Shown piece by piece: positions 1-64,000 of a stretch of DNA of 64,000 bases. The stretch is from Gammaproteobacteria bacterium. GTDB taxonomy: Bacteria; Pseudomonadota; Gammaproteobacteria; Steroidobacterales; Rariloculaceae. How positions within the stretch are numbered: position 1 is the first letter of the stretch; each line of letters begins with the position of its first letter. The notes beneath the pieces were generated by a model that had not been told where the DNA came from, made no database searches, and worked only from the letters and a program-made list of their open reading frames with translations. The stretch is taken from NCBI GenBank assembly GCA_050485685.1, contig JBJHBW010000002.1, positions 86,680 to 150,679 of the forward strand, given 5' to 3'. Position numbers and translations under genes: made by a program.

Positions 1-2
1 AA

Positions 3-347
3 TTCTGGTTCACCTTCTTCCATGAGGCGGCGCATATTCTTTTGCACGCAAACAGCAAGGAAGAAAAAAAGTCCATTTTTCTCGATGACCCCAATGCCGC
101 GCACACCGAAGACCTGCGTGAGCACGAGGCAAATCAGTGGGCAGGGAATCTTCTGATCCCAGAAGAATATGCCGAGAGGCTGCCGACGCTGGCCTCCCAG
201 GCCGCAATTCTCGCATTCGCCCAGGAAATCGATGTTCACCCCGGCATTGTCGTAGGCCGCTTGCAGCATGATGGGACCCTGCCGTTTGCCACGGTATTAA
301 ACCGACTGAAGCAAAGCTTCCAGTTAAGGACGGCCGAGAATTCCTGA
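3..347 (+). CDS. C-terminal part of HigA-type / ImmA-IrrE metallopeptidase (5' truncated by window edge)
   Basis: Frame from base 3 reads FWFTFFHEAAHILLH (HExxH), then E-x-EANQWAGNLLIP and HPGIVVGRLQ, typical of HTH-IrrE antitoxins. Confidence 0.8.
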   Translation, partial: FWFTFFHEAAHILLHANSKEEKKSIFLDDPNAAHTEDLREHEANQWAGNLLIPEEYAERLPTLASQAAILAFAQEIDVHPGIVVGRLQHDGTLPFATVLNRLKQSFQLRTAENS

Positions 348-348
348 T

Positions 349-1524
349 ATGGCGGCACTAAAGCCCGGTTGGCGTCGTGTGAAGTTCGGCGACGTGGTGC
401 GCCTGTCCAAGGCGCGTTGTGCCGACCCGCTGGCGCAAGGCTTCGAGCGCTTCGTCGGTCTGGAGCATGTTGAGCCGGGCGACCTGCGTATCCGGAGATG
501 GGGCAACGTGGCCGACGGCACCACCTTCACCAACGTGTTCCTGCCTGGGCAGGTGCTGTTCGGCAAGCGCCGCGCCTACCAGCGCAAGGTGGCGGTGGCC
601 GATTTCGCGGGGGTCTGTTCCGGCGATATCTACGTGCTGGAAAGCAAGGATGCAGGCGTGCTGTTGCCCCATCTGCTGCCGTTAATCTGCCAAACTGAAG
701 CGTTTTTCGAGCATGCGGTCGGGACGTCAGCTGGGAGCCTGAGCCCGCGTACCAACTGGACCAATTTGGCGCGATTTGAGTTCGCGTTGCCACCACCGGA
801 GGAGCAGGAGCGAGTTTTCGGCATATTGAGTGCGACCAATGCTGTAAGTGAAAAATTTGACGAACTTCTCGCTGCTACAACAGTGCTCTTTATGTCCTCG
901 CTGGAAGCAGCGCAAGGAGAAGGCAGTTTCCCGCGTAAGCCTATTGGCGAGTTGTGCGAGCTGATTATGGATTTTAGGGGGCGCACGCCCAAGAAGCTCG
1001 GGATGGAATGGAGCGGGGGAGATATACCCGCGCTATCTGCAAACAATGTGCTTCATCGCAGAATCGACCTTCAGAGAGAAACCAATTACGGGTCGTCGGC
1101 ACTCTACGAGAGATGGATGACCCGCGGCGGGTTAGTAGAGGGGGATATTCTATTTACAACTGAAGCACCACTTGGGAATGTTGTCCGGCTTCAAGAAAGT
1201 CGGCGCTACATATTGAGTCAACGCGTGATCGCCATGCGCGCGAAATCTGAGCAGATTAGACCGGACTACTTAGAAGCTGTCCTTTGCAGCAACTTTTTCC
1301 GAAGAGAGCTTGAGCGACTAGCCACGGGAACTACGGCTAAGGGAATTCGGGTGGGGAGCTTGGTAACGATCAAAATTCCTGTCCCGCCTCTCGCGCATCA
1401 GACTGAATGGGCTTCAAGGACTTCCGAGATATCTCAGATCGAGCGCGATGTAGAAGAGCGACGCAAAGAAGCGAAATTGCTGTTGAGCAAGTTGTTGAAT
1501 GAAACGTTGAGCGGGGCTTCGTGA
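349..1524 (+). CDS. hsdS: Type I restriction-modification specificity subunit S
   Basis: 391 aa; GWRRVKFGDV start, two TRD units ending LPPPEEQERV and VPPLAHQ; TGA overlaps hsdR ATG. Confidence 0.9.
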   Translation: MAALKPGWRRVKFGDVVRLSKARCADPLAQGFERFVGLEHVEPGDLRIRRWGNVADGTTFTNVFLPGQVLFGKRRAYQRKVAVADFAGVCSGDIYVLESKDAGVLLPHLLPLICQTEAFFEHAVGTSAGSLSPRTNWTNLARFEFALPPPEEQERVFGILSATNAVSEKFDELLAATTVLFMSSLEAAQGEGSFPRKPIGELCELIMDFRGRTPKKLGMEWSGGDIPALSANNVLHRRIDLQRETNYGSSALYERWMTRGGLVEGDILFTTEAPLGNVVRLQESRRYILSQRVIAMRAKSEQIRPDYLEAVLCSNFFRRELERLATGTTAKGIRVGSLVTIKIPVPPLAHQTEWASRTSEISQIERDVEERRKEAKLLLSKLLNETLSGAS

Positions 1525-4511
1525 TGTTCACTGAGTCAAACACCGTCGAAGCCTACCTCTACGACCTGCTTTCCGGTCCGGAAAAGTCCACTCCAGACAA
1601 TGGCGTGCGGGAACCGAATCCTACTTACGGCCGCAGGCACAAGGGCCTCGGCTGGCACCGCATTTCCAGCGCCGAGATCTCCCGTCAACACCAGGACGTA
1701 CTGGTTGAATCTTGGGTGCGCGAGGCGCTGATCCGCCTCAATCCGGAGCTTGCAGCCCAGCCGGACCGCGCCGATGAGGTGCTCTACAAGCTGCGAGCGA
1801 TCGTGCTGTCGGTGCGCTTCGACGGCTTGGTGCGCGCCAATGAGGAATTCACGGCCTGGCTCAGGGGAGAGCGTTCCATGCCCTTCGGCCAAAACAACGA
1901 GCATGTGCCGGTTCGCCTGATTGACTTCGACAACCTCGATCAGAATCAGTACGTCGTCACCCAGCAGTTCACGTTTCGCGCCGGCAGCGCCGAGCGTCGC
2001 GCCGACATGATCCTCCTTATCAACGGCCTGCCGCTGGTGCTGATCGAGGCCAAGACGCCGACGCGCTCGGCGGTGAGCTGGGTGGATGGCGCGCTGCAGG
2101 TGCATGACGACTATGAGAAGCATGTGCCCGAGCTGTTCGTCTGCAATGTGTTCTCGGTGGCCACCGAAGGCAAGGAGTATCGCTACGGTTCTCTCGGCCT
2201 GCCCATCAAGGATTGGGGGCCGTGGAATCTGGAGGACGATGGTGACGCGCTCAAGCATCCACTGAAAGGCTTGAAACTGGCTGCCGAGAGCATGCTGCGG
2301 CCGCATGTGGTGCTCGACATACTGGCCAACTTCACCCTGTTCGCCACGGACAAGAGGAAGCGCCGCATTAAGATCATCTGCCGCTATCAGCAGTACGAAG
2401 CCGCCAACAAGATCGTCGAGCGGGTGCTGGCCGGTTACCCCAGGAAGGGCCTGATCTGGCATTTTCAGGGTTCCGGAAAGTCGCTCCTGATGGTGTTTGC
2501 GGCGCAGAAGCTGCGCCTGCATCCGCGCTTGAAGAACCCCACGGTGCTGATCGTGGTCGACCGTGTCGATCTCGACACCCAGATCACCGGCACCTTTACT
2601 GGGGCCGATATTCCCAACCTCGAGAAGGCCGACTCCCGCGACAAGCTACGCCAACTGCTGGCGCAGGACGTGCGCAAGATCATCATCACGACGATCTTCA
2701 AGTTCGGCGAGGCCCCGAACAGTGAAAATGGGGGCGTGCTGAACGATCGCAGCAATATCATCACCCTGGTGGACGAGGCGCATCGCACCCAGGAGGGCGA
2801 TCTCGGCCGCAAGATGCGCGATTCCCTGCCTAATGCCTTCCTGTTCGGCCTGACCGGTACGCCGATCAATCGCTTCGATCGAAACACGTTCTACGCCTTC
2901 GGGGCGGAGGAGGATGACCAAGGCTACCTGAGCCGCTACGGCTTCGAGGAGTCGATCCGCGACGGGGCGACGCTGAAGCTGCACTTCGAACCGCGCCTCC
3001 TGGAGCTGCACATCGACAAGGCCGCCATCGACGCCGCCTTCAAGGAGATGACCGGCGGCCTCTCCGACCTCGACCGCGACAACCTCGGCAAGACCGCCGC
3101 CAAGATGGCGGTGCTGGTCAAGACGCCCGAGCGCATCCGGCGCGTGTGCGAGGACATCGTCCAGCACTTCCAGAGCAAGGTGGAGCCGAACGGCTTCAAG
3201 GGCCAGATCGTCACTTTTGACCGCGAATCCTGCCTGCTCTACAAGCAGGAGCTGGACAAGCTGCTGCCGCCCGAATCCTGCGACATCGTCATGACGGTTA
3301 ACGCCAACGAGCCGCAGTACAAGGCCTACGCGCGCTCGCGGGATGAGGAAGAGCGGTTGCTTGACCGCTTCCGCGACCCAAACGACCCGCTCAAACTGAT
3401 TATCGTCACCTCGAAGCTGCTGACCGGCTTCGATGCGCCCATTTTGCAGGCGATGTACCTGGACAAGCCGCTGCGCGACCACACGCTGCTCCAGGCCATC
3501 TGCCGGGTGAACCGCACCTACTCCGATCAGAAGACCCACGGCCTGATCGTGGATTACCTCGGCATCTTCGACGACGTGGCCAAGGCGCTGGAGTTCGACG
3601 ACAAGAGCGTCACGGCGGTGGTATCGAACATCCAGGAGCTCAAGGATCGGCTGCCGGAGGCGATGCAGAAGTGCCTGGCTTTCTTTGCCGGCGTGGATCG
3701 CACGGTCGAGGGCTATGAGGGCCTGATCGCCGCTCAGCAGTGCCTCCCCAACAACGACGTGCGCGACAACTTCGCCGCCGAGTACAGCCTGCTCAACAAG
3801 CTGTGGGAGGCCATCTCGCCCGACTCGATCCTCGGCGAACACGAGAAGGACTACAAGTGGCTGTCGCAGGTGTACCAGTCGGTGCAGCCCTCCAGCGGCC
3901 ACGGCAAGCTGATCTGGCACTCCCTCGGAGCCAAGACCATCGAGCTGATCCACGAGAACGTGCACGTCGATGCCGTGCGCGACGATCTCGACACACTAGT
4001 GCTGGACGCCGATCTGCTGGAGGCGGTGCTTTCGAATCCCGACCCGAAGAAGGCGAAGGAGATCGAAATCAAGGTGGCCCGGCGGCTACGCAAGCACCTC
4101 GGCGACCCCAGGTTCAAGGCGCTCTCGGAACGCCTGGATGCGCTGCGCGACCGCTTCGAGTCCGGCGTGCTCAACAGCGTCGAGTTCCTGAAGCAACTGC
4201 TGCAACTGGCCAAGGAAGTCCTGCAGGCGGAGAAGGAAGTACCGCCGGAAGAGGACGAAGACCGTGGCAAGGCCGCGCTGACCGAGCTGTTTAATGAGGT
4301 CAAGACCGCCGAGACGCCGATCATGGTCGAGCGCGTAGTGGCGGACATCGACGAGATCGTGCGCTTGGTGCGTTTCCCGGGGTGGCAGGACACTCAGGCC
4401 GGAGAACGGGAGATCAAGAAGGCGTTGAGGAGATCTTTATTCAAGTACAAACTGCATGCAGATGAAGAGCTGTTTGAGAAGGCGTACGGGTATATCCGGC
4501 AATACTACTGA
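1524..4511 (+). CDS. hsdR: Type I restriction endonuclease subunit R
   Basis: RADMILLINGLPLVLIEAK nuclease motif, WHFQGSGKS Walker A, DEAHR, LTGTP, LLTGFDAP, QAICRVNR. Confidence 0.95.
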   Translation: MFTESNTVEAYLYDLLSGPEKSTPDNGVREPNPTYGRRHKGLGWHRISSAEISRQHQDVLVESWVREALIRLNPELAAQPDRADEVLYKLRAIVLSVRFDGLVRANEEFTAWLRGERSMPFGQNNEHVPVRLIDFDNLDQNQYVVTQQFTFRAGSAERRADMILLINGLPLVLIEAKTPTRSAVSWVDGALQVHDDYEKHVPELFVCNVFSVATEGKEYRYGSLGLPIKDWGPWNLEDDGDALKHPLKGLKLAAESMLRPHVVLDILANFTLFATDKRKRRIKIICRYQQYEAANKIVERVLAGYPRKGLIWHFQGSGKSLLMVFAAQKLRLHPRLKNPTVLIVVDRVDLDTQITGTFTGADIPNLEKADSRDKLRQLLAQDVRKIIITTIFKFGEAPNSENGGVLNDRSNIITLVDEAHRTQEGDLGRKMRDSLPNAFLFGLTGTPINRFDRNTFYAFGAEEDDQGYLSRYGFEESIRDGATLKLHFEPRLLELHIDKAAIDAAFKEMTGGLSDLDRDNLGKTAAKMAVLVKTPERIRRVCEDIVQHFQSKVEPNGFKGQIVTFDRESCLLYKQELDKLLPPESCDIVMTVNANEPQYKAYARSRDEEERLLDRFRDPNDPLKLIIVTSKLLTGFDAPILQAMYLDKPLRDHTLLQAICRVNRTYSDQKTHGLIVDYLGIFDDVAKALEFDDKSVTAVVSNIQELKDRLPEAMQKCLAFFAGVDRTVEGYEGLIAAQQCLPNNDVRDNFAAEYSLLNKLWEAISPDSILGEHEKDYKWLSQVYQSVQPSSGHGKLIWHSLGAKTIELIHENVHVDAVRDDLDTLVLDADLLEAVLSNPDPKKAKEIEIKVARRLRKHLGDPRFKALSERLDALRDRFESGVLNSVEFLKQLLQLAKEVLQAEKEVPPEEDEDRGKAALTELFNEVKTAETPIMVERVVADIDEIVRLVRFPGWQDTQAGEREIKKALRRSLFKYKLHADEELFEKAYGYIRQYY

Positions 4512-4610
4512 CTGAAACGGATTCGCAAGCCCTTATCGGTTCACGGAAACGGAATTCGGGCAAGAGTTGGACTCGCAAAAAACAGCCTGCAAACAATCGA
4601 CCACTGCCCG

Positions 4611-6845
4611 TTACGTCTCCATCTCGTTCTCGACGGCAGGCAGTTGGACATAGTCGCTGCCCATCATCATCTTGTAATGCCCGTCATGTTCAGACTGCTC
4701 AAATATTCTCTGAAAGACAGAAAGATAGCGGTTGACCTGTCCCGCATCACAGGACATGTAGAGATCATCGTTCGCGAAATGCGAGCCGTCATTGATCCAT
4801 GAGAAGAGGGAGCCACATATCACTTTATCCTGCCCATCAAACTTTTCTATGATGCTCTCCGGTGTGACACCGCCGAAAAATTTGAAGTATTGCTCCAGTA
4901 TGCGACGCATGGCGTTCTGGATAGCGGTGTCAGATGGCGGTTTCTGTTTCACTTCTCGCCACAATAGTTCATAGCTCGACCTGATGGGGTTTTCCTGCGA
5001 CGGCATGAGATCGGAACGGTCAGCGGACTTGCGGATGATCCAAAAGGTTTCGTCATGGAGCGCGTAGGCACCGTTGCGCTTCTTGTTGAAGGTGATTTCC
5101 TTGTGAAAGTAGATGTTGTGGGTCAGTACGAATACCTGCTTTATGGCGCTGCGCGCCTCGCGCATCTCATTCACGATACCTTTGATAAGATTGCAGACTA
5201 TGAACAAGATATCTGCATCAAGGCTCGATACCGGATCATCGAACACGACAATCCGGTCAGCTGTTGCACCGCTTGCCGAAAACGATCCCCCTATCAGGTG
5301 ATAGAAATACAGGAAGGTGATGAAGGATTTTTCGCCTTCACTCAATGTGTCTTTCGCATCTTCCCCGCCGGGACGCTTAACCTCATAGAATCCTTCTTCC
5401 TCGTTTTCTACAAGATGGAAATTTACAAACCCGAAAGACTTTAGAAGTTTGTTGATTGCGTCGATCGTAGGTTTGATGCTCGTAATCCTGCGCTCGTTCT
5501 CCTCGATTTCGGCGTTCTTTGTTTCCCATTCACGTGAGCGCTGTTCGATCTGCGCGTTGAGACTGACCATTGCCGCGTCCAGATCGCTCCTCGCCTGCAT
5601 ATATTTGCCGTAGAGCGATTTCGTGTCTTCGACCAAGCGTCGCCAAATTTGCGCGGATAGCTCCTTCTTGCGGGCACCGAGATTGCTAAGAGTCTCGTTA
5701 TTCACCTTCACCTTGCGATTCGCAGCCTCGATGTGCGCCTCAACCGCCGAGAAAAGTGGTTTGGTATCGCTAAGCGTGATCGTCGTACTAGGTTCCCTTT
5801 TCTTGACTCTTATGCGTTCTATGTTTCCGTTCAACGCTAGACGCAACGTGGCGAGCTCTCTGTCATAGGCATCGCGGTCTAGGAACGTGGAATCCACGAT
5901 CGAAGAAGCGCCATAACTTTCCAGCACAGTCTTCGTCAAGCTCTCATAGGTATCCAAGAGCCGGTCGATTGCAGCGAGATCAGAGACATAGGTTTCGTCG
6001 AAATAGTCTTCGAGGCTCTGACGAAACGCGGCGCCGGTCTTTTGTTGGCAAAAGGGACATTGATTGTCCAACTGGTCAAAGTACTCCCGTCCTTGCTGGA
6101 CCCAGTCGCTGCTGTCGAGTTTCTCGATGAGCGCTGCTATATCGACGTCTTCCTTGCCGATGATCTTCTTGGTCAGAATGTCGGCGGCTTCGAGTGCGAC
6201 GAAGGCCGGCCGGTTCGGCCGCGGAAGGGTTGATGCTTCGGTCAGTGTACCGTCAAATACTGTCGACGCAGCTTCGCGCAACGCACCTATACTCAGTAGT
6301 TCTGCATGATTACTCTCCGCTTCGCGTACATAGCGAGCGCAAAAGTTTCTCCTGTTATTGTTCAGGCCGGAAAAGGCGTCACTCAAATCATCAAGGTTGC
6401 TCTTGGCATTCCAGACATCCTCGACCAGCTTGCTTTCCAGATCGTCGCGTAGTTTCTGTTTTCCCCCGTTCCCATCTTCACCAGAGAGTGTCCTTTTCAA
6501 GCTGGCCAGCTTGTCGCTGATCTCATCGGTATCCGCTTTCAACGATCTGATCGTTTCGGCCACTTCGATATTTCCGCCAAAGGTATAGATACCCTTAATG
6601 GTGCTCGCCGCATCGAAATGCCGTTTGACAAAATCTCGGTTGTAGACGCGCGTTTCTAGAGGATTGCCCGCTTTCCACGTCACCGTGCACTGAGGATAGT
6701 TCTCCGTTTTATCAATTACGCGGGAAATCGTTGTCTTGCCGGAGCCGTTCGGGCCGTAGACAAAATTGAGTGCCTTAAGGCCTTTGAGGCAGGTGCCCTC
6801 AGCGTGGTAAGCCCCTTCATTGGACAGATGAATTTCTTCGATCAT
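4611..6845 (-). CDS. RloC-like (AAA_13) ABC-ATPase with zinc hook and C-terminal HEPN-type domain
   Basis: GPNGSGKTT, coiled coil with CPFCQQ hook, LSEGE signature, DDPVSSLD, LTHN, NAMRRILE and WINDGSH; lower GC than flanks. Confidence 0.8.
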   Translation of the reverse strand: MIEEIHLSNEGAYHAEGTCLKGLKALNFVYGPNGSGKTTISRVIDKTENYPQCTVTWKAGNPLETRVYNRDFVKRHFDAASTIKGIYTFGGNIEVAETIRSLKADTDEISDKLASLKRTLSGEDGNGGKQKLRDDLESKLVEDVWNAKSNLDDLSDAFSGLNNNRRNFCARYVREAESNHAELLSIGALREAASTVFDGTLTEASTLPRPNRPAFVALEAADILTKKIIGKEDVDIAALIEKLDSSDWVQQGREYFDQLDNQCPFCQQKTGAAFRQSLEDYFDETYVSDLAAIDRLLDTYESLTKTVLESYGASSIVDSTFLDRDAYDRELATLRLALNGNIERIRVKKREPSTTITLSDTKPLFSAVEAHIEAANRKVKVNNETLSNLGARKKELSAQIWRRLVEDTKSLYGKYMQARSDLDAAMVSLNAQIEQRSREWETKNAEIEENERRITSIKPTIDAINKLLKSFGFVNFHLVENEEEGFYEVKRPGGEDAKDTLSEGEKSFITFLYFYHLIGGSFSASGATADRIVVFDDPVSSLDADILFIVCNLIKGIVNEMREARSAIKQVFVLTHNIYFHKEITFNKKRNGAYALHDETFWIIRKSADRSDLMPSQENPIRSSYELLWREVKQKPPSDTAIQNAMRRILEQYFKFFGGVTPESIIEKFDGQDKVICGSLFSWINDGSHFANDDLYMSCDAGQVNRYLSVFQRIFEQSEHDGHYKMMMGSDYVQLPAVENEMET

Positions 6846-6933
6846 GTCATTTGCCCCCGCGACGTATTGTTACCGTGCCATCATTCCGCAAGACATTGCA
6901 ATAGGTGAGATATGGTTACTGGTGGATCAAGAC

Positions 6934-8415
6934 GCGGTGGAGATCCGCGAACGCCTCGCGGCGCTGATCGGCGAGGACGCCCGACGCATCACCGTGCTCA
7001 CCTGCCATGCGATGGCGATGCGCCTGACCGGACATTGCTTCACCGGCAAGCGTCTCGCGCTTGACGAGGAATCCTTCCGCGACATCATCCGCCAGGCCGC
7101 CGCGCTGGTGCGCGGTGAAGGCCTCGCGCCCGACGAAGCCGACGCGCAGCGCGAGCGCCTGCTCGAAGGCTACCGCTGGATACTCGTGGACGAGTATCAG
7201 GACATCGAGGCCGAGCAGTACGAACTGATCGCCGCGCTCGCCGGCCGCACGCGCGCCGACGAGGACGGGCGACTCAGCCTGTTCGCGGTCGGCGACGACG
7301 ATCAGAACATCTATTCGTTCGCCGGCGCGTCGGTGGCGTACATCCGCCGCTTCGAAGAGGACTACACCGCGAAACCCGCCTGGCTCACGGACAACTACCG
7401 CTCCACGCGCCACATCATCGACACCGCGAACCGCATCATCGAGCCCGCGCACAACCGGATGAAGGAACGCCATCCGATCCGGATCGACCGGCGACGCGAG
7501 GCGGATCCGCCCGGCGCTGTGCTCGCGAAGCTCGATCCGGTGGCGGCGCAGCCGGACGGGATCCACTGGGCCGTGCTGCGCGATGCGCTCGAGGACTACG
7601 CGCTCGAGACCGGCGGCACCGAACAGCCGCGCGAGCGATTCATCGAGTGGCTCGTGGAATGGTGCCGCGACGCGCGCCGCCGCCAGCGCGGCCTGCTGCT
7701 CGTGACCGCGCACAGCGCGAAGGGGCTTCAGTTCGATCACGTCGGGGTACTCGACGGCGACTGGATGCGGTATGGCAAGGGGGAGGATCCGGATGCACCG
7801 CGGCGGCTTTACTACGTGGCGATGACGCGTGCGCGGCAGTCGCTGTTGCTGGCGCGCGGGCATGGCCGTGACGGGGATCTGCGCGGCGGCAGCAGGCGAG
7901 GCAACGTGCGGCGGCATCTGCTCGATGAGCTTCAGCCGGGGCCGGCGGTGGTGTTCAGGGAGGCGGTGGAGGTCGGTGAGGTTGCGCCGGAGCTTCGGCG
8001 CGTGCGGCGGCGGTTGGGGCAGGGCTTAGTGGACCTCGGGTTTGCCGGGCGCTACGGGCAGAGCCGGCCGGTGCATGCGGATATCGCTGGTCTGGCTACG
8101 GGCGACGGGCTCACGCTGCGTGATGAAGATGGTCGGTGGGAACTGCATGATGCTGCGGGCAATCTCGTTGGTCGGCTCGCGAAGGCGTTCGCGATGCCCG
8201 CCGGGATGCGGTGTATCGAGGCGAGTGTCGCGGCCGTGATCGTGAGGTCGGGGGAGGATTCGCCGCCGGAGTATCGCGAGCAGGTTCGGTGCGCGCGATG
8301 GGAAGTGGTGATGCCGGAGCTGTTGCTGGAGCCGGTGCAGGGGGCGGTCGACTATGAGCGGCGGCGTGGGGTGTCGCGCGCGGTGCATGGGGAGCGGTGG
8401 GTGGCGGATCGGTAG
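6934..8415 (+). pseudogene. N-terminally truncated UvrD/REP (SF1) helicase, probably remnant of a RecQ-UvrD fusion
   Basis: Has LVDEYQD, VGDDDQNIYSF, NYRST, TAHSAKGLQFD and RRLYYVAMTRAR but no Walker A; the ORF start 6844 lies in AT-richer non-homologous sequence. Confidence 0.7.
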
Positions 8416-8578
8416 CTGATTAACCAGTCGGTCACGAGCTTCGAACGGCTGCTCGTTCCCGGAACCACCTTTCGCCGTATCTCGTCGATTCGATGAGTTT
8501 CCGCGGCTGCGTGAGCAGGGCTTCGCACGTTACGTTGGCTGGCAGAAGGTAGTCGCAACGGAATGCCGCCACCTGCCG

Positions 8579-9496
8579 ATGAGTCATGACCAGAACTTCA
8601 AGAACCTGATTCTGGACTATCCGCGCGAGGCGCTGGCCTTCTTCGCAGCCGAAGAAGCGGCGGACTTCGGCGAGGATGTCCGCATCACACCGCTGCGGCA
8701 GGAGCAGCTGAAGGAGCGACTGGGTGAGCGCTTCCGCGAGCTCGACGTGCCCTTGCTCGTGGAGTGGCCGGACGGCCGGCGAGAAGCGTTGCTGTTCGTG
8801 ATCGAGCACGAGTCGCAGACGCGCAGGTTCGAGATTCAACGGCTTGTGCACTACTGCGTCGATCTGGCTGTGTTGTGCAACACGGATCGCGTTGTGCCGG
8901 TGGTGATATTCCTCGATCGGGGATCCGCGCCGACGTCATGGTCCCTGGGCGGCGACCGGCACACGTTTCTGCAGTTCGAGTACCTGGCCTGCCGCCTGGC
9001 TGACATTCCGTATCGGTTGCATCGCGACAGCGAGAATCTGGTAGCGCGGGTCAACCTTCCGAACATGGCCTGGCAAGGCGTCGAGGAGAAGGTCGACGCC
9101 TACGCGCAGGCCGTTCGGGGACTACTCGCACTCGAACCAGACTTCGAACGCCGCGCCAAGTACGTGGAGTTCGTCGACATCTACGGAGGGCTTGATGATA
9201 ATGAACGCAGGCTCTTCGAGCGGCAGTATCCGCAGGAGGATGAGCAGATGGCAGGGGTGGTAGAACGCGCTCGGCAGGAGGGGCGGCAGGAAGGCCGACT
9301 GGAAGGGCGCCATGAAGGCCGTCAGGAGGGTGTGCGTGACGGTGAGGCCCTTCTGCTGCATCGTCAATTGCGCCAGCGCTTCGGCAATCTGCCCGACTGG
9401 GTATGGCCGCGTCTCCAGCAGGCCGATACGGCGCAGCTCGAGCAATGGGGTGAGCGGGTTCTGAGCGCCGACAGTCTGGCGGCGGTGTTCGGCTGA
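8579..9496 (+). CDS. Rpn-family PD-(D/E)XK nuclease with DUF4351 C-terminus, copy 1
   Basis: HDQNFKNLI start, RELD...IEHES catalytic region, (R-x-E-G)n linker, LRQRFG..LEQWGERVLSA tail. Confidence 0.85.
   Translation: MSHDQNFKNLILDYPREALAFFAAEEAADFGEDVRITPLRQEQLKERLGERFRELDVPLLVEWPDGRREALLFVIEHESQTRRFEIQRLVHYCVDLAVLCNTDRVVPVVIFLDRGSAPTSWSLGGDRHTFLQFEYLACRLADIPYRLHRDSENLVARVNLPNMAWQGVEEKVDAYAQAVRGLLALEPDFERRAKYVEFVDIYGGLDDNERRLFERQYPQEDEQMAGVVERARQEGRQEGRLEGRHEGRQEGVRDGEALLLHRQLRQRFGNLPDWVWPRLQQADTAQLEQWGERVLSADSLAAVFG
9248..9496 (+). CDS. Putative internally initiated small Rpn C-terminal protein (RpnS-like antitoxin), 82 aa
   Basis: AGGAGG at 9234-9239, in-frame ATG at 9248 just before the EGRQ repeats. 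Confidence 0.6.
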   Translation: MAGVVERARQEGRQEGRLEGRHEGRQEGVRDGEALLLHRQLRQRFGNLPDWVWPRLQQADTAQLEQWGERVLSADSLAAVFG

Positions 9497-9508
9497 GGAG
9501 TAGTCGCC

Positions 9509-9937
9509 ATGAGATGCTTTGTCTACCCCGCCCGCCTCACACGCGATCGAACCGACGGCGGCTACGTCGTCACGTTTCGCGACATCCCGGAAGCCATCAC
9601 CCAAAGCGAAACCCGAAAGCAGGGGATCGTCGAAGCTGCCGGCGCCGTACAGGCAGCGATCGAAGGACGCATCATGGACGATCTGGACATACCGCCAGCA
9701 TCCGCCCCCCGCAGAGGCGAGTGCTTGATTGCCGTGCCCATACAGACGGCTCTGAAGGCCGCCCTGTATCTGGAACTGAAGGAATCCGGCGTGAGCCGGA
9801 CGGAGCTCGCACGCCGGCTCGCGATCGACGAGAAGGAAGCACGCCGAATGCTGGATCCTCGTCACCCGAGCAAAGCTGACAGGCTCGAGCGCGCGCTCGC
9901 AGCGCTTGGCCGGCAGGCGGAGGTGCGGGTGAGTTAG
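9509..9937 (+). CDS. hicB: HicB-family antitoxin with C-terminal HTH
   Basis: YPARL..DGGYVVTFRDIPEAITQ, then SRTELARRL..KEARRMLD HTH; SD GAGGAG upstream. Confidence 0.85.
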   Translation: MRCFVYPARLTRDRTDGGYVVTFRDIPEAITQSETRKQGIVEAAGAVQAAIEGRIMDDLDIPPASAPRRGECLIAVPIQTALKAALYLELKESGVSRTELARRLAIDEKEARRMLDPRHPSKADRLERALAALGRQAEVRVS

Positions 9938-10108
9938 CGCGGCGCTTCTCGCCGCGATCGTTCGTAAGTTGGTCCCCACGGGCCTGCCCGACTGCCTGTA
10001 GCACGGTATCTTGGCGATCCGGTGAGATTCCGCGGCTGCGTGACCAGAGTCTGTTCCGTTACGTTGGCAGTCAGAAGGTAGTCGCAACGGAATGCCGCCA
10101 CCCTGCCG

Positions 10109-11035
10109 ATGAGCCATGACCAGAACTTCAAGAACCTGATTCTGGATTACCCGCGCCAGGCGCTGGCCTTCTTCGCAGCCGAGGAGGCGGCGGAACTCGG
10201 GGAGGACGTCCGCATCACACCGCTGCGGCAGGAGCAGCTGAAGGAGCGACTGGGTGATCGCTTCCGCGAGCTCGACGTGCCTTTGCTCGTGGAGTGGCCG
10301 GACGGTCGGCGTGAAGCGTTGCTGTTCGTGATCGAGCACGAGACGCAGGCGCGTCGATTCGAGATTCATCGGCTTGTGCACTACTGCGTCGATCTGGCTG
10401 CGCTGTGCGATACCGATCGCGTCGTGCCGGTGGTGATTTTTCTGGATCGTGGTTCCGCTCCTACAACGTGGTCGCTGGGTGGGGACCGGCACACGTTTCT
10501 GCAGTTCGAGTATCTCGCCTGCCGCCTGGCCGACATTCCTTATCGCCAGCATCGCGACAGTGAGAATCTCGTCGCGCGGGTCAACCTCCCAAACATGGCC
10601 TGGCAAGGCGTCGAGGAGAAGGTCGACGCCTACGCCCAGGCGGTTCGGGGACTACTTGCACTCGAGCCGAACTTCGAACGCCGCGCCAAGTACGTGGAGT
10701 TCGTCGACATCTACGGAGGGCTTGATGATAATGAACGCAGGCTCTTCGAGCAGCGGTATCCGCAGGAGGACGAGCAGATGGTGGGTTACTTTGAGCGCGC
10801 TCGGCAGGAAGGCCGTCAGGAAGGGCGCCATGAAGGCCGTCAGGAGGGGGTGCGTGAAGGTGAGGCTCTTCTGCTCCATCGCCTGTTGCGCCGCCGCTTC
10901 GGCGAACTGCCCGACTGGGTCTGGCCGCGTCTCCAGCAGGCCAACACCGCGCAGCTGGAGCAATGGGGTGAACGGGTTCTCAGCGCTGACAGTCTGGCGG
11001 CGGTGTTCGGTGAGGAGGCCTCACCGGGAGATTAG
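10109..11035 (+). CDS. Rpn-family PD-(D/E)XK nuclease with DUF4351 C-terminus, copy 2
   Basis: Nearly identical protein to 8579..9496. Confidence 0.85.
   Translation: MSHDQNFKNLILDYPRQALAFFAAEEAAELGEDVRITPLRQEQLKERLGDRFRELDVPLLVEWPDGRREALLFVIEHETQARRFEIHRLVHYCVDLAALCDTDRVVPVVIFLDRGSAPTTWSLGGDRHTFLQFEYLACRLADIPYRQHRDSENLVARVNLPNMAWQGVEEKVDAYAQAVRGLLALEPNFERRAKYVEFVDIYGGLDDNERRLFEQRYPQEDEQMVGYFERARQEGRQEGRHEGRQEGVREGEALLLHRLLRRRFGELPDWVWPRLQQANTAQLEQWGERVLSADSLAAVFGEEASPGD
10778..11035 (+). CDS. Putative internally initiated RpnS-like antitoxin, 85 aa
   Basis: AGGAGG at 10764-10769, in-frame ATG at 10778, same codon offset (223) as copy 1. Confidence 0.6.
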   Translation: MVGYFERARQEGRQEGRHEGRQEGVREGEALLLHRLLRRRFGELPDWVWPRLQQANTAQLEQWGERVLSADSLAAVFGEEASPGD

Positions 11036-11094
11036 TGCAGCCTTACCGGGCCTTCCGCCAGCCCGTTGCTGGCTCCGCGAAACCGCTAATCGGC

Positions 11095-12327
11095 TTACTG
11101 TTGCTCGGCCAGTTTCTCAAGACGCGGCCGAAACACATTAATGAAGCGGTTTACCCTGTCTCCGAGATCTTGATAGAGCTCTTCCTTGTTGTCTTCGATA
11201 AGGGAGCCCGAATACCGATCCGCAGCAATGATGGTGTGCTTCAATCCATCGCTGTCCCAGCGTACCGGGATTCCCAGTTCCCGATTTATCTCCTCCTCGT
11301 CGTCCCGAAGGGCGGCATACATCCGGTCACCAACTGGGCCTTTGTAGAAGGTGAGATAGACGCCAGCCCTGTTTGTGGACGGCGCCACATAGGCACTGAC
11401 CCAGGCATCTGTTTCCTTGGGCATCGTGAAGTATTGATTCTGAGAACGGGCCGGCTTCCACACTGACTGCCTCTTGTCATCCAGTTCCAGGCGCGCCAGA
11501 AACTCCGACCAGAACTGCTCGAACTTCGCTCGCGTGGCAAGCACTTCAGGACTGACTCCCTGTTCTTGCTCTAAAAAGTCCTCGGTATCATCTTCGCTGG
11601 CTGTAATCGCGTCGTTACGAATGTCCACGACTATTCGCTTCAGGATCGTCGACTGGGCAAGCACACGAGGTTGAACCAGCTGTGTACCGTCTTTCATCCG
11701 AAAGATGGCCATCTCCACAAGCCCGAATGTGAAGTGAAGTGATGCGTGGCCATCGAGGAAATCGGTGATAGCACCAACACCCTCACGGATTCCATCCCCG
11801 ACAATCAATAGCAGAAAATCACCACGACGAAGACTCTGCGTAACGGAGTCGAAGAACCGGGCTTCTTCGACGGAATCAGGCTCGTATCCGACGACCTGGG
11901 CGAGCCCCGTGGCTTTACCACAATCCTCAGCTCGGCGCGCTCTACGGACGGCAGCATCCAGGGTCTCGTAGTTCCAGCGGGAGAGTTCCTTGGCATAGTC
12001 CAGGATCTGTCCAATGACTTTCCGCCTGGCCTCCGGGTTACGCCACAGTTTCGCTTCGACGATCACGAGCCGGCCGCCAGGCGTGACATAGAGAACATCC
12101 AAGGGGCCAGCAGTAGTCTCCATCTCCCGGCATACCGGCACCATTCCGGAGAACGCATCATCGATCTCCGAGACTGGCAACGCATCCGGGTGGGAGTACA
12201 GCAAGTTCTGCAGCCAATCCTCGGTATACGCGTCAATCGACTCGGCGCCTGTAAGCGCTATTCTCTCCAGCTTCCAGGAGGTACCGTCCTTGCCAACGAT
12301 CAGAGGCGATGAAAATGCTGATGCCAT
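11095..12327 (-). CDS. NucS/EndoMS-like PD-(D/E)XK nuclease fused to DUF4268-like domain
   Basis: EDWLQ..CREM..GPLDVL..VIVEAKL..RKVIGQILDY; C-terminal FWSEFL/QYFTM/EEINRELG; SD AAGGAG before ATG 12327. Confidence 0.7.
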   Translation of the reverse strand: MASAFSSPLIVGKDGTSWKLERIALTGAESIDAYTEDWLQNLLYSHPDALPVSEIDDAFSGMVPVCREMETTAGPLDVLYVTPGGRLVIVEAKLWRNPEARRKVIGQILDYAKELSRWNYETLDAAVRRARRAEDCGKATGLAQVVGYEPDSVEEARFFDSVTQSLRRGDFLLLIVGDGIREGVGAITDFLDGHASLHFTFGLVEMAIFRMKDGTQLVQPRVLAQSTILKRIVVDIRNDAITASEDDTEDFLEQEQGVSPEVLATRAKFEQFWSEFLARLELDDKRQSVWKPARSQNQYFTMPKETDAWVSAYVAPSTNRAGVYLTFYKGPVGDRMYAALRDDEEEINRELGIPVRWDSDGLKHTIIAADRYSGSLIEDNKEELYQDLGDRVNRFINVFRPRLEKLAEQQ

Positions 12328-12343
12328 CACGAGGCTCCTTGTC

Positions 12344-13177
12344 TCACTTTGCGACGATACCTTTGCAGCTTGGATAGTCGCTACACCCCCAGAATTGCTT
12401 GCCTGCGTTGCGTCCGCGCCTTGCCGTTCTTGACACCATAGCCAAGCCACAATCTGGGCAGTCGGGAGTGCTCGAAAGTGTCTGTCCTGGCTCGTGCGAC
12501 GTTTGCCGCTCGACAGCCGGCTCGGGCTTGTCGAGCTTAGCCGCAAGTTTGCCGAGCGCTGCGCCGTCAATCAGCTCAACGCCTGCCTGCATCGCGAAGC
12601 GTTTCGCATCCAGCGTAAACGTCCCCGACGTTACGACAACGCCACCCTGCACGCCTTCCGCGCTCATCACCCCCACAAGCTCCCGAACGACTTTGACGCC
12701 GACCTGCCGTGCGTTCCAGTGTTTGCATTGAATGAGCAACCGCTCATCGTCTCGTGCAGCCACCAGATCTACGCCGCCATCGGCACCAGACGGCGTAGGA
12801 TGTACCGCATACCCTCTGCGGCGGAACACCTCCTCGACCATCAGCTCGAAGTCCCGCCAATGCATGCGGCCGGATTCGCCGGGGCGCGCATACTCAGTCA
12901 CGAGCCGACCGGCTTTACGGCGACGGAAGATAGAGAAGGCCGCGCCAATCACAAAGATAACGGGCAGAGCGATCTTGCCAATCTGCGCGAAGGTGTATAT
13001 CAGCTGCGGACCTATTGACCCGATGTCTGCGAGCTCGGCGGGCGCAGTCCTCTCCGGCACCGCAATCAGTCCCAATCCGACATAGGACGCGCCTGCAAGC
13101 ACAAGGTTTACCCACCAGGGCAATACCGTGGCGATCCTTAAGAGGTCTTCTACCGGTTTTTCGCGGCGGCGAGGCAT
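12344..13177 (-). CDS. Mrr-family restriction endonuclease with N-terminal TM helices and C-terminal topoisomerase-type Zn ribbon
   Basis: WRDFE, ADGGVDL, IQCKHW, VVVTSGTFT; CPDC...FWGCSDYPSC. Confidence 0.85.
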   Translation of the reverse strand: MPRRREKPVEDLLRIATVLPWWVNLVLAGASYVGLGLIAVPERTAPAELADIGSIGPQLIYTFAQIGKIALPVIFVIGAAFSIFRRRKAGRLVTEYARPGESGRMHWRDFELMVEEVFRRRGYAVHPTPSGADGGVDLVAARDDERLLIQCKHWNARQVGVKVVRELVGVMSAEGVQGGVVVTSGTFTLDAKRFAMQAGVELIDGAALGKLAAKLDKPEPAVERQTSHEPGQTLSSTPDCPDCGLAMVSRTARRGRNAGKQFWGCSDYPSCKGIVAK

Positions 13178-13299
13178 AGTTCCCGGTCACTCCCCGTTTA
13201 CGACTGCTTTGAAGTCTATGCAAAGTAATTTCCTGATGACGGAAGCAAGTCACAGGTTCGTCCCTGGTACGACTCGAGAACAGCCGCACGCCCGCGGAC

Positions 13300-13701
13300 G
13301 TGCTTCGCATCGTCAGTACGCTCGCTGAGTGGCTGAAAGCGCCGGAACAGGCGAGCCTGCGGCGCGCGTTCGTCGTCTGGATCAACAGGGTTATACTGGC
13401 CCGCAAGCCCGGTGGCCCTGTCATGGGCATAGAGGAGCTGGAAGAGATGAGCACCTTGCTGGAAGTGCGGATGCGAGAGTGGGATGAAGCATCCAGGGAG
13501 AAGGGTCGGGCGGAAGGACTCCAGGAAGGGCTGCGAGATGGCGAGGCCTTCCTGCTGCACCGTCAATTGCGCCGGCGCTTCGGCGAACTGCCCGACTGGG
13601 TGTGGCCGCGTCTGCAGCAGGCCAACACGGCGCAGCTGGAGCAATGGGGTGAACGGGTTCTGAGCGCCGACCGTCTGGCGGCGGTGATTGGCGAGGAGTA
13701 G
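13300..13701 (+). pseudogene. Rpn/DUF4351 C-terminal fragment; may still express an 84-aa RpnS from ATG 13447
   Basis: No nuclease domain; tail GEAFLLHRQLRRRFGELPDWVWPRLQQ..ERVLSAD is almost identical to copies 1 and 2; GAGGAG at 13432-13437 before in-frame ATG 13447. Confidence 0.7.
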
Positions 13702-13807
13702 CCGCCGCACCATGCCCGTTTCGGGCACGCGTCCCGCCGACTTCCGCTGCACAACTGCCAGTGCACGGATACAACGGATATACTCAAGACCTGCCTGGGA
13801 GAAAAGC

Positions 13808-14299
13808 GTGAACAAGATCCTCTGTGCCCTTGTCGGGGCCGTCATAATCGCCGCCCCCGCCTTTGCGGAACCCGAATACGTCACGATCGAGATGGAGATC
13901 GAGATCGCGAAATCGGCCGAGGAGGTCTGGGCCGCGGTCGGCGGCTATTGCGACATCGGCGAATGGGCCAATATCGACTGCGAGATCACGTCCGGAAACG
14001 GCGGCATGGGCACCGTGCGCGCACTCGCAGGCGGCCGCATCATCGAGGTCCTGGTCGCGCAGACCGAACTCTCCTACGGCTATGCGCAACCTGCGGTTGA
14101 AGGGCAGTTTTACGACCTCTATCACGGCTTCATGGAAGCGAAGCCGATCAGCGCCGACACGTCGAAAATCGTATACACGCTTGTCTATGACATCTCTGAC
14201 AGACCGGACCAGGCGGCGAAGGACGCCGACATTGAACGCCGCCGCACCATGTTCGAAAATGCGCTTTCGAACATGAAGCGCATCGCCGAGGCGAATTAG
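13808..14299 (+). CDS. Exported SRPBCC/START-fold protein
   Basis: Signal peptide (APAFA), EIAKSAEEVWAAVGGYCDI..G.GTVR, C-terminal helix ALSNMKRIAE; GGAG SD. Confidence 0.7.
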   Translation: MNKILCALVGAVIIAAPAFAEPEYVTIEMEIEIAKSAEEVWAAVGGYCDIGEWANIDCEITSGNGGMGTVRALAGGRIIEVLVAQTELSYGYAQPAVEGQFYDLYHGFMEAKPISADTSKIVYTLVYDISDRPDQAAKDADIERRRTMFENALSNMKRIAEAN

Positions 14300-14351
14300 G
14301 CCCGGGCGATCGCTCGCCGCGACAGGTCCGGCCCTGTATTCTGGAGAGACC

Positions 14352-14753
14352 ATGTCCTTTCGCCGATTACCACCCATCCGACTGTTCGCACTGGCCGCCC
14401 TGCTGGCCACGGTTGACGCGTACGCCGGAGGCGTCGAGGGCAATGCCGCCAACGGCAGGCAGCTGTTCAGGACCAGTGGCTGCCCCGCCTGCCATGGGGT
14501 GACGAAGGAAGCCACTTCGATGGTGGGACCCAGCCTCTTCGGCGTCGTAGGGCGCAAGGCCGGCACCGCGCCAAGCCTCCTGGGCGCCAGTGAGAACCTG
14601 AGAGCTTACGGAGTGACCTGGAGCGCCGAGACCCTGGATGAATTTCTGACCGACCCGAAAGCCAGGGTACCGGGCACACCGATGACTGGCGTGCTGGCCG
14701 ATCCACAGCAGCGCGCTGACGTGATCGCCTACCTCTACACGCTGACCGATTAA
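14352..14753 (+). CDS. Class I cytochrome c (c2-like)
   Basis: Signal peptide, CPACH, GPSLFGVVGRKAG, VPGTPM axial Met, RADVIAYL. Confidence 0.9.
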   Translation: MSFRRLPPIRLFALAALLATVDAYAGGVEGNAANGRQLFRTSGCPACHGVTKEATSMVGPSLFGVVGRKAGTAPSLLGASENLRAYGVTWSAETLDEFLTDPKARVPGTPMTGVLADPQQRADVIAYLYTLTD

Positions 14754-14779
14754 CACGTCTGGCAGCTGTTCGTGCAAAG

Positions 14780-14816
14780 AAAAAGGCCCCGGCGGTTTCC
14801 CGCCGGGGCCTTTTTT
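14780..14816. terminator. Bidirectional intrinsic terminator
   Basis: AAAAAGGCCCCGGCGG-TTTC-CCGCCGGGGCCTTTTTT between convergent genes. Confidence 0.9.
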
Positions 14817-14835
14817 CATTCAGCAGGCGTGAAGT

Positions 14836-17532
14836 CTACCGGCTGACCTGCACACTGGTTCCACCACCACCACCGAAGCCGCCGCCGAAGCCGCCGCCAC
14901 CAGCGCCGGTCGAGACGACCTTGACCCACAGTGCATCATCGCCCCTGAAGTACGAGGTGTCGGTGGCCGCGCGCAGCGCATCAAGACTGCTCAGCTCCGT
15001 ACCGGAAGCCGCGGTTGTGAATCCCGGCAGCTCGAAGATCACCCAGGAGCCGCTGTCCAGCTGACTCAGAGTGATGGACAGCTCCTCCCTTTCGGTGCTC
15101 ACCTTGACCTCTGTGCCGGCCATCACCGAGGTCTGCCCTGTCGCGGTGAACTCAACGCCATTGCGGCTGAGAACGACCGGCGGTTGAGCAGGCGCTCCAC
15201 CGGCGCCACCTCCGGGCTGACCGCCGCCAAAGCCGCCGCCAGCACCGGGGCCTCCCGGTCCACCGCCACCGAAGCCGGCGCCACCGGGGCCGCCGGGCCC
15301 TCCGGGACCGCCCGGGCCACCGCCTCCGAAGCCCCCGCCACCCGGGCCGCCGCCGGGACCGCCGGGGCCAAAGCCGCCACCGCCGAATCCGCCACCGCCA
15401 GGGCCGCCAAAGCTCATGCGCCCGAGGTCGCCCGCGCACACGACGGCGTTCCAGGTGGGCTGGAGCTCGCAGCCTTCGACAGCGCTCAGGATGCCGATAT
15501 TGTTCACGACGTAGGCATTGGGCTGACCGGTGAGTGAGCCGTCGATGTCCTTGATCGCCGCAGTCCTCCAGCCGGCACTGCTGGCATTGTCGTTACCCCA
15601 CTCACGCACCATCTCCGGGAAATGCACCGGCTTGGCGTTGACGAAGCTCACCCGTTCCACCGCGTTGTCGGAGCTGGTCGGGAAGCTGGTGAACAGCAGA
15701 TAGGAAAGCGCTCCGGCGTCGCGAGTGTCGTTGTCCACGTAATTGACGAACGTCGTGTCCTCGACGAAGTGCAGGAAATCGTAGTACTCGTAGCCGCGGA
15801 TCGGGAAATCCGGAATTTCGGGGTAAGGCAGGCTGCGGCCGTAGGCAATCTCCTCCGGTGTCCTCGGGTTACCGATGTTCGCGGTCTCGCCGACGAACAG
15901 CGAATCCACGACCTTGGAGGTGAAGTCGCCGCCACCGGGCTCGATGCCGGGAAAGGCATGCGTATAGCCTATGGCGTTGTCGGCCAGCCTCAGGTTCCTG
16001 AATACGTGCAACTCACCGCGGGCCCAGATGCCACCATTGTTGTTCTTGTACGCAGTGAAATCTTCAATGAAGGATTCCTGCGGACCTTCCCTGTTGGCCG
16101 GATCGGCATAGGCCATATGCGGGTTGCCGCCGACATTGAATCGGCCCTCCGGATTGGGACCGCGATCGAGCATCAGACCATCGAAGTTCGAGTGGGCGAC
16201 GTTGCCGCTGAACTCGCGGATCTGCATGCGACGCGGCCAGGTATTCCGGCTGATCTCGGTACCTTCGAACTCACCGATGGGGTGCTGCGGAAATGCCATC
16301 CAGAAGCCGATCTGGTCGGAACCTGCGGCCACGTTGTCCCGGTAGACGTTGTCCGGGTTGGTGATCCAGAAGGTCGACACCGTGTTGTCAGAAGGAATCA
16401 GGACATCCTCGGAGAGCTGGCCATTGCCTCGCTCCTGGGACGAGCCGGCTGCGGCGAGGTTGGTCGGCACGCACGGCAGGGTCATATGACACTTGGTCTG
16501 GATACCCAGGTTCCTGACGAACTCGTTGCTGTGCTCGATGCCGTCTTCGAGGAAATAGCAGTGACCGACGTTGTCGTAGGCCACGTTGTTTTCAACCTGC
16601 AGGTAGTTGGTGCCATGCACCGTCACGCAGCGGTTGTAGGTGCGGTGGACGGATGAGTTTCTGATGTACTGGCCGTGCGCGTCGCCGACCAGATGCCAGT
16701 GAATCGGATAGCGGGCCAGTGTCAGGTTCTGACCCATGCGAGTGAACTCGACGCCGTCGATATACATCTGGCTCGTCGGCATGGCCATGATATGCCCGCC
16801 GAAGTATGTCTCTTCCGCGTCAGCCGATGCCTGGATCCTGATATTGCGCGTCAGCAGACCGACTTCGCCACGCTGATCCACGCCGTAGGTGATCTCGCCG
16901 TAATGCATGTATTCAAGCGGTTCATCCAGCGTGATCGTGTTGCCGTTGATGGCGGCAATGGTGCGCTGCTCGGCCTGTCTGGGATCGAAATCCGTCGACG
17001 CGAGGACGATCTGATCGCCCACCCGCCACTCAGCGGCATTCAGGACTTCGATGGAGCGGCTGCCTGCTTCGGCTGTCCTGGCCAGCTTCGTCCACGAATT
17101 GGACCGGTCGCCGTGCAGATTCAGGGTGCCGCCGGAGATCATGATCCCGCGGTCACCCATGCCGGCCATGATGTCTTCACCCGGGACTTCGTCGGTAAAG
17201 GTGATCGTCGCGTTGCGCGTATGGGGATTGGCTTCGGTGCCGATGGTCAGATCCCCGTGCAGGACGATCCACTCGGTGATCAGTTCCAGGTCCACATCGT
17301 TCGAGAACGTGAGACTGCCGTCGATAGTCAGACTGCGCAGACCCGGTGGACTGACGTCGAGAACAACGTCCATACCTTCGCTGATGACGACGGCGTCCCA
17401 TGCGCCGGGCACCTGACCACCCGGCCAGGTGGCAGGATCGGACCAGTTCTGCTGGGCCCGCACTTCGGCGACTCCAGCGAGAGCAAGCGCTGGCAACGCC
17501 AACACGAGAAACAAACGAGATCTTGCAGACAT
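14836..17532 (-). CDS. Secreted G8-domain / parallel beta-helix protein (CEMIP/TMEM2-like)
   Basis: Signal peptide, WSDPATWPGGQVP G8 start, EVGLLTRNI, RYPIHWH, NRCVTVHGT, GHCYFLEDG; Gly-rich inserts. Confidence 0.8.
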   Translation of the reverse strand: MSARSRLFLVLALPALALAGVAEVRAQQNWSDPATWPGGQVPGAWDAVVISEGMDVVLDVSPPGLRSLTIDGSLTFSNDVDLELITEWIVLHGDLTIGTEANPHTRNATITFTDEVPGEDIMAGMGDRGIMISGGTLNLHGDRSNSWTKLARTAEAGSRSIEVLNAAEWRVGDQIVLASTDFDPRQAEQRTIAAINGNTITLDEPLEYMHYGEITYGVDQRGEVGLLTRNIRIQASADAEETYFGGHIMAMPTSQMYIDGVEFTRMGQNLTLARYPIHWHLVGDAHGQYIRNSSVHRTYNRCVTVHGTNYLQVENNVAYDNVGHCYFLEDGIEHSNEFVRNLGIQTKCHMTLPCVPTNLAAAGSSQERGNGQLSEDVLIPSDNTVSTFWITNPDNVYRDNVAAGSDQIGFWMAFPQHPIGEFEGTEISRNTWPRRMQIREFSGNVAHSNFDGLMLDRGPNPEGRFNVGGNPHMAYADPANREGPQESFIEDFTAYKNNNGGIWARGELHVFRNLRLADNAIGYTHAFPGIEPGGGDFTSKVVDSLFVGETANIGNPRTPEEIAYGRSLPYPEIPDFPIRGYEYYDFLHFVEDTTFVNYVDNDTRDAGALSYLLFTSFPTSSDNAVERVSFVNAKPVHFPEMVREWGNDNASSAGWRTAAIKDIDGSLTGQPNAYVVNNIGILSAVEGCELQPTWNAVVCAGDLGRMSFGGPGGGGFGGGGFGPGGPGGGPGGGGFGGGGPGGPGGPGGPGGAGFGGGGPGGPGAGGGFGGGQPGGGAGGAPAQPPVVLSRNGVEFTATGQTSVMAGTEVKVSTEREELSITLSQLDSGSWVIFELPGFTTAASGTELSSLDALRAATDTSYFRGDDALWVKVVSTGAGGGGFGGGFGGGGGTSVQVSR

Positions 17533-17613
17533 GGCTCGGTAACCCCCTGGCAGAGCAAACGCTCTTTTATTATTGGGGGCAGAATAGATCACTTCCCGAG
17601 TACCAGCAATCAA

Positions 17614-19260
17614 TTACCTGCGCTGCCGCCCCTGACCGACTGCCCGCCGCGGCGCGAACATCAGCAGCAGTCCCGCAACGCCGGCCACCCAACCCAGCCA
17701 CACGGGCTCCGCATCGAGGCCCAGCCACAGCACACCGGCGATCAGCAGCGCGGCGCCGCTGAACAGCCTTTCGGAGCGCCCGCGGCGTCTTTCGGAATGC
17801 CGCTCGGCATCTTCCGCGGCCTCGCGCACGGCGCCTTCATTCTCCGCGCGGCGAATCGCGCGATGCACGATCTTCGGCAGCAGCATCATGTCTTCGCTGA
17901 TCTCGGGCCACGCTTCGATCATGCGCATGATCTGCCGGCGCGGGTCGCGGCGTTCGCGCATCCATTGTTCCAGGATGGGCTGCGCGGTGCGCCACAGGTC
18001 GAGATCCGGATAAAGCTGACGGCCCAGGCCCTCGATCGCGAGCAGCGTTTTCTGCAGCAGCACCAGCTGCGGCTGCACCTCCATGTGAAAAGCCCGCGCG
18101 GTCTCGAACAGTCGCAACAGCACGATGCCGAACGATATGTCCTTCAGCGGCTTGTTGAAGATCGGTTCGCACACGGCGCGGATCGCCGATTCCAGTTCAT
18201 CCACGCGCGTATCCGGCGGCACCCAGCCCGAATCCACGTGCAGCAGCGCCACGCGGCGATAGTCGCGCTTGAAGAACGCGAGGAAGTTCTCGGCAAGATA
18301 GTGCTGGTCGCGCGGGCTGAGACTGCCAACGATGCCGAAGTCCACGGCCAGGTAACGCGGGTTCTCGGGATCGCCGGCATCGACGAAGATGTTGCCCGGA
18401 TGCATGTCGGCGTGAAAGAAGTTGTGCTTGAACACCTGCGTGAAAAAGATATCCACGCCGATCTCGGCGAGCTTTGCGAAGTTCGTGCCGCGTGAGCGCA
18501 GCGCTTCGATGTCGCCCACCGGGATGCCGTGTATGCGCTCCATCACCAGCACGTTGGTGCGGCAGTAATCCCAGTACACCTCGGGCACGTAGAGCTGATC
18601 GGAGCCGGCGAAGTTGCGTTTCAGCTGCGCGGCATTGGCCGCTTCGCGCATCAGGTCCAGTTCGTTGTGCAGCGTCTTCTCGAACTCGGCGACCACATCC
18701 ACCGGATGCAGGCGGCGGCCTTCATGCCAGTAGGTCTCGGCCAGCTCGGCCAGCGCATACAGCACTTCCAGATCGCGCTGAATCATCGCGCGCACATTGG
18801 GCCTGAGCAGTTTCAGGATCACACGCTCGCCGCTGTGCAGTCGGGCGGTGTGCACCTGGGCGATGGATGCCGCGGCCAGCGGCAGCGGCTCGAACTCGTC
18901 GAACACTTCCGTGGCATCGCGATGATAGGCGGCCTTGAGGATCGCCAGCGCCTGCTCGGACGCGAACGGCGGCACCTGGTCCTGCAGTTTCGCCAGTTCG
19001 TCAGCAATGGCCGGCGGCAGCAGATCGCGACGCACCGAGATCGCCTGGCCGAACTTCACGAAGATGGGGCCGAGTTCCTCCAGTGCATGGCGCAGACGTT
19101 CGCCCAGCGGCATGCGCCGCAATCGCTTTCTCGGCAGCAGCACCTGGATGAACGCCAGCGGCCGGAACAGGTGCGTGCGCCAGACGATCTCCTCGAGCCC
19201 GTGACGCACCAGCGTGCGCTGGATTGCGATCATGCGCAGCAGCAGGCGCAGTCGAAGCAT
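17614..19260 (-). CDS. ubiB: Ubiquinone biosynthesis kinase-like protein UbiB
   Basis: LGPIFVKFGQ, AAASIAQVH, FFHADMHPGN, QPQLVLLQKT. Confidence 0.95.
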   Translation of the reverse strand: MLRLRLLLRMIAIQRTLVRHGLEEIVWRTHLFRPLAFIQVLLPRKRLRRMPLGERLRHALEELGPIFVKFGQAISVRRDLLPPAIADELAKLQDQVPPFASEQALAILKAAYHRDATEVFDEFEPLPLAAASIAQVHTARLHSGERVILKLLRPNVRAMIQRDLEVLYALAELAETYWHEGRRLHPVDVVAEFEKTLHNELDLMREAANAAQLKRNFAGSDQLYVPEVYWDYCRTNVLVMERIHGIPVGDIEALRSRGTNFAKLAEIGVDIFFTQVFKHNFFHADMHPGNIFVDAGDPENPRYLAVDFGIVGSLSPRDQHYLAENFLAFFKRDYRRVALLHVDSGWVPPDTRVDELESAIRAVCEPIFNKPLKDISFGIVLLRLFETARAFHMEVQPQLVLLQKTLLAIEGLGRQLYPDLDLWRTAQPILEQWMRERRDPRRQIMRMIEAWPEISEDMMLLPKIVHRAIRRAENEGAVREAAEDAERHSERRRGRSERLFSGAALLIAGVLWLGLDAEPVWLGWVAGVAGLLLMFAPRRAVGQGRQRR

Positions 19261-19889
19261 CAGCGCCGTGTCCCGTTCCGGTCGGTGCGGGAGGCCAGTC
19301 GCTCCATGCGCGCTGCCAGACGCTCAACGTCATCGCGAAGATCCTGCACGTCTTCGGCGAACGCGCGCACTTCCACCGACGTCGGCAGCGTGCCGCTTTC
19401 CTCCTGCAGGTATTCGGCGGTGTTCTGTTCCAGCGCGCGGCCGGTGTCGATCGTCCAGTTCGCGACGCGGCGCGCGGTGGTTGCAAGCCCGTGTGCCGGG
19501 ACATCGCCTATCCAGCGCGACAGTTCCTCTTCCAGATCCGGGCGTGCCAGCCGAATCATCTCCGCGAAACGTTCAGCAACGTCTATGCTGCCGGTGAGTT
19601 CGGCGCCGGATTCGCGAAACTGGCCGGCCAGCGGACGGTCACGATCACGGCGCATCAGCGTGAGCAGTGCGCCGGGTGTGCCGCGCAGCGTGACCGAAGC
19701 ACCCTCCACGCGCTGCTCCACGCGCAACTGCCCGTCGCTGGCGATCAGGCACAGCGAAAGCCCCATGCCCTCGACATGCAAGGCCATGGAGCGCCCGTCC
19801 AGCGCTCGCAGTTCAGCCTGCGCCGCCGTGGATTCGGCAACCTGGCGGTTCAGCCAGCGTTCGCCGGTTTGCAGAAGAAATCGGTTCAT
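19260..19889 (-). CDS. ubiJ: Ubiquinone biosynthesis accessory factor UbiJ (SCP2)
   Basis: PDLEEELSRWIGDVPAH, EYLQEE, LRDDVERL; located between ubiE and ubiB. Confidence 0.85.
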   Translation of the reverse strand: MNRFLLQTGERWLNRQVAESTAAQAELRALDGRSMALHVEGMGLSLCLIASDGQLRVEQRVEGASVTLRGTPGALLTLMRRDRDRPLAGQFRESGAELTGSIDVAERFAEMIRLARPDLEEELSRWIGDVPAHGLATTARRVANWTIDTGRALEQNTAEYLQEESGTLPTSVEVRAFAEDVQDLRDDVERLAARMERLASRTDRNGTRR

Positions 19890-19905
19890 AAAGCGCAGTG
19901 CCCGA

Positions 19906-20709
19906 TCAGATACGAAAGCCCACATGCAGCGCGACGATGCCGCCGCACAGATTGTAGACCTCGCACCGTTCAAACCCCGTCGCTTCCATCATGCCGCGCA
20001 GCGTCTCCTGATCCGGATGCATGCGTATGGATTCGGCGAGATAGCGGTAGCTGTCGGCATCGCCGACCAGCAGCTGACCCAGGCGCGGCAGCACGTGGAA
20101 GGAGTAAAGATCGTAAACGGGCGCGATGGCCGGCACCTGCGGCGTCGAAAATTCCAGCACCAGCAAACGGCCGCCGGGTTTGAGCACGCGATACATGGAA
20201 GCAAGCGCCGCGCTCTTGTCCGTGACGTTGCGCAGCCCGAAGCCTATGGTCACGCAGTGGAAGGCTGCGGACGGAAACGGCAGCTGCTCCGCATCGGCCT
20301 GCACGTAGTGGATGTTGCCGGCAAAGCCGTCGTCGATGAGCCGATCGCGGCCGCGCGCCAGCATCGCCGCGTTCACATCCGATACGACGACGGTGCCGCT
20401 CTGGCCCACGCGGCGCGCAAGCCCGGCGCTGAGATCGCCGCTGCCGGCCGCCACGTCCAGCGCGCGCTGGCCCGGCTTCAGGCCCGTACGGGCCACCGTG
20501 AACGCCTTCCAGTAGCGGTGCAGCCCGAACGACATCACATCGTTCATCAGGTCGTAGCGCTCGGCCACGGAGTCGAACACGCCGCGCACGCGCGCCTTTT
20601 TCTCGCCGCGCGGCACCTGCTGGTAGCCGAAGTCGGCGTACGGGTCGCCCGGTTCCGGCGCCGGCCCCCCTCTCGGCTCCTCTGTCGGTTCCTGTCCTGA
20701 CGAATTCAT
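19906..20709 (-). CDS. ubiE: Ubiquinone/menaquinone C-methyltransferase UbiE
   Basis: [47 protein letters not shown]. Confidence 0.95.
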
Positions 20710-21611
20710 GCTGGCTGGCCCTGCCCGGCGTCCACTGACATGGGAACCCCCAAGTATAGGTCAGCGGCCCGCGCACGTGAGCCGAAGTACTGCTTCATCG
20801 CCCGTACCCGCGACAGATAGGCCTGCAGATCGTGGGAACCGCAGCGGCCCTGCGCCTGAAAGCCGGCCTGGGCGAAGCGCGCACCGCCGGTGGCACCACA
20901 CAGATGGATGGCGGCCGCCAGATCCTGCTTCTGCGCCAGCGTCACCGTGCGCTGCGGATGGCGCGCGACGATGCGCTCTACCTGCACGTGCAGGTAGGCC
21001 GACGTCATCTCGATCGCGTGCGACGGAATCACGCGCGTGTACAGACTGTTGAACCAGCAGGATCGCCACGCGTACCACGGCCCCTGCTCCACGACTTCGT
21101 TGCGATGGATGCAGTAGCGCCGTGCCTCGGCAAACGTGCCGTTGGTGATCTGATACATCCCCACGGAGCTGGAAGCCGGGCGATAGATCCGGAAGGGCTG
21201 AATGGTCCAGGACCAGCGCCAGTAGGTGCGCGCCACCGGGTTGCCCATGGATTCCACCTGTGCGAGCGCGGCGAGCAGCTCCGGTGAGATCACGTCCGTC
21301 GCGTGGCGGCGGAACAGCGGCTCGTAGGTGGACCAGGTCTGCGACGGCAGCTTGTTCAGCCGTCCGCTCACCGGGAAGAACAGTTCCGACGGCTTGCGTA
21401 TGACCTGGTAGGTCCAGTTCAGGCTCAGCCACAATGTCAGCAGCAGCGCGGTGCCGACCGTGAGCTGCACGAACAGCGGCGTACGGCGCAGGGCTCTGAA
21501 GAAGCGCCCGACGCCGCGCGATGCGGCGACCACATGACGCACGACGGGCAGCCGCGACCGGCGGGCGCGGTGAGCAGGCCTTGAACGGCGGCGTTTGGCT
21601 CGGCGCGGCAT
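20706..21611 (-). CDS. Membrane-anchored lytic transglycosylase (SLT-like) domain protein
   Basis: [13 protein letters not shown] and SSVGMYQIT motifs after one TM helix; start uncertain. Confidence 0.65.
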
Positions 21612-21765
21612 GGGGCGCACTGTAGCAGAAGCCCTGTGCCCGGCTGCGGCAGGTGCGCACGGGCGACCGTGGCCGCGCGTTCGACCTGCGCTTCGCGGTA
21701 AACTGGGCATCCCGCCACGGCCCGGTCCCCACGGACCGCCACTACAACCAGCAACGGTCCAACAC

Positions 21766-22083
21766 GTGTATTTCAGCTATTCCGCGCTAGTGCTGCTCGT
21801 CGTGGGCATCGTCGCTTTCGGCATCTGGCATGACAGCATGCAGGTGCGCGAGGTCGCGAACCAGATTGCGCACGATGCGTGCAAGCGTCAGTCACTGCAG
21901 TTTCTGGACGGCACCGTCGCGCTGGCAGCCACGAAGGTTCGGCTGCGCGGCGGCCTGTGCATAGAGCGCACGTATGTGTTCGATTACACCGTGGACGGCA
22001 CCGGGCGACTGCGCGGCTTCCTGATCATGCGCGGCCACGTGCTGGAGCATCTGGGTCTGGATGCACGCCACTCAGCCGGCTGA
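21766..22083 (+). CDS. DUF3301-like small membrane protein
   Basis: W.DSMQVRE.A...C....LQFLDGTVAL..R.Y.FDY...G..R..G. Confidence 0.7.
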   Translation: MYFSYSALVLLVVGIVAFGIWHDSMQVREVANQIAHDACKRQSLQFLDGTVALAATKVRLRGGLCIERTYVFDYTVDGTGRLRGFLIMRGHVLEHLGLDARHSAG

Positions 22084-22618
22084 GGACTGAGACCGTATCG
22101 TTGACCTCGATGCGCCCGCTTCGCACGACCTTCGCATTGATGCCGCGCAGGTTCAGCGCCCGGCCCTGCCCGGAGTTCACGAACTGCAGCGCGTCCGGGC
22201 CGAAACGGTCGCGAAACTTGCGGCACCCGGTGTGCGGCATGGCCGTCACCTCCAGCACCGCCTCGCCGATCGCCAGCCGCGTGCCCGGCGGCAGGTTGGC
22301 ATCGCTGAGATCCAGGTCCACATAGAGCTGGTCACCCGCCAGCGGCCAGCGTTCACGCTCACCGGCCACCAGCGCCGCGACGCGCGCGTTCATGATATTG
22401 ATCTGCATGTCCGGGTGTGCCGAACGGTCGGGCGTTATCGACGAACCGCGGACTTTCCAGTTGTCGCCGATCAGGCCCTCATTCACGTCGAGCTCGGCGG
22501 ATGGCGTGACTTCGCGTGCGTCGACGTCGGGCCGGCGCACGATCAGCTTCAGGACGCCGGCATCGCGCGGTGAATCGAGCACATCGACCAGCCCGGCTTC
22601 CAGCTGCTGAATGTTCAC
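22025..22618 (-). CDS. MOSC-domain protein
   Basis: GLIGDNW, LAGDQLYVDLDLS, PHTGCRKF, LRGINAKV. Confidence 0.8.
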   Translation of the reverse strand: MNIQQLEAGLVDVLDSPRDAGVLKLIVRRPDVDAREVTPSAELDVNEGLIGDNWKVRGSSITPDRSAHPDMQINIMNARVAALVAGERERWPLAGDQLYVDLDLSDANLPPGTRLAIGEAVLEVTAMPHTGCRKFRDRFGPDALQFVNSGQGRALNLRGINAKVVRSGRIEVNDTVSVLSRLSGVHPDPDAPARGRA

Positions 22619-22651
22619 TGCATGCCCCTCTGAGAAACAACGATTCGGATG

Positions 22652-23026
22652 CTACTTCGAAACCTCTCCGGACGCCGCCGCGACGCGTTCCTGATAGCGC
22701 TGCCACTTGCGCTCGTGATCCAGCGCAAGCTCATACAGCAGCGTCCAGGTGTAGAGTCCGGTGTCATGACCGTCGTCGAACACCAGCCGCACCGCATAGC
22801 GGCCCACCGGTTCCACGCGGTCGATCAGCACCTGTTCCTTGCCAGTCACGAGTATGCCCTCGCCGGCGCCATGCCCCTTCACTTCCGCGGACGGTGAATG
22901 CACACGCAGAAACTCGGCAGACAGATTGCGGTGCAGGCCGTCTGAAAAGGTGACCTCGAGCACACCGGAGCGCCGGTGCAGCTTGATGTCCACCGGATAC
23001 GGTGTGGTACGTGTGTTTGAGGTCAT
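22652..23026 (-). CDS. DUF971 / GBBH-N-like protein
   Basis: EFLRVHSPSAEVKGHG, VGRYAV..FDDGHDTGLYTW; usual hslU neighbour. Confidence 0.9.
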   Translation of the reverse strand: MTSNTRTTPYPVDIKLHRRSGVLEVTFSDGLHRNLSAEFLRVHSPSAEVKGHGAGEGILVTGKEQVLIDRVEPVGRYAVRLVFDDGHDTGLYTWTLLYELALDHERKWQRYQERVAAASGEVSK

Positions 23027-23040
23027 GTCGTAACGCCGTC

Positions 23041-24348
<1,308 letters not shown>

Positions 24349-24379
24349 GTCATTCAAACTCTTTTCCGATGCTTCGCGT

Positions 24380-24904
24380 TCACAGCTCTTCGATGGTGAT
24401 GGAGCGGTTCGTGTAGATGCAGATGTCGCCGGCGATATCCAGCGCCTTCTCGACGATGGCGCGTGCCGGCAGGTCGGTGTTCTGAAGCAGCGCCTGCGCC
24501 GCGGCCTGGGCATACGCGCCTCCGGAGCCGATCGCGATCAGATCATGCTCGGGCTCGATCACGTCGCCGTTGCCGGAGATCAGCAGCGAGTTCTCTTCAT
24601 CGGCCACGCACAGCAGCGCTTCCAGACGCCTGAGCATGCGGTCGGTGCGCCAGTCCTTGGCGAGTTCTATCGCCGCGCGCGTGAGATTGTTGTGCTTCTC
24701 GAGCTTGCGCTCGAAATACTCGAACAGCGTGAACGCATCGGCCGTGCCGCCGGCGAATCCGGCCAGCACCTTGCCCGACGACAGCCGCCGCACCTTGCGG
24801 GCGTTGCCCTTCATGACCTTGTCGCCCAGCGTGACCTGACCGTCGCCGCCCATCGCGACTCGGCCGTCGCGGCGCACGCACAGTATCGTCGTTCCGTGAA
24901 ACAT
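24380..24904 (-). CDS. hslV: ATP-dependent protease peptidase subunit HslV
   Basis: [33 protein letters not shown]. Confidence 0.97.
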
Positions 24905-25018
24905 GTTCTGTCCTTGTCGGTGTCCTGTGCCGGCGGTGGAGAGGAACGACGCGGAACCCTCAGGCCCCTTCGGGGTTCGGTTCACGTGCAGCCTGACTCG
25001 CGCCGGAAGCGGAACGGG

Positions 25019-25918
25019 TTAGCGGTCCCGGCGGCGCGCGCGCGGGTGTGCCTTGTCGTATATGCTGGCCAGATGCTGGAAATCAAGGTGTGTATAGACC
25101 TGCGTGGTCGAGATACTCGCATGCCCCAGCAGTTCCTGCACCGCACGCAGGTCGCCGCTGGATTCCAGCATATGGCTGGCGAAACAGTGCCGGAGCATGT
25201 GCGGATGCACGCGCAGCGGCGCGCCGGCACGCCGTGACCACTGCTCAAGCCGCAGCTGAACCGATCGCGGCGTGAGCCGCCGGCCGCGGCGCCCGACCAG
25301 CAATGCACGTTCGTCACTCGCAGCCAGCACACCGCGGCGCGCAAGCCAGGCTTCCAGCGCTTCGCGCGCCTTGCGGCCCACCGGCACCACGCGCGTTCTC
25401 TGGCCCTTGCCGAGCACACGCACGGTGGCATCGGGCAGATCCAGATCTTCGAGATTGAGGTTCACGAGTTCTGCCAGGCGCAGGCCCGATGAATACAGCA
25501 GTTCAACAATGGCGCGATCACGCACGGTGAGAATATCGTCGCCATCCGGACGCATCAGACTTGCGACCTGATCGGTGTCCAGCGTCGCCGGCAGCCGGCG
25601 CGGCGCCTTAGGCGCCTGCACGTGGACGGCCGCATTGGAAGACACTTCGCCCTGCTCCTGCAGATAGCTCAGGAAGCCGCGCACTGCCGACAATCGGCGC
25701 GCGATGCTGCGGGCGCCAAGTCCGCGGCGATGGCATTCGGCCGCGAAGCGACGTACCGTGTAGCTGTCCACATCCGTCGCCTGCGCGAGGCCTTCGCGCT
25801 CGCAGAATTCGAACAGCGCCGTCAGATCACGCCGGTAGGCACTGACGGTGTGCGTGGACAGTCTGCGTTCGGTGGCCAGCCGGCGCAGGAAAGGCTCGAG
25901 GTGTTCAGGCAGCTGCAT
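25019..25918 (-). CDS. xerC: Tyrosine recombinase XerC
   Basis: RDRAIVELLYSSGLR, HPHMLRHCFASH, LLGHASISTTQVYTH; dapF-DUF484-xerC synteny. Confidence 0.93.
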   Translation of the reverse strand: MQLPEHLEPFLRRLATERRLSTHTVSAYRRDLTALFEFCEREGLAQATDVDSYTVRRFAAECHRRGLGARSIARRLSAVRGFLSYLQEQGEVSSNAAVHVQAPKAPRRLPATLDTDQVASLMRPDGDDILTVRDRAIVELLYSSGLRLAELVNLNLEDLDLPDATVRVLGKGQRTRVVPVGRKAREALEAWLARRGVLAASDERALLVGRRGRRLTPRSVQLRLEQWSRRAGAPLRVHPHMLRHCFASHMLESSGDLRAVQELLGHASISTTQVYTHLDFQHLASIYDKAHPRARRRDR

Positions 25919-26627
25919 CGCCGACGCGCGCACCGGTCAGCGCCGCGGTGATCAGCTCGCCCAGGCGGGTCAGAAAATCCAGACGCTGTCCGGGGTGGAA
26001 GTGATCGACGTCGTGACTGCCGATGGCCAGAAAGCCGAGCTCGGCGCGCTCGCCAAGCGGAATCATCGCCGCCGACTGGATTGAATCGGCTTCATGCTCG
26101 AACAGCACTTCGCGCTGGCGTTCACGGATCAGCCCGCAACGCGGCCTGGCGGCACGCAGGAAGCTCGCGAACGGCTTGGCCGCTTCAGCATCGCGATCGA
26201 TGATGCGCACGAAGCTGCGCGCGGGTGCGTCTACTCCCTGATCGGAAAACAGCAGCAGCACCGCGCGTTCGGCGGCGAAATCCTCGCGCAGGCTGGTCTC
26301 CATGACGTCAATGCGTTCAGCCAGCGAGCTCGTGGTCATCAGGCGTATGGCCAGGCGATGACTCTTCTCGACCAGCTGATCGTTCATTTTCGCGACCGCG
26401 ATCAGATCCTTGAGCTGACGTTCCAGCTGCGAGGCGCGCTGCCGGAGCACGCTGACCTGTCGCTCCACCAGCGACACGGTCGCGCCTGTGGTGCGGTGCG
26501 GCAGTTTCAGCGCCAGCAGCAGCGTCGGGTGGCGCTCGAAAAAATCCGGGTGACTGCGCAGATAGCTCGCGAGCTGTTCCTCGCTGATCTCTTCGGTGAC
26601 GATCGCTTCGCTTTTCGGTTGGCTCAT
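25905..26627 (-). CDS. DUF484 (YigA-like) protein
   Basis: YLRSHPDFFERH, VSLVERQV..LR, GFLAIGS..HF. Confidence 0.9.
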   Translation of the reverse strand: MSQPKSEAIVTEEISEEQLASYLRSHPDFFERHPTLLLALKLPHRTTGATVSLVERQVSVLRQRASQLERQLKDLIAVAKMNDQLVEKSHRLAIRLMTTSSLAERIDVMETSLREDFAAERAVLLLFSDQGVDAPARSFVRIIDRDAEAAKPFASFLRAARPRCGLIRERQREVLFEHEADSIQSAAMIPLGERAELGFLAIGSHDVDHFHPGQRLDFLTRLGELITAALTGARVGDAAA

Positions 26628-27550
26628 AGCTCGATCTGTCCCTCGTATACCGTCTCGGCCGGTCCGGTCTGCCACAGTTCGGCGCCCGGACCCGGCCATC
26701 TGACCGTCAGAACGCCGCCTGGCAGTTCCACATCGACCTGTTCATCCAGTTCGCCGCGCAGGCGTCCGATCGCTACCGCGGCGGCGGCGCCCGTGCCGCA
26801 GGCCGGCGTCTCACCGACACCGCGCTCGAAAACCCGCAGTCGGATGCGGTCACGACTGCAGATCTGCATGAAGCCGACATTCACGCTGCGCGGAAAATCG
26901 GCGTGTGCAGCTAGCGCCGGCCCCAGTATACCGACCGGCGCCGCATCTACCGAATCGACAACGATGACCGCATGCGGATTGCCCATGGATACGGCACCGA
27001 ACTCCACCTCCGCAGCCGTCGGGTGCGCTGCGGGATCCGGCGGTGCGCCTGCGTCGCTTTCGCCGCGCCAGGCCGATGACTCGTTGCCTTTCGCCGAGCG
27101 TCCGCCGCTGTTGGCGAGCGCGACCGTGCGCCGATAGCTTTGCGCCGCCCGCTCAGCGCTGAAAGGCAACGCCGTCGGCGCGAAATCCGGTTCGCCTAGA
27201 CTCACGCTGACGCGGCCTTCATGATCCACGCGCGCACTGACCGGTCCGCCGCCGCTTTGCAGGCGCAGCTCGGGTGCCCCACGCCGGTCCGCGACGAACC
27301 GCGCAATGCAGCGCGCACCGTTGCCGCACTGTTCGACTTCCCCGCCATCGGCGTTGAAGACGCGGTATACGGCGTCAGCGCCGACCGGCGCGGCGGACTC
27401 CAGCAGCAGCAGCTGATCGAATCCTATGCCGCGGCGACGGTCGGCCAGGCGGCGGATCTGGTCCGGCGTGGGCCCGGGCGCATCGGCCGGCCACTGGAGC
27501 ACGACGAAGTCGTTGCCCAGACCCTGCATCTTGGTGAAATTCAATCGCAT
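26624..27550 (-). CDS. dapF: Diaminopimelate epimerase
   Basis: FTKMQGLGNDF, EQCGNGARC, SMGNPH, ERGVGETPACGTGA. Confidence 0.95.
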   Translation of the reverse strand: MRLNFTKMQGLGNDFVVLQWPADAPGPTPDQIRRLADRRRGIGFDQLLLLESAAPVGADAVYRVFNADGGEVEQCGNGARCIARFVADRRGAPELRLQSGGGPVSARVDHEGRVSVSLGEPDFAPTALPFSAERAAQSYRRTVALANSGGRSAKGNESSAWRGESDAGAPPDPAAHPTAAEVEFGAVSMGNPHAVIVVDSVDAAPVGILGPALAAHADFPRSVNVGFMQICSRDRIRLRVFERGVGETPACGTGAAAAVAIGRLRGELDEQVDVELPGGVLTVRWPGPGAELWQTGPAETVYEGQIEL

Positions 27551-27665
27551 CGAATCGATCGCCCGGACTGGCATTGCGGCCGCGCCCGCGTTAGCGTGCC
27601 CGCAACCTGTGGAATGGTGACTGACGGAATTATAAATGGAATCACTGTGGCTGAAGTCCCAGCGA

Positions 27666-29144
27666 GTGTACTCGGATCTGCGCGAGTTTCTCGCCCACCT
27701 GGAACAGCAGGGCGACCTGCTGCGGATCGACACCCCCGTCAGCCCGAAGCTTGAGCTGACGGAACTGTCGCGGCGCGCACTGGCCGAGGACGGGCCGGCA
27801 CTGTGGCTGAGCAACGTCGGCGGCACCGGAGTGCCGGTGCTCAGCAATCTGTTCGGCAGCGCGCGGCGCGTGGCCGCGGCGCTGGGCGCCGATGACACGT
27901 CGGTGTTCGCCGAGCTCGGCCAGCTGCTGGCCTCGCTGAAGGCGCCGGAGCCGCCGCGCGGCGTCGCCGAAGCCTGGCGCAAGCTGCCGCTGCTGAAGGA
28001 GATCCTGAAAATGGCGCCGCGCACGCTGCGCTCGGCGCCGGTGCAGGAAGTGATCCTGGAAGGCAGCGACGTGGATCTGTCGAAATGGCCGATCCAGACC
28101 TGCTGGCCGGAGGATGCCGGCCCGCTGATCACCTGGGGCATGACCACGACGCGCGGGCCGGAGCAGCCGCGGCAGAATCTCGGCGTCTACCGCCAGCAGG
28201 TCATCGACCGCAACAAGGTGATCATGCGCTGGCTGGCCCATCGCGGCGGCGCGACCGACTACCGCGCCTGGTGCCAGCGTCATCCCGGCGAGCGTTTCCC
28301 GCTGGCCGTGAGCCTGGGCGCCGATCCCGGCACGATACTGGCGGCCGTCACGCCGGTGCCGGATACGCTGTCCGAGTATTCATTCGCCGGCCTGCTGCGC
28401 GGCAAGCGCACGGAGCTGGTGAAGGCGCGCGGCTCCGACCTGCTGGTGCCGGCGAACGCCGAGATCACGCTGGAGGGCTACATAGAACCGGGCGAAACCG
28501 CGCCGGAAGGACCTTTCGGCGACCACACCGGCTATTACAACGAGGTGGAGACGTTTCCGGTCATGACCGTGGAGCGCATCACGCACCGCCGCGATCCGGT
28601 CTATCACACCACGTACACGGGCCGCCCGCCGGATGAGCCGGCGGTGCTGGGCCTGGCGCTGAACGACGTGTTCGTGCCCATCCTGCGCACGCAGTTCCCG
28701 GAAATCGTCGACTTCTACCTGCCCAGCGAGGCGTGTTCCTACCGCGTCGCCGTGATCAGCATACGCAAGCAGTATCCCGGGCACGCCAAGCGCATCATGT
28801 TCGGCATCTGGTCGTTCCTGCGCCAGTTCATGTACACGAAGTGGGTCATCGTCGTCGACGATGACATCGATGCGCGCTCATGGCAGGACGTGATCTGGGC
28901 GATCTCCACGCGCACCGACCCCGCGCGTGACTGCGTGATGGTGGAATCCACGCCCATCGATTACCTGGACTTCGCATCGCCGGTGGCAGGCCTGGGCTCG
29001 AAGCTGGGCATGGATGCGACGTCCAAGTGGCCCGGTGAAACCACGCGCGAATGGGGCCGCCCGATCAGCATGACGGCGGACGTGGAACAGCGCATGGGCG
29101 CGCTCTGGAACGAACTGGTCGCGACGCGCCGGAACGATGCATGA
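27666..29144 (+). CDS. ubiD: 4-hydroxy-3-polyprenylbenzoate decarboxylase UbiD
   Basis: [36 protein letters not shown]; start could be 27636. Confidence 0.95.
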
Positions 29145-29273
29145 GCTGCCGTAAGCTGTCAGTTGCCAGCCATTGGACATTTGTCATAAGGCTGGCTACC
29201 TTAGCGCCAGAGCCTGACGCGAGACATAGCGTCTGAACAATAACAAACGCGAACCAACGCTCCGGGAGTGGCT

Positions 29274-29915
29274 ATGCGACACATTCTCGTCACCAACGCA
29301 AAGGGCGGCTGCGGCAAGAGCACGCTGGCCACGAATCTGGCAGCCTACCTGGCATCCGAGGGCTTCGAGACCGCGCTCGCGGATTTCGACCCGCAGGGAT
29401 CATCCATGGACTGGCTGGCACAACGACCTGACGACTACGCGAAGATCACCGGCGTCGCCGGTTTCGACGATGGACTACGCCATGTGCCGCGGTCGGCGGA
29501 GTTTCTCGTCATAGACGCACCGGCCCGCTCGCACGGCAAGGAACTGAACGAACTGGTGAAGCGTGCCGAAACCATCCTCGTGCCGGTGCTGCCATCCCCG
29601 ATCGACATGAACGCAGCCAACCGCTTCGTCGACGAGCTGCTGCATATCCAGAAGGTGGCGGACAAGAAGGCCAAGGTGGCCGTGGTCGCCAATCGCGTGA
29701 AGGAAAATACGCTGATCTTCGATGAGCTGGATGAGTATCTGTCCAAGCTCAAGGTGCCGTATATCGCCACGCTGCGCGAGGCGCAGAACTACATACGCGC
29801 ATACCAGCGCGGCCTTGGCATACACGAGCTGCCGCCGTATCTGGCCTGGCCCGACTGGGAGCAGTGGGATCCGATCCTGGAGTGGCTGGACTCCAAGCGC
29901 TCGATGCCGAGCTGA
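29274..29915 (+). CDS. Small ParA/MinD-family ATPase
   Basis: NAKGGCGKST, DFDPQGS, VIDAP, PVLPSPID. Confidence 0.85.
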   Translation: MRHILVTNAKGGCGKSTLATNLAAYLASEGFETALADFDPQGSSMDWLAQRPDDYAKITGVAGFDDGLRHVPRSAEFLVIDAPARSHGKELNELVKRAETILVPVLPSPIDMNAANRFVDELLHIQKVADKKAKVAVVANRVKENTLIFDELDEYLSKLKVPYIATLREAQNYIRAYQRGLGIHELPPYLAWPDWEQWDPILEWLDSKRSMPS

Positions 29916-29921
29916 GCAGCG

Positions 29922-31157
29922 TCAATCGCCTTCGCGCGGTGTCAGATCCTGCCCGGCGGGTGACGAAGCCAGCGCGATGGGCGCCGGCAGCGCGTTGCGG
30001 CCGGTGACCAGACCCAGCCCCGAGCGCCAGGCCTGGGCGGCACCGTCCGGCTCGCCAAGCTTCTCCAGCAGCCCCGCGTACAAGGCATAGGACTCCGGGC
30101 GCGGCGCGATGGCCAGGCTCGATTCCAGATAGCTTCGCGCCTTGCCCCACAGCTCGTTGGCAATGCAAAGGCGCGCCGCGGCGAGCAGCAGCACCGGGTC
30201 GTCGGCATGGTGGTCCAGCCATTTCTCGGCGCGGCGCAGCTGCTCACGCGGATTCGACGAAATGACTTCGCCATAGGTGGCCACGAGATCGGCGTGCCAC
30301 TCGCGGCGCAGGTAGCCGCGCAGTTCCGTCTCTGCCTGATCGGCATGATCGAGGCGCTGCAGCACCAGTGCGCGCACCCGCAGCAGCGATGGCGCTCGAC
30401 GCAATGCGGACGGCAGGCCGGACCAGGTCTTCTCGAACGCCTCGTGAGTGATGTCGGCGTCGCGGCTGTAGCGTTCCAGCGCCTCGCCGGCCAGTTTCTC
30501 GAGCACGGCGGGTTCAAGGTTCGTGTACTTCAGGCGCGGCAGCAGTTCGAGCACCGCCGCCCAGTCGGCTAGCGCCGCATGCGTGCGCGCCAGCAGCCCC
30601 AGCGCCACGGCATTGTCGGGCTGGCTCTCCATCAGGTGCCGCAGCGTTGCCAGCGCGCTGTTGAATTCACCGGCCTCGAACTGCAGTTCCGCCCGCGTCA
30701 GCAGTATCGTGGCCGCCGCGTCCGGCCGCTCTTCCAGCGCCTTCTGCAGCCACTGGTCACGCCTGTCGCCCGCTCCCTGCAGCTGCGCGGCACGCGCCGC
30801 CATCAGGTAATTCAGCAACGCGGCTTCGTTGCGGCGCGCACCGCCGGCCAGCAGTTTCTCGGCCTTGTTCCAGCGGCCTTCCGCCAGCTGCATCACACCT
30901 TCGGTCAGGCGCCGGGTGGCCCGTCGCGCACGGTGTTCGGCCAGCTGTTCACCCAGCGCGCGCGGGGCACGCCATACCGCCAGCAGCACGCGAACGCCGG
31001 CGTACAGCAACAGCAGCAGCACGATGAGTCCGGGCACGGACATCTGCAGCAGGTAACCGCGAAACTCGATCAGTACGTAGCCACGATCCTGCAGAAGAAA
31101 GTGGGTGGCGAGCGCACCGAGAATGAGTGCTGTCAGCGCCCACAGGCTGAAACGCAT
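29922..31157 (-). CDS. hemY: HemY-family TPR membrane protein
   Basis: Two TM helices, GYVLI, EGRWNKAEK, LWGKARSYLE; follows hemX. Confidence 0.85.
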   Translation of the reverse strand: MRFSLWALTALILGALATHFLLQDRGYVLIEFRGYLLQMSVPGLIVLLLLLYAGVRVLLAVWRAPRALGEQLAEHRARRATRRLTEGVMQLAEGRWNKAEKLLAGGARRNEAALLNYLMAARAAQLQGAGDRRDQWLQKALEERPDAAATILLTRAELQFEAGEFNSALATLRHLMESQPDNAVALGLLARTHAALADWAAVLELLPRLKYTNLEPAVLEKLAGEALERYSRDADITHEAFEKTWSGLPSALRRAPSLLRVRALVLQRLDHADQAETELRGYLRREWHADLVATYGEVISSNPREQLRRAEKWLDHHADDPVLLLAAARLCIANELWGKARSYLESSLAIAPRPESYALYAGLLEKLGEPDGAAQAWRSGLGLVTGRNALPAPIALASSPAGQDLTPREGD

Positions 31158-32332
31158 CAACGGTCTCCGCTGTTCAGGCGCCTGAGCATGGTGAGTGAGC
31201 CGCTGATATCGGGCCGCTCGGCTGCGACCCGGGCGTCGCGAAGTTCGCGCAGGGTCGCCAGCGCGCCGTCCACGGCCGCGTTGCCCGTCTCGAACTCCTG
31301 CTCCAGCAGCGTCATCGCGGTGCGCAGGGCTTCCTGATACGCCGCTTCCATTTCCTGCAGCACGGCCAGCTTTGCGACCTCCAGCGCCACCTCCAGCTGA
31401 CGGCGCACCAGCACGCGCTCGTCCGCGGACAGCGTGCGCTCCACCGGCGTGTCGCGCCGCTCGACGGACACGATGCTGCGCAGCGCCATCTGCATGCTGC
31501 GCCACAGGCGGGTAAGGCCGGGTTCGACGTCGTCGAGATCGGGCGTGCCGGGCCGCGCCGGTGCCACGCCGCTGCGCAGCGGAAGTGACGCTGCCCGTGC
31601 CGACACACTGCCGAGACTGCGCACCAGGCTTTCAGCATCGGCACGCTCCGTGCCGCGCAGGATGAGCAGATCCTCGGCAACGCGATCACGCACCGGTCCG
31701 TAGGCGGGATTGCCGAGCTGCCGCAGGCGGTCATCGGCCAGTTCCAGTGCGCGTATCGCGCTGTCCCAGCGACCGGCCAGCTGCAGCTCGTCATTCGCGA
31801 GCGCGAGATAATGTTCGGCTTCTATGCGCAGCCAGCGCGCCCTGGCGTCCAGCGATCCGCCCTGCATCGCATCGATGCGCGTTTCAAGATCGGCAAGACG
31901 CCCGGGCAGGGCATCGAGCCGCGCGCCGGTCTGTTCGGTCTGTCGCTGCTGTTCGGCCAGCGCGCGATTGGCCGTCTCTATCTGCTCGGCCAGACGCGCT
32001 TCCGTTTCCCGCAGGCGCGTATCGGTATCGCGCAGGCGCTCGACGGCCACCGCGGCATCCACGTCGGACTGGTGCACAAGATGCTCCAGCTGACGCTGCT
32101 GAAACCACAGGCCTGCGATCAGCACGAGCAGAACCAGCGCCATCAGTGCCGCGGCGATCGCGACTGCCGCCGACCCGGCGCGCGATTCCCGGGCAGCCGA
32201 TCGCGGTGCGCGGGTTGTCGATGAAGTTGATGATTCCGTCGCCGCACGTGAATCGGCCGGTGGCCCGGGCCGGTCGTCGGCATTGGTGCCGGCTTGTGCG
32301 GATGAGTGCTCGTTAGCGCTTTCGCCGCTCAT
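31157..32332 (-). CDS. hemX: HemX-family membrane protein
   Basis: TM plus coiled coil, WLRIEAEHYLALAN..L.LADDRL, PDISGSL. Confidence 0.8.
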   Translation of the reverse strand: MSGESANEHSSAQAGTNADDRPGPPADSRAATESSTSSTTRAPRSAARESRAGSAAVAIAAALMALVLLVLIAGLWFQQRQLEHLVHQSDVDAAVAVERLRDTDTRLRETEARLAEQIETANRALAEQQRQTEQTGARLDALPGRLADLETRIDAMQGGSLDARARWLRIEAEHYLALANDELQLAGRWDSAIRALELADDRLRQLGNPAYGPVRDRVAEDLLILRGTERADAESLVRSLGSVSARAASLPLRSGVAPARPGTPDLDDVEPGLTRLWRSMQMALRSIVSVERRDTPVERTLSADERVLVRRQLEVALEVAKLAVLQEMEAAYQEALRTAMTLLEQEFETGNAAVDGALATLRELRDARVAAERPDISGSLTMLRRLNSGDR

Positions 32333-32542
32333 GTTGGTCCCACGGTCCCGTCACGAAAATCAGGCTCAGCGGGAGCATAACGCAGGTAGGGCGAGACTGT
32401 GTGCCCTGGCGATCGAACGGGCGAACAAGGGCGCCGGCCTGCGGTGAGGCTGTCGCGTCAGCAGGACAGTGGCGGGGAAACGGGTTGTGTTGCGTTCAGC
32501 TTCTCGGCGCCGGTCGGCTGCCGACCAGTCGGCTGCGGGCGT

Positions 32543-32983
32543 TCAGTCGCACCAGGCCTGGACATCGCGGGCTGCCGTGTCACGCGCCTGGGCCATCTCG
32601 TCTTCGCTCAGGTATTCCCGCTCACCGTCAGGCAGGGTGCGGAACAGGCGTCGCGACATCGAATACAGCTGCTGGCGCTCGCGGGCGATCTCGCAGTTAT
32701 GAGCACGCAGCTCGCGCTCTTCCTCGGCCGTGGGGCCGGTGACGATCTCCGCGCCAAAAGGTTGGGAGTCTTCGGGTGCCGGCGGCTGCGGACGCGCGTC
32801 GGCACCGGTGCCGGATGCGGCCACGACGGGTGTCGGAGCGATGACACGAATGGGCTCGGCGTCGGGCGAGTCCGGACGGTCGCTGTAGACCACGTTGCCG
32901 TCAGCGTCGAACGAACGGTACACCTCGGACGCCACCAGCGGAGTCGCGATCAGAATCAGTGCTGCCAGCCACAGGTATCGCAC
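32543..32983 (-). CDS. DUF4124 exported protein
   Basis: Signal peptide, VYRSFDADGNVVYSDRP, NCEIAR, terminal WC; GGAG SD before GTG. Confidence 0.8.
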   Translation of the reverse strand: MRYLWLAALILIATPLVASEVYRSFDADGNVVYSDRPDSPDAEPIRVIAPTPVVAASGTGADARPQPPAPEDSQPFGAEIVTGPTAEEERELRAHNCEIARERQQLYSMSRRLFRTLPDGEREYLSEDEMAQARDTAARDVQAWCD

Positions 32984-33220
32984 GATGTTGTTCTCCGGCG
33001 GAAGTGCGATCGAGTCTAGCAGAGGCCCCCCGGGGAGCCATGCACCGCAATGCCGTTCTGTGACACGGGTCAAATAACCGCCGGCGCTGCACTGGCCGGC
33101 CGTGCCCTGACACTCGCCCCCCTGAAAACTGCGCGGCGCTCGCGACTGCCGGTATCATCGGGAGAAACACGGCGAAATCACCGGAAAGGTATCTCGCCCG
33201 CATTCGCGATGGAGAGTGAA

Positions 33221-33484
33221 ATGAACGACGACTCGAAACGGCCCGGTCTGGATGATCTGGCCAGGCAACTGGCCGACGCCGTCCCGCAGAACATCAAGGC
33301 GCTGGGCCAGGACATGGAACGCAACTTCCGGGCGCTGCTGCACTCGGGCTTCGAGCGCATGGATCTGGTGACGCGTGAGGAATTTGATCTGCAGGCTGCG
33401 GTGCTTCAACGCACGCGCGAGAAACTCGAAGCGCTGGAAGCCCGGGTTGCGGAACTGGAGCGCATCAACCAGCCAGGACCTTAA
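33221..33484 (+). CDS. ubiK: Accessory factor UbiK (BMFP family)
   Basis: MDLVTREEFDLQAAVLQRTREKLEALE; upstream of comM. Confidence 0.9.
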   Translation: MNDDSKRPGLDDLARQLADAVPQNIKALGQDMERNFRALLHSGFERMDLVTREEFDLQAAVLQRTREKLEALEARVAELERINQPGP

Positions 33485-33565
33485 TGCCATCTGGAGCGCT
33501 CATGGCAGCTGGAACGCCAATGCCAGCAAGGGCAATCCGGCGCCGACATTTCTGCCGGTGCACTG

Positions 33566-35086
33566 ATGGCGCTGGCGACCCTGAGCAGCCGCGGTCAGCA
33601 TGGCCTGGGTGCCTACGCCGTCACGGTGGAGGTGCATCTGGCCGGCGGCCTGCCGGGGTTCACGATCACCGGGATGCCGGCCACCGCCGTCCGTGAGAGC
33701 CGGGAGCGGGTCAGGGCGGCGCTGCAGGGCAACGGACTTTCATGGCCCGGCCGCCGCATCACTGCGCATCTGGGCCCCGCGGATGTCCCCAAGGACGGCG
33801 GGCGCTTCGATCTGCCCATTGCACTGGGCGTCGTGCAGGCCGAGACCGGGCGCGAGTGGCGTACGCGCGAGCTCGAGTTCATAGGCGAGCTGGCCCTCAG
33901 CGGTGCGCTGCGGCCGGTGACCGGCGCCCTGCCGGCGGTGCTGGCGGCACGCGATGCAGGCCGCACGCTGATCCTGCCCGACGACAATGCGGCAGAGGCT
34001 GCCCTGGTGCCGGATGCGAGGGTCTATCGCGCCGGTCATCTGATGGACGTGATTCGTCATCTGGATGGCGGCACGCGGCTGGCGCAGGTCTCTGCCGCGC
34101 CGCAGGGAGTGCCCGCCTCGACGGCAGCGCTGCCCGAACTCGGCGATGTGAGCGGCCAGCAAACCGCCAAGCGTGCGCTGGAGATCGCCGCGGCCGGCGG
34201 GCACAACATGCTGATGATGGGGCCGCCGGGCAGCGGCAAGAGCATGCTCGCGGAAAGACTGCCGGGCCTTCTGCCGCCACTGGATGTGGACGACATGCTG
34301 TGTGTGGCCAGCATCGCCTCCGTCGCCGGACTGGTGGAGCTGATCGGGCAGCGCACCGCACCGTTTCGCGCGCCTCACCACACCGCTTCCGCGAACGCGC
34401 TGGTGGGCGGCGGCAACCGGCCGCGCCCCGGCGAGATTTCGCTGGCTCACAAGGGCGTGCTGTTTCTCGACGAACTGCCGGAATTCTCTCGCCATGCACT
34501 GGAAGCCCTGCGCGAACCCATGGAGACCGGCGTGGTGCGGATCGCGCGGGTGCAGCGCTCGGTGAGTTTTCCGGCCGAGTTTCAGCTGCTCGCAGCGATG
34601 AATCCCTGCCCCTGCGGTTATCTGGGCGACGGCACCGATCGCTGCCGCTGCCCGGAGGAGCGGGTGCGGTCCTACCGCGGCCGCCTGTCCGGACCGCTGC
34701 TGGACCGTGTCGACCTGCACATTGAAGTACCGCGCAGCGCGTGGCGTGGACACGGCAACAGCGGCGCGGCCGATGCCGGCGGCGGTCACAGCGAGACCGC
34801 GCAGGTGCGTGAACGCGTGCTGTCTGCGCGCCAGCAGCAGCGCGCACGCGGGCACGGACCGAACGCCAGGCTGAACGACGCGGAACTGAAGCGCGTCACG
34901 CAACCGGACGGGGAAACCCGCAGGCTGCTGGAACATGCAGCCGATCGCTGGCACCTCAGTGCGCGGGCGATCAACCGGGTGCTGAAGGTGGGACGCACGA
35001 TCGCCGATCTGGCGGGTGCTGCCGCGGTGTCACGTGATCATGTGGCCGAAGCCCTGCAGCTTCGCTGCCTGGACCGTCCTCTGTAG
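33566..35086 (+). CDS. comM: ComM/YifB Mg-chelatase-like ATPase
   Basis: VRESRERV, GPPGSGKS, PFRAPHH, GVLFLDELPEF, NPCPCG. Confidence 0.93.
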   Translation: MALATLSSRGQHGLGAYAVTVEVHLAGGLPGFTITGMPATAVRESRERVRAALQGNGLSWPGRRITAHLGPADVPKDGGRFDLPIALGVVQAETGREWRTRELEFIGELALSGALRPVTGALPAVLAARDAGRTLILPDDNAAEAALVPDARVYRAGHLMDVIRHLDGGTRLAQVSAAPQGVPASTAALPELGDVSGQQTAKRALEIAAAGGHNMLMMGPPGSGKSMLAERLPGLLPPLDVDDMLCVASIASVAGLVELIGQRTAPFRAPHHTASANALVGGGNRPRPGEISLAHKGVLFLDELPEFSRHALEALREPMETGVVRIARVQRSVSFPAEFQLLAAMNPCPCGYLGDGTDRCRCPEERVRSYRGRLSGPLLDRVDLHIEVPRSAWRGHGNSGAADAGGGHSETAQVRERVLSARQQQRARGHGPNARLNDAELKRVTQPDGETRRLLEHAADRWHLSARAINRVLKVGRTIADLAGAAAVSRDHVAEALQLRCLDRPL

Positions 35087-35125
35087 AGAATGCCGCGGCT
35101 GGTGGTAGCGACCAGCAGCGACCTG

Positions 35126-36838
35126 CTATTGCGCCGCAGCCGCGTGCTCTGCGACTGCGGATTCCGCCAGTGCCTGTTCAAGCAAGGCCGCCGCCGCGGC
35201 ACGCCCTGCCGCCAGACGCTCCTGCGCCGCGGGCTGGAGATTCTCCGCCGGCGGTATGCGGGCCACGTCCAGGGCCGACAGCCCTTCAGCATCGCGCACG
35301 GTCGGGTCCGCACCGCGCGCCAGCAGGTGCCCGACAATCTGGTCCGACCCGCGGTCGACCGCGCCGATCAGGGCGGTCCGGCCTTCCTGATCGCGTCCCT
35401 CTACATAGGAATGGAGCACGGCGGTGCGGGTGCGGCTGTTGGTGATCCGGGCGTTGATGTCGGCTCCAGCGTCCAGCAGCAGGTCCAGGGTCCGGATCGC
35501 ACGCGCCTGCGCCGCCGGAGTCGCGCCGCCAGCGCCCCCGCCACCACCGCCGCCGGCTGTGCCGGTCATTCCCGCAGCCAGCATCAGCGGCGTCATCCGG
35601 AACGCGTTCGGCAGATCCACTTCGGCGCCGTGCGCCAGCAGCGCTTCGATGGCCTCGTGGTCGTGCCGGATCGCCGCCAGCATCAGCGGACCGGTACCGC
35701 CGCGCAGGTCGTAATCCTGGAAGCGGCCGCGGCCGGCGCCATAGGGGCGCTTGCGTGTGAGCTGATGGTTGGTGTCCACGCCCATGAAGAGCAGGCGATG
35801 AACGACATCCATCGCGCCTATCCTGATGGCGCCGCCGGCATCTGCGCCTGCACGCCCCGGCGCGCCACCCGGGCCGCCTGGGCCACTCTGGCCCCCCTGG
35901 CCACCGGGGCCGCCGCCGAATCCGCCACCGCCGCCCTGGGAGGAGTTCATGTCCACCGCGACGTAGAGCGGGGTGCGGCCGCTCATGTCCCAGGTGTGTG
36001 GATTGGCGCCCTGATCGAGCAGGTACATGGCGATGTCGAACTGACGGTTATCCAGTGCATTGATCAGCGGGGTGACACCGTCCGGATTGGGCCGCTCCAC
36101 ATCGGCGCCGGCCTCGACCAGCGCGACGGCGCAGCGGTAGCAGCCGGCCCGGGTCGCATACAGGAGCGCGGTGAGGCCGCCGGTATAGCGGAATGAGAAC
36201 TGGGCGCGCGGCTCGGAGGTCATCTGACGCTCCCAGTCGTCGTACGTGGCGCGAAAATCAACCTGCTCACCGGCCCCGGCCGCCAGCAGCAGCTCGAGAA
36301 CGTCCGGCTGATTGAACCCGGCCGCATACATCAGCGCGGTCTGGTTGCGGAACGTCTCGATCGCCCGGACATCCGCCCCGCGCTCTATCAGCAGCGCGGC
36401 AATGTCCGCGGCGCCATGGCTGATGGCGAGCATCAGCGCGGTCTGGTTGTCGAGGTTCGGCGAGTCGGGATCGGCACCGGCATCCAGCAGCGTGCGCACC
36501 AGCGCGATGTCCCGAAGCGCGACGGCTTCGCCCAGTGCCGTGGCGCCGTAGTTGTTGGTGACGTCGGCTCGCGCGCCGGCCTTCAGCAGCGCCTCGACCA
36601 GCTCATGGTCGACATGAAACGTCGCCCACATCAGCGCGGTGGATCCGTCCGGGGACTGCACGTTCACGTCCACGTCCGGGGAGGTGATCGCGGCCAGCAC
36701 CGATTCGCGATAACCCTCACGAACGAGTTCGACCAGCGTGCGTGGCTGCGCGACGGCTGTGGACATCACGGCCACCGCAATCAGCAGCAGTCCGGCGGCG
36801 GCCCGGGTCAAGGCGCTACGGCGGTTGAGTTCAGACAA
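35126..36838 (-). CDS. Exported ankyrin-repeat protein
   Basis: Multiple G.TALM.A...LL.AGAD.N repeats; RR-containing signal-like N-terminus. Confidence 0.85.
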   Translation of the reverse strand: MSELNRRSALTRAAAGLLLIAVAVMSTAVAQPRTLVELVREGYRESVLAAITSPDVDVNVQSPDGSTALMWATFHVDHELVEALLKAGARADVTNNYGATALGEAVALRDIALVRTLLDAGADPDSPNLDNQTALMLAISHGAADIAALLIERGADVRAIETFRNQTALMYAAGFNQPDVLELLLAAGAGEQVDFRATYDDWERQMTSEPRAQFSFRYTGGLTALLYATRAGCYRCAVALVEAGADVERPNPDGVTPLINALDNRQFDIAMYLLDQGANPHTWDMSGRTPLYVAVDMNSSQGGGGGFGGGPGGQGGQSGPGGPGGAPGRAGADAGGAIRIGAMDVVHRLLFMGVDTNHQLTRKRPYGAGRGRFQDYDLRGGTGPLMLAAIRHDHEAIEALLAHGAEVDLPNAFRMTPLMLAAGMTGTAGGGGGGGAGGATPAAQARAIRTLDLLLDAGADINARITNSRTRTAVLHSYVEGRDQEGRTALIGAVDRGSDQIVGHLLARGADPTVRDAEGLSALDVARIPPAENLQPAAQERLAAGRAAAAALLEQALAESAVAEHAAAAQ

Positions 36839-37769
36839 CGTTCACTCCGACGTTGGTGTAATTCGCTTGGTAACCCTTGGCGACATCATAGAGAAAGCGG
36901 TACGGGTCCTGGAAAGTGCGGCTCACTTCGGCCAGCACGCCGAGGTTCAGCATGTCGCGGGCGCTGTGGCCGTTGGCGGTCAGATAGGCGGTGCGGTCGT
37001 AGATGTGCCGCATCATGTCGCGCTCGGCCGCCAGCTCCGCGCGCGTCATCACCGCGCCGTAGGCGGGCACGATCATGGTCTCGTCACCGGCGAGTTCGAG
37101 CAGTGCGTCCAGCGCGTCGACACGGCCACCCAGCCAGCCGCCGGCAAACCAGTCGTGCACCGGATCGACCAGCGGCGAGGCGACATCGCCAACGGCCAGG
37201 ACGTTGGCGTCGCGGAAGTAGACGTAGATGTCGCCGAACGTGTGCGCCGCAAACAGATAGCCGAGCTCGATGCGCTCGCCGCCTGCCGTGATCTCGTCGT
37301 ACTCGCGGAAGGTGACGGCCGGTACGGCGGCAACGGGCGGGGCCTTCACCCAGCGGTCCTCGGACGGCACGTAGTAGTCGGCAGCCAGCCATTGTCGCGT
37401 GATCGCATGGGCGCGGATCTCGGCACCGGCATTGGCGAGCAGCGCGTTGCCGCCGGTCTGGTCAGCGTGGTAGTGCGTATTGATCAGCATGCGCACGGTC
37501 TCGCCCGCAAGCTTCTCCAGCACCGCGGCGGCCCGTTCCGGTGATCCGCTGTCCACCATCACGAGACCTTCGCCTGTGTTGAGGACGACAAGGTTGCCGG
37601 GCGCCCCGGTGATCAGGCTGATGCGATCGGTCAGCCGCTGCACCGCCAGCGCGCCGGAAGCGGGCACCGAGTGGCCGGCGGCGCCGTGCCGGGTGTCCGC
37701 CCATGCGCCGGCGAACGGCAGCGAGGCGATCCCGGCCAGGCCCGCGAGCACGCGTCTGCGATCGGTCAT
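36831..37769 (-). CDS. Tat-exported MBL-fold metallo-hydrolase (variant motif HYHADQ)
   Basis: DRRRVL signal, MVDSG, THYHADQTGGN, AHTFGD, LAVGD. Confidence 0.8.
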   Translation of the reverse strand: MTDRRRVLAGLAGIASLPFAGAWADTRHGAAGHSVPASGALAVQRLTDRISLITGAPGNLVVLNTGEGLVMVDSGSPERAAAVLEKLAGETVRMLINTHYHADQTGGNALLANAGAEIRAHAITRQWLAADYYVPSEDRWVKAPPVAAVPAVTFREYDEITAGGERIELGYLFAAHTFGDIYVYFRDANVLAVGDVASPLVDPVHDWFAGGWLGGRVDALDALLELAGDETMIVPAYGAVMTRAELAAERDMMRHIYDRTAYLTANGHSARDMLNLGVLAEVSRTFQDPYRFLYDVAKGYQANYTNVGVNVV

Positions 37770-37774
37770 CCCGT

Positions 37775-39118
37775 TCACACCTCGGACAGCGGGCCGGTGC
37801 TGTTGCCGAACTCGACTTCGGGTATGCCCAGCTTTTCCAGGATGGTCAGGTGCAGGTTCGCCAGCGGTGTTCGCGGTGCAAGCGCGACGTTCTTGCCGCC
37901 GACATGCTGACCGTTGGCACCACCGATCAGCAGCTCCGGCATCGGGTAGTTGTCGTGCGCGTTGCTGTTGCTCATATTGGAGCCGTACAGGAACAGCGAG
38001 TGGTCGAGGATGGTGCCGTCGCCCTCAGGCGTGTTGGCCAGCCTCGCAATGAAATCCGCGAAACGCCGCGTGTGGTAGTGCTGAATCCTGGTGAGTTCCT
38101 CGATGCGCACGCGCGTGTTCGAGTGATGGCTCACGGGATGGAAGCCGCCCGACACGTCGACGACCGGATACGGACGATCGGTGCCTTCGGCCGCCATCGC
38201 GAAAGTGACGACCCGCGTCAGGTCGGCCTGGTAGGCCAGTGCGATCAGATCGAACATCGTCGTCAGTTGCTCGTCGAAGTCCTCGAACACGCCTACCGGC
38301 GCGTCCGGCACCTCCAGATCACCCATATCCCGCTCCCCGGCCCGGCTCACACGCCGCTCCAGCTCGCGAACGGTGTCCAGATAATCCGACAGCACGCGCC
38401 GGTCGCTCGCGCCCAGCTCGTTGCTGAGCGTGTTCGCCCGCTCCCTGACCATGTCGAGTACGCTCGCGTTCTTGGCGAGCAGAGCTTCGCGCTCGGCCGC
38501 CGTATCCCCTTCGCCCAGCAACCGGATGTAAAGGTTGCGCGGGTTGTACTCCATCGGCAGCGGCCGGTTCGGCGACGCGAATGACAGCGTGATGGAGTAG
38601 GGGTTGCCGCCGCCCGCGGCGATCTGCACGGTGATCTCGGAGGCCACTTCAAGCGATGGCAGCGTCGTTTCCTGCCCCAGCCGCTGGGCGATGAACTGAT
38701 CCAGCGTGATGGCCATGCTGGCGCCGCGCACTGAAGTGTCCGGGTGCACGCAGGAGAGCCACGTGGCCGGGTTGAGCGTGTGCACGGAGAGGCGCGGCGC
38801 GGTGTTCTCGATGTTCTCGAAGGTGGTCAGATAGCGCTTGAAAGGCTCCAGCGGCGAGACGATATGGCCGAGTTCGAAATTCTCTCCGCTGCCGGAGGAG
38901 GTCCAGGCATCGACCTCCCTGCCGAACGGCGTGTTATTCATGATCGCGCCGTGCGGCAGGTAGAAAAAGCCCGCGCGGGTCTTCGGCTTCGCGGCCGTAT
39001 TCGCCAGCGCTGTGGCGGCAGGCACCATGGCGTCCAGGAACGGCAATCCCAGCGCCACGCCGCTGCCGCGCAGGAATGTGCGCCGCGACAGATGTTTCTT
39101 GGTCAGGAATCGTGCCAT
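37775..39118 (-). CDS. DUF1552 family protein
   Basis: LSRRTFLRG..LPFLDAM, YLDTVRELERR, QADLTRV, HPVSHH, LYGSNM. Confidence 0.85.
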   Translation of the reverse strand: MARFLTKKHLSRRTFLRGSGVALGLPFLDAMVPAATALANTAAKPKTRAGFFYLPHGAIMNNTPFGREVDAWTSSGSGENFELGHIVSPLEPFKRYLTTFENIENTAPRLSVHTLNPATWLSCVHPDTSVRGASMAITLDQFIAQRLGQETTLPSLEVASEITVQIAAGGGNPYSITLSFASPNRPLPMEYNPRNLYIRLLGEGDTAAEREALLAKNASVLDMVRERANTLSNELGASDRRVLSDYLDTVRELERRVSRAGERDMGDLEVPDAPVGVFEDFDEQLTTMFDLIALAYQADLTRVVTFAMAAEGTDRPYPVVDVSGGFHPVSHHSNTRVRIEELTRIQHYHTRRFADFIARLANTPEGDGTILDHSLFLYGSNMSNSNAHDNYPMPELLIGGANGQHVGGKNVALAPRTPLANLHLTILEKLGIPEVEFGNSTGPLSEV

Positions 39119-39131
39119 TGCTTCGTCTCCC

Positions 39132-41564
39132 CTATGGCTGCCGTGCCTGAAACGCCCCGGAACTACGGGACGCCACGGCCTGCTGGTGTTCGTCCGGCCC
39201 CTGGTGCCTGAAGGCATCGCTGTGCACGATGCCCTTGATCAGCGCACTCAGCGTGTAGTCGCTCGCAGCCGCGTCGCGCACGATCTGCCGCACCTGCGGC
39301 ATGTCAAAGTATTCGATCTCGCGGTTGAGCGCGTACATCATCAGGCGCTTGGTTACGGACATCGGGAACTGGTCGGGCCGGCTGGTCAGGTAGCGGCGCA
39401 GCTCCACCGGCCCGGTCAGCGTGATGCCGCTGGACAGCGTCGTGCTGGCATCAATGGTCGCCTGCGCTTCGCGGTCGAAGTCGCGCCAGCGGCCGATGCT
39501 GTCGAAGTTCTCGAGTGCGAGGCCGGGCGGATCGATCACGCCGTGACAGCCCTGGCAGGACGGGTTGTCGCGATGCTCCTCAAGTCGCTCACGGATCGTG
39601 GTGATCACATCACCTTCCTCGACGATGGACAGATCCGTCTCCACGCCCGGCGGCGGCGGCGCCGGCGGCGTGCCCAGGATGCGCTCCAGAATCCAGGTGC
39701 CGCGCAACACCGGGGAGGTGCGGTCGGCGAACGAGGTGTGCATCAGCACAGCGCCCTTGCCCAGCAGGCCGAAACGGTTCTCGTCCTCCAGCGTCACGCG
39801 CCGGAACTGACCGCCGTAGACGCCGGAAATCCCGTAGTGCCGTGCGAGCGCCTCGTTGACATAGGTCCAGTCGGCATCGATGAGGTCGACGATGCTGCGA
39901 TCCTCGAGCAGAACGCTGGCAAGAAACCGGCGGATCTCGGTCTCGAAATTGACGCGCAGTGCGGTATTGAACGCCGGGTCCGTGGGTTCCACCCGATCCA
40001 GCTCGTCCAGGTTCAGCCACGCCAGCGCGAAGTTCTCCACCAGCGCATTGGCGCGCGGATCGGCGAGCATGCGGTCGACCTGCGCACTCATCACGGCCGG
40101 GTCGGACAGTCGCCTGTCGGCCGCCAGTTCAAGCAGCACCTCGTCCGGACCGGTGCTCCACAGGAAATACGACAGCCGCGTGGCCAGTTCCAGATCGGTC
40201 AGCAGGCGAGTCTCGTTCGGATCCGGCGAGGCCGGGATTGCGCGGTACAGGAAGTCCGGGCTGGACAGGATCGCGGTCACCAGCTCGGTCACACCCGCGT
40301 CGAACCCGCCGGCCTCGGCGCGGCCCATCTCGTAGAACCGCATCAACGGCTCCAGATCATCGTCCGTCACCGGCCGACGAAATGCCTGGGTGGCCATGTG
40401 CCGCGCAATGCTCAGCGCACAGGCGCTTTCTTCTGCCACCGTGGACGGCTCGCAGACGAAGATCCGGTCACGACTGTCGCTGGCCGACAGCCCTCTGGGC
40501 TGGTGCGGTCCCTCGATTTCTATTGCGGTCTGCAGGATGGGCACGTCCGTGACCATCCCGCCGCCGGTGGCCGCATTGCTCAGTGCACGGGAGCGCTGGA
40601 TGAAGGTCATGACCACGTCGCGACGGCCCGCCCTGACGAACGCCGAGCTCGCCACCATGTCCAGCAGCGCCAGCTTGCCGGCCGGGCCGTCCCGGTCGGC
40701 GATGTCGAGAAACTCCGGACCGCCCACCTGCCGGCGCACGACCTCCTCGCCGTCGATCAGCAGGACGAGTGTGGCCTCGGTCTGCACGCCGCGCGGATAC
40801 AGGCCCCAATCGAGAAAGTTCTCGTCCGGGATGAGAAAGTGATACTCGCCGTCGGCCGGAAACACATGCGTGAAACGAATGCCGCCGCGCGCCGTGCCAC
40901 CACGCGTGCCGAGCGGAAAATCGGCCGCGGACGCGGGCGTGACCGGAATGGTCACCCGCTGCAGCCTGGGCACCGGTTCGCCCACCGCGAGGCGGACGGC
41001 GCGGCGTACGGCCGAGAGGTACTGTTCCATGAATGATGGCGACATGGACAGGGCTTCGGCGATGTTGCTGAACCCCTCCACCTGGACCTCGGTGGGCAGC
41101 GTCGTCCTGGCGCCGATGTCCACACCGATCAGCGACTCCAGCGTTGCCGACAGCTCCGTACGGGAAAGCCTGTGTATGGGTACATGGCCCACGCGGGCAC
41201 GTTCACCGGAGACCCGGTCCAGCGTGGTTTCCAGGAAATCGATCAGCGTATCGACATCGTCCTGCGCCGGCTGCGGCGATCCGGCCGGCGGCATGAGCCG
41301 GCCGCGCATCTTGTGCACGACACTTTCCCAGGCGTGCGCATCCTCCGCCGCGTGTGTGATGTCCAGGATGTCCAGAGCCAGGCCGCCGGCCCAGTCGACC
41401 ACATTGTGGCAATTCATGCAGTGCGTATCGACGAGCTGCGCGAGCGCGCGGGCCGTATCGCCGTTGGCTGCGTCCTGCGCCTGAGTGCCGCCGCCCCACA
41501 GGGCGAACACAGTGAGCCCCGCCAGCCTCAGCGAATGTGCGACAGATGTCCCGGCCTTGCGCAT
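39132..41564 (-). CDS. DUF1587/1595/1592/1588/1585 c-type cytochrome protein
   Basis: CMNCH, MPPAG, RLSRTE, ELATRLSYFLWS, RTSPVLRG, CQGCH, LENFDSIGRWR, YALNRE. Confidence 0.85.
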   Translation of the reverse strand: MRKAGTSVAHSLRLAGLTVFALWGGGTQAQDAANGDTARALAQLVDTHCMNCHNVVDWAGGLALDILDITHAAEDAHAWESVVHKMRGRLMPPAGSPQPAQDDVDTLIDFLETTLDRVSGERARVGHVPIHRLSRTELSATLESLIGVDIGARTTLPTEVQVEGFSNIAEALSMSPSFMEQYLSAVRRAVRLAVGEPVPRLQRVTIPVTPASAADFPLGTRGGTARGGIRFTHVFPADGEYHFLIPDENFLDWGLYPRGVQTEATLVLLIDGEEVVRRQVGGPEFLDIADRDGPAGKLALLDMVASSAFVRAGRRDVVMTFIQRSRALSNAATGGGMVTDVPILQTAIEIEGPHQPRGLSASDSRDRIFVCEPSTVAEESACALSIARHMATQAFRRPVTDDDLEPLMRFYEMGRAEAGGFDAGVTELVTAILSSPDFLYRAIPASPDPNETRLLTDLELATRLSYFLWSTGPDEVLLELAADRRLSDPAVMSAQVDRMLADPRANALVENFALAWLNLDELDRVEPTDPAFNTALRVNFETEIRRFLASVLLEDRSIVDLIDADWTYVNEALARHYGISGVYGGQFRRVTLEDENRFGLLGKGAVLMHTSFADRTSPVLRGTWILERILGTPPAPPPPGVETDLSIVEEGDVITTIRERLEEHRDNPSCQGCHGVIDPPGLALENFDSIGRWRDFDREAQATIDASTTLSSGITLTGPVELRRYLTSRPDQFPMSVTKRLMMYALNREIEYFDMPQVRQIVRDAAASDYTLSALIKGIVHSDAFRHQGPDEHQQAVASRSSGAFQARQP

Positions 41565-41780
41565 GTGCTCCCCCGTCTTTCGGGCATCCTGCTTCGGCAC
41601 GGGCGCCTCAGGGAGCCTTCAGAAGCAGCAAGGCGCCAGCATAGAAGCACTTGCGCCTTCAAGTCCAATCCGGATGTTGAACGACCTGGACCGGCTGCAG
41701 ACCATGCATCCGCAAGACCGGGGCGTTGGCATCACGTTCCAGGTGGCAGCACGGGGCGGTACCACCGCGCGGATCTGGGC

Positions 41781-41786
41781 TATAAT
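41781..41786 (+). promoter_or_regulatory. Sigma70 -10 element for cytochrome c5 gene
   Basis: Perfect TATAAT ~30 bp before TTG start in GC-rich context. Confidence 0.5.
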
Positions 41787-41817
41787 CGCCCGCCGCACCC
41801 CTAGCGAGGCAGCATCG

Positions 41818-42327
41818 TTGCGTAATCACGACGAACAATTCTTTGACAGCTTCGTGCTTGTTATCGGCATTCTTGTCGGCATCACGGTTGGCGTGTTCTT
41901 CCTCACCCGCTATATCTCGGACCACACACAGGCCGTGTTCGTAAAGGAAGATCCGCGCATCATTGCCGCCATCGACGAACGCACGCGCCCGCTGGGACGC
42001 GTTGTGCTGATGGGCGACGAAGAGCTGTCCGCGGCGCCCGCGATTGCAGAAGCGCCGGCACCGGCCGCAGCGCCGATGACGGGGCCCCAGGTCTATAACT
42101 CCGCCTGCACGATCTGCCACGGCACGGGAGTCGGCGGCGCGCCGGTCACCGGCGACGTGGCGGCCTGGGCACCGCGTCTGGAGCAGGGCATGGAAGTGCT
42201 GATCCGGCATTCCATCGAGGGCTTTACCGGAGACGCCGGCTTCATGCCTCCCAAGGGCGGCCGTGTGGACCTGTCGGACGAAGAGGTCATCGGCGCCACC
42301 GAATATATGATCGAACAGTCGCGCTGA
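41818..42327 (+). CDS. Membrane-anchored cytochrome c5
   Basis: N-terminal TM, CTICH, GAP..GD..AW.PR, MPPKGG; TTG start inferred. Confidence 0.88.
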   Translation: MRNHDEQFFDSFVLVIGILVGITVGVFFLTRYISDHTQAVFVKEDPRIIAAIDERTRPLGRVVLMGDEELSAAPAIAEAPAPAAAPMTGPQVYNSACTICHGTGVGGAPVTGDVAAWAPRLEQGMEVLIRHSIEGFTGDAGFMPPKGGRVDLSDEEVIGATEYMIEQSR

Positions 42328-42353
42328 CCCCGATCACCAGCACCTGGGGTCGA

Positions 42354-43361
42354 TCAACGCCCGAGCCGCTGCTGCCAGCGCACCGCCGTCTCGACGATCT
42401 CGTCTAACCCCGTGAACCTCGCGCGCCAGCCCAGCTGTTGCGCGGCGAGGCTCACGTCGGCGATCAGCACCGGCGGGTCGCCGGGCCGTCGCGGACTGGC
42501 GATGACGGGAACGTCCCTGCCGGTCACGCGCGCAACCGAGTCGATGACTTCGCGCACGCTGAAGCCGCCTCCGGTGCCGAGATTCAGCGCGCCCGAGTCG
42601 CCTCCGGAACGCAGATGCCGAAGCGCACGCACGTGCGCTTCGGCGAGATCCGTCACATGCACGTAGTCGCGCACAGCGGTGCCGTCGGGGGTGGGGTAAT
42701 CGGTGCCGAAGATCCTGACGTCGGGCTGGAAACCGAGCGCCGCGCTGATCACCAGCGGAATCAGATGCGTCTCCGGATCATGGTCCTCGCCAATCTCGGC
42801 GTCCGGATCGGCGCCCGCCGCATTGAAATATCGCAGTGCCATCCACTGATAGTCGTGGCATTCGCCGAACCAGCGCAGGATACGCTCACCGAGGAGCTTG
42901 GACTCACCATAGGGATTGATCGGCGCCTGCGGCGTTGCCTCCGAAATTGGCAGCTGCTCGGGGATCCCATAGGTCGCGCAGCTTGATGAGAACACGATCG
43001 TGCGGACGTCGCAGGCCTGCATCGCCTCGAGCAGGCTGAGTGTGCCGGCCACGTTGTTGCGAAAGTACTTCGCCGGATTGCTCATCGACTCGCCAACATA
43101 GGCGTGCGCCGCGAAATGAATCACCGCGTCGATACCATGCGTGCGCAGCACGCTCTCCAGTGCAGCACGATCGCCGATGCTTCCTTGAACGAATGGCCCC
43201 CAGCGCACCGCTTCGCGATGTCCGGCGCTGAGGTCGTCGAGAACGACAGGCCGGTGTCCGGCGGCTGCGAGCGCTTTCGCAGTGTGCGAGCCGATGTAAC
43301 CGGCTCCGCCGGTCACGAGCACATTGAGCTGATCCATAGCGATACCGGCAACCTGCGTCAT
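42354..43361 (-). CDS. galE: UDP-glucose 4-epimerase
   Basis: [39 protein letters not shown]. Confidence 0.92.
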
Positions 43362-44335
43362 CTGCCTGCGAGGCCGCGCTTCAGCAAGCTGTCAAAATAC
43401 GCGATGGTCTTCTCAAGGCCTTCGCGCAGCGGGATTTTCGGCTCCCAGCCCAGTGTCTCGCGAGCGCGACGGATGTCGGGCTGACGCCGCAGCGGATCGT
43501 CCTGCGGAAGCGGGCGATAGACGAGTTCCGACTTCGAGTCGGTGAGCTCCAGGACCAGTTCAGCAAGCTCGCGGATCGTGAACTCGGTCGGGTTGCCGAG
43601 GTTGATCGGGCCGGTCAGTGCCGCGTCACTGTTCATCAGGCGGATCAGCCCGTCGACCAGCTCGTCTACGTAACAGAAGGAGCGCGTCTGTTCCCCGTCG
43701 CCGAACAGCGTGATCGGTTCGTTACGCAGCGCCTGCATGATGAAGCTGCTGACAACGCGGCCATCGTTCGGATGCATGTTCGGGCCGTAGGTGTTGAAGA
43801 TTCTGGCCACCTTGATCTCGAGCCCGTGCTGGCGATGGTAGTCGAAGAACAGTGTTTCGGCGCATCGCTTGCCTTCGTCATAGCAGGCGCGCACGCCGAG
43901 TGGATTTACGTTGCCCCAGTACGCTTCGGGCTGCGGATGCACGGTCGGGTCGCCATAAACCTCGCTGGTCGAGGCCTGAAGGATCCGGGCACGCACGCGC
44001 TTGGCGAGCCCGAGCATGTTGATCGCGCCGTGCACACTGGTTTTCGTGGTCTGCACCGGATCGAACTGATAATGGATCGGTGACGCCGGGCAGGCGAGAT
44101 TGTAGATCTGATCGACTTCGACGTAGAGCGGAAACGTGATGTCGTGCCGCATCAGCTCGAAGGACTCCGCATGCAGCAGACCGGCCAGGTTTTCCTTGCT
44201 GCCGGTAAAAAAATTGTCGGCGCACAGCACATCGTCGCCGCGCTCGAGGAGCCGCTGGCACAGGTGCGAGCCGATGAAGCCGGCGCCGCCGGTCACCAGG
44301 ACTCGATTTCTGAGACTATAGGTTCGTGCTGCCAT
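43358..44335 (-). CDS. UDP-glucuronate decarboxylase (UDP-xylose synthase family)
   Basis: [35 protein letters not shown]. Confidence 0.92.
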
Positions 44336-44439
44336 GCCGTGTCGCCGGTGACGTTTCGGCGTTGCACTTTACAGCGCGAGGCCGGTTATCGCGAGCTTCC
44401 CATTCAGATCGCGAATCCGGCAAAACTCCTGATGCAGAT

Positions 44440-44516
44440 TGGCGCGCCCGACAGGATTCGAACCTGTGACCTTCGGCTCCGGAGGCCGACACTCTATCCA
44501 GCTGAGCTACGGGCGC
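44440..44516 (-). tRNA. tRNA-Arg(CCG)
   Basis: Reverse strand GCGCCCGTAGCTCAGCTGGATAGAG-TCGGC-CTCCGGA-GCCGA..GGTTCGAATCC..GGGCGCGCCA, 77 nt with CCA. Confidence 0.97.
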
Positions 44517-44691
44517 GGATTGGATTCAGGCTTGCATGCCCGGCAACCCCTGAGTGGCCCGGCATGCCACACCTCAATGACGTGGAGCGGATTCTACCTC
44601 ACGCCGAGGCCAGTCCGCCCGGTCCCGGCAGCGAGCATGGCGGCACTCAGACCCTGGAATCGGTTCCGTCGCCTGAACCTTTCAGCCGTCT

Positions 44692-44943
44692 CTACTGCTG
44701 CCACGCATACCAGAGCGATTCGAACTCGGCACGCGTCACGTTGCTTTCGAGCATGGCAGCCGAGAGCCGGGCCAGACCGAACCAGCCGGGGCTGTCATGG
44801 CTGGGCACCAGCTGGTGCAGGATCGAACCGTCGGCATCCACACCGACCTCCCTGCACACGAAGCCGTCTTCGTCGACTTCCGTATACAGCGCCCACATAT
44901 CGAGCGTCGCCAGTTCCGTTGGTGTCCACCTGAGATAAAACAT
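44692..44943 (-). CDS. Small acidic hypothetical protein (DUF6881-like)
   Basis: Y.RW...LYTEVDEDG...REV...DG...VTRAEFESLW pattern; family recalled, not searched. Confidence 0.5.
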   Translation of the reverse strand: MFYLRWTPTELATLDMWALYTEVDEDGFVCREVGVDADGSILHQLVPSHDSPGWFGLARLSAAMLESNVTRAEFESLWYAWQQ

Positions 44944-45053
44944 CCCTGTACACCCTGAGTGCAAGGTGCCATACGCAACCGACAGGCGGTCACGCCCCGT
45001 TATACTTTGCATCGCGGCGAGCGTCGCCGGATGCGGTCGCGCTGCGGCCGCTT

Positions 45054-45305
45054 CTAGCGGCGTTCGCGCGGGCGGGCTTCGTTGATGCGCAGTGCCCTGC
45101 CGCCCACTTCCTTGCCGTTAAGCTGCGCTATCGCTTCTTCAGCTTCGCGCTGGTTGGGCATTTCCACGAACCCGAAACCCCGGGATCGCCCGGTCTCACG
45201 ATCGGAAAGAATCTTTACCGACGCGACTTCACCGTAGGCACTGAATGCCTCGTGAAGTTCGGACTCGGTCATGCCATAGGAAAGATTACCAACATAGATA
45301 TTCAT
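45054..45305 (-). CDS. RRM RNA-binding protein
   Basis: RNP2 IYVGNL, RNP1 RGFGFVEM, NEARPR. Confidence 0.95.
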   Translation of the reverse strand: MNIYVGNLSYGMTESELHEAFSAYGEVASVKILSDRETGRSRGFGFVEMPNQREAEEAIAQLNGKEVGGRALRINEARPRERR

Positions 45306-45546
45306 CAAAGGCGCTCTCACGCCGTTTGGAACAGCTAGCGACTCAACCAACGGCGTGAAATCGAGCGCTAATCGGTCAGCAGACCAACGACTGGCTGAAG
45401 TGTGTTTGGCTGATAGTCAGGTAAAAGTGTTATTTGAATACCGACTGCTAGACCGCCCGACACCCGCATTGCCAAAGGCAACAGCCAGACTCTACGACCG
45501 GCAGGATTGTCGGTCAATCCCGAGTTCGTCAGGGAATCCGCTGCTT

Positions 45547-46002
45547 TCAGCGATGGCCGCCGTGACGGTCGCGGGCGCCCGGGCGGATACCGAACACAGC
45601 CATGCTGCTGTAGAGCAGGGTCAGCAGCGGCACGGCCAGCCAGATGAAGAAGCCCGGATGGAACGTCAGCCCGCTAACCGGCAATCCTCCGGCGCGGGCA
45701 AGATCCCCGGCGTTGAGACTCGTCAGCCCGAGAATCAGGCTCACAGCCGAGATGATCACGGCCGTGCGCACATACCCCACTGCCAACGTAACCAGTGCCA
45801 CGAGCATCGCCGGATTCGCGTACCAGCTGTAGATGCCGTATTCGCCGGCTTCCCATCCACGGCGCAACAGGGTGAGGCCGGACAGACGCGGGCCACTGCC
45901 AACGGTCACTGCCGGCATCGTCAGTGCAATCAGGTAGAGCACCGCGAGCAGCATGGCTGCTGCCAGCTGGCCCTGCCGGGTGAACAGCCGGTCCAAGCTC
46001 AC
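45547..46002 (-). CDS. Hypothetical 4-TM membrane protein
   Basis: Hydrophobic helices, W.ANP and PGFFIW motifs. Confidence 0.6.
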   Translation of the reverse strand: MSLDRLFTRQGQLAAAMLLAVLYLIALTMPAVTVGSGPRLSGLTLLRRGWEAGEYGIYSWYANPAMLVALVTLAVGYVRTAVIISAVSLILGLTSLNAGDLARAGGLPVSGLTFHPGFFIWLAVPLLTLLYSSMAVFGIRPGARDRHGGHR

Positions 46003-46059
46003 GCCACCATCCCTGACCCTGGACGCGGACCGGCACGGCCTGGCGGGCGGTCTATGCCG

Positions 46060-46539
46060 TCAGGGACTGCCCGGCTCCAGGCGCGAGATGCGTAGGTCGG
46101 TTTCATCGACGGGCTGATCCGGACCGTAGTCAATGAAGATCTCCAGCGGATATCCCAGCTCCTCGTGATAGCGCACACGTACGGTGGCGGCGCGCGCGAG
46201 ACCGCTTTCGACCAGCGCGAACAGATCCGGCACGGTCCGATACCACTGGAAATTGTCTTCGGCCACCGTGACATCGAAGTCCGCACCATGCGGCCTGTGA
46301 CGCACATCGGTGACGACACCGTCGCGCACCGTCACCAGGGTTTCCGGCGGGGTTTCCGGGTTGCATTCGCAGAACCTGCGATAGCCGTAGCGATAGTCGC
46401 TGATTCCTGCTGCCGTCCAGCGCGCCTTGCTGGCTTCAAGCGCCTGCCGATCCGCAATGGCGGTGCCGGCGCTGAGCAGCAAGGTCAGGCCAAGCACGAT
46501 GCTCAGCAGCCATGCTGTGCAAAAACCCATAGCGCGCAT
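46060..46539 (-). CDS. DUF6174-like exported protein
   Basis: Signal, ARW.AAGISDY.Y...CEC, TV.DLF, Y.EELGYP; start uncertain. Confidence 0.7.
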   Translation of the reverse strand: MRAMGFCTAWLLSIVLGLTLLLSAGTAIADRQALEASKARWTAAGISDYRYGYRRFCECNPETPPETLVTVRDGVVTDVRHRPHGADFDVTVAEDNFQWYRTVPDLFALVESGLARAATVRVRYHEELGYPLEIFIDYGPDQPVDETDLRISRLEPGSP

Positions 46540-46577
46540 CTTGCGAAATTCTCTCACCACCCTGGTTCTCCCCGGAT

Positions 46578-46754
46578 TCAGTCAAGCACGCAGTGACGAG
46601 CATATTCCATCGCATCGTTGGCGCTCCAGTCACCGGCCGGTCGTTCATCCATGCGCTCGCACCATCGATCACTACCGACTTCCGGTTCACAACCGGCAAG
46701 GCCGAAGACGAACAGCAGCAACAGCGTAACAGGCAGAATACGGACTTTGTTCAT
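46578..46754 (-). CDS. DUF3012-like lipoprotein (58 aa, absent from ORF track)
   Basis: MNKVRILPVTLLLLFVFGLAGCEPEVGSDRWCERMDERPAGDWSANDAMEYARHCVLD; lipobox LAGC; GGAG SD. Confidence 0.85.
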   Translation of the reverse strand: MNKVRILPVTLLLLFVFGLAGCEPEVGSDRWCERMDERPAGDWSANDAMEYARHCVLD

Positions 46755-46784
46755 GATTCTTACTCCGCAATCGGATTCGTGGTT

Positions 46785-47846
46785 CTAATCCTGCACCAGC
46801 CCGGCGTCGAGAAACAGCTGCACTTCAGAGAACAGCTGCTGTCGGTTCGGCTCCAGCAACAGGGTGTGGGTGCCGCCACCGATCACCACCAGCCGCTTCT
46901 CGGGCGCATTGTGAAGTTGCGCGAGCAACGCGACGGACATGCTGATCGGCGTATCCACATCCCATTCGCCCACCGCGAGCAGCACCGGCACCTGAATATC
47001 GGCCGGGCTGTAGAACGGGATGCCTCGTGACCAGTACCTCGCGCTGTCCTCGAGCACGCCGTTCGGCGCGCGTACCACCGGATCGGTCAGGGCCGCACCG
47101 ACCGGATCTGCGGCGAGGTTCTCCCGCCACCACGCATCGAACCAGCCGTCGGGCAGGAAGGTCTCGCGCTGTGCCGCCGGCACGCCCGCCAGCCAGCGGG
47201 TTCTCGCCGCATCGCGGTTAACGGTCCTGTACGCTCCGATCCCCGAGCTGCCGGCGTCGGCAGCTGAACCTGCCAGCGGTGAGGGGCCGTCGCGCAGCCA
47301 GATCGGCGCGAACAGCACCAGCCGCTGCACGCGATCGGGATTCGCAGCCGTATAGGCGGATGTGGTCACCGTGCCCCAGGACCAGCCCATCACATTCAGC
47401 GCGTCTATGTTCCGGCGTGCGAGCACGAAGTCCACTGCCGTGCCGAAATCACGTACGGCGACATCCGTGGTGACGATGGGCGGACTGGCCTGCGGCGGCT
47501 GCTCCATCTCCGGCGGCCGCGTCGACCGGCCATAGCCGCGAAGGTCCAGCATCCACACGTCGTAACCATGCGAGGCGATGTAGTCCATCCACGACCAGCC
47601 GTCCAGCCGCAGATCGAAAGTGACCTCGGCCGGATAGGTCGCACCGTGCACGAACAACAGCGTGCGTTCGGGGCTGAACTGCGTCATCCCGGCCGGGTGC
47701 CGGTTGCGCATGTACAGATACACATCGGGCGTATCGGCCGGCACGCGGAACGATTCACCGACCAGTTCCGCGTCACGCGGCTGCGCGAACACCGATGCGG
47801 CGACAAACGTCATGATCAGTACCGCGAGGAACCGAATCGTCATCAT
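46785..47846 (-). CDS. Exported alpha/beta hydrolase
   Basis: Signal, FVHGAT, DLRGYGRS, GWSWG nucleophile, GEWD, GTH. Confidence 0.85.
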   Translation of the reverse strand: MMTIRFLAVLIMTFVAASVFAQPRDAELVGESFRVPADTPDVYLYMRNRHPAGMTQFSPERTLLFVHGATYPAEVTFDLRLDGWSWMDYIASHGYDVWMLDLRGYGRSTRPPEMEQPPQASPPIVTTDVAVRDFGTAVDFVLARRNIDALNVMGWSWGTVTTSAYTAANPDRVQRLVLFAPIWLRDGPSPLAGSAADAGSSGIGAYRTVNRDAARTRWLAGVPAAQRETFLPDGWFDAWWRENLAADPVGAALTDPVVRAPNGVLEDSARYWSRGIPFYSPADIQVPVLLAVGEWDVDTPISMSVALLAQLHNAPEKRLVVIGGGTHTLLLEPNRQQLFSEVQLFLDAGLVQD

Positions 47847-47937
47847 CCGACGCAGGGCGCGGTCTTGCAGGATGTGATGTCGCCGGGCGAGATCACGGGG
47901 TTCCTGATTCAGCATGCTTTCATCCTCCGGTCATTCG

Positions 47938-49014
47938 TCACGGTTCACGCCGGTGAATGACGAGCTTTCCCTTGGGCCGCTTGTGGCCTTCCTTATCCTT
48001 ATACATGGCGCGATCGGCAGCATTCAGTATCTCTTCCGGTGTTTTCCCGTCGTTCGGGTACACCGCGACACCGGCACTGACCTGCACGCGCAGGATCGTG
48101 GTATCGAGCTCCAGTGTGGTCGCGAACACGACGTTACGTATGCGCTGAGCAACCTCGCTGGCGATGATACGGTCCGCGTTCTTGAGCAGCAGCACAAATT
48201 CATCGCCCGCAAAGCGGGCGCAGATATCGGCGCTGCGTGTCAGACGGCTCAGCGCACCGGCCACCAGCTTCAGCGCACGATTACCTGCTTCGTGACCGAA
48301 ACGGTCGTTGATGGACTTCAGATTGTCCACGTCTATCATCAGCACCGCATACGGCAGCTGGCCGTGCGCCGCGAGGTCGTGTTCGCGCTTTGCCAGGCGG
48401 GTGAATGCGCGCAGGTTGTAGAGAGAAGTGAGCTCGTCACGCTCGGCGAGTTCGCGTATGCGCTCCTTGGCCGTATGCATGTTGTCGGCCAGCAGACTGG
48501 CAAGAAACGCCACGAGCACGAAAGGCGCCATCACACCGATGGCCTGATGGCGCAGCAGCGCAGCGAACTCGCCTTCGCCTGCAACCAGCGCCAGCAGTGC
48601 GATGTGGCAGGCGAAGACCAGCAGAATGACCAGCACCGTCGCACGCTTGCCCAGCGCCAGTGCGGCCGTGATGATGGGCAACAGGAAGAGATTGGTCATT
48701 GCGCCGGTCTGCGCGCCGGACAGGCCCAGCACGCCGGTCAGGAACGCAACCATCACGACGATCTCGGCGCCGATCTTGATACGCGGGCGTGCCGTCAGCA
48801 GCTTGCCGTACTGGAACACGATGACGAACGCGGCAAACGCAATCACCATCGCTATCAGCAGAGGTGTCTGCGCCAGCGCCGGCTGGGTGGTGATCAGATA
48901 GAGCATCACGAGCAGCAGCAGAAGCCACTCCACTTCCGCCAGACTGCGCGCGAAACCGCGCAGCTGCGCCTGCTCTATCTCCTGTTCTCGGCGCGCCGGA
49001 TCGGCGCTCATCAC
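47938..49014 (-). CDS. Membrane diguanylate cyclase (AGDEF variant)
   Basis: TM helices, DELTSLYN, IDVDNLKSINDRFGHEAG, RSAD I-site, RFAGDEF. Confidence 0.88.
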   Translation of the reverse strand: MMSADPARREQEIEQAQLRGFARSLAEVEWLLLLLVMLYLITTQPALAQTPLLIAMVIAFAAFVIVFQYGKLLTARPRIKIGAEIVVMVAFLTGVLGLSGAQTGAMTNLFLLPIITAALALGKRATVLVILLVFACHIALLALVAGEGEFAALLRHQAIGVMAPFVLVAFLASLLADNMHTAKERIRELAERDELTSLYNLRAFTRLAKREHDLAAHGQLPYAVLMIDVDNLKSINDRFGHEAGNRALKLVAGALSRLTRSADICARFAGDEFVLLLKNADRIIASEVAQRIRNVVFATTLELDTTILRVQVSAGVAVYPNDGKTPEEILNAADRAMYKDKEGHKRPKGKLVIHRREP

Positions 49015-50243
49015 CGCGCGCGGGCGAAGGCGTTGTAACCGAGCAGACTGAGTGCCTCCTGCAGCTGCAGGTCCTGCTCCAGGGTTACGTCGCCGGATGA
49101 ACCACGAAACTGTCGCCGCGGATCGCTGTTGCGCACGGTCACGTCCGGCTCTATGCCGGTCTCGTTGATGTCATGACCTGAGGGCGTGAGGTAACGCGAA
49201 GTGGTCAGCTTCACGGCACCGCCGCTGGCCAGCGGCGTGACGGTCTGTATCGATGCCTTGCCGTAGCTGCGTTCCCCGACCAGCCGGGCGCGGCCGTGGT
49301 CCTGCAACGCGCCGGCGACGATCTCCGAAGCCGACGCCGAACCGCGATTGATCAGCACGGTGATGGGCACACCGGCGACGATGTCGCTGCCCGTGGCACG
49401 ATGTTCGAAACGCACATCGTCGTAGCAGCCTGCGCCCATGACGATGACGCCCTGATCCAGAAACAGGTCAGCGACTTGAATGGCCGCCTCGAGTACGCCG
49501 CCCGGATTGTTGCGCAGGTCCAGGATCAGGCCGCGCGGTCTGGTGTCGCGCGTCATGCGCCGCAGCGCGGCACGCAGATCGCCGGCGGTCTGGTCCGTAA
49601 AGGCCGTGAGGCGGACATACGCATAGTCATCCGCCAGCATCTCGCTCTGCACGGTGTGCAACTGGATCTCGGCTCTGACCAGCGCAAACTTCAGCGGATC
49701 CTCGGCACCTTCGCGTTCGACGCCCAGGGTCACGAACGTGCCCGGCCGTCCGCGCATCAGGCTGACGGTGCGCTCAAGGCTGTCGCCATTGATCGCGACA
49801 TCGTCTATGGATACCAGCACGTCACCCGGCAGAATGCCGGCCCTGGCCGCGGGCGTGCCATCCAGCGGTGTCACGACCCGGATCCTGCCGTCTTCGACAC
49901 GCACATCCAGGCCCACGCCGGAGTAATTGCCGGAAGTATTGATGCGGATGTTTTCGAACTCGTCGCGATCCAGATAACGCGAATGCGGATCGAGCTCTGA
50001 AATGAGGCCGCGAATCGCGCTTTCGACCAGGCGACGCTCATCGACCGGATCCACGTATTCGCTGCGGACCCGCTGTATGACCTCGGTGAGCAGCCGTAAT
50101 GAATCGTCGGCACCGGCATTGGAACGCAGCTGGGGGCCATGCAGGGGACGTTCCGAAAGCAATGCCGCGCCGACCGAAACGGTCAGCCCCAGCACGGTAC
50201 CGACGACCAGTACCAGAACGCTTCTTACCCTGATAGACGTCAC
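49011..50243 (-). CDS. ctpA: S41 C-terminal processing protease
   Basis: LDPHS, PDZ, LDLRNNPGG, SASASEIVAGALQD. Confidence 0.9.
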   Translation of the reverse strand: MTSIRVRSVLVLVVGTVLGLTVSVGAALLSERPLHGPQLRSNAGADDSLRLLTEVIQRVRSEYVDPVDERRLVESAIRGLISELDPHSRYLDRDEFENIRINTSGNYSGVGLDVRVEDGRIRVVTPLDGTPAARAGILPGDVLVSIDDVAINGDSLERTVSLMRGRPGTFVTLGVEREGAEDPLKFALVRAEIQLHTVQSEMLADDYAYVRLTAFTDQTAGDLRAALRRMTRDTRPRGLILDLRNNPGGVLEAAIQVADLFLDQGVIVMGAGCYDDVRFEHRATGSDIVAGVPITVLINRGSASASEIVAGALQDHGRARLVGERSYGKASIQTVTPLASGGAVKLTTSRYLTPSGHDINETGIEPDVTVRNSDPRRQFRGSSGDVTLEQDLQLQEALSLLGYNAFARAR

Positions 50244-50291
50244 GCGATTCCCACCCCGGAACGGACATCCGAAGATATCACAGCCTTTTCG

Positions 50292-51449
50292 TCAACGCGC
50301 GCCCGGACGCCCCGCAAACCATGGGTTGGGATTGACCGGCGTGCCGTTGTGACGGATCTCGAAATACAGTGACGGACGGGCCAGTCCGCCCGTATCCCCG
50401 GCCTGCGCGATGACTTCGCCGGGAGACGCCCAGTCGCCGGACTCCTTGAGCAGAGCCTCATTATGTCCATACAAGCTCATGTAGCCGTCGCCGTGGTCGA
50501 GTATGACCAGCAGCCCCAGGCCCGGCAGCCAGTCGGAGAACACCACCCGACCGTGATAGACGGCGCGCACCGGTGCGCCTTCGGCGGTCTCCAGCAGCAC
50601 GCCGTTCCATTGCATGGGCCCGCCGTTACGGGGTCGGCCGAAGTCGCCGGCCACCTCTCCGGCCACCGGCCAGGCCAGCCGCCCGCGCATGCCGCTGAAC
50701 GGATCGTCCACGTTGACCGGAAAATCCGCGACCAGCTCGCTGAGTTCCTCGATCAGATCGACGAGGCGTGCCTCTTCGGCGCGCAGGCGCTGCACCTCGG
50801 CATCGCCCTCGGCAATGGAAGCTTCCAGACGCGAAAGCACCGCCTGACGGTCGGACCGTGCCGCTGCCAGCGTCGCCACCTCCGCCGCCTGCGCTGATTC
50901 CAGCGTTTCCAGCGACTGCCTGACGGCGGCGGTCTCGGCCGCCAGTTCCACCAGCGTGCCCAGCTCCTCACGTGCGCGCTGCAGGCGTTCGCCGCGTGCC
51001 TGCAGCAGGTACTCGTAGTAGATGACCATACGGCCGATATCGGCCGGATCTTCCTGACTGAGCAGCAGACGGAACACCTCGGCATCGCCGGTCATGTAGC
51101 TGGCGCGGACCTGGCGGGCCAGCGCCTCGCGCTCGCCGCCCAGCCGGGCGCGGGCATCCGCGGTCCGGGTCTGCAGGCTGGCGGCCTGCCGTTGCTGCTC
51201 GGCGAGACGTGCCCGCAGCTGTTCGAGCTCGCGGTTCGCAGCCGCGACCCGCAGCTCGACTTCGCGCAGTTCCTCGCTGTGGCGGTCGCGCTCGGTCTGC
51301 TCACCGGCAAGGCGCCGCTCCAGTGCCTGGATACGGTCGCGAACGGCCTGCAGGTCAGCCTCCTGCTGCTGTTGCGCGACCGCCATCACGGCAGCGAACG
51401 TCGCAACGCAGGCGACCGCGCAGACTGACCACGAGCGGAGCTTTTCCAT
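50292..51449 (-). CDS. envC: Murein hydrolase activator EnvC (coiled coil + degenerate M23)
   Basis: LAWPVAG, WNGV, ILDHGDGYMSLYGHN, LYFEIR. Confidence 0.88.
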   Translation of the reverse strand: MEKLRSWSVCAVACVATFAAVMAVAQQQQEADLQAVRDRIQALERRLAGEQTERDRHSEELREVELRVAAANRELEQLRARLAEQQRQAASLQTRTADARARLGGEREALARQVRASYMTGDAEVFRLLLSQEDPADIGRMVIYYEYLLQARGERLQRAREELGTLVELAAETAAVRQSLETLESAQAAEVATLAAARSDRQAVLSRLEASIAEGDAEVQRLRAEEARLVDLIEELSELVADFPVNVDDPFSGMRGRLAWPVAGEVAGDFGRPRNGGPMQWNGVLLETAEGAPVRAVYHGRVVFSDWLPGLGLLVILDHGDGYMSLYGHNEALLKESGDWASPGEVIAQAGDTGGLARPSLYFEIRHNGTPVNPNPWFAGRPGAR

Positions 51450-51467
51450 CGGGAGAGGAAGTCTAGC

Positions 51468-51473
51468 TATAAT
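51468..51473 (+). promoter_or_regulatory. Sigma70 -10 element for rhodanese-grxC-secB-gpsA operon
   Basis: TATAAT 43 bp upstream of ATG 51516. Confidence 0.5.
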
Positions 51474-51515
51474 GCCGCGCCCCGGATACTGCGCCACGCG
51501 GAGTTCACTTGCATC

Positions 51516-51935
51516 ATGGGTCAACTGGCTGAATTCGCCAGCAATCACCCGTTCCTGGTCATGGGCCTTCTGGCCACCTGGGGCGCGGTGATGTTCTACG
51601 AACTCAGGCTGAAAAGCCTGGGGCTGGTACAGGTATCGGTGCCCGATGCGGTCAAACTGATCAATCGCGGCGCCATGGTCGTGGATGTGCGTGAACCGGA
51701 TGCGTTCCGCAACGGCCATATCGTGAGCGCGAAAAACATCCCGCTGGCCAAGGTAAACGATGACAAGGGACCGCTGAAGAAGCAGAAGAACAAGGTCGTG
51801 CTTACCGTCTGCGACAACGGCGCGGTGTCCCGTCGCGCGGTGCAGATACTGCGCGGCGCGGGCCACGACAAGGTGTTCAGCATCAAGGGAGGACTGGCCG
51901 GCTGGCGGGCCGAGAACCAGCCGCTGGTCAAATGA
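51516..51935 (+). CDS. Rhodanese-like membrane protein (YibN-like)
   Basis: VVDVRE..F..GHI..A.NIP, GGLAGW..ENQP. Confidence 0.88.
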   Translation: MGQLAEFASNHPFLVMGLLATWGAVMFYELRLKSLGLVQVSVPDAVKLINRGAMVVDVREPDAFRNGHIVSAKNIPLAKVNDDKGPLKKQKNKVVLTVCDNGAVSRRAVQILRGAGHDKVFSIKGGLAGWRAENQPLVK

Positions 51936-52234
51936 GCACCACGGCATCCGGCGTGCTCATATACTCTTCGCCCCTGTGCGGCTATTGCACCGCCGCCAGG
52001 CGCCTGTTGCGCACCAAGGGGGTAACGTTCACGGAAATCGACGTTCTGGCCGAACCGGAACGTCGCATGGAGATGATGGAGCGCAGCGGCGGCCGACGTA
52101 CCGTGCCGCAGGTCTTCATTCACGGCACCCACGCAGGCGGGTACGACGATCTGGTGCAGCTGGACCGCGAGGGCAGACTCGATGCCCTGCTGGCAGGCTC
52201 GGCTGAACCCGATTCACTTTCAACGCAAACTTAA
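51932..52234 (+). CDS. grxC: Glutaredoxin 3
   Basis: CGYC, RTVPQVFI, GGYDDL. Confidence 0.92.
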   Translation: MSTTASGVLIYSSPLCGYCTAARRLLRTKGVTFTEIDVLAEPERRMEMMERSGGRRTVPQVFIHGTHAGGYDDLVQLDREGRLDALLAGSAEPDSLSTQT

Positions 52235-52245
52235 GAGAATTGACG

Positions 52246-52767
52246 ATGGCAGACGAACAGGCGCAGAACACCCAGCAGAAGCAGCTCATCCTGCAGAAGA
52301 TCTACATCAAGGATCTGTCTTTCGAATCGCCCCGCACCCCGGCGGCGTTCTCGATCCAGCAGACACCCCAGACGCAGCTCAGCCTGAAATCCAACGTCAA
52401 GGACATCGCCGAGCACACCTATGAAGTGACGCTCACCATCACCGTGGAAACCAAGGATCAGGACCAGACCGTGTTCCTGTGCGAGCTGTCACAGGCCGGC
52501 GTGTTCCGTCTGGAAGGCTACACGCCCGATGAAACGGACATGCTGCTGAACGCCTACTGCCCGAGCACGCTGTATCCGTTCGCCCGTGAGGCGATCGCAG
52601 ACATCGTCGGCAAGGGCGGTTTTCCGCAGCTGCTGCTGCAGCCGATCAATTTCGACGCGCTGTACGCACAGGCCCAGCAACAGAAGGCGCAGCAGGGCTC
52701 GGGTATCTTTCAGAACGCCCCGGCGGCCGGCGACGTCGAGCAATCCGGCTCCGGCGAGCCCCATTGA
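52246..52767 (+). CDS. secB: Protein export chaperone SecB
   Basis: QKIYIKDLSFESP, CPSTLYPFARE, PINFDALY. Confidence 0.95.
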   Translation: MADEQAQNTQQKQLILQKIYIKDLSFESPRTPAAFSIQQTPQTQLSLKSNVKDIAEHTYEVTLTITVETKDQDQTVFLCELSQAGVFRLEGYTPDETDMLLNAYCPSTLYPFAREAIADIVGKGGFPQLLLQPINFDALYAQAQQQKAQQGSGIFQNAPAAGDVEQSGSGEPH

Positions 52768-52797
52768 TCGGGCTTCGCACGCACTGACGAGGCGTGC

Positions 52798-53841
52798 GTG
52801 AGCGGCATCACTGATAACGATCAGGCACCGGACTCGCCGCTGCGCGGGCCGGTGGCCGTTCTCGGCGGTGGTTCCTGGGGCACGGCGCTGGCCGTACAGC
52901 TTGCACGCGCCGGGCGCGCACCGGTGCTGTGGGCCAGGGACGTCGCTCAGGCCAACGACATGCGCAGCGCCGGGCGCAATGCCCGCTATCTGCCCGATGT
53001 TGCGTTCCCTCCCGGTCTCGGCATCACCTCCGACCTGCGTGACGCGGTATGGGGCGCAAATGCGATCCTGATTGCCGTGCCCTCCACTGCGTTCCGGCGC
53101 ACACTGGAGGCGTTACGCGATCTGGATCTGCCGCTGCAACAGCTGGCCTGGGCCACAAAGGGGTTTGAGCTCGACACCGGCATGCTGCCACATCAGGTCG
53201 TGAACTCGGTGCTCGGCGGAACGCCGGCGGTTGCCGTACTGTCCGGCCCGACCTTCGCCCGCGAAGTGGGACTCGGTCTGCCCAGCGCGATGACAGTCGC
53301 CGCGTCGAATCCGTCCTTCGCAGCCAGCTTCGCCGCGGCGATCTCCACCGACGTCTTCCGTGCCTATACGTCCGAAGACATGCTCGGGGTGGAGATCGGC
53401 GGCGCCACGAAGAACGTGTATGCGATAGGCGCCGGCATTTCCGACGGACTGGGCTTCGGCGCGAATTCGCGCATCGCGCTGGTGACCCGTGCGCTGTCGG
53501 AAATGACCCGCCTGGGCACCGCGCTGGGCGCCCGCACCGAAACGTTCATGGGACTGGCCGGCATGGGCGATCTGGTTCTGACCTGCACCGACGATCAGTC
53601 GCGAAACCGCCGCTTCGGGCTGGCGCTGGGCCGTGGTCAGGCCCCGGAAGCGGCGCTTCGCGACATCGGCCAGGTGGTCGAGGGCTATTACGCGGCGCGG
53701 GCCGTGCGCCAGGTCGCCGGGCGCCTTGGCGTGGAGATGCCCATCGTTGAACAGATCCACGGCGTGATCTACGACCGCATGGCGCCGCAGGACGCCGTGA
53801 ACGCGCTGATGCGACGACCGCTGTCCGCGGAACTGGGCTGA
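52798..53841 (+). CDS. gpsA: NAD(P)H-dependent glycerol-3-phosphate dehydrogenase
   Basis: GGGSWGTALA, LSGPTFA, KNV.AI, GDLVLTCT..QSRN. Confidence 0.95.
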   Translation: MSGITDNDQAPDSPLRGPVAVLGGGSWGTALAVQLARAGRAPVLWARDVAQANDMRSAGRNARYLPDVAFPPGLGITSDLRDAVWGANAILIAVPSTAFRRTLEALRDLDLPLQQLAWATKGFELDTGMLPHQVVNSVLGGTPAVAVLSGPTFAREVGLGLPSAMTVAASNPSFAASFAAAISTDVFRAYTSEDMLGVEIGGATKNVYAIGAGISDGLGFGANSRIALVTRALSEMTRLGTALGARTETFMGLAGMGDLVLTCTDDQSRNRRFGLALGRGQAPEAALRDIGQVVEGYYAARAVRQVAGRLGVEMPIVEQIHGVIYDRMAPQDAVNALMRRPLSAELG

Positions 53842-53890
53842 CTCTGCCGGCAAGTGCAGCGAACATGTCGGCAATGACTTTGTTCGTGCG

Positions 53891-55078
53891 ATGATCGGCG
53901 TACTTGCGAACCGCACCTACCGTCACCTGTTTGCGGCGCAGGCGCTGTCGCTGATCGGCACCGGACTCACGACCGTGGCCCTGGCGCTGCTGGCCTGGGA
54001 GCTGGCCGGCGATCGCGCCGGCACGGTGCTGGGCACGGCGCTGGCCCTGAAGATGGTCGCGTATGTGGTGATAGCGCCGATCGCCGGCGCATTTGCCGCA
54101 CAGTTTCCGCGACGCGCCCTGCTGGTGGTGCTGGACCTGTGTCGCGCAGCCCTGGTGCTGCTGTTGCCGTTCGTGACCGAGATCTGGCAGATCTACACGC
54201 TGGTGTTCGCATTTCAGGCCTTTTCGGCGGCCTTCACGCCGACATTCCAGGCCACCATTCCCGATGTGCTGCCGAACGATCGCGACTATACGAATGCCCT
54301 GTCGCTGTCGCGTCTGGCCTACGATCTGGAATCCCTGCTGAGTCCGCTGCTGGCCGGCGTGCTGCTGGCCTTTGTCAGCTTCCACTGGCTGTTCGCCGGC
54401 ACCACGATCGGCTTCATCGCATCGGCGCTGCTGGTGCTCAGCGTGACGCTGCCGCCAGCGCGGCTGCTGACCTCGGCACGCAGCATCATGGCGCGCCTCA
54501 GCCACGGCACGCGGCTGTATCTGGCCACTCCGCGGCTGCGCGGCCTGCTGGCACTCAGTGTCGCGGTGGCGGCCGGCGGGTCCATGGTGATCGTCAATAC
54601 GGTGGTCTATGTGCGCGAGGTGCTGGGCGGCTCGGAACAGGATGTCGCGCTGCTGTTCGCCGCTTACGGCTTCGGCTCCATGGTGACGGCGATATTGCTG
54701 CCCCGTCTGCTGGACAGGGTATCGGCGCGCACCGTCATGCTGCCGGGCGCGCTGGTGCTGACCGTCGGCCTGCTGGTCGGCGTCAGCGGACCCGGCTTCG
54801 TCGCGCTGGCGTTCCTGTGGGCACTGCTGGGCGTCGGCGCCTCGCTGATTCAGACACCGGCCGGCCTGCTGCTGCGACGCTCGTCGGCGGAAGCCGAACG
54901 TCCCGCCCTGTTCTCGGCGCAGTTCGCGTTGTCACACCTGTGCTGGCTGGCCTGCTATCCGCTGGCCGGCTGGGCCGGTGTCGCTTTCGGACTCGATGGC
55001 GCATTCGCACTGATGATGGTGCTGGCTGCCGCCGGCGGCGCGGCTGCGTGGGTGCTGTGGCACCGCGCCGGCGAGTGA
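53891..55078 (+). CDS. MFS transporter, NreB (nickel resistance)-like
   Basis: NRTYRHLF..Q...LIGTGL.TVAL, FTPTFQATIPD, LSRLAYDLE, AQFALSH.CWL..YP. Confidence 0.8.
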   Translation: MIGVLANRTYRHLFAAQALSLIGTGLTTVALALLAWELAGDRAGTVLGTALALKMVAYVVIAPIAGAFAAQFPRRALLVVLDLCRAALVLLLPFVTEIWQIYTLVFAFQAFSAAFTPTFQATIPDVLPNDRDYTNALSLSRLAYDLESLLSPLLAGVLLAFVSFHWLFAGTTIGFIASALLVLSVTLPPARLLTSARSIMARLSHGTRLYLATPRLRGLLALSVAVAAGGSMVIVNTVVYVREVLGGSEQDVALLFAAYGFGSMVTAILLPRLLDRVSARTVMLPGALVLTVGLLVGVSGPGFVALAFLWALLGVGASLIQTPAGLLLRRSSAEAERPALFSAQFALSHLCWLACYPLAGWAGVAFGLDGAFALMMVLAAAGGAAAWVLWHRAGE

Positions 55079-55160
55079 ATGCAGCAAGTGGCCAGAAGCG
55101 CGATTTATCTCTAGTATCCGTTGGTCCGGGCAGCCACGGAGCCTTCTGCGGGAATCGGCA

Positions 55161-56573
55161 ATGACAGATAAGAAAAGACGCCCTGGGGGAACGGGATCCA
55201 TCGCTGGCGGATCCATCGTTGCAGCATCAGCACTGTTTCTCGTCACGACGGCCTCCGCACAGCATGTCGCGGAAATCGGCTTTGAAAGCGTGGGCCGCGC
55301 GGCCCCGCTGGCCGCGGACCTGAACGAATATCATCGCACCGGCGCGACGCGACGTGTCGGGCGTAATGAGTTTCCCGATCCGCGGCGCGACGAGTCGGGC
55401 TTCATCGGCTCGGCACGCAACGGTGAATCGCCACCGGGCATAGAGCCGCTGGAAACGGATCTGTTCACGTCGACGGACTTCTATCAGGACCGCCACCTGT
55501 GGAGCGATCCGCGCTATTTCCGCTGCAACAGCCCGGCCGCTCTGGAAGACCTCTGGACCGGTGGCGCGAATTCACTGATAGGCGACGAACCGCCCGCCAC
55601 AGCCGCCTGGGGCTACTGCGACCGCGACTATCCGCGCGAAGCCATTGTCAGTCCGTATCCGTTTACCACCGCACAGGAACACTACGAGGCGCTGCTTGCG
55701 GAAACGCATGAGCGCGGCGGGCCCATCGAGCACACCTATGCCACGGTGCCCGGCGAATGGAACGGCCGCTACCAGCACCCTGGCTTCACGCCCGGCAACC
55801 AGTACTGGTACCGCATGCGGCACGTGCAGGTGCCGACCATCCTGTCCCTGCTGACCGACGAGTACCAGACACGCATGGTTCAGGAGGCCTACCACCACGG
55901 CAACACCAATGCGCCACAGTGGCCCAGCCAGTACTGCTGGGCGGAAGGCTTCATGCGCCGCTGGCATGAAGCGGCACTGTGGGAGAACTACATTCTGGTG
56001 ACGCCGTCGCTGGTGCAGATTCTGGCCGGCGTCGCGCGAAATTTCATCACCAACATTCATGTCGGCCGCGAGTTCGACATGAGCGGGCGCGTGCCGAGGC
56101 TGGGTGCCGACGTGCCGCGCTGGTACGGAGAGACCATAGGCTTCTGGGACGAGGATGCCCTGATCACATGGACATCGAACATCCAGGGGTGGATGGCACA
56201 CGCCGCCTTCGAATGGTCGAATGCGATGCAGACCATCGAGATCTACACCGCGAACCGGGATGCCGACGGCAACTTCCTCGGCCTCAATCACGAAGCCATC
56301 TTCTATGACCCCGAGGCGCTGGTCGAACCGGTACGCATCATCCGCAACTATGTGAAGCTCAGCGATTTCGACGAGGGCGATCCCTACGTCTTCATCGAAT
56401 GCGTGCAGACCATCTTTCCGATTGACGGTATCGGTACGCCGGTCACACCCGGTCAGGTCATCGAGTTTCAGGTGCCCGACATGTACGGGCGGCCCTGGGC
56501 ACGGATATGGGAACAGTGGCACGAGCAGAACATGCAGCGTCCGGTGGACGAAGACATATTCAGCTTCGACTGA
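55161..56573 (+). CDS. Exported hypothetical protein (470 aa)
   Basis: Signal peptide (TASA/QH), strong coding bias, aromatic-rich, PRWYGETIGFWDEDALI motif. Confidence 0.75.
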   Translation: MTDKKRRPGGTGSIAGGSIVAASALFLVTTASAQHVAEIGFESVGRAAPLAADLNEYHRTGATRRVGRNEFPDPRRDESGFIGSARNGESPPGIEPLETDLFTSTDFYQDRHLWSDPRYFRCNSPAALEDLWTGGANSLIGDEPPATAAWGYCDRDYPREAIVSPYPFTTAQEHYEALLAETHERGGPIEHTYATVPGEWNGRYQHPGFTPGNQYWYRMRHVQVPTILSLLTDEYQTRMVQEAYHHGNTNAPQWPSQYCWAEGFMRRWHEAALWENYILVTPSLVQILAGVARNFITNIHVGREFDMSGRVPRLGADVPRWYGETIGFWDEDALITWTSNIQGWMAHAAFEWSNAMQTIEIYTANRDADGNFLGLNHEAIFYDPEALVEPVRIIRNYVKLSDFDEGDPYVFIECVQTIFPIDGIGTPVTPGQVIEFQVPDMYGRPWARIWEQWHEQNMQRPVDEDIFSFD

Positions 56574-56605
56574 CCGACGCGCTGCCGGCCGCATGCGCGG
56601 CGCTC

Positions 56606-57751
56606 GTGCGGGCACCTGTGCTGGCGCTGACGCTGACGCTGGCACTTTCCGTGGTGCTGGCCATCGAGCCGGCGCAGCGCGCCGCTGCCGGGGATCCTGA
56701 CAGCCACGCCCTGACTGATCGCGCACAGCCCGGACGCGCCCCCGGCGTACTGCTGTCCGCTGTGCCTGACCATGAGCTGCACGACATCGTACAGGCTCAT
56801 GTGGCGCGCGATGCGTTCATGGGTAATGTCCTCGTCGCGCATGGCGGACGCATCGTGTTCGAAGGCAGCTACGGCGATGCCGATCGCAGCACCGGAGAAC
56901 GCAACACTCAGGACACGCGGTTTCCGATAGGTTCACTGAGCAAGCAGTTCACGGCGGCCGCGCTGCTGTTGCTGGCGGAGGATGGCCGCCTGGAGCTGTC
57001 CGATCCGCTGCGCGAACACCTTGCCGACGTGCCGCCGTCCTGGTCCGGCATCACGATCTTTCACCTGCTGACGCACACCTCCGGCATCCCCAACTTCACC
57101 GCGCTGCCCGAGTACCGGACCCTGCGTTATGCACCCGGTTCGCCCGACACGGCCATTGCTCTGGTGCGCGACCGTCCGGTCGAGTTCGTGCCGGGCATTC
57201 GCAAGAACTACAGCAACTCCGGTTACATGCTGCTGGGCCGTCTGATCGAGCAGATTGCAGGCATGACCTACGACGAGTTCGTGCGTGAACGCCTGCTGGA
57301 CCCGCTGGGCATGACCGAGACACGCGGCGACACCGAAGCCGGGGCACGCGACAGACTGCCGACCGGGCACGCGCACTCCGCGCAGGGTGTGATGGTGGTG
57401 CCGCACAGTGACCTGGCCCTGCTGCGCGCGGCCGGATCACTGACATCCACGCCACGGGATCTGCTGCGCTGGGTGAACGCACTGTTCAGCGGTGAAGTGC
57501 TGACGCCGGCGTCGCTGCAGGCAATGATCACGCCGTTTCGTGACGACTATGCGCTGGGCGTCGCCGCCCACAGCCGCGATGGTGTGAAAGTCATAGAGCA
57601 CTTCGGCGGCGTGAACGGCTTCAGTGCGCACTTCGCTCATTACCCTGAGATGGACCTGACGGTGATCGTGTTTGCGAACATCCGCAACCGCGTTCCGGCC
57701 GAGATAGCCCGCGATATCGGTCGGCGTTTTGCCGGCATCGCTACACCCTGA
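56606..57751 (+). CDS. Serine hydrolase (beta-lactamase class C-like)
   Basis: F.IGSLSKQFT (SxxK), LLTHTSG, YSNSGY, HFGG; start uncertain. Confidence 0.85.
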   Translation: MRAPVLALTLTLALSVVLAIEPAQRAAAGDPDSHALTDRAQPGRAPGVLLSAVPDHELHDIVQAHVARDAFMGNVLVAHGGRIVFEGSYGDADRSTGERNTQDTRFPIGSLSKQFTAAALLLLAEDGRLELSDPLREHLADVPPSWSGITIFHLLTHTSGIPNFTALPEYRTLRYAPGSPDTAIALVRDRPVEFVPGIRKNYSNSGYMLLGRLIEQIAGMTYDEFVRERLLDPLGMTETRGDTEAGARDRLPTGHAHSAQGVMVVPHSDLALLRAAGSLTSTPRDLLRWVNALFSGEVLTPASLQAMITPFRDDYALGVAAHSRDGVKVIEHFGGVNGFSAHFAHYPEMDLTVIVFANIRNRVPAEIARDIGRRFAGIATP

Positions 57752-57799
57752 GTCCGTCGGTCCCGCCAGACGATCGAGATCGTCAGGGTCCCGCCGTCG

Positions 57800-58510
57800 T
57801 CAGGCACGGGATTTCAGCTTGCTGTCCCAGATTGCAGGTTCGCGGTGGTTCAGGTTGTCATCGAAATGCACCGGATCCTCGCGCGTGAAATCGCCGCCCC
57901 AGCGCAGCAGCGGATCGTCACGGACGAGGGCTATGAAGTCGCGTACCTGGTCCGGGAGATTCGAAATATTCGCGCGTCGCAATGCGCTTGAGTTGTAGAA
58001 GCCGTCGGCAGTCTTCACGTTCACGTCAATGGCATGACCGACCAGATGGTTGGAGCGGGTTGCCGGCGCTGCGATGGCGCCACGCACCGTGCGGCCGGGT
58101 TCACGCGTGGAGGACGTGACATACAGCGCTATGTCGCACTGCTCGGCGAATGCGTTCAGCCGGTCCAGACTCGGAAAAAAGTCGTGGTCGGCATGGATCT
58201 CCCTGCCGACGAAGCGCGTGTTGCGATAGGGACGGATATCGCACACCGGGGACAGCGCGGGTGGCGTGCCGGTCTCGTCATCCTGCGGCGGCTCTGCCGC
58301 CGTGAGTAAAGTCAGATCCTCTGCATCGATCTCGACGTGGTCGGAAAGCACCCAGCCTTCGCGCCCGTCCCGGGTACGCACACGCAACCAGGTTTCCCGG
58401 CCGAGGATCTCGAGTCTGGATCCGCGACGCAGTGCCTTCTGCACACGGCCGCTGCCGGGCTGTCTGCGCAGGTTCAGGCCGCCACGGGCAATCACGGTCC
58501 CGCCGCTCAT
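57800..58510 (-). CDS. SH3b + M15-family Zn peptidoglycan peptidase
   Basis: LNLR..PG..W.RV...GWV SH3b; SNHLVGHAID and WGGDF..DPVHFD. Confidence 0.8.
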   Translation of the reverse strand: MSGGTVIARGGLNLRRQPGSGRVQKALRRGSRLEILGRETWLRVRTRDGREGWVLSDHVEIDAEDLTLLTAAEPPQDDETGTPPALSPVCDIRPYRNTRFVGREIHADHDFFPSLDRLNAFAEQCDIALYVTSSTREPGRTVRGAIAAPATRSNHLVGHAIDVNVKTADGFYNSSALRRANISNLPDQVRDFIALVRDDPLLRWGGDFTREDPVHFDDNLNHREPAIWDSKLKSRA

Positions 58511-58592
58511 GCGCACGCTCCTTTCATCGCTTCGCTCCTGCGGATGCCGGTCGATCGCAGAGTCTACCGGGCCGGGGAAGATTCAGCGGCAG

Positions 58593-59615
58593 TCAGTCGT
58601 AGCTCAGCGTCGACGCCTTGCCGCCGAAGATGCGGTAGGCAAACACCGTGTAGCCGATGATCATGGGCAGAACGATCGCCGTGCCGACGAAGATGATCAG
58701 CAGCGATTCGGCAGACGCCGCGGCGTCCCATATCGTGACCTGCTCCACGACCAGGTAGGGAAACAGACTGTAGGCCAGTCCGTAGAATGCGAGCAGGAAG
58801 ATGCCTATGGTCGCACCGAAAGGCACCCACGCACCGTATTCGTTGTTCTCCTGCAGCCGTTTCGGCAGCCGCCTGAGGCTGCGCTCGACGATAAAGAACA
58901 GCGTGGCAGTCGCCAGCGGCACCGGAGCGAGCAGCACGATATAGGGCAGCGAGAACCACTTCGCGAAGATGCGTTCGGAAAGCAGTGGCGTCGCCAGTGA
59001 GATCGCGACCACACCAAGTGCGGTAAACCACAACGCAATGCGTGCCCAGCGCACGGCTTTGCGCTGCAGGTCACCCTCTGTCTTGATGATGAGCCAGCCG
59101 GCGCCAAGCAGCGCGTAGCCGGCCGCGAGGCAGGCTCCGATCAGCAGTGAGAACAGGTGTGCGCCCAGACTGTTGTCGAATCCCATGATCAGAAGGCCCA
59201 GCATGTGACCCTGGGCCAGCGACGCCATCAGCGAGCCGGCAAAGAACGCGCGGTTCCAGGCAACGCGGTGATGCGCGCGCGCCTTGACGCGAAAGTCGAA
59301 CGCAACGCCGCGCAGGATCAGCCCCACCAGCATCACCACCACAGGCAGGTACAGCGCGCCCAGGATGATGCCGTGTGCCATCGGGAACGCGACCAGCAGC
59401 ACGCCAACGCCCAGCACCAGCCAGGTTTCGTTGGCGTCCCAGAACGGGCCTATGGAGGCGATCATCATGTCCTTGTCGCGATCGTCCACGGCCGGAATCA
59501 GGAGGCCCACGCCGAGATCGAATCCGTCCAGAATCACGTAGGCCAGCATGGCCAGACCCATGACCGCAACGAATGCCAGCGGCAGCCAGCCTTCAGGTGT
59601 CGTCAGCTCAGGCAT
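58593..59615 (-). CDS. cydB: Cytochrome bd oxidase subunit II
   Basis: YVILDGFDLGVG, PFWDANETWLV, RGVAFDFR. Confidence 0.93.
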   Translation of the reverse strand: MPELTTPEGWLPLAFVAVMGLAMLAYVILDGFDLGVGLLIPAVDDRDKDMMIASIGPFWDANETWLVLGVGVLLVAFPMAHGIILGALYLPVVVMLVGLILRGVAFDFRVKARAHHRVAWNRAFFAGSLMASLAQGHMLGLLIMGFDNSLGAHLFSLLIGACLAAGYALLGAGWLIIKTEGDLQRKAVRWARIALWFTALGVVAISLATPLLSERIFAKWFSLPYIVLLAPVPLATATLFFIVERSLRRLPKRLQENNEYGAWVPFGATIGIFLLAFYGLAYSLFPYLVVEQVTIWDAAASAESLLIIFVGTAIVLPMIIGYTVFAYRIFGGKASTLSYD

Positions 59616-61011
59616 GGTGGCGCTCCTGCTCATCGTCCGGCGAGACGTAAGGCATCACTGGCGGCCCTTCGGCGGCGGCGCGACTGCGACTGCCGAAAGG
59701 CGGCGCGTGTCGCGCCTTGCCGGCCATGTGAAACAGCACGCTGATGTAGGCGGCGATCAGCACCGCATAGACGAACAGATAGATCGTGAGACTGAGCCCT
59801 ATCATCGGCGCCGGTACATCGGAGGCCGCATCGGAAGTGGCCAGCACACCCTGCACCAGCCACGGCTGGCGACCGATCTCGGTGGTATACCAGCCGGCCA
59901 GTACGGCCACCCAGCCGGAGAAACTCATCCAGGCCAGCGTGCGCAGCATGCGGGGCGATGGCTCGCCGCCGCCTCTGGACTGCCACAGCGACCACCAGCT
60001 CACGACCAGCATGGCCAGGCCCACGGCGATCATGATGCGAAAAGCCCAGAACACCGCTGCGACCGGCGGATGCTCGCCCATGAACTCGTTGAGGCCCTGC
60101 ACCTCGCCGTCGAGGTCGTGCGTCAGGATCAGTGACGCCATCTTTGGCAGCGTGACGGCAAAGCGGGTCGTGCGCTCACGTTCGTCCGGCAGGCCGACAA
60201 TCGTGAACGGTGCGCCGCGCTGCGTCTCCCACAGGCCCTCCATTGCAGCCACTTTGGCTGGCTGGTGTTGCAGCGTGTTAAGGCCGTGCAGATCGCCGAT
60301 GACGATCTGCGCTGGCATCAGAATCGCGCCCATGATCAGTCCGGTACGCAGGACGACCCGCACCGCAGCGCTTCGGTCGCCTCGCAGCCATCGCCACGCC
60401 GACAGGCCGGCCAGCAGGAACGCGACCGTCAGGAAGGAAGACAGCATCACGTGAACGAAGCGATACGGCATGGACGGATTCATCAGGATGGCCAGCCAGT
60501 CCGTGGCATGGGCTACGCCGTCGCGCATCTCGAACCCGGTGGGCGTGTGCATCCAGGAGTTGAGGACCAGTATCCAGAATGCCGACAGCGAGGTGCCGAC
60601 CGCGACCAGCACCGTGGCCAGCGTGTGAATGCGATCGCTGACGCGCCGGTAACCGAACAGCATGATGCCGAGGAACGTGGCCTCGAGAAAGAACGCGGTG
60701 ACGACTTCGTAGGCGAGCAGTGGACCTGCAATGTTGCCCACCGTGTTCATGAAGCCGGGCCAGTTGGTGCCGAACTGGAAGCTCATCGTGATACCGCTGA
60801 CCACGCCGAGTGCAAAACTGAGTGCGAACACCTTGACCCAGAAGCCATAGGCTTCCATCCATTTCGGGTCGGCAGTCGCGTTGAAACGCAGCTTGAAGAA
60901 CAGCAGCACCCAGGCCAGTGCGATCGTGATCGACGGGAACAGGATGTGGAAACTGATGTTGGCGGCGAACTGTATGCGCGCCAGCATCACGGGATCGAGT
61001 GAGGTCTCCAT
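59608..61011 (-). CDS. cydA: Cytochrome bd oxidase subunit I (short Q-loop, CIO-like)
   Basis: ARIQFA..FHILFP, FQFGTNW, QPAKVAAMEG, EIGRQPW. Confidence 0.95.
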   Translation of the reverse strand: METSLDPVMLARIQFAANISFHILFPSITIALAWVLLFFKLRFNATADPKWMEAYGFWVKVFALSFALGVVSGITMSFQFGTNWPGFMNTVGNIAGPLLAYEVVTAFFLEATFLGIMLFGYRRVSDRIHTLATVLVAVGTSLSAFWILVLNSWMHTPTGFEMRDGVAHATDWLAILMNPSMPYRFVHVMLSSFLTVAFLLAGLSAWRWLRGDRSAAVRVVLRTGLIMGAILMPAQIVIGDLHGLNTLQHQPAKVAAMEGLWETQRGAPFTIVGLPDERERTTRFAVTLPKMASLILTHDLDGEVQGLNEFMGEHPPVAAVFWAFRIMIAVGLAMLVVSWWSLWQSRGGGEPSPRMLRTLAWMSFSGWVAVLAGWYTTEIGRQPWLVQGVLATSDAASDVPAPMIGLSLTIYLFVYAVLIAAYISVLFHMAGKARHAPPFGSRSRAAAEGPPVMPYVSPDDEQERHHA

Positions 61012-61024
61012 GACCTGAGGCTCC

Positions 61025-61648
61025 TTACAATGGCTCCGTGTCCTTACCCCCGTTCGGCAGCTCGACATTTTTTTCGGAGTTATTGTTCTTGCCGGTTACG
61101 CCGGGGCTTTCACCATCGCTGCCAACCTCGGCTTCGAGAAGCTTTCCCACCTTTCCGCCCAGCGCCATCAGGTGACTCAAGGTCTGCGGGGAAAGCTTGC
61201 GGATTTCGGCGAACCATCCGGTGATTTCTTCCATCAGCTGATACATCTCGCGCATGCGTGCCTGGGCATGACGCTCCTCCGGTGAATTCGTGTGCTCCAG
61301 CAGCGCGTCACGCAGCATGGACAGCGTGGGTTCGACCTCGCGACGCTGCCGCTCTTCCGCGAGCGTGCGGAAGATGGTCCAGATGTCCTCCGGTGCGCTG
61401 AACCATTCACGGCGATCGCCCGGACGGTGCTCCAGCCTGACCAGGCGCCAGGCCTGAAGCTCCTTCAGGCCCATTGACGTGTTGGAGCGGGAGATGCCCA
61501 GCCTGTCGGTGATCTCCTCGGCATTCAGCGGGCGGTCGGCGATGAACAGCAGCGCGTAGATCTGGCCGACCGTGCGATTGATGCCCCAGCGGCTGCCCAT
61601 TTCTCCGAAGTGCAGCACGAAGGCCTGTGACAGTGGTGGAAGGTTCAT
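61025..61648 (-). CDS. GbsR/MarR-family regulator of cydAB (CydE-like)
   Basis: FVLHFGEMGSRWGINRTVGQIYALL, SRSN.SMGLKEL. Confidence 0.9.
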   Translation of the reverse strand: MNLPPLSQAFVLHFGEMGSRWGINRTVGQIYALLFIADRPLNAEEITDRLGISRSNTSMGLKELQAWRLVRLEHRPGDRREWFSAPEDIWTIFRTLAEERQRREVEPTLSMLRDALLEHTNSPEERHAQARMREMYQLMEEITGWFAEIRKLSPQTLSHLMALGGKVGKLLEAEVGSDGESPGVTGKNNNSEKNVELPNGGKDTEPL

Positions 61649-61691
61649 GGCCGATCCCAGCGACAGGGGGCAGACAGGATTTCAGCTGATT

Positions 61692-61721
61692 CAGTCATTT
61701 CAGTGATTTCTGAAATGACTG
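61692..61721. promoter_or_regulatory. Perfect inverted repeat, likely GbsR-type operator
   Basis: CAGTCATTTCAG-TGATTT-CTGAAATGACTG, 44 bp upstream of regulator start. Confidence 0.75.
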
Positions 61722-61818
61722 CAGGATGGTAGCAGCCGGAGGCATGCTTTGCCAGCGCTGGAAGCGCGGCTTACGGGTGCGCAGGCACCAGGCGTCGCTG
61801 TCTTTCGCCGGACAGGCG

Positions 61819-62253
61819 CTAGCGGTCGATCAGCGCCTTCAGTTCCCGCGCCTGGGATGCGACGGCCTGACTGGCCTCGCGCAGCGCTTCGGCGGATGTC
61901 GAGTCGTGTGCCGCCGAATCCAGAAGCTCGGACAGGCGCTGCTGCTCGGCCGCGAAACGCTCCAGCAGCGCATGCATGCCGGCCGCATCCAGCAGGCCCG
62001 CGACCTGATCGGCCAGGCTGTGCACGCCGGCCGCTTCCGGGTCCGGTACCCGGGGCAGCAGATCACGCTCGCGTATCAGCTGTTCCAGTTCATCTCCGAT
62101 CCTGTCGTGCCGATCCGCCTGCGCGGACAGGACATCACGCACCGCTTCGGTCTCGATCTGTCGCTGCACGGCATCGCGCAGGCGCTGTGCCAGCTCGCGG
62201 GACAGACTTGCCGCTTCCAGAAGATCGGCATCACTTGCGGACAGCAGACTCAC
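61819..62253 (-). CDS. Hypothetical helical (ferritin-like?) protein
   Basis: 144 aa all-helical, LPRVPDPE turn; in operon with lipid kinase. Confidence 0.6.
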   Translation of the reverse strand: MSLLSASDADLLEAASLSRELAQRLRDAVQRQIETEAVRDVLSAQADRHDRIGDELEQLIRERDLLPRVPDPEAAGVHSLADQVAGLLDAAGMHALLERFAAEQQRLSELLDSAAHDSTSAEALREASQAVASQARELKALIDR

Positions 62254-62274
62254 GATGTTGCAACCCTCATTGCG

Positions 62275-63153
62275 CTATGGCGCGTATATGGTCAATGCAC
62301 CCGGCCGCGACGAACACCTGACCGGCGTACGCGTCAGGAACTCGCCGTCTGCAGTCACTTCCAGCGGCGTATCGGTCTGGATGCTCAGTGTGCTGCAGCG
62401 CACGTGTGTAATCGTATCCGCGGCATAGGTGTCGCCGCTGCGCAGTCGCAGTGCATCACGCAACAGGCTGAGCCGTCCCTGCCGGCAGACCATGATCGCG
62501 TCCAGCAGCCCGTCGTCAAGCTTTGCGTCATAGGCGATCGTCATCCCGCCGCCGTAGTGAATGCCGTTGGCGACGGTGATCTGTATGCAGGCAAGCCTGT
62601 GCTCGATGTCGTCGGTACGCAGTACGGCATGGAAATGCTTCTCCCTGCGCAATGCCCGCAGCACGCCGATCAGATAGGCGAACACGCCATATGTCGCCTT
62701 GGTCTCACCGTCCATGTGACGGGTCATGCGCGGCCCCAACCCCATGCCTATCGCGTTGATGAAAGTGACATCGTTGGCCTGTCCCACGTCTATACGCCGC
62801 GTGCGGCCCGCAAGAATCACATCCAGCGCGCCATCGATGTCGGCGGGAATCTCAAGCGACCTCGCAAGATCATTGGCAGTCCCAAGCGGCAGGATGCCCA
62901 GCGGCAGGCCGCTCTCGAGCACCGCATCCAGGGCAAGATTGATAGTGCCGTCGCCGCCGCCCAGTACGATGCGGTCGGCATCGGCAGCGCACTCGCGAAT
63001 CAGCGCCGGCAGCTCAGTCGGTTTCTCAGGCTGGCGGAACTGCACCGGACCTGATTCGCGCAAACGCTGCTTCAGCGCATCGAGCGTGTCATCGCCGGAG
63101 CGACTGCCGGGATTCGTGACCAGCAGCGTGCGCATGGTGTCAGGCATCCGCAT
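62275..63153 (-). CDS. Diacylglycerol/lipid kinase (YegS/DAGK family)
   Basis: NPGS, GGGDGT, PLGTANDLAR, NGIHYGGG, ADGE. Confidence 0.9.
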   Translation of the reverse strand: MRMPDTMRTLLVTNPGSRSGDDTLDALKQRLRESGPVQFRQPEKPTELPALIRECAADADRIVLGGGDGTINLALDAVLESGLPLGILPLGTANDLARSLEIPADIDGALDVILAGRTRRIDVGQANDVTFINAIGMGLGPRMTRHMDGETKATYGVFAYLIGVLRALRREKHFHAVLRTDDIEHRLACIQITVANGIHYGGGMTIAYDAKLDDGLLDAIMVCRQGRLSLLRDALRLRSGDTYAADTITHVRCSTLSIQTDTPLEVTADGEFLTRTPVRCSSRPGALTIYAP

Positions 63154-63973
63154 TGCCTCCCGGAAATTTCTCTATACGACGGAACGCGGCGTTGAACAGA
63201 CAGTAGATGCCGTAGGCGACCAGTCCGGAAGACAGAAGTCCCAGCAGCACGCTGCCGAACTCCTCGGTGCTGATGCGCCACAGGGCCGTTGCCAGATCCA
63301 TGATCTCATCTTCCGAGCGGAACCAGCCGGCGCGCACCACCTGCCAGCCCAGCATCAGGAAGATCACGGCGCGCATGCCGATGCCATAGCTCGATATCAG
63401 GGCCATCAGCGGATGTCCGTATATCAGCGGGCCGGCATCGAACCACCTGGCGCGAAACGGCTGTGCCCAGGCGCGATACAGCTGATAGATCCCGGTCAGG
63501 ATGATGCCTGTGCCCAGCATCATCAGCAGCAGATACCCGCCGGGAAGCGCCACGATCATGTCGGTTGCATCGTCCGCGGAGCGTCCGCTTCCCAGCAGCC
63601 CGGTCACGGCACTGATGATGCTGATCAGCACTGTCGTATAAAGACCCGCGCTTATCAGGAAACCGGCGCGCTGTATCACGGCCAGCGGGCCATAGCCCTT
63701 CTCGGCCGGATCGACCAGTGCCTGATAGATGCGCCAGCTCACGTGTGCGGCCAGTCCCGCCGCCATCAATCCGAAGAACACACGGCCGGGAAACGTCCTG
63801 CCCAGTGTGTGTATCGCGCCATTCGTGCCGGTGATCACACCGCCGGAGAAGCCGAACACGGCCAGCAGTGCCAGACCCCCGACGGCGAGAAACACACAGC
63901 CCTTGGCCACATAGCCTGTACGTGCCAGCAGCTCGATCAGGCCTCGACCGGCCAGCGCCATGGGGCGCATCAT
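63140..63973 (-). CDS. DUF1206 membrane protein
   Basis: LARTGYVAKG.V repeat units, G..LL....GLVAYG.Y. Confidence 0.8.
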   Translation of the reverse strand: MMRPMALAGRGLIELLARTGYVAKGCVFLAVGGLALLAVFGFSGGVITGTNGAIHTLGRTFPGRVFFGLMAAGLAAHVSWRIYQALVDPAEKGYGPLAVIQRAGFLISAGLYTTVLISIISAVTGLLGSGRSADDATDMIVALPGGYLLLMMLGTGIILTGIYQLYRAWAQPFRARWFDAGPLIYGHPLMALISSYGIGMRAVIFLMLGWQVVRAGWFRSEDEIMDLATALWRISTEEFGSVLLGLLSSGLVAYGIYCLFNAAFRRIEKFPGGNADA

Positions 63974-64000
63974 CCGCGGCGCAGCCAGGATGGCGCGAAG

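Follow-up and report, generated by a model that had tools for sequence, protein, structure and literature searches.

A probable small Rpn-type toxin/antitoxin array in a defence island, with two gene-within-gene units and the remnant of a third gene

The 64-kb stretch of DNA analysed here (the window) carries two tandem genes, copy 1 and copy 2, each encoding a long form (L) that contains the frame of a predicted small protein (S), and a third locus with an orphan S frame. The features of the array and its neighbours are as follows.

8475..8578, + strand, leader of copy 1, conserved with the copy 2 leader (10005-10108)
8579..9496, + strand, copy 1 long form L1, an ORF of 305 aa whose divergent Rpn-like N-terminal domain is joined by a long helix to a DUF4351 tail
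9174..9202, + strand, sigma-70-like promoter within copy 1, TCGACA-17 nt-GATAAT (promoter scan, 10/12 matches)
9234..9239, + strand, Shine-Dalgarno sequence (SD) within copy 1, AGGAGG, 8 nt before the in-frame ATG at 9248
9248..9496, + strand, predicted small protein S1, 82 aa, in frame with L1; its ATG is codon 224
9278..9337, + strand, EGRQ-type repeats of copy 1 (translation), five four-residue units in helix 1
9509..9937, + strand, HicB-like gene with HTH, 142 aa (HicB-like_2 E 1.8e-5, below cut-off; the HTH match is also below)
10109..11035, + strand, copy 2 long form L2, an ORF of 308 aa, 93% identical to L1
10704..10732, + strand, sigma-70-like promoter within copy 2, TCGACA-17 nt-GATAAT (promoter scan)
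10764..10769, + strand, SD within copy 2, AGGAGG, 8 nt before the in-frame ATG at 10778
10778..11035, + strand, predicted small protein S2, 85 aa, in frame with L2; its ATG is codon 224
10808-10855, + strand, repeats of copy 2, four units (translation and alignment of the copies)
11095..12324, - strand, nuclease-like gene with a DUF4268 C-terminus, PDC-S11-like (PADLOC PDC-S11 E 7e-12)
12344..13177, - strand, Mrr-type restriction endonuclease with a Zn ribbon (Mrr_cat E 1.8e-32), divergent from the remnant
13264..13446, + strand, middle-part remnant of a classical (PF04754-type) rpn gene, from alignment to 312-335-aa relatives
13432..13437, + strand, SD of the orphan, GAGGAG, 9 nt before the ATG, retained in the related locus L060
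13447..13701, + strand, orphan S, 84 aa, an intact frame with its stop at 13699-13701 and a DUF4351 match

The family to which the tandem paralogs, copies 1 and 2, belong is large and for the most part without annotation. Their DNA homology starts about 100 nt 5' of each ATG, and their codons 1-223 differ synonymously at 42 positions and non-synonymously at 14, which points to purifying selection on both copies. The array sits inside a defence island, surrounded by type I R-M, PDC-S06, GajB-like fragment, PDC-S11-like and Mrr genes. The gene at 11095..12324, which matches DUF4268 (E 0.0012) and NucS (E 0.0013) below their cut-offs, is part of a cassette separating the copy 2 tail from the remnant tail.

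The earlier note had called both full genes Rpn, which stands as distant homology. The L1 N-terminal domain scores 15.4 bits (E 0.015) against PF04754, where the cut-off is 21, and 19.6 bits against NCBIfam TIGR01784, where it is 52.1; since neither cut-off is reached, the name is a distant-homology call for copies 1 and 2. Even at E<=0.1, PF04754 picks up only 4 of 30 family members, and PADLOC gave no match for the domain. By hhalign, full-length profiles align with classical Rpn (probability 99.6%, E 8e-24) and stay collinear between the HDxxFK motif and the tail; the N-terminal domains alone give E 5e-4 at a probability of only 31%. Among 27 N-terminal domains, D56, E76 and E78 (D...E76-x-E78) are invariant. 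Catalysis by copies 1 and 2 is an assumption because the third acidic position is E and not the Q of classical Rpn. In a fold search with the model of the domain, 8 of the 11 chains at Z>=5 were PD-(D/E)XK nucleases, headed by NucS (Z 6.5, rmsd 3.3, 106 residues aligned); no match reached the aligner's confidence bar, and Foldseek returned none at E<=0.001. We regard the domain as restriction-endonuclease-like and distantly related to the YhgA/Rpn nucleases.

The tails are assigned more directly. DUF4351 (PF14261), previously proposed for all three members, is matched above the Pfam cut-off by the tails of copy 1 (E 4.5e-7), copy 2 (E 1.1e-8) and the orphan (E 4e-8). In the AF2 model of L1 (pLDDT 88), a long helix (218-268) is followed by two short helices. 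Both genes were confirmed to carry AGGAGG and, 8 nt further on, an in-frame ATG at the same codon, and the predicted N-termini MAGVVE, MVGYFE and MSTLLE are as the earlier note gave them. It had placed the internal ATG right before an EGRQ linker; the placement is correct, with the repeats beginning 10 residues after the Met in both copies. On both strands of the window, AGGAGG-N8-ATG occurs only twice, at these two ATGs, where 0.35 occurrences are expected by chance and 2 of 100 shuffles reached two. The two sites count as one event because the copies are paralogous, and conservation in relatives is the real test of the internal start against chance.

We used 83 family genes, 81 of them from 76 other genomic loci; they are related to one another, so that counts over them are not 83 independent events. 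An in-frame internal start is present in all 83 (ATG in 79, GTG in 4), and an SD core (4-mer, at -16 to -5) precedes it in 80, with a 5-mer in 64. Start and SD coincide only in the internal-start column of the family alignment (73/83); the next best column reaches 22/83. The L start, by comparison, is preceded by an SD core in only 7 of 73 family genes, and the copy 1 leader has no SD before it and no sigma-70-like site in the promoter scan. Inside the genes, a sigma-70-like promoter with both hexamers qualifying lies at the same position in 57 of the 83 (-35 TCGACA in 63, -10 GAnAAT in 56), and its distance to the internal start is fixed at 45 nt in 74. The Asn codon within the -10 is AAT in 57 genes and AAC in 3, whereas over the whole genes AAT accounts for 210 of 701 Asn codons (30%), and this synonymous codon bias appears to mark the internal promoter. 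At one related locus (L011), the promoter-like site, SD and S frame have been duplicated twice as stand-alone genes of 93 and 89 aa, which differ in repeat number, suggesting that promoter, SD and S form an autonomous module.

The repeats change in steps. Copy 2 lacks one 12-nt repeat unit relative to copy 1, and in 70 of the 83 genes the length between the internal Met and the GEA motif is divisible by 4 (12, 16 ... 48); even homologs that are 86-93% identical have lengths of 20, 24, 28 and 32. In E. coli, RpnS is described as blocking only the RpnL with an equal number of repeats (Zhong et al., 2023, PMC10400941). If this rule applies here, the one-repeat difference should make the copy 1 and copy 2 pairs mutually insulated and orthogonal. 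The proposal of two gene-in-gene units is borne out by the comparison: start, SD, internal promoter and four-residue steps are conserved across the family, and each is a published hallmark of RpnL/RpnS (PMC10400941).

The third locus has a different origin. Its frame is open upstream to 13240, and rpn coding sequence makes up this upstream part as well. It aligns to residues ~175-320 of relatives of 312-335 aa and retains their last ~146 codons; among ten tested full-length relatives, PF04754 is present in all and DUF4351 in nine. An intact ortholog, 89% identical, lies in another genome (L060:812-1837), and the contigs of two runs diverge from the window 5' of 13264. With the nuclease core (~175 residues) lost, the locus is the remaining 3' ~45% of a classical rpn gene truncated near 13264. 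The tail is chimeric. Helix 1 is of the classical lineage, unlike the DUF4351 core, whose DNA is 88-89% identical to copies 1 and 2 and 81% to the ortholog; the core has undergone exchange with the local copies, or homogenisation towards them. The idea of a stand-alone antitoxin-only copy holds in part: the tail without the nuclease is there, with GAGGAG, ATG 13447 and an intact 84-aa frame, as the earlier note had it, but a 5'-truncated classical rpn gene with an ortholog in L060 is not a purpose-built antitoxin gene.

Whether the orphan acts at all is a close question. The locus may be inert pseudogene debris, neither transcribed nor functional, so that only the two full genes matter, and we give this reading slightly less than an even chance. 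It agrees with the 5' truncation and with the promoter scan, in which no sigma-70-like promoter upstream of 13447 passed. It also agrees with pN/pS against the intact ortholog, which is 0.16 in the seemingly untranslated remnant upstream of the ATG and 0.19 in S; selection on S alone is not indicated because the value is equally low upstream, a pattern to be expected of a recent truncation on which selection is still to act. The assembly itself (96% complete) contains no PF04754 match over the cut-off, leaving no L of the orphan's lineage for it to regulate, and broken rpn pieces in L060 show that decay is common in such arrays. There, a 50%-identical Mrr-type homolog also adjoins rpn remnants.

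Against debris stand the intact S frame with its SD and ATG, the closer likeness of the core to live local genes than to the ortholog, and a possible -10 (TATACT, with Ile codon ATA) 49 nt before the ATG, kept in 3/3 related sequences. Stand-alone S genes recur in the family, as at L011, and one is described as expressed in E. coli (ypaA; PMC10400941). A complex model of orphan S with the copy 1 tail, the only copy whose helix-1 length it matches, reached an ipSAE of 0.78 (best of three controls, 0.00), with at least 98% contact agreement between runs and a partner pLDDT of at least 87. Among 157 solved complexes, 116 attain the mark it passed, against 2 among 215 mismatched pairs. The model supports binding of orphan S to the copy 1 tail, although the pass may reflect mere likeness of near-identical DUF4351 cores, as close cousins of real partners also pass. 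That the orphan is expressed and acts on copy 1 is a tentative reading, which we hold with rather less than even confidence.

It is very improbable that the internal Met, the acidic residues and the LDDNE motif are kept for the long protein only, with no small protein made and the promoter and SD as by-products of coding. The SD is indeed encoded by Glu/Gln codons of a Glu-rich linker, the repeat region often contains SD-like strings (in up to 38/83 genes at other tail columns), and the family members are mutually related. Nevertheless, the residues flanking the Met and encoding the SD vary freely (Q, E, D or R at position 219) around a GGAG/GAGG core that is kept, and only Val ever takes the place of Met, through a GTG codon in the four genes noted above. 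The internal Met is displaced in nine genes, all of which have an ATG one codon later with its own SD, whereas the conserved Met163 has an SD in none of the 83. The 57:3 bias at the -10 Asn codon and the duplication of exactly the S module as free-standing frames in L011 also count against this reading.

Pairing of copy 1 as a toxin with the downstream HicB-like gene, instead of or besides the internal S, is likewise highly unlikely. That gene starts 13 nt after copy 1, whose stop overlaps a GAGGAG; HicB-like proteins are antitoxins with an HTH, though both matches here are below cut-off, and no HicA was found on the contig. However, a homolog of it was found in 0 of 79 related loci, so it is not a feature of the Rpn-like family; copy 2, 93% identical, has no such gene, and the internal S module of copy 1 is complete. 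Least credible of all is that the genes are mobile-element transposases (the older YhgA-like annotation) and the array arose by transposition: they match models named "putative transposase" and "ISNCY family transposase" weakly, vary in copy number and have patchy neighbourhoods, but the copies are a tandem direct duplication including the ~100-nt leader, and PMC10400941 makes a case against the transposition of rpn genes, describing them as without inverted terminal repeats, without target-site duplications and with variable ends.

In our interpretation, the region is probably a small Rpn-type toxin/antitoxin array in a defence island, composed of two gene-in-gene units and a remnant. The earlier reading is partly supported, and on sequence grounds its core appears to hold. 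In each unit, a promoter inside the gene would start a short transcript, from which the strong SD and ATG at codon 224 would yield S, an 82- or 85-aa protein with the same sequence as the L tail. S should be made in excess, as the L start has no SD. The long helix with its four-residue repeats would join the N-terminal domain to the DUF4351 helical bundle. By analogy with RpnS and RpnL of E. coli, S may pair with the L tail through helix 1 and neutralise it, keeping a toxic nuclease off until infection releases it, in an anti-phage role. The third locus would be a classical rpn gene minus its 5' ~175 codons, beside an Mrr-type gene, with SD, ATG and S frame kept. If transcribed, it would supply free S matching copy 1 in helix-1 length.

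With copies 1 and 2, a system known from E. coli gains a further example. The RpnL/RpnS gene-within-gene toxin-antitoxin is reported for E. coli RpnA-E, plasmid RpnP2 and C. difficile, and tandem arrays and separate DUF4351 antitoxin genes are described in the same source (Zhong et al., PNAS 2023, PMC10400941). As in that account, a PD-(D/E)XK-type N-terminal domain precedes a C-terminal domain that is helical and variable; an internal promoter, SD and start give a small protein, here predicted, identical to the tail; and the modelled copy 1 tail fits the three-helix description of RpnS. The repeats of RpnL/RpnS start 8-20 residues after the internal Met, and here at residue 11; they consist of four-residue units whose number varies between close relatives. 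Arrays from tandem duplication and location in defence islands are also shared. The differences are an N-terminal domain below the Pfam/NCBIfam YhgA/Rpn cut-offs, the motif D...ExE where the aligned classical relatives have ExQ (LLEFQS), and a larger S (82-85 aa versus the 5.4-kDa RpnA-S).

The full-length relatives of the third locus are PF04754 (Transposase_31, YhgA-like) plus PF14261 proteins of 312-335 aa, from which it differs in keeping only the 3' part. The closest parallels to its orphan S in the published account are YpaA/RpnE-Ss and RpnC-Ss, stand-alone second RpnS copies 3' of rpnE and rpnC (PMC10400941). Like them, it consists of the S part alone at the same locus as full rpn genes, and the YpaA-type frame is annotated as DUF4351 in some species. 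The downstream S copy of E. coli is described as derived from its own upstream gene, as in L011. The orphan, unlike these, arose by loss of the 5' part of a gene from another rpn lineage, the classical one, and has a DUF4351 core closer to that of the neighbouring genes, which are of the other family.

The array of two Rpn-like genes (copies 1 and 2) and a third locus with a related tail lies in a defence island. We call the long forms L1 and L2 and the small proteins from the internal starts S1 and S2.

The array and its neighbourhood (window positions; minus strand where stated)
349-4511, Type I R-M S and R subunits
4611-6845, minus strand, PDC-S06 / AAA_13 gene
6844-8415, UvrD/GajB-like fragment
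8579-11035, both array copies, flanking the HicB-like gene
8579-9496, copy 1, ORF of 305 aa
9509-9937, HicB-like + HTH gene, starting 13 nt after copy 1
10109-11035, copy 2, ORF of 308 aa
11095-12324, minus strand, PDC-S11-like nuclease
12344-13177, minus strand, Mrr-type enzyme
13264-13701, rpn remnant (third locus)

Copies 1 and 2 are 93% identical in protein and 92% in DNA, a leader of about 100 nt included, and form a tandem direct duplication that encloses the HicB-like gene. Their N-terminal 223 codons carry 42 synonymous and 14 non-synonymous codon differences, so that both are under purifying selection. A 1-nt difference at 9494 places the stop of copy 1 earlier than that of copy 2, and this base is absent from one metagenome contig. 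The leader upstream of L showed no conservation across the family. Several homologs (loci L010, L038, and L074) have CTGT-N8-ACAG just 5' of the long-form start, which we take to be the gammaproteobacterial LexA-box pattern; the long form may be SOS-regulated in genomes carrying it. The pattern was not seen upstream of copies 1 and 2 in the window.

The HicB-like gene looks like a local passenger and has no counterpart among the 79 related genome loci. Its HicB-like_2 match reached 25.3 bits against a cut-off of 30, and HicA matched on contigs C21 and C20 only, with none on the contig of the array. We therefore rejected 9509-9937 as a HicAB member because of the low HicB score and the lack of an adjacent HicA. 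The UvrD/GajB-like ORF may be truncated, since only the later part of the helicase profile matches. The region of the PDC-S06/AAA_13 gene (4400-6800) has a G+C content of about 50%, against 62-70% around it. A 925-aa ORF at 14836-17613 on the minus strand has long Gly-rich low-complexity runs of the GGGFGGGG type and a signal-peptide-like start. An Rfam search of 8000-14200 at E<=0.1 found nothing.

DUF4351 (Pfam) exceeded its cut-off in all three tails and matched nowhere else in the 3.2-Mb assembly. The N-terminal domains of copies 1 and 2 stayed under the curated thresholds, with PF04754 at 15.4 and 15.5 bits (cut-off 21) and TIGR01784 of NCBIfam far short at 19.6 (cut-off 52.1). At E<=0.1, PF04754 matched just 4 of 30 family members (best 0.0019), and no PADLOC model fits copy 1 or the HicB-like gene. 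When full-length profiles were compared by hhalign with classical proteins, which carry PF04754 and DUF4351, the alignment had a probability of 99.6% (E 8e-24, 295 columns) and was collinear from the N-terminal HDxxFK motif through to the tail. The N-terminal domains alone gave a weak alignment (E 5e-4, probability 31%, 121 columns) in which HDxxFK, D, and ExE/ExQ were aligned. The top cluster of an Atlas feature search (score 0.97) has PF04754 on 13% of its members and was taken as a lead only.

The AlphaFold models are confident, with a pLDDT of 88.0 for the full-length protein and 85.6 when the N-domain is modelled by itself. They contain an alpha/beta core in which D56 starts strand 57-62 and E76-x-E78 ends strand 68-76; D56, E76, and E78 are invariant in 27 sequences. 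We compared the N-domain model with 48,161 PDB representatives using VIA-align wide, whose confidence bar is Z = 8. PD-(D/E)XK nucleases accounted for 8 of the 11 chains with Z>=5, the best Z of 6.5 being under that bar. The top match was NucS (2vld_B, Z 6.5, rmsd 3.3, 106 residues aligned), and the other PD-(D/E)XK chains were VC1899 (6.0), EcoT38I (5.8), Can2 (5.6 and 5.1), PaqCI (5.3), R.BspD6I (5.2), and Cdn1 (5.1). Foldseek returned nothing at E<=0.001 for the whole and N-domain models. VIA-align on the whole model gave mostly generic helical matches, and the best rows of the tail were designed or unrelated helical bundles. Because the curated models fail, the N-domain-only alignment is weak, and the fold matches lie under the bar, "Rpn-like nuclease" likely denotes distant homology rather than demonstrated membership. 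The family comprises at least 1,903 proteins at E<=0.001 among 8,000 candidates scored. Its members occur in Gamma- and Betaproteobacteria, Desulfobacterota, and others (e.g., Halomonas, Pseudomonas, Thauera, Thioalkalivibrio, and Chromatiaceae), and their database names, where any exist, are "DUF4351 domain-containing protein" or hypothetical.

Both copies contain a candidate promoter, a Shine-Dalgarno (SD) sequence, and an in-frame start at matching positions within the long ORF.

Internal expression signals of copies 1 and 2
9174-9202, promoter-like TCGACA-17-GATAAT in copy 1, 10/12 matches in the promoter scan
9234-9239, AGGAGG in copy 1, 8 nt before the in-frame ATG at 9248 (codon 224)
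10704-10732, promoter-like TCGACA-17-GATAAT in copy 2, 10/12 matches in the promoter scan
10764-10769, AGGAGG in copy 2, 8 nt before the in-frame ATG at 10778 (codon 224)

The earlier note had reported AGGAGG 8 nt ahead of an in-frame ATG at the same codon of both full genes, and the sequence bears this out. AGGAGG-N8-ATG occurs in the 64-kb window only at these two sites (0.35 expected), a count that alone says little because both sites are paralogous. We therefore relied on the family. The alignment comprised 83 genes, the two window copies and 81 family members taken from 76 of the 79 related genome loci, and its counts refer to related genes rather than independent events. The gene filter left out L029, L053, and the broken gene of L060, and loci L075 and L078 overlap on one contig.

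An in-frame internal start is present in 83/83 genes, with a 4-nt SD core at -16 to -5 in 80/83 and a 5-nt core in 64/83. The earlier proposal of gene-in-gene units with an internal start and ribosome-binding site thus holds across the family at the sequence level. At the Met224 column, the codon is ATG in 70 genes and GTG in 4; in the remaining 9, ATG comes one codon downstream, each time with an SD-like string of its own. Start and SD occur together at this column in 73/83 genes, and no other column is comparable, the next best reaching 22/83. Met163 is equally conserved and has an SD in 0/83. The amino acids encoded by the SD vary across the family, whereas the SD core is kept. At the L start column, an SD core was found in just 7 of 73 genes, a scarcity that would fit S being in excess over L.

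The internal promoter is recognizable at the motif level in both copies and would drive a short transcript. Of the 4 hits that the promoter scan gave in 5.7 kb (1.1 expected), 2 are the sites inside the two copies. In the protein, the hexamers read (V/I)-D-I and D-N. Among the family genes, 63/83 carry TCGACA and 56/83 GAnAAT, with both hexamers qualifying in 57/83, and the distance from the -10 end to the internal start is exactly 45 nt in 74/83. The Asn codon in the -10 element is AAT in 57 genes and AAC in 3, while AAT makes up 210 of the 701 Asn codons gene-wide. Protein function hardly accounts for such a synonymous bias.

The EGRQ-type repeats, which had been placed right after the internal start, do follow it in both copies, beginning ten residues past the Met (residue 11 of the small protein). 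As a measure of helix-1 length, we took the distance between the internal Met and the GEA motif, which is conserved. It is 32 residues in copy 1 and 28 in copy 2, a difference of one 12-nt unit. In 70 of the 83 family genes, the length is 12, 16, and so on up to 48 in steps of four, and homologs 86-93% identical to copy 1 have lengths of 20, 24, 28, and 32. The tail model contains a long helix (218-268) followed by helices 275-281, 284-294, and 300-304. At the model level, the C-terminal domain is thus a small helical bundle with the long first helix predicted at the pairing interface. Sequence searches of the PDB gave no meaningful match (best E 0.22 for S1 alone and 1.2 for the classical profile A4).

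Downstream of the parent family gene, locus L011 carries a tandem pair of free-standing S genes of 93 and 89 aa (3937-4641). Each has a -10 element, an SD, and an ATG; their repeat numbers differ, and the duplication junction lies in the -35 region. The segment from the -10 element through S was thus copied there two times over as separate ORFs, and the module behaves autonomously.

At the third locus, the earlier note had described GAGGAG, an ATG at 13447, and an open 84-aa tail, all of which are present.

Small ORF of the third locus
13447-13701, orphan S of 84 aa (DUF4351 E 4e-8), with GAGGAG at 13432-13437, 9 nt upstream

Its description as a stand-alone antitoxin-only copy stands in that there is a separate S ORF with its own start signals, but this ORF sits in a longer open rpn remnant. 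A second in-frame ATG lies at 13423, 8 codons 5' of 13447 and before GAGGAG, and is GTG in the ortholog of L060, a gammaproteobacterial MAG. We regard 13447 as the likelier start because the ATG at 13423 has no clear SD. The frame is open from 13240 and encodes 153 aa, of which residues 7-150 align to about 175-320 of relatives of 312-335 aa. PF04754 was found in 10/10 of the relatives tested (E 1e-19 to 1e-32) and DUF4351 in 9/10. L060 has an intact 341-aa ortholog at 812-1837, which shares 89% protein identity with the part of the remnant that precedes the ATG. The metagenome DNA compared consisted of Logan contigs of three runs, fragmented at repeats; contigs of two runs match the remnant, and before 13264 they are unlike the window and would encode the preceding residues of the intact gene. 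From the alignment of the relatives, the L060 ortholog, and the divergence of the contigs before 13264, the third locus is a classical rpn gene whose nuclease half was lost at about 13264, beside the Mrr gene that points away from it. No PF04754 match in the assembly exceeds the cut-off; the orphan is therefore without an L of its own lineage. Besides an Mrr homolog with a second truncated rpn remnant next to it, L060 contains a family gene at 3298-4001 broken after MSHDQNFKNLI by an N-terminal deletion or frame change, whose tail and internal start are intact. The promoter scan passed none for the orphan. A -10-like TATACT on the Ile codon ATA, with a poor -35, is kept in 3/3 close relatives, too few to weigh. 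The pN/pS of the orphan does not differ between S and the remnant 5' of the ATG, and so does not set the two apart.

The tail of the orphan is chimeric. Over the 90 nt before GEA, its DNA matches the L060 ortholog at 83% identity but copies 1 and 2 at 43-48%. In the 150-nt DUF4351 core, by contrast, identity is 88-89% with copies 1 and 2 and 81% with the L060 ortholog. Derivation of the orphan from a neighboring full-length gene was ruled out, because helix 1 and the upstream remnant match the classical L060 gene and the core alone resembles the neighbors. The core of the classical L060 gene is likewise 85% identical to the family gene at the same locus and 81% to the remnant in the window. 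As cores are closer to same-locus genes both here and in L060, the comparison points to tail exchange within a locus. Extra tails are also nearer the same-locus family gene than other loci in L011 (91% vs 78%) and L020 (94% vs 88%). This is not so in L010, L064, L077, and 3 of the 4 tails of L043, and with such mixed results tail homogenization was rejected as a general rule.

Like copy 1, the orphan has a Met-to-GEA length of 32. When orphan S was modelled in complex with the copy-1 tail, ipSAE was 0.78 (best of 3 controls 0.00), above a mark that 116 of 157 solved complexes and 2 of 215 mismatched pairs had attained. Contacts agree between runs to at least 98%, partner pLDDT is 87 or higher, and the interface is in register along helix 1 (residues 232-267). 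Given that the cores are almost the same and that close cousins pass too, the model indicates likeness rather than binding. The tails at about 10880-11010 (copy 2) and 13550-13690 (remnant) are direct repeats of each other, with 88% identity across the 150-nt core. Between them lies a two-gene minus-strand cassette of the PDC-S11-like nuclease and the Mrr-type enzyme, and L060 also has an Mrr homolog between rpn tails. In a broader scheme, unrelated rpn lineages would swap DUF4351 cores within a genome. The S of a dead classical rpn gene would be retargeted to another nuclease family and, given the equal helix-1 length, would act on copy 1 as antitoxin or buffer in trans; the tail repeats would serve as recombination handles shuffling defence genes in and out of rpn arrays. 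We consider this scheme improbable.

A full-text literature search on DUF4351 and recombination-promoting nuclease returned just Zhong et al. (2023), Koonin's commentary, and unrelated papers. The earlier interpretation was right in outline, but the system it proposed had already been published, so that our gain is one of scope and annotation rather than principle. What is new is that the gene-within-gene design, backed by strong signatures in the comparison, extends to a large family not labelled Rpn by current models, and that the orphan is a truncated gene from another rpn lineage whose tail is matched to its local neighbors. The antitoxin design is thereby extended to a family unrecognized as Rpn by the Pfam, NCBIfam, and PADLOC models tried. 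The signature of promoter, SD, and start, with its synonymous-codon footprint, could serve to annotate small proteins that are otherwise hidden. The chimeric orphan and the locus-wise tail similarity hint at antitoxin-module exchange between nuclease families, which would bear on the evolution of specificity. For the genes in the window, we infer toxicity, neutralization of L by S, and an anti-phage role.

According to Zhong et al. (2023, PMC10400941), all E. coli rpn genes have an internal promoter and an internal translation start, and the small RpnS binds and blocks the toxic RpnL nuclease. Four-residue repeats lie 8-20 residues past the Met in the long first helix, and neutralization is lost when repeat numbers are off by one. 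The paper also describes tandem duplication into arrays, separate RpnS genes (ypaA) annotated as DUF4351, and enrichment of rpn genes in defence islands. By this repeat rule, S1/L1 and S2/L2 would be expected to form two orthogonal pairs, one repeat unit apart. Every sequence-level feature given there for E. coli RpnL/RpnS is also found in the array of the window.
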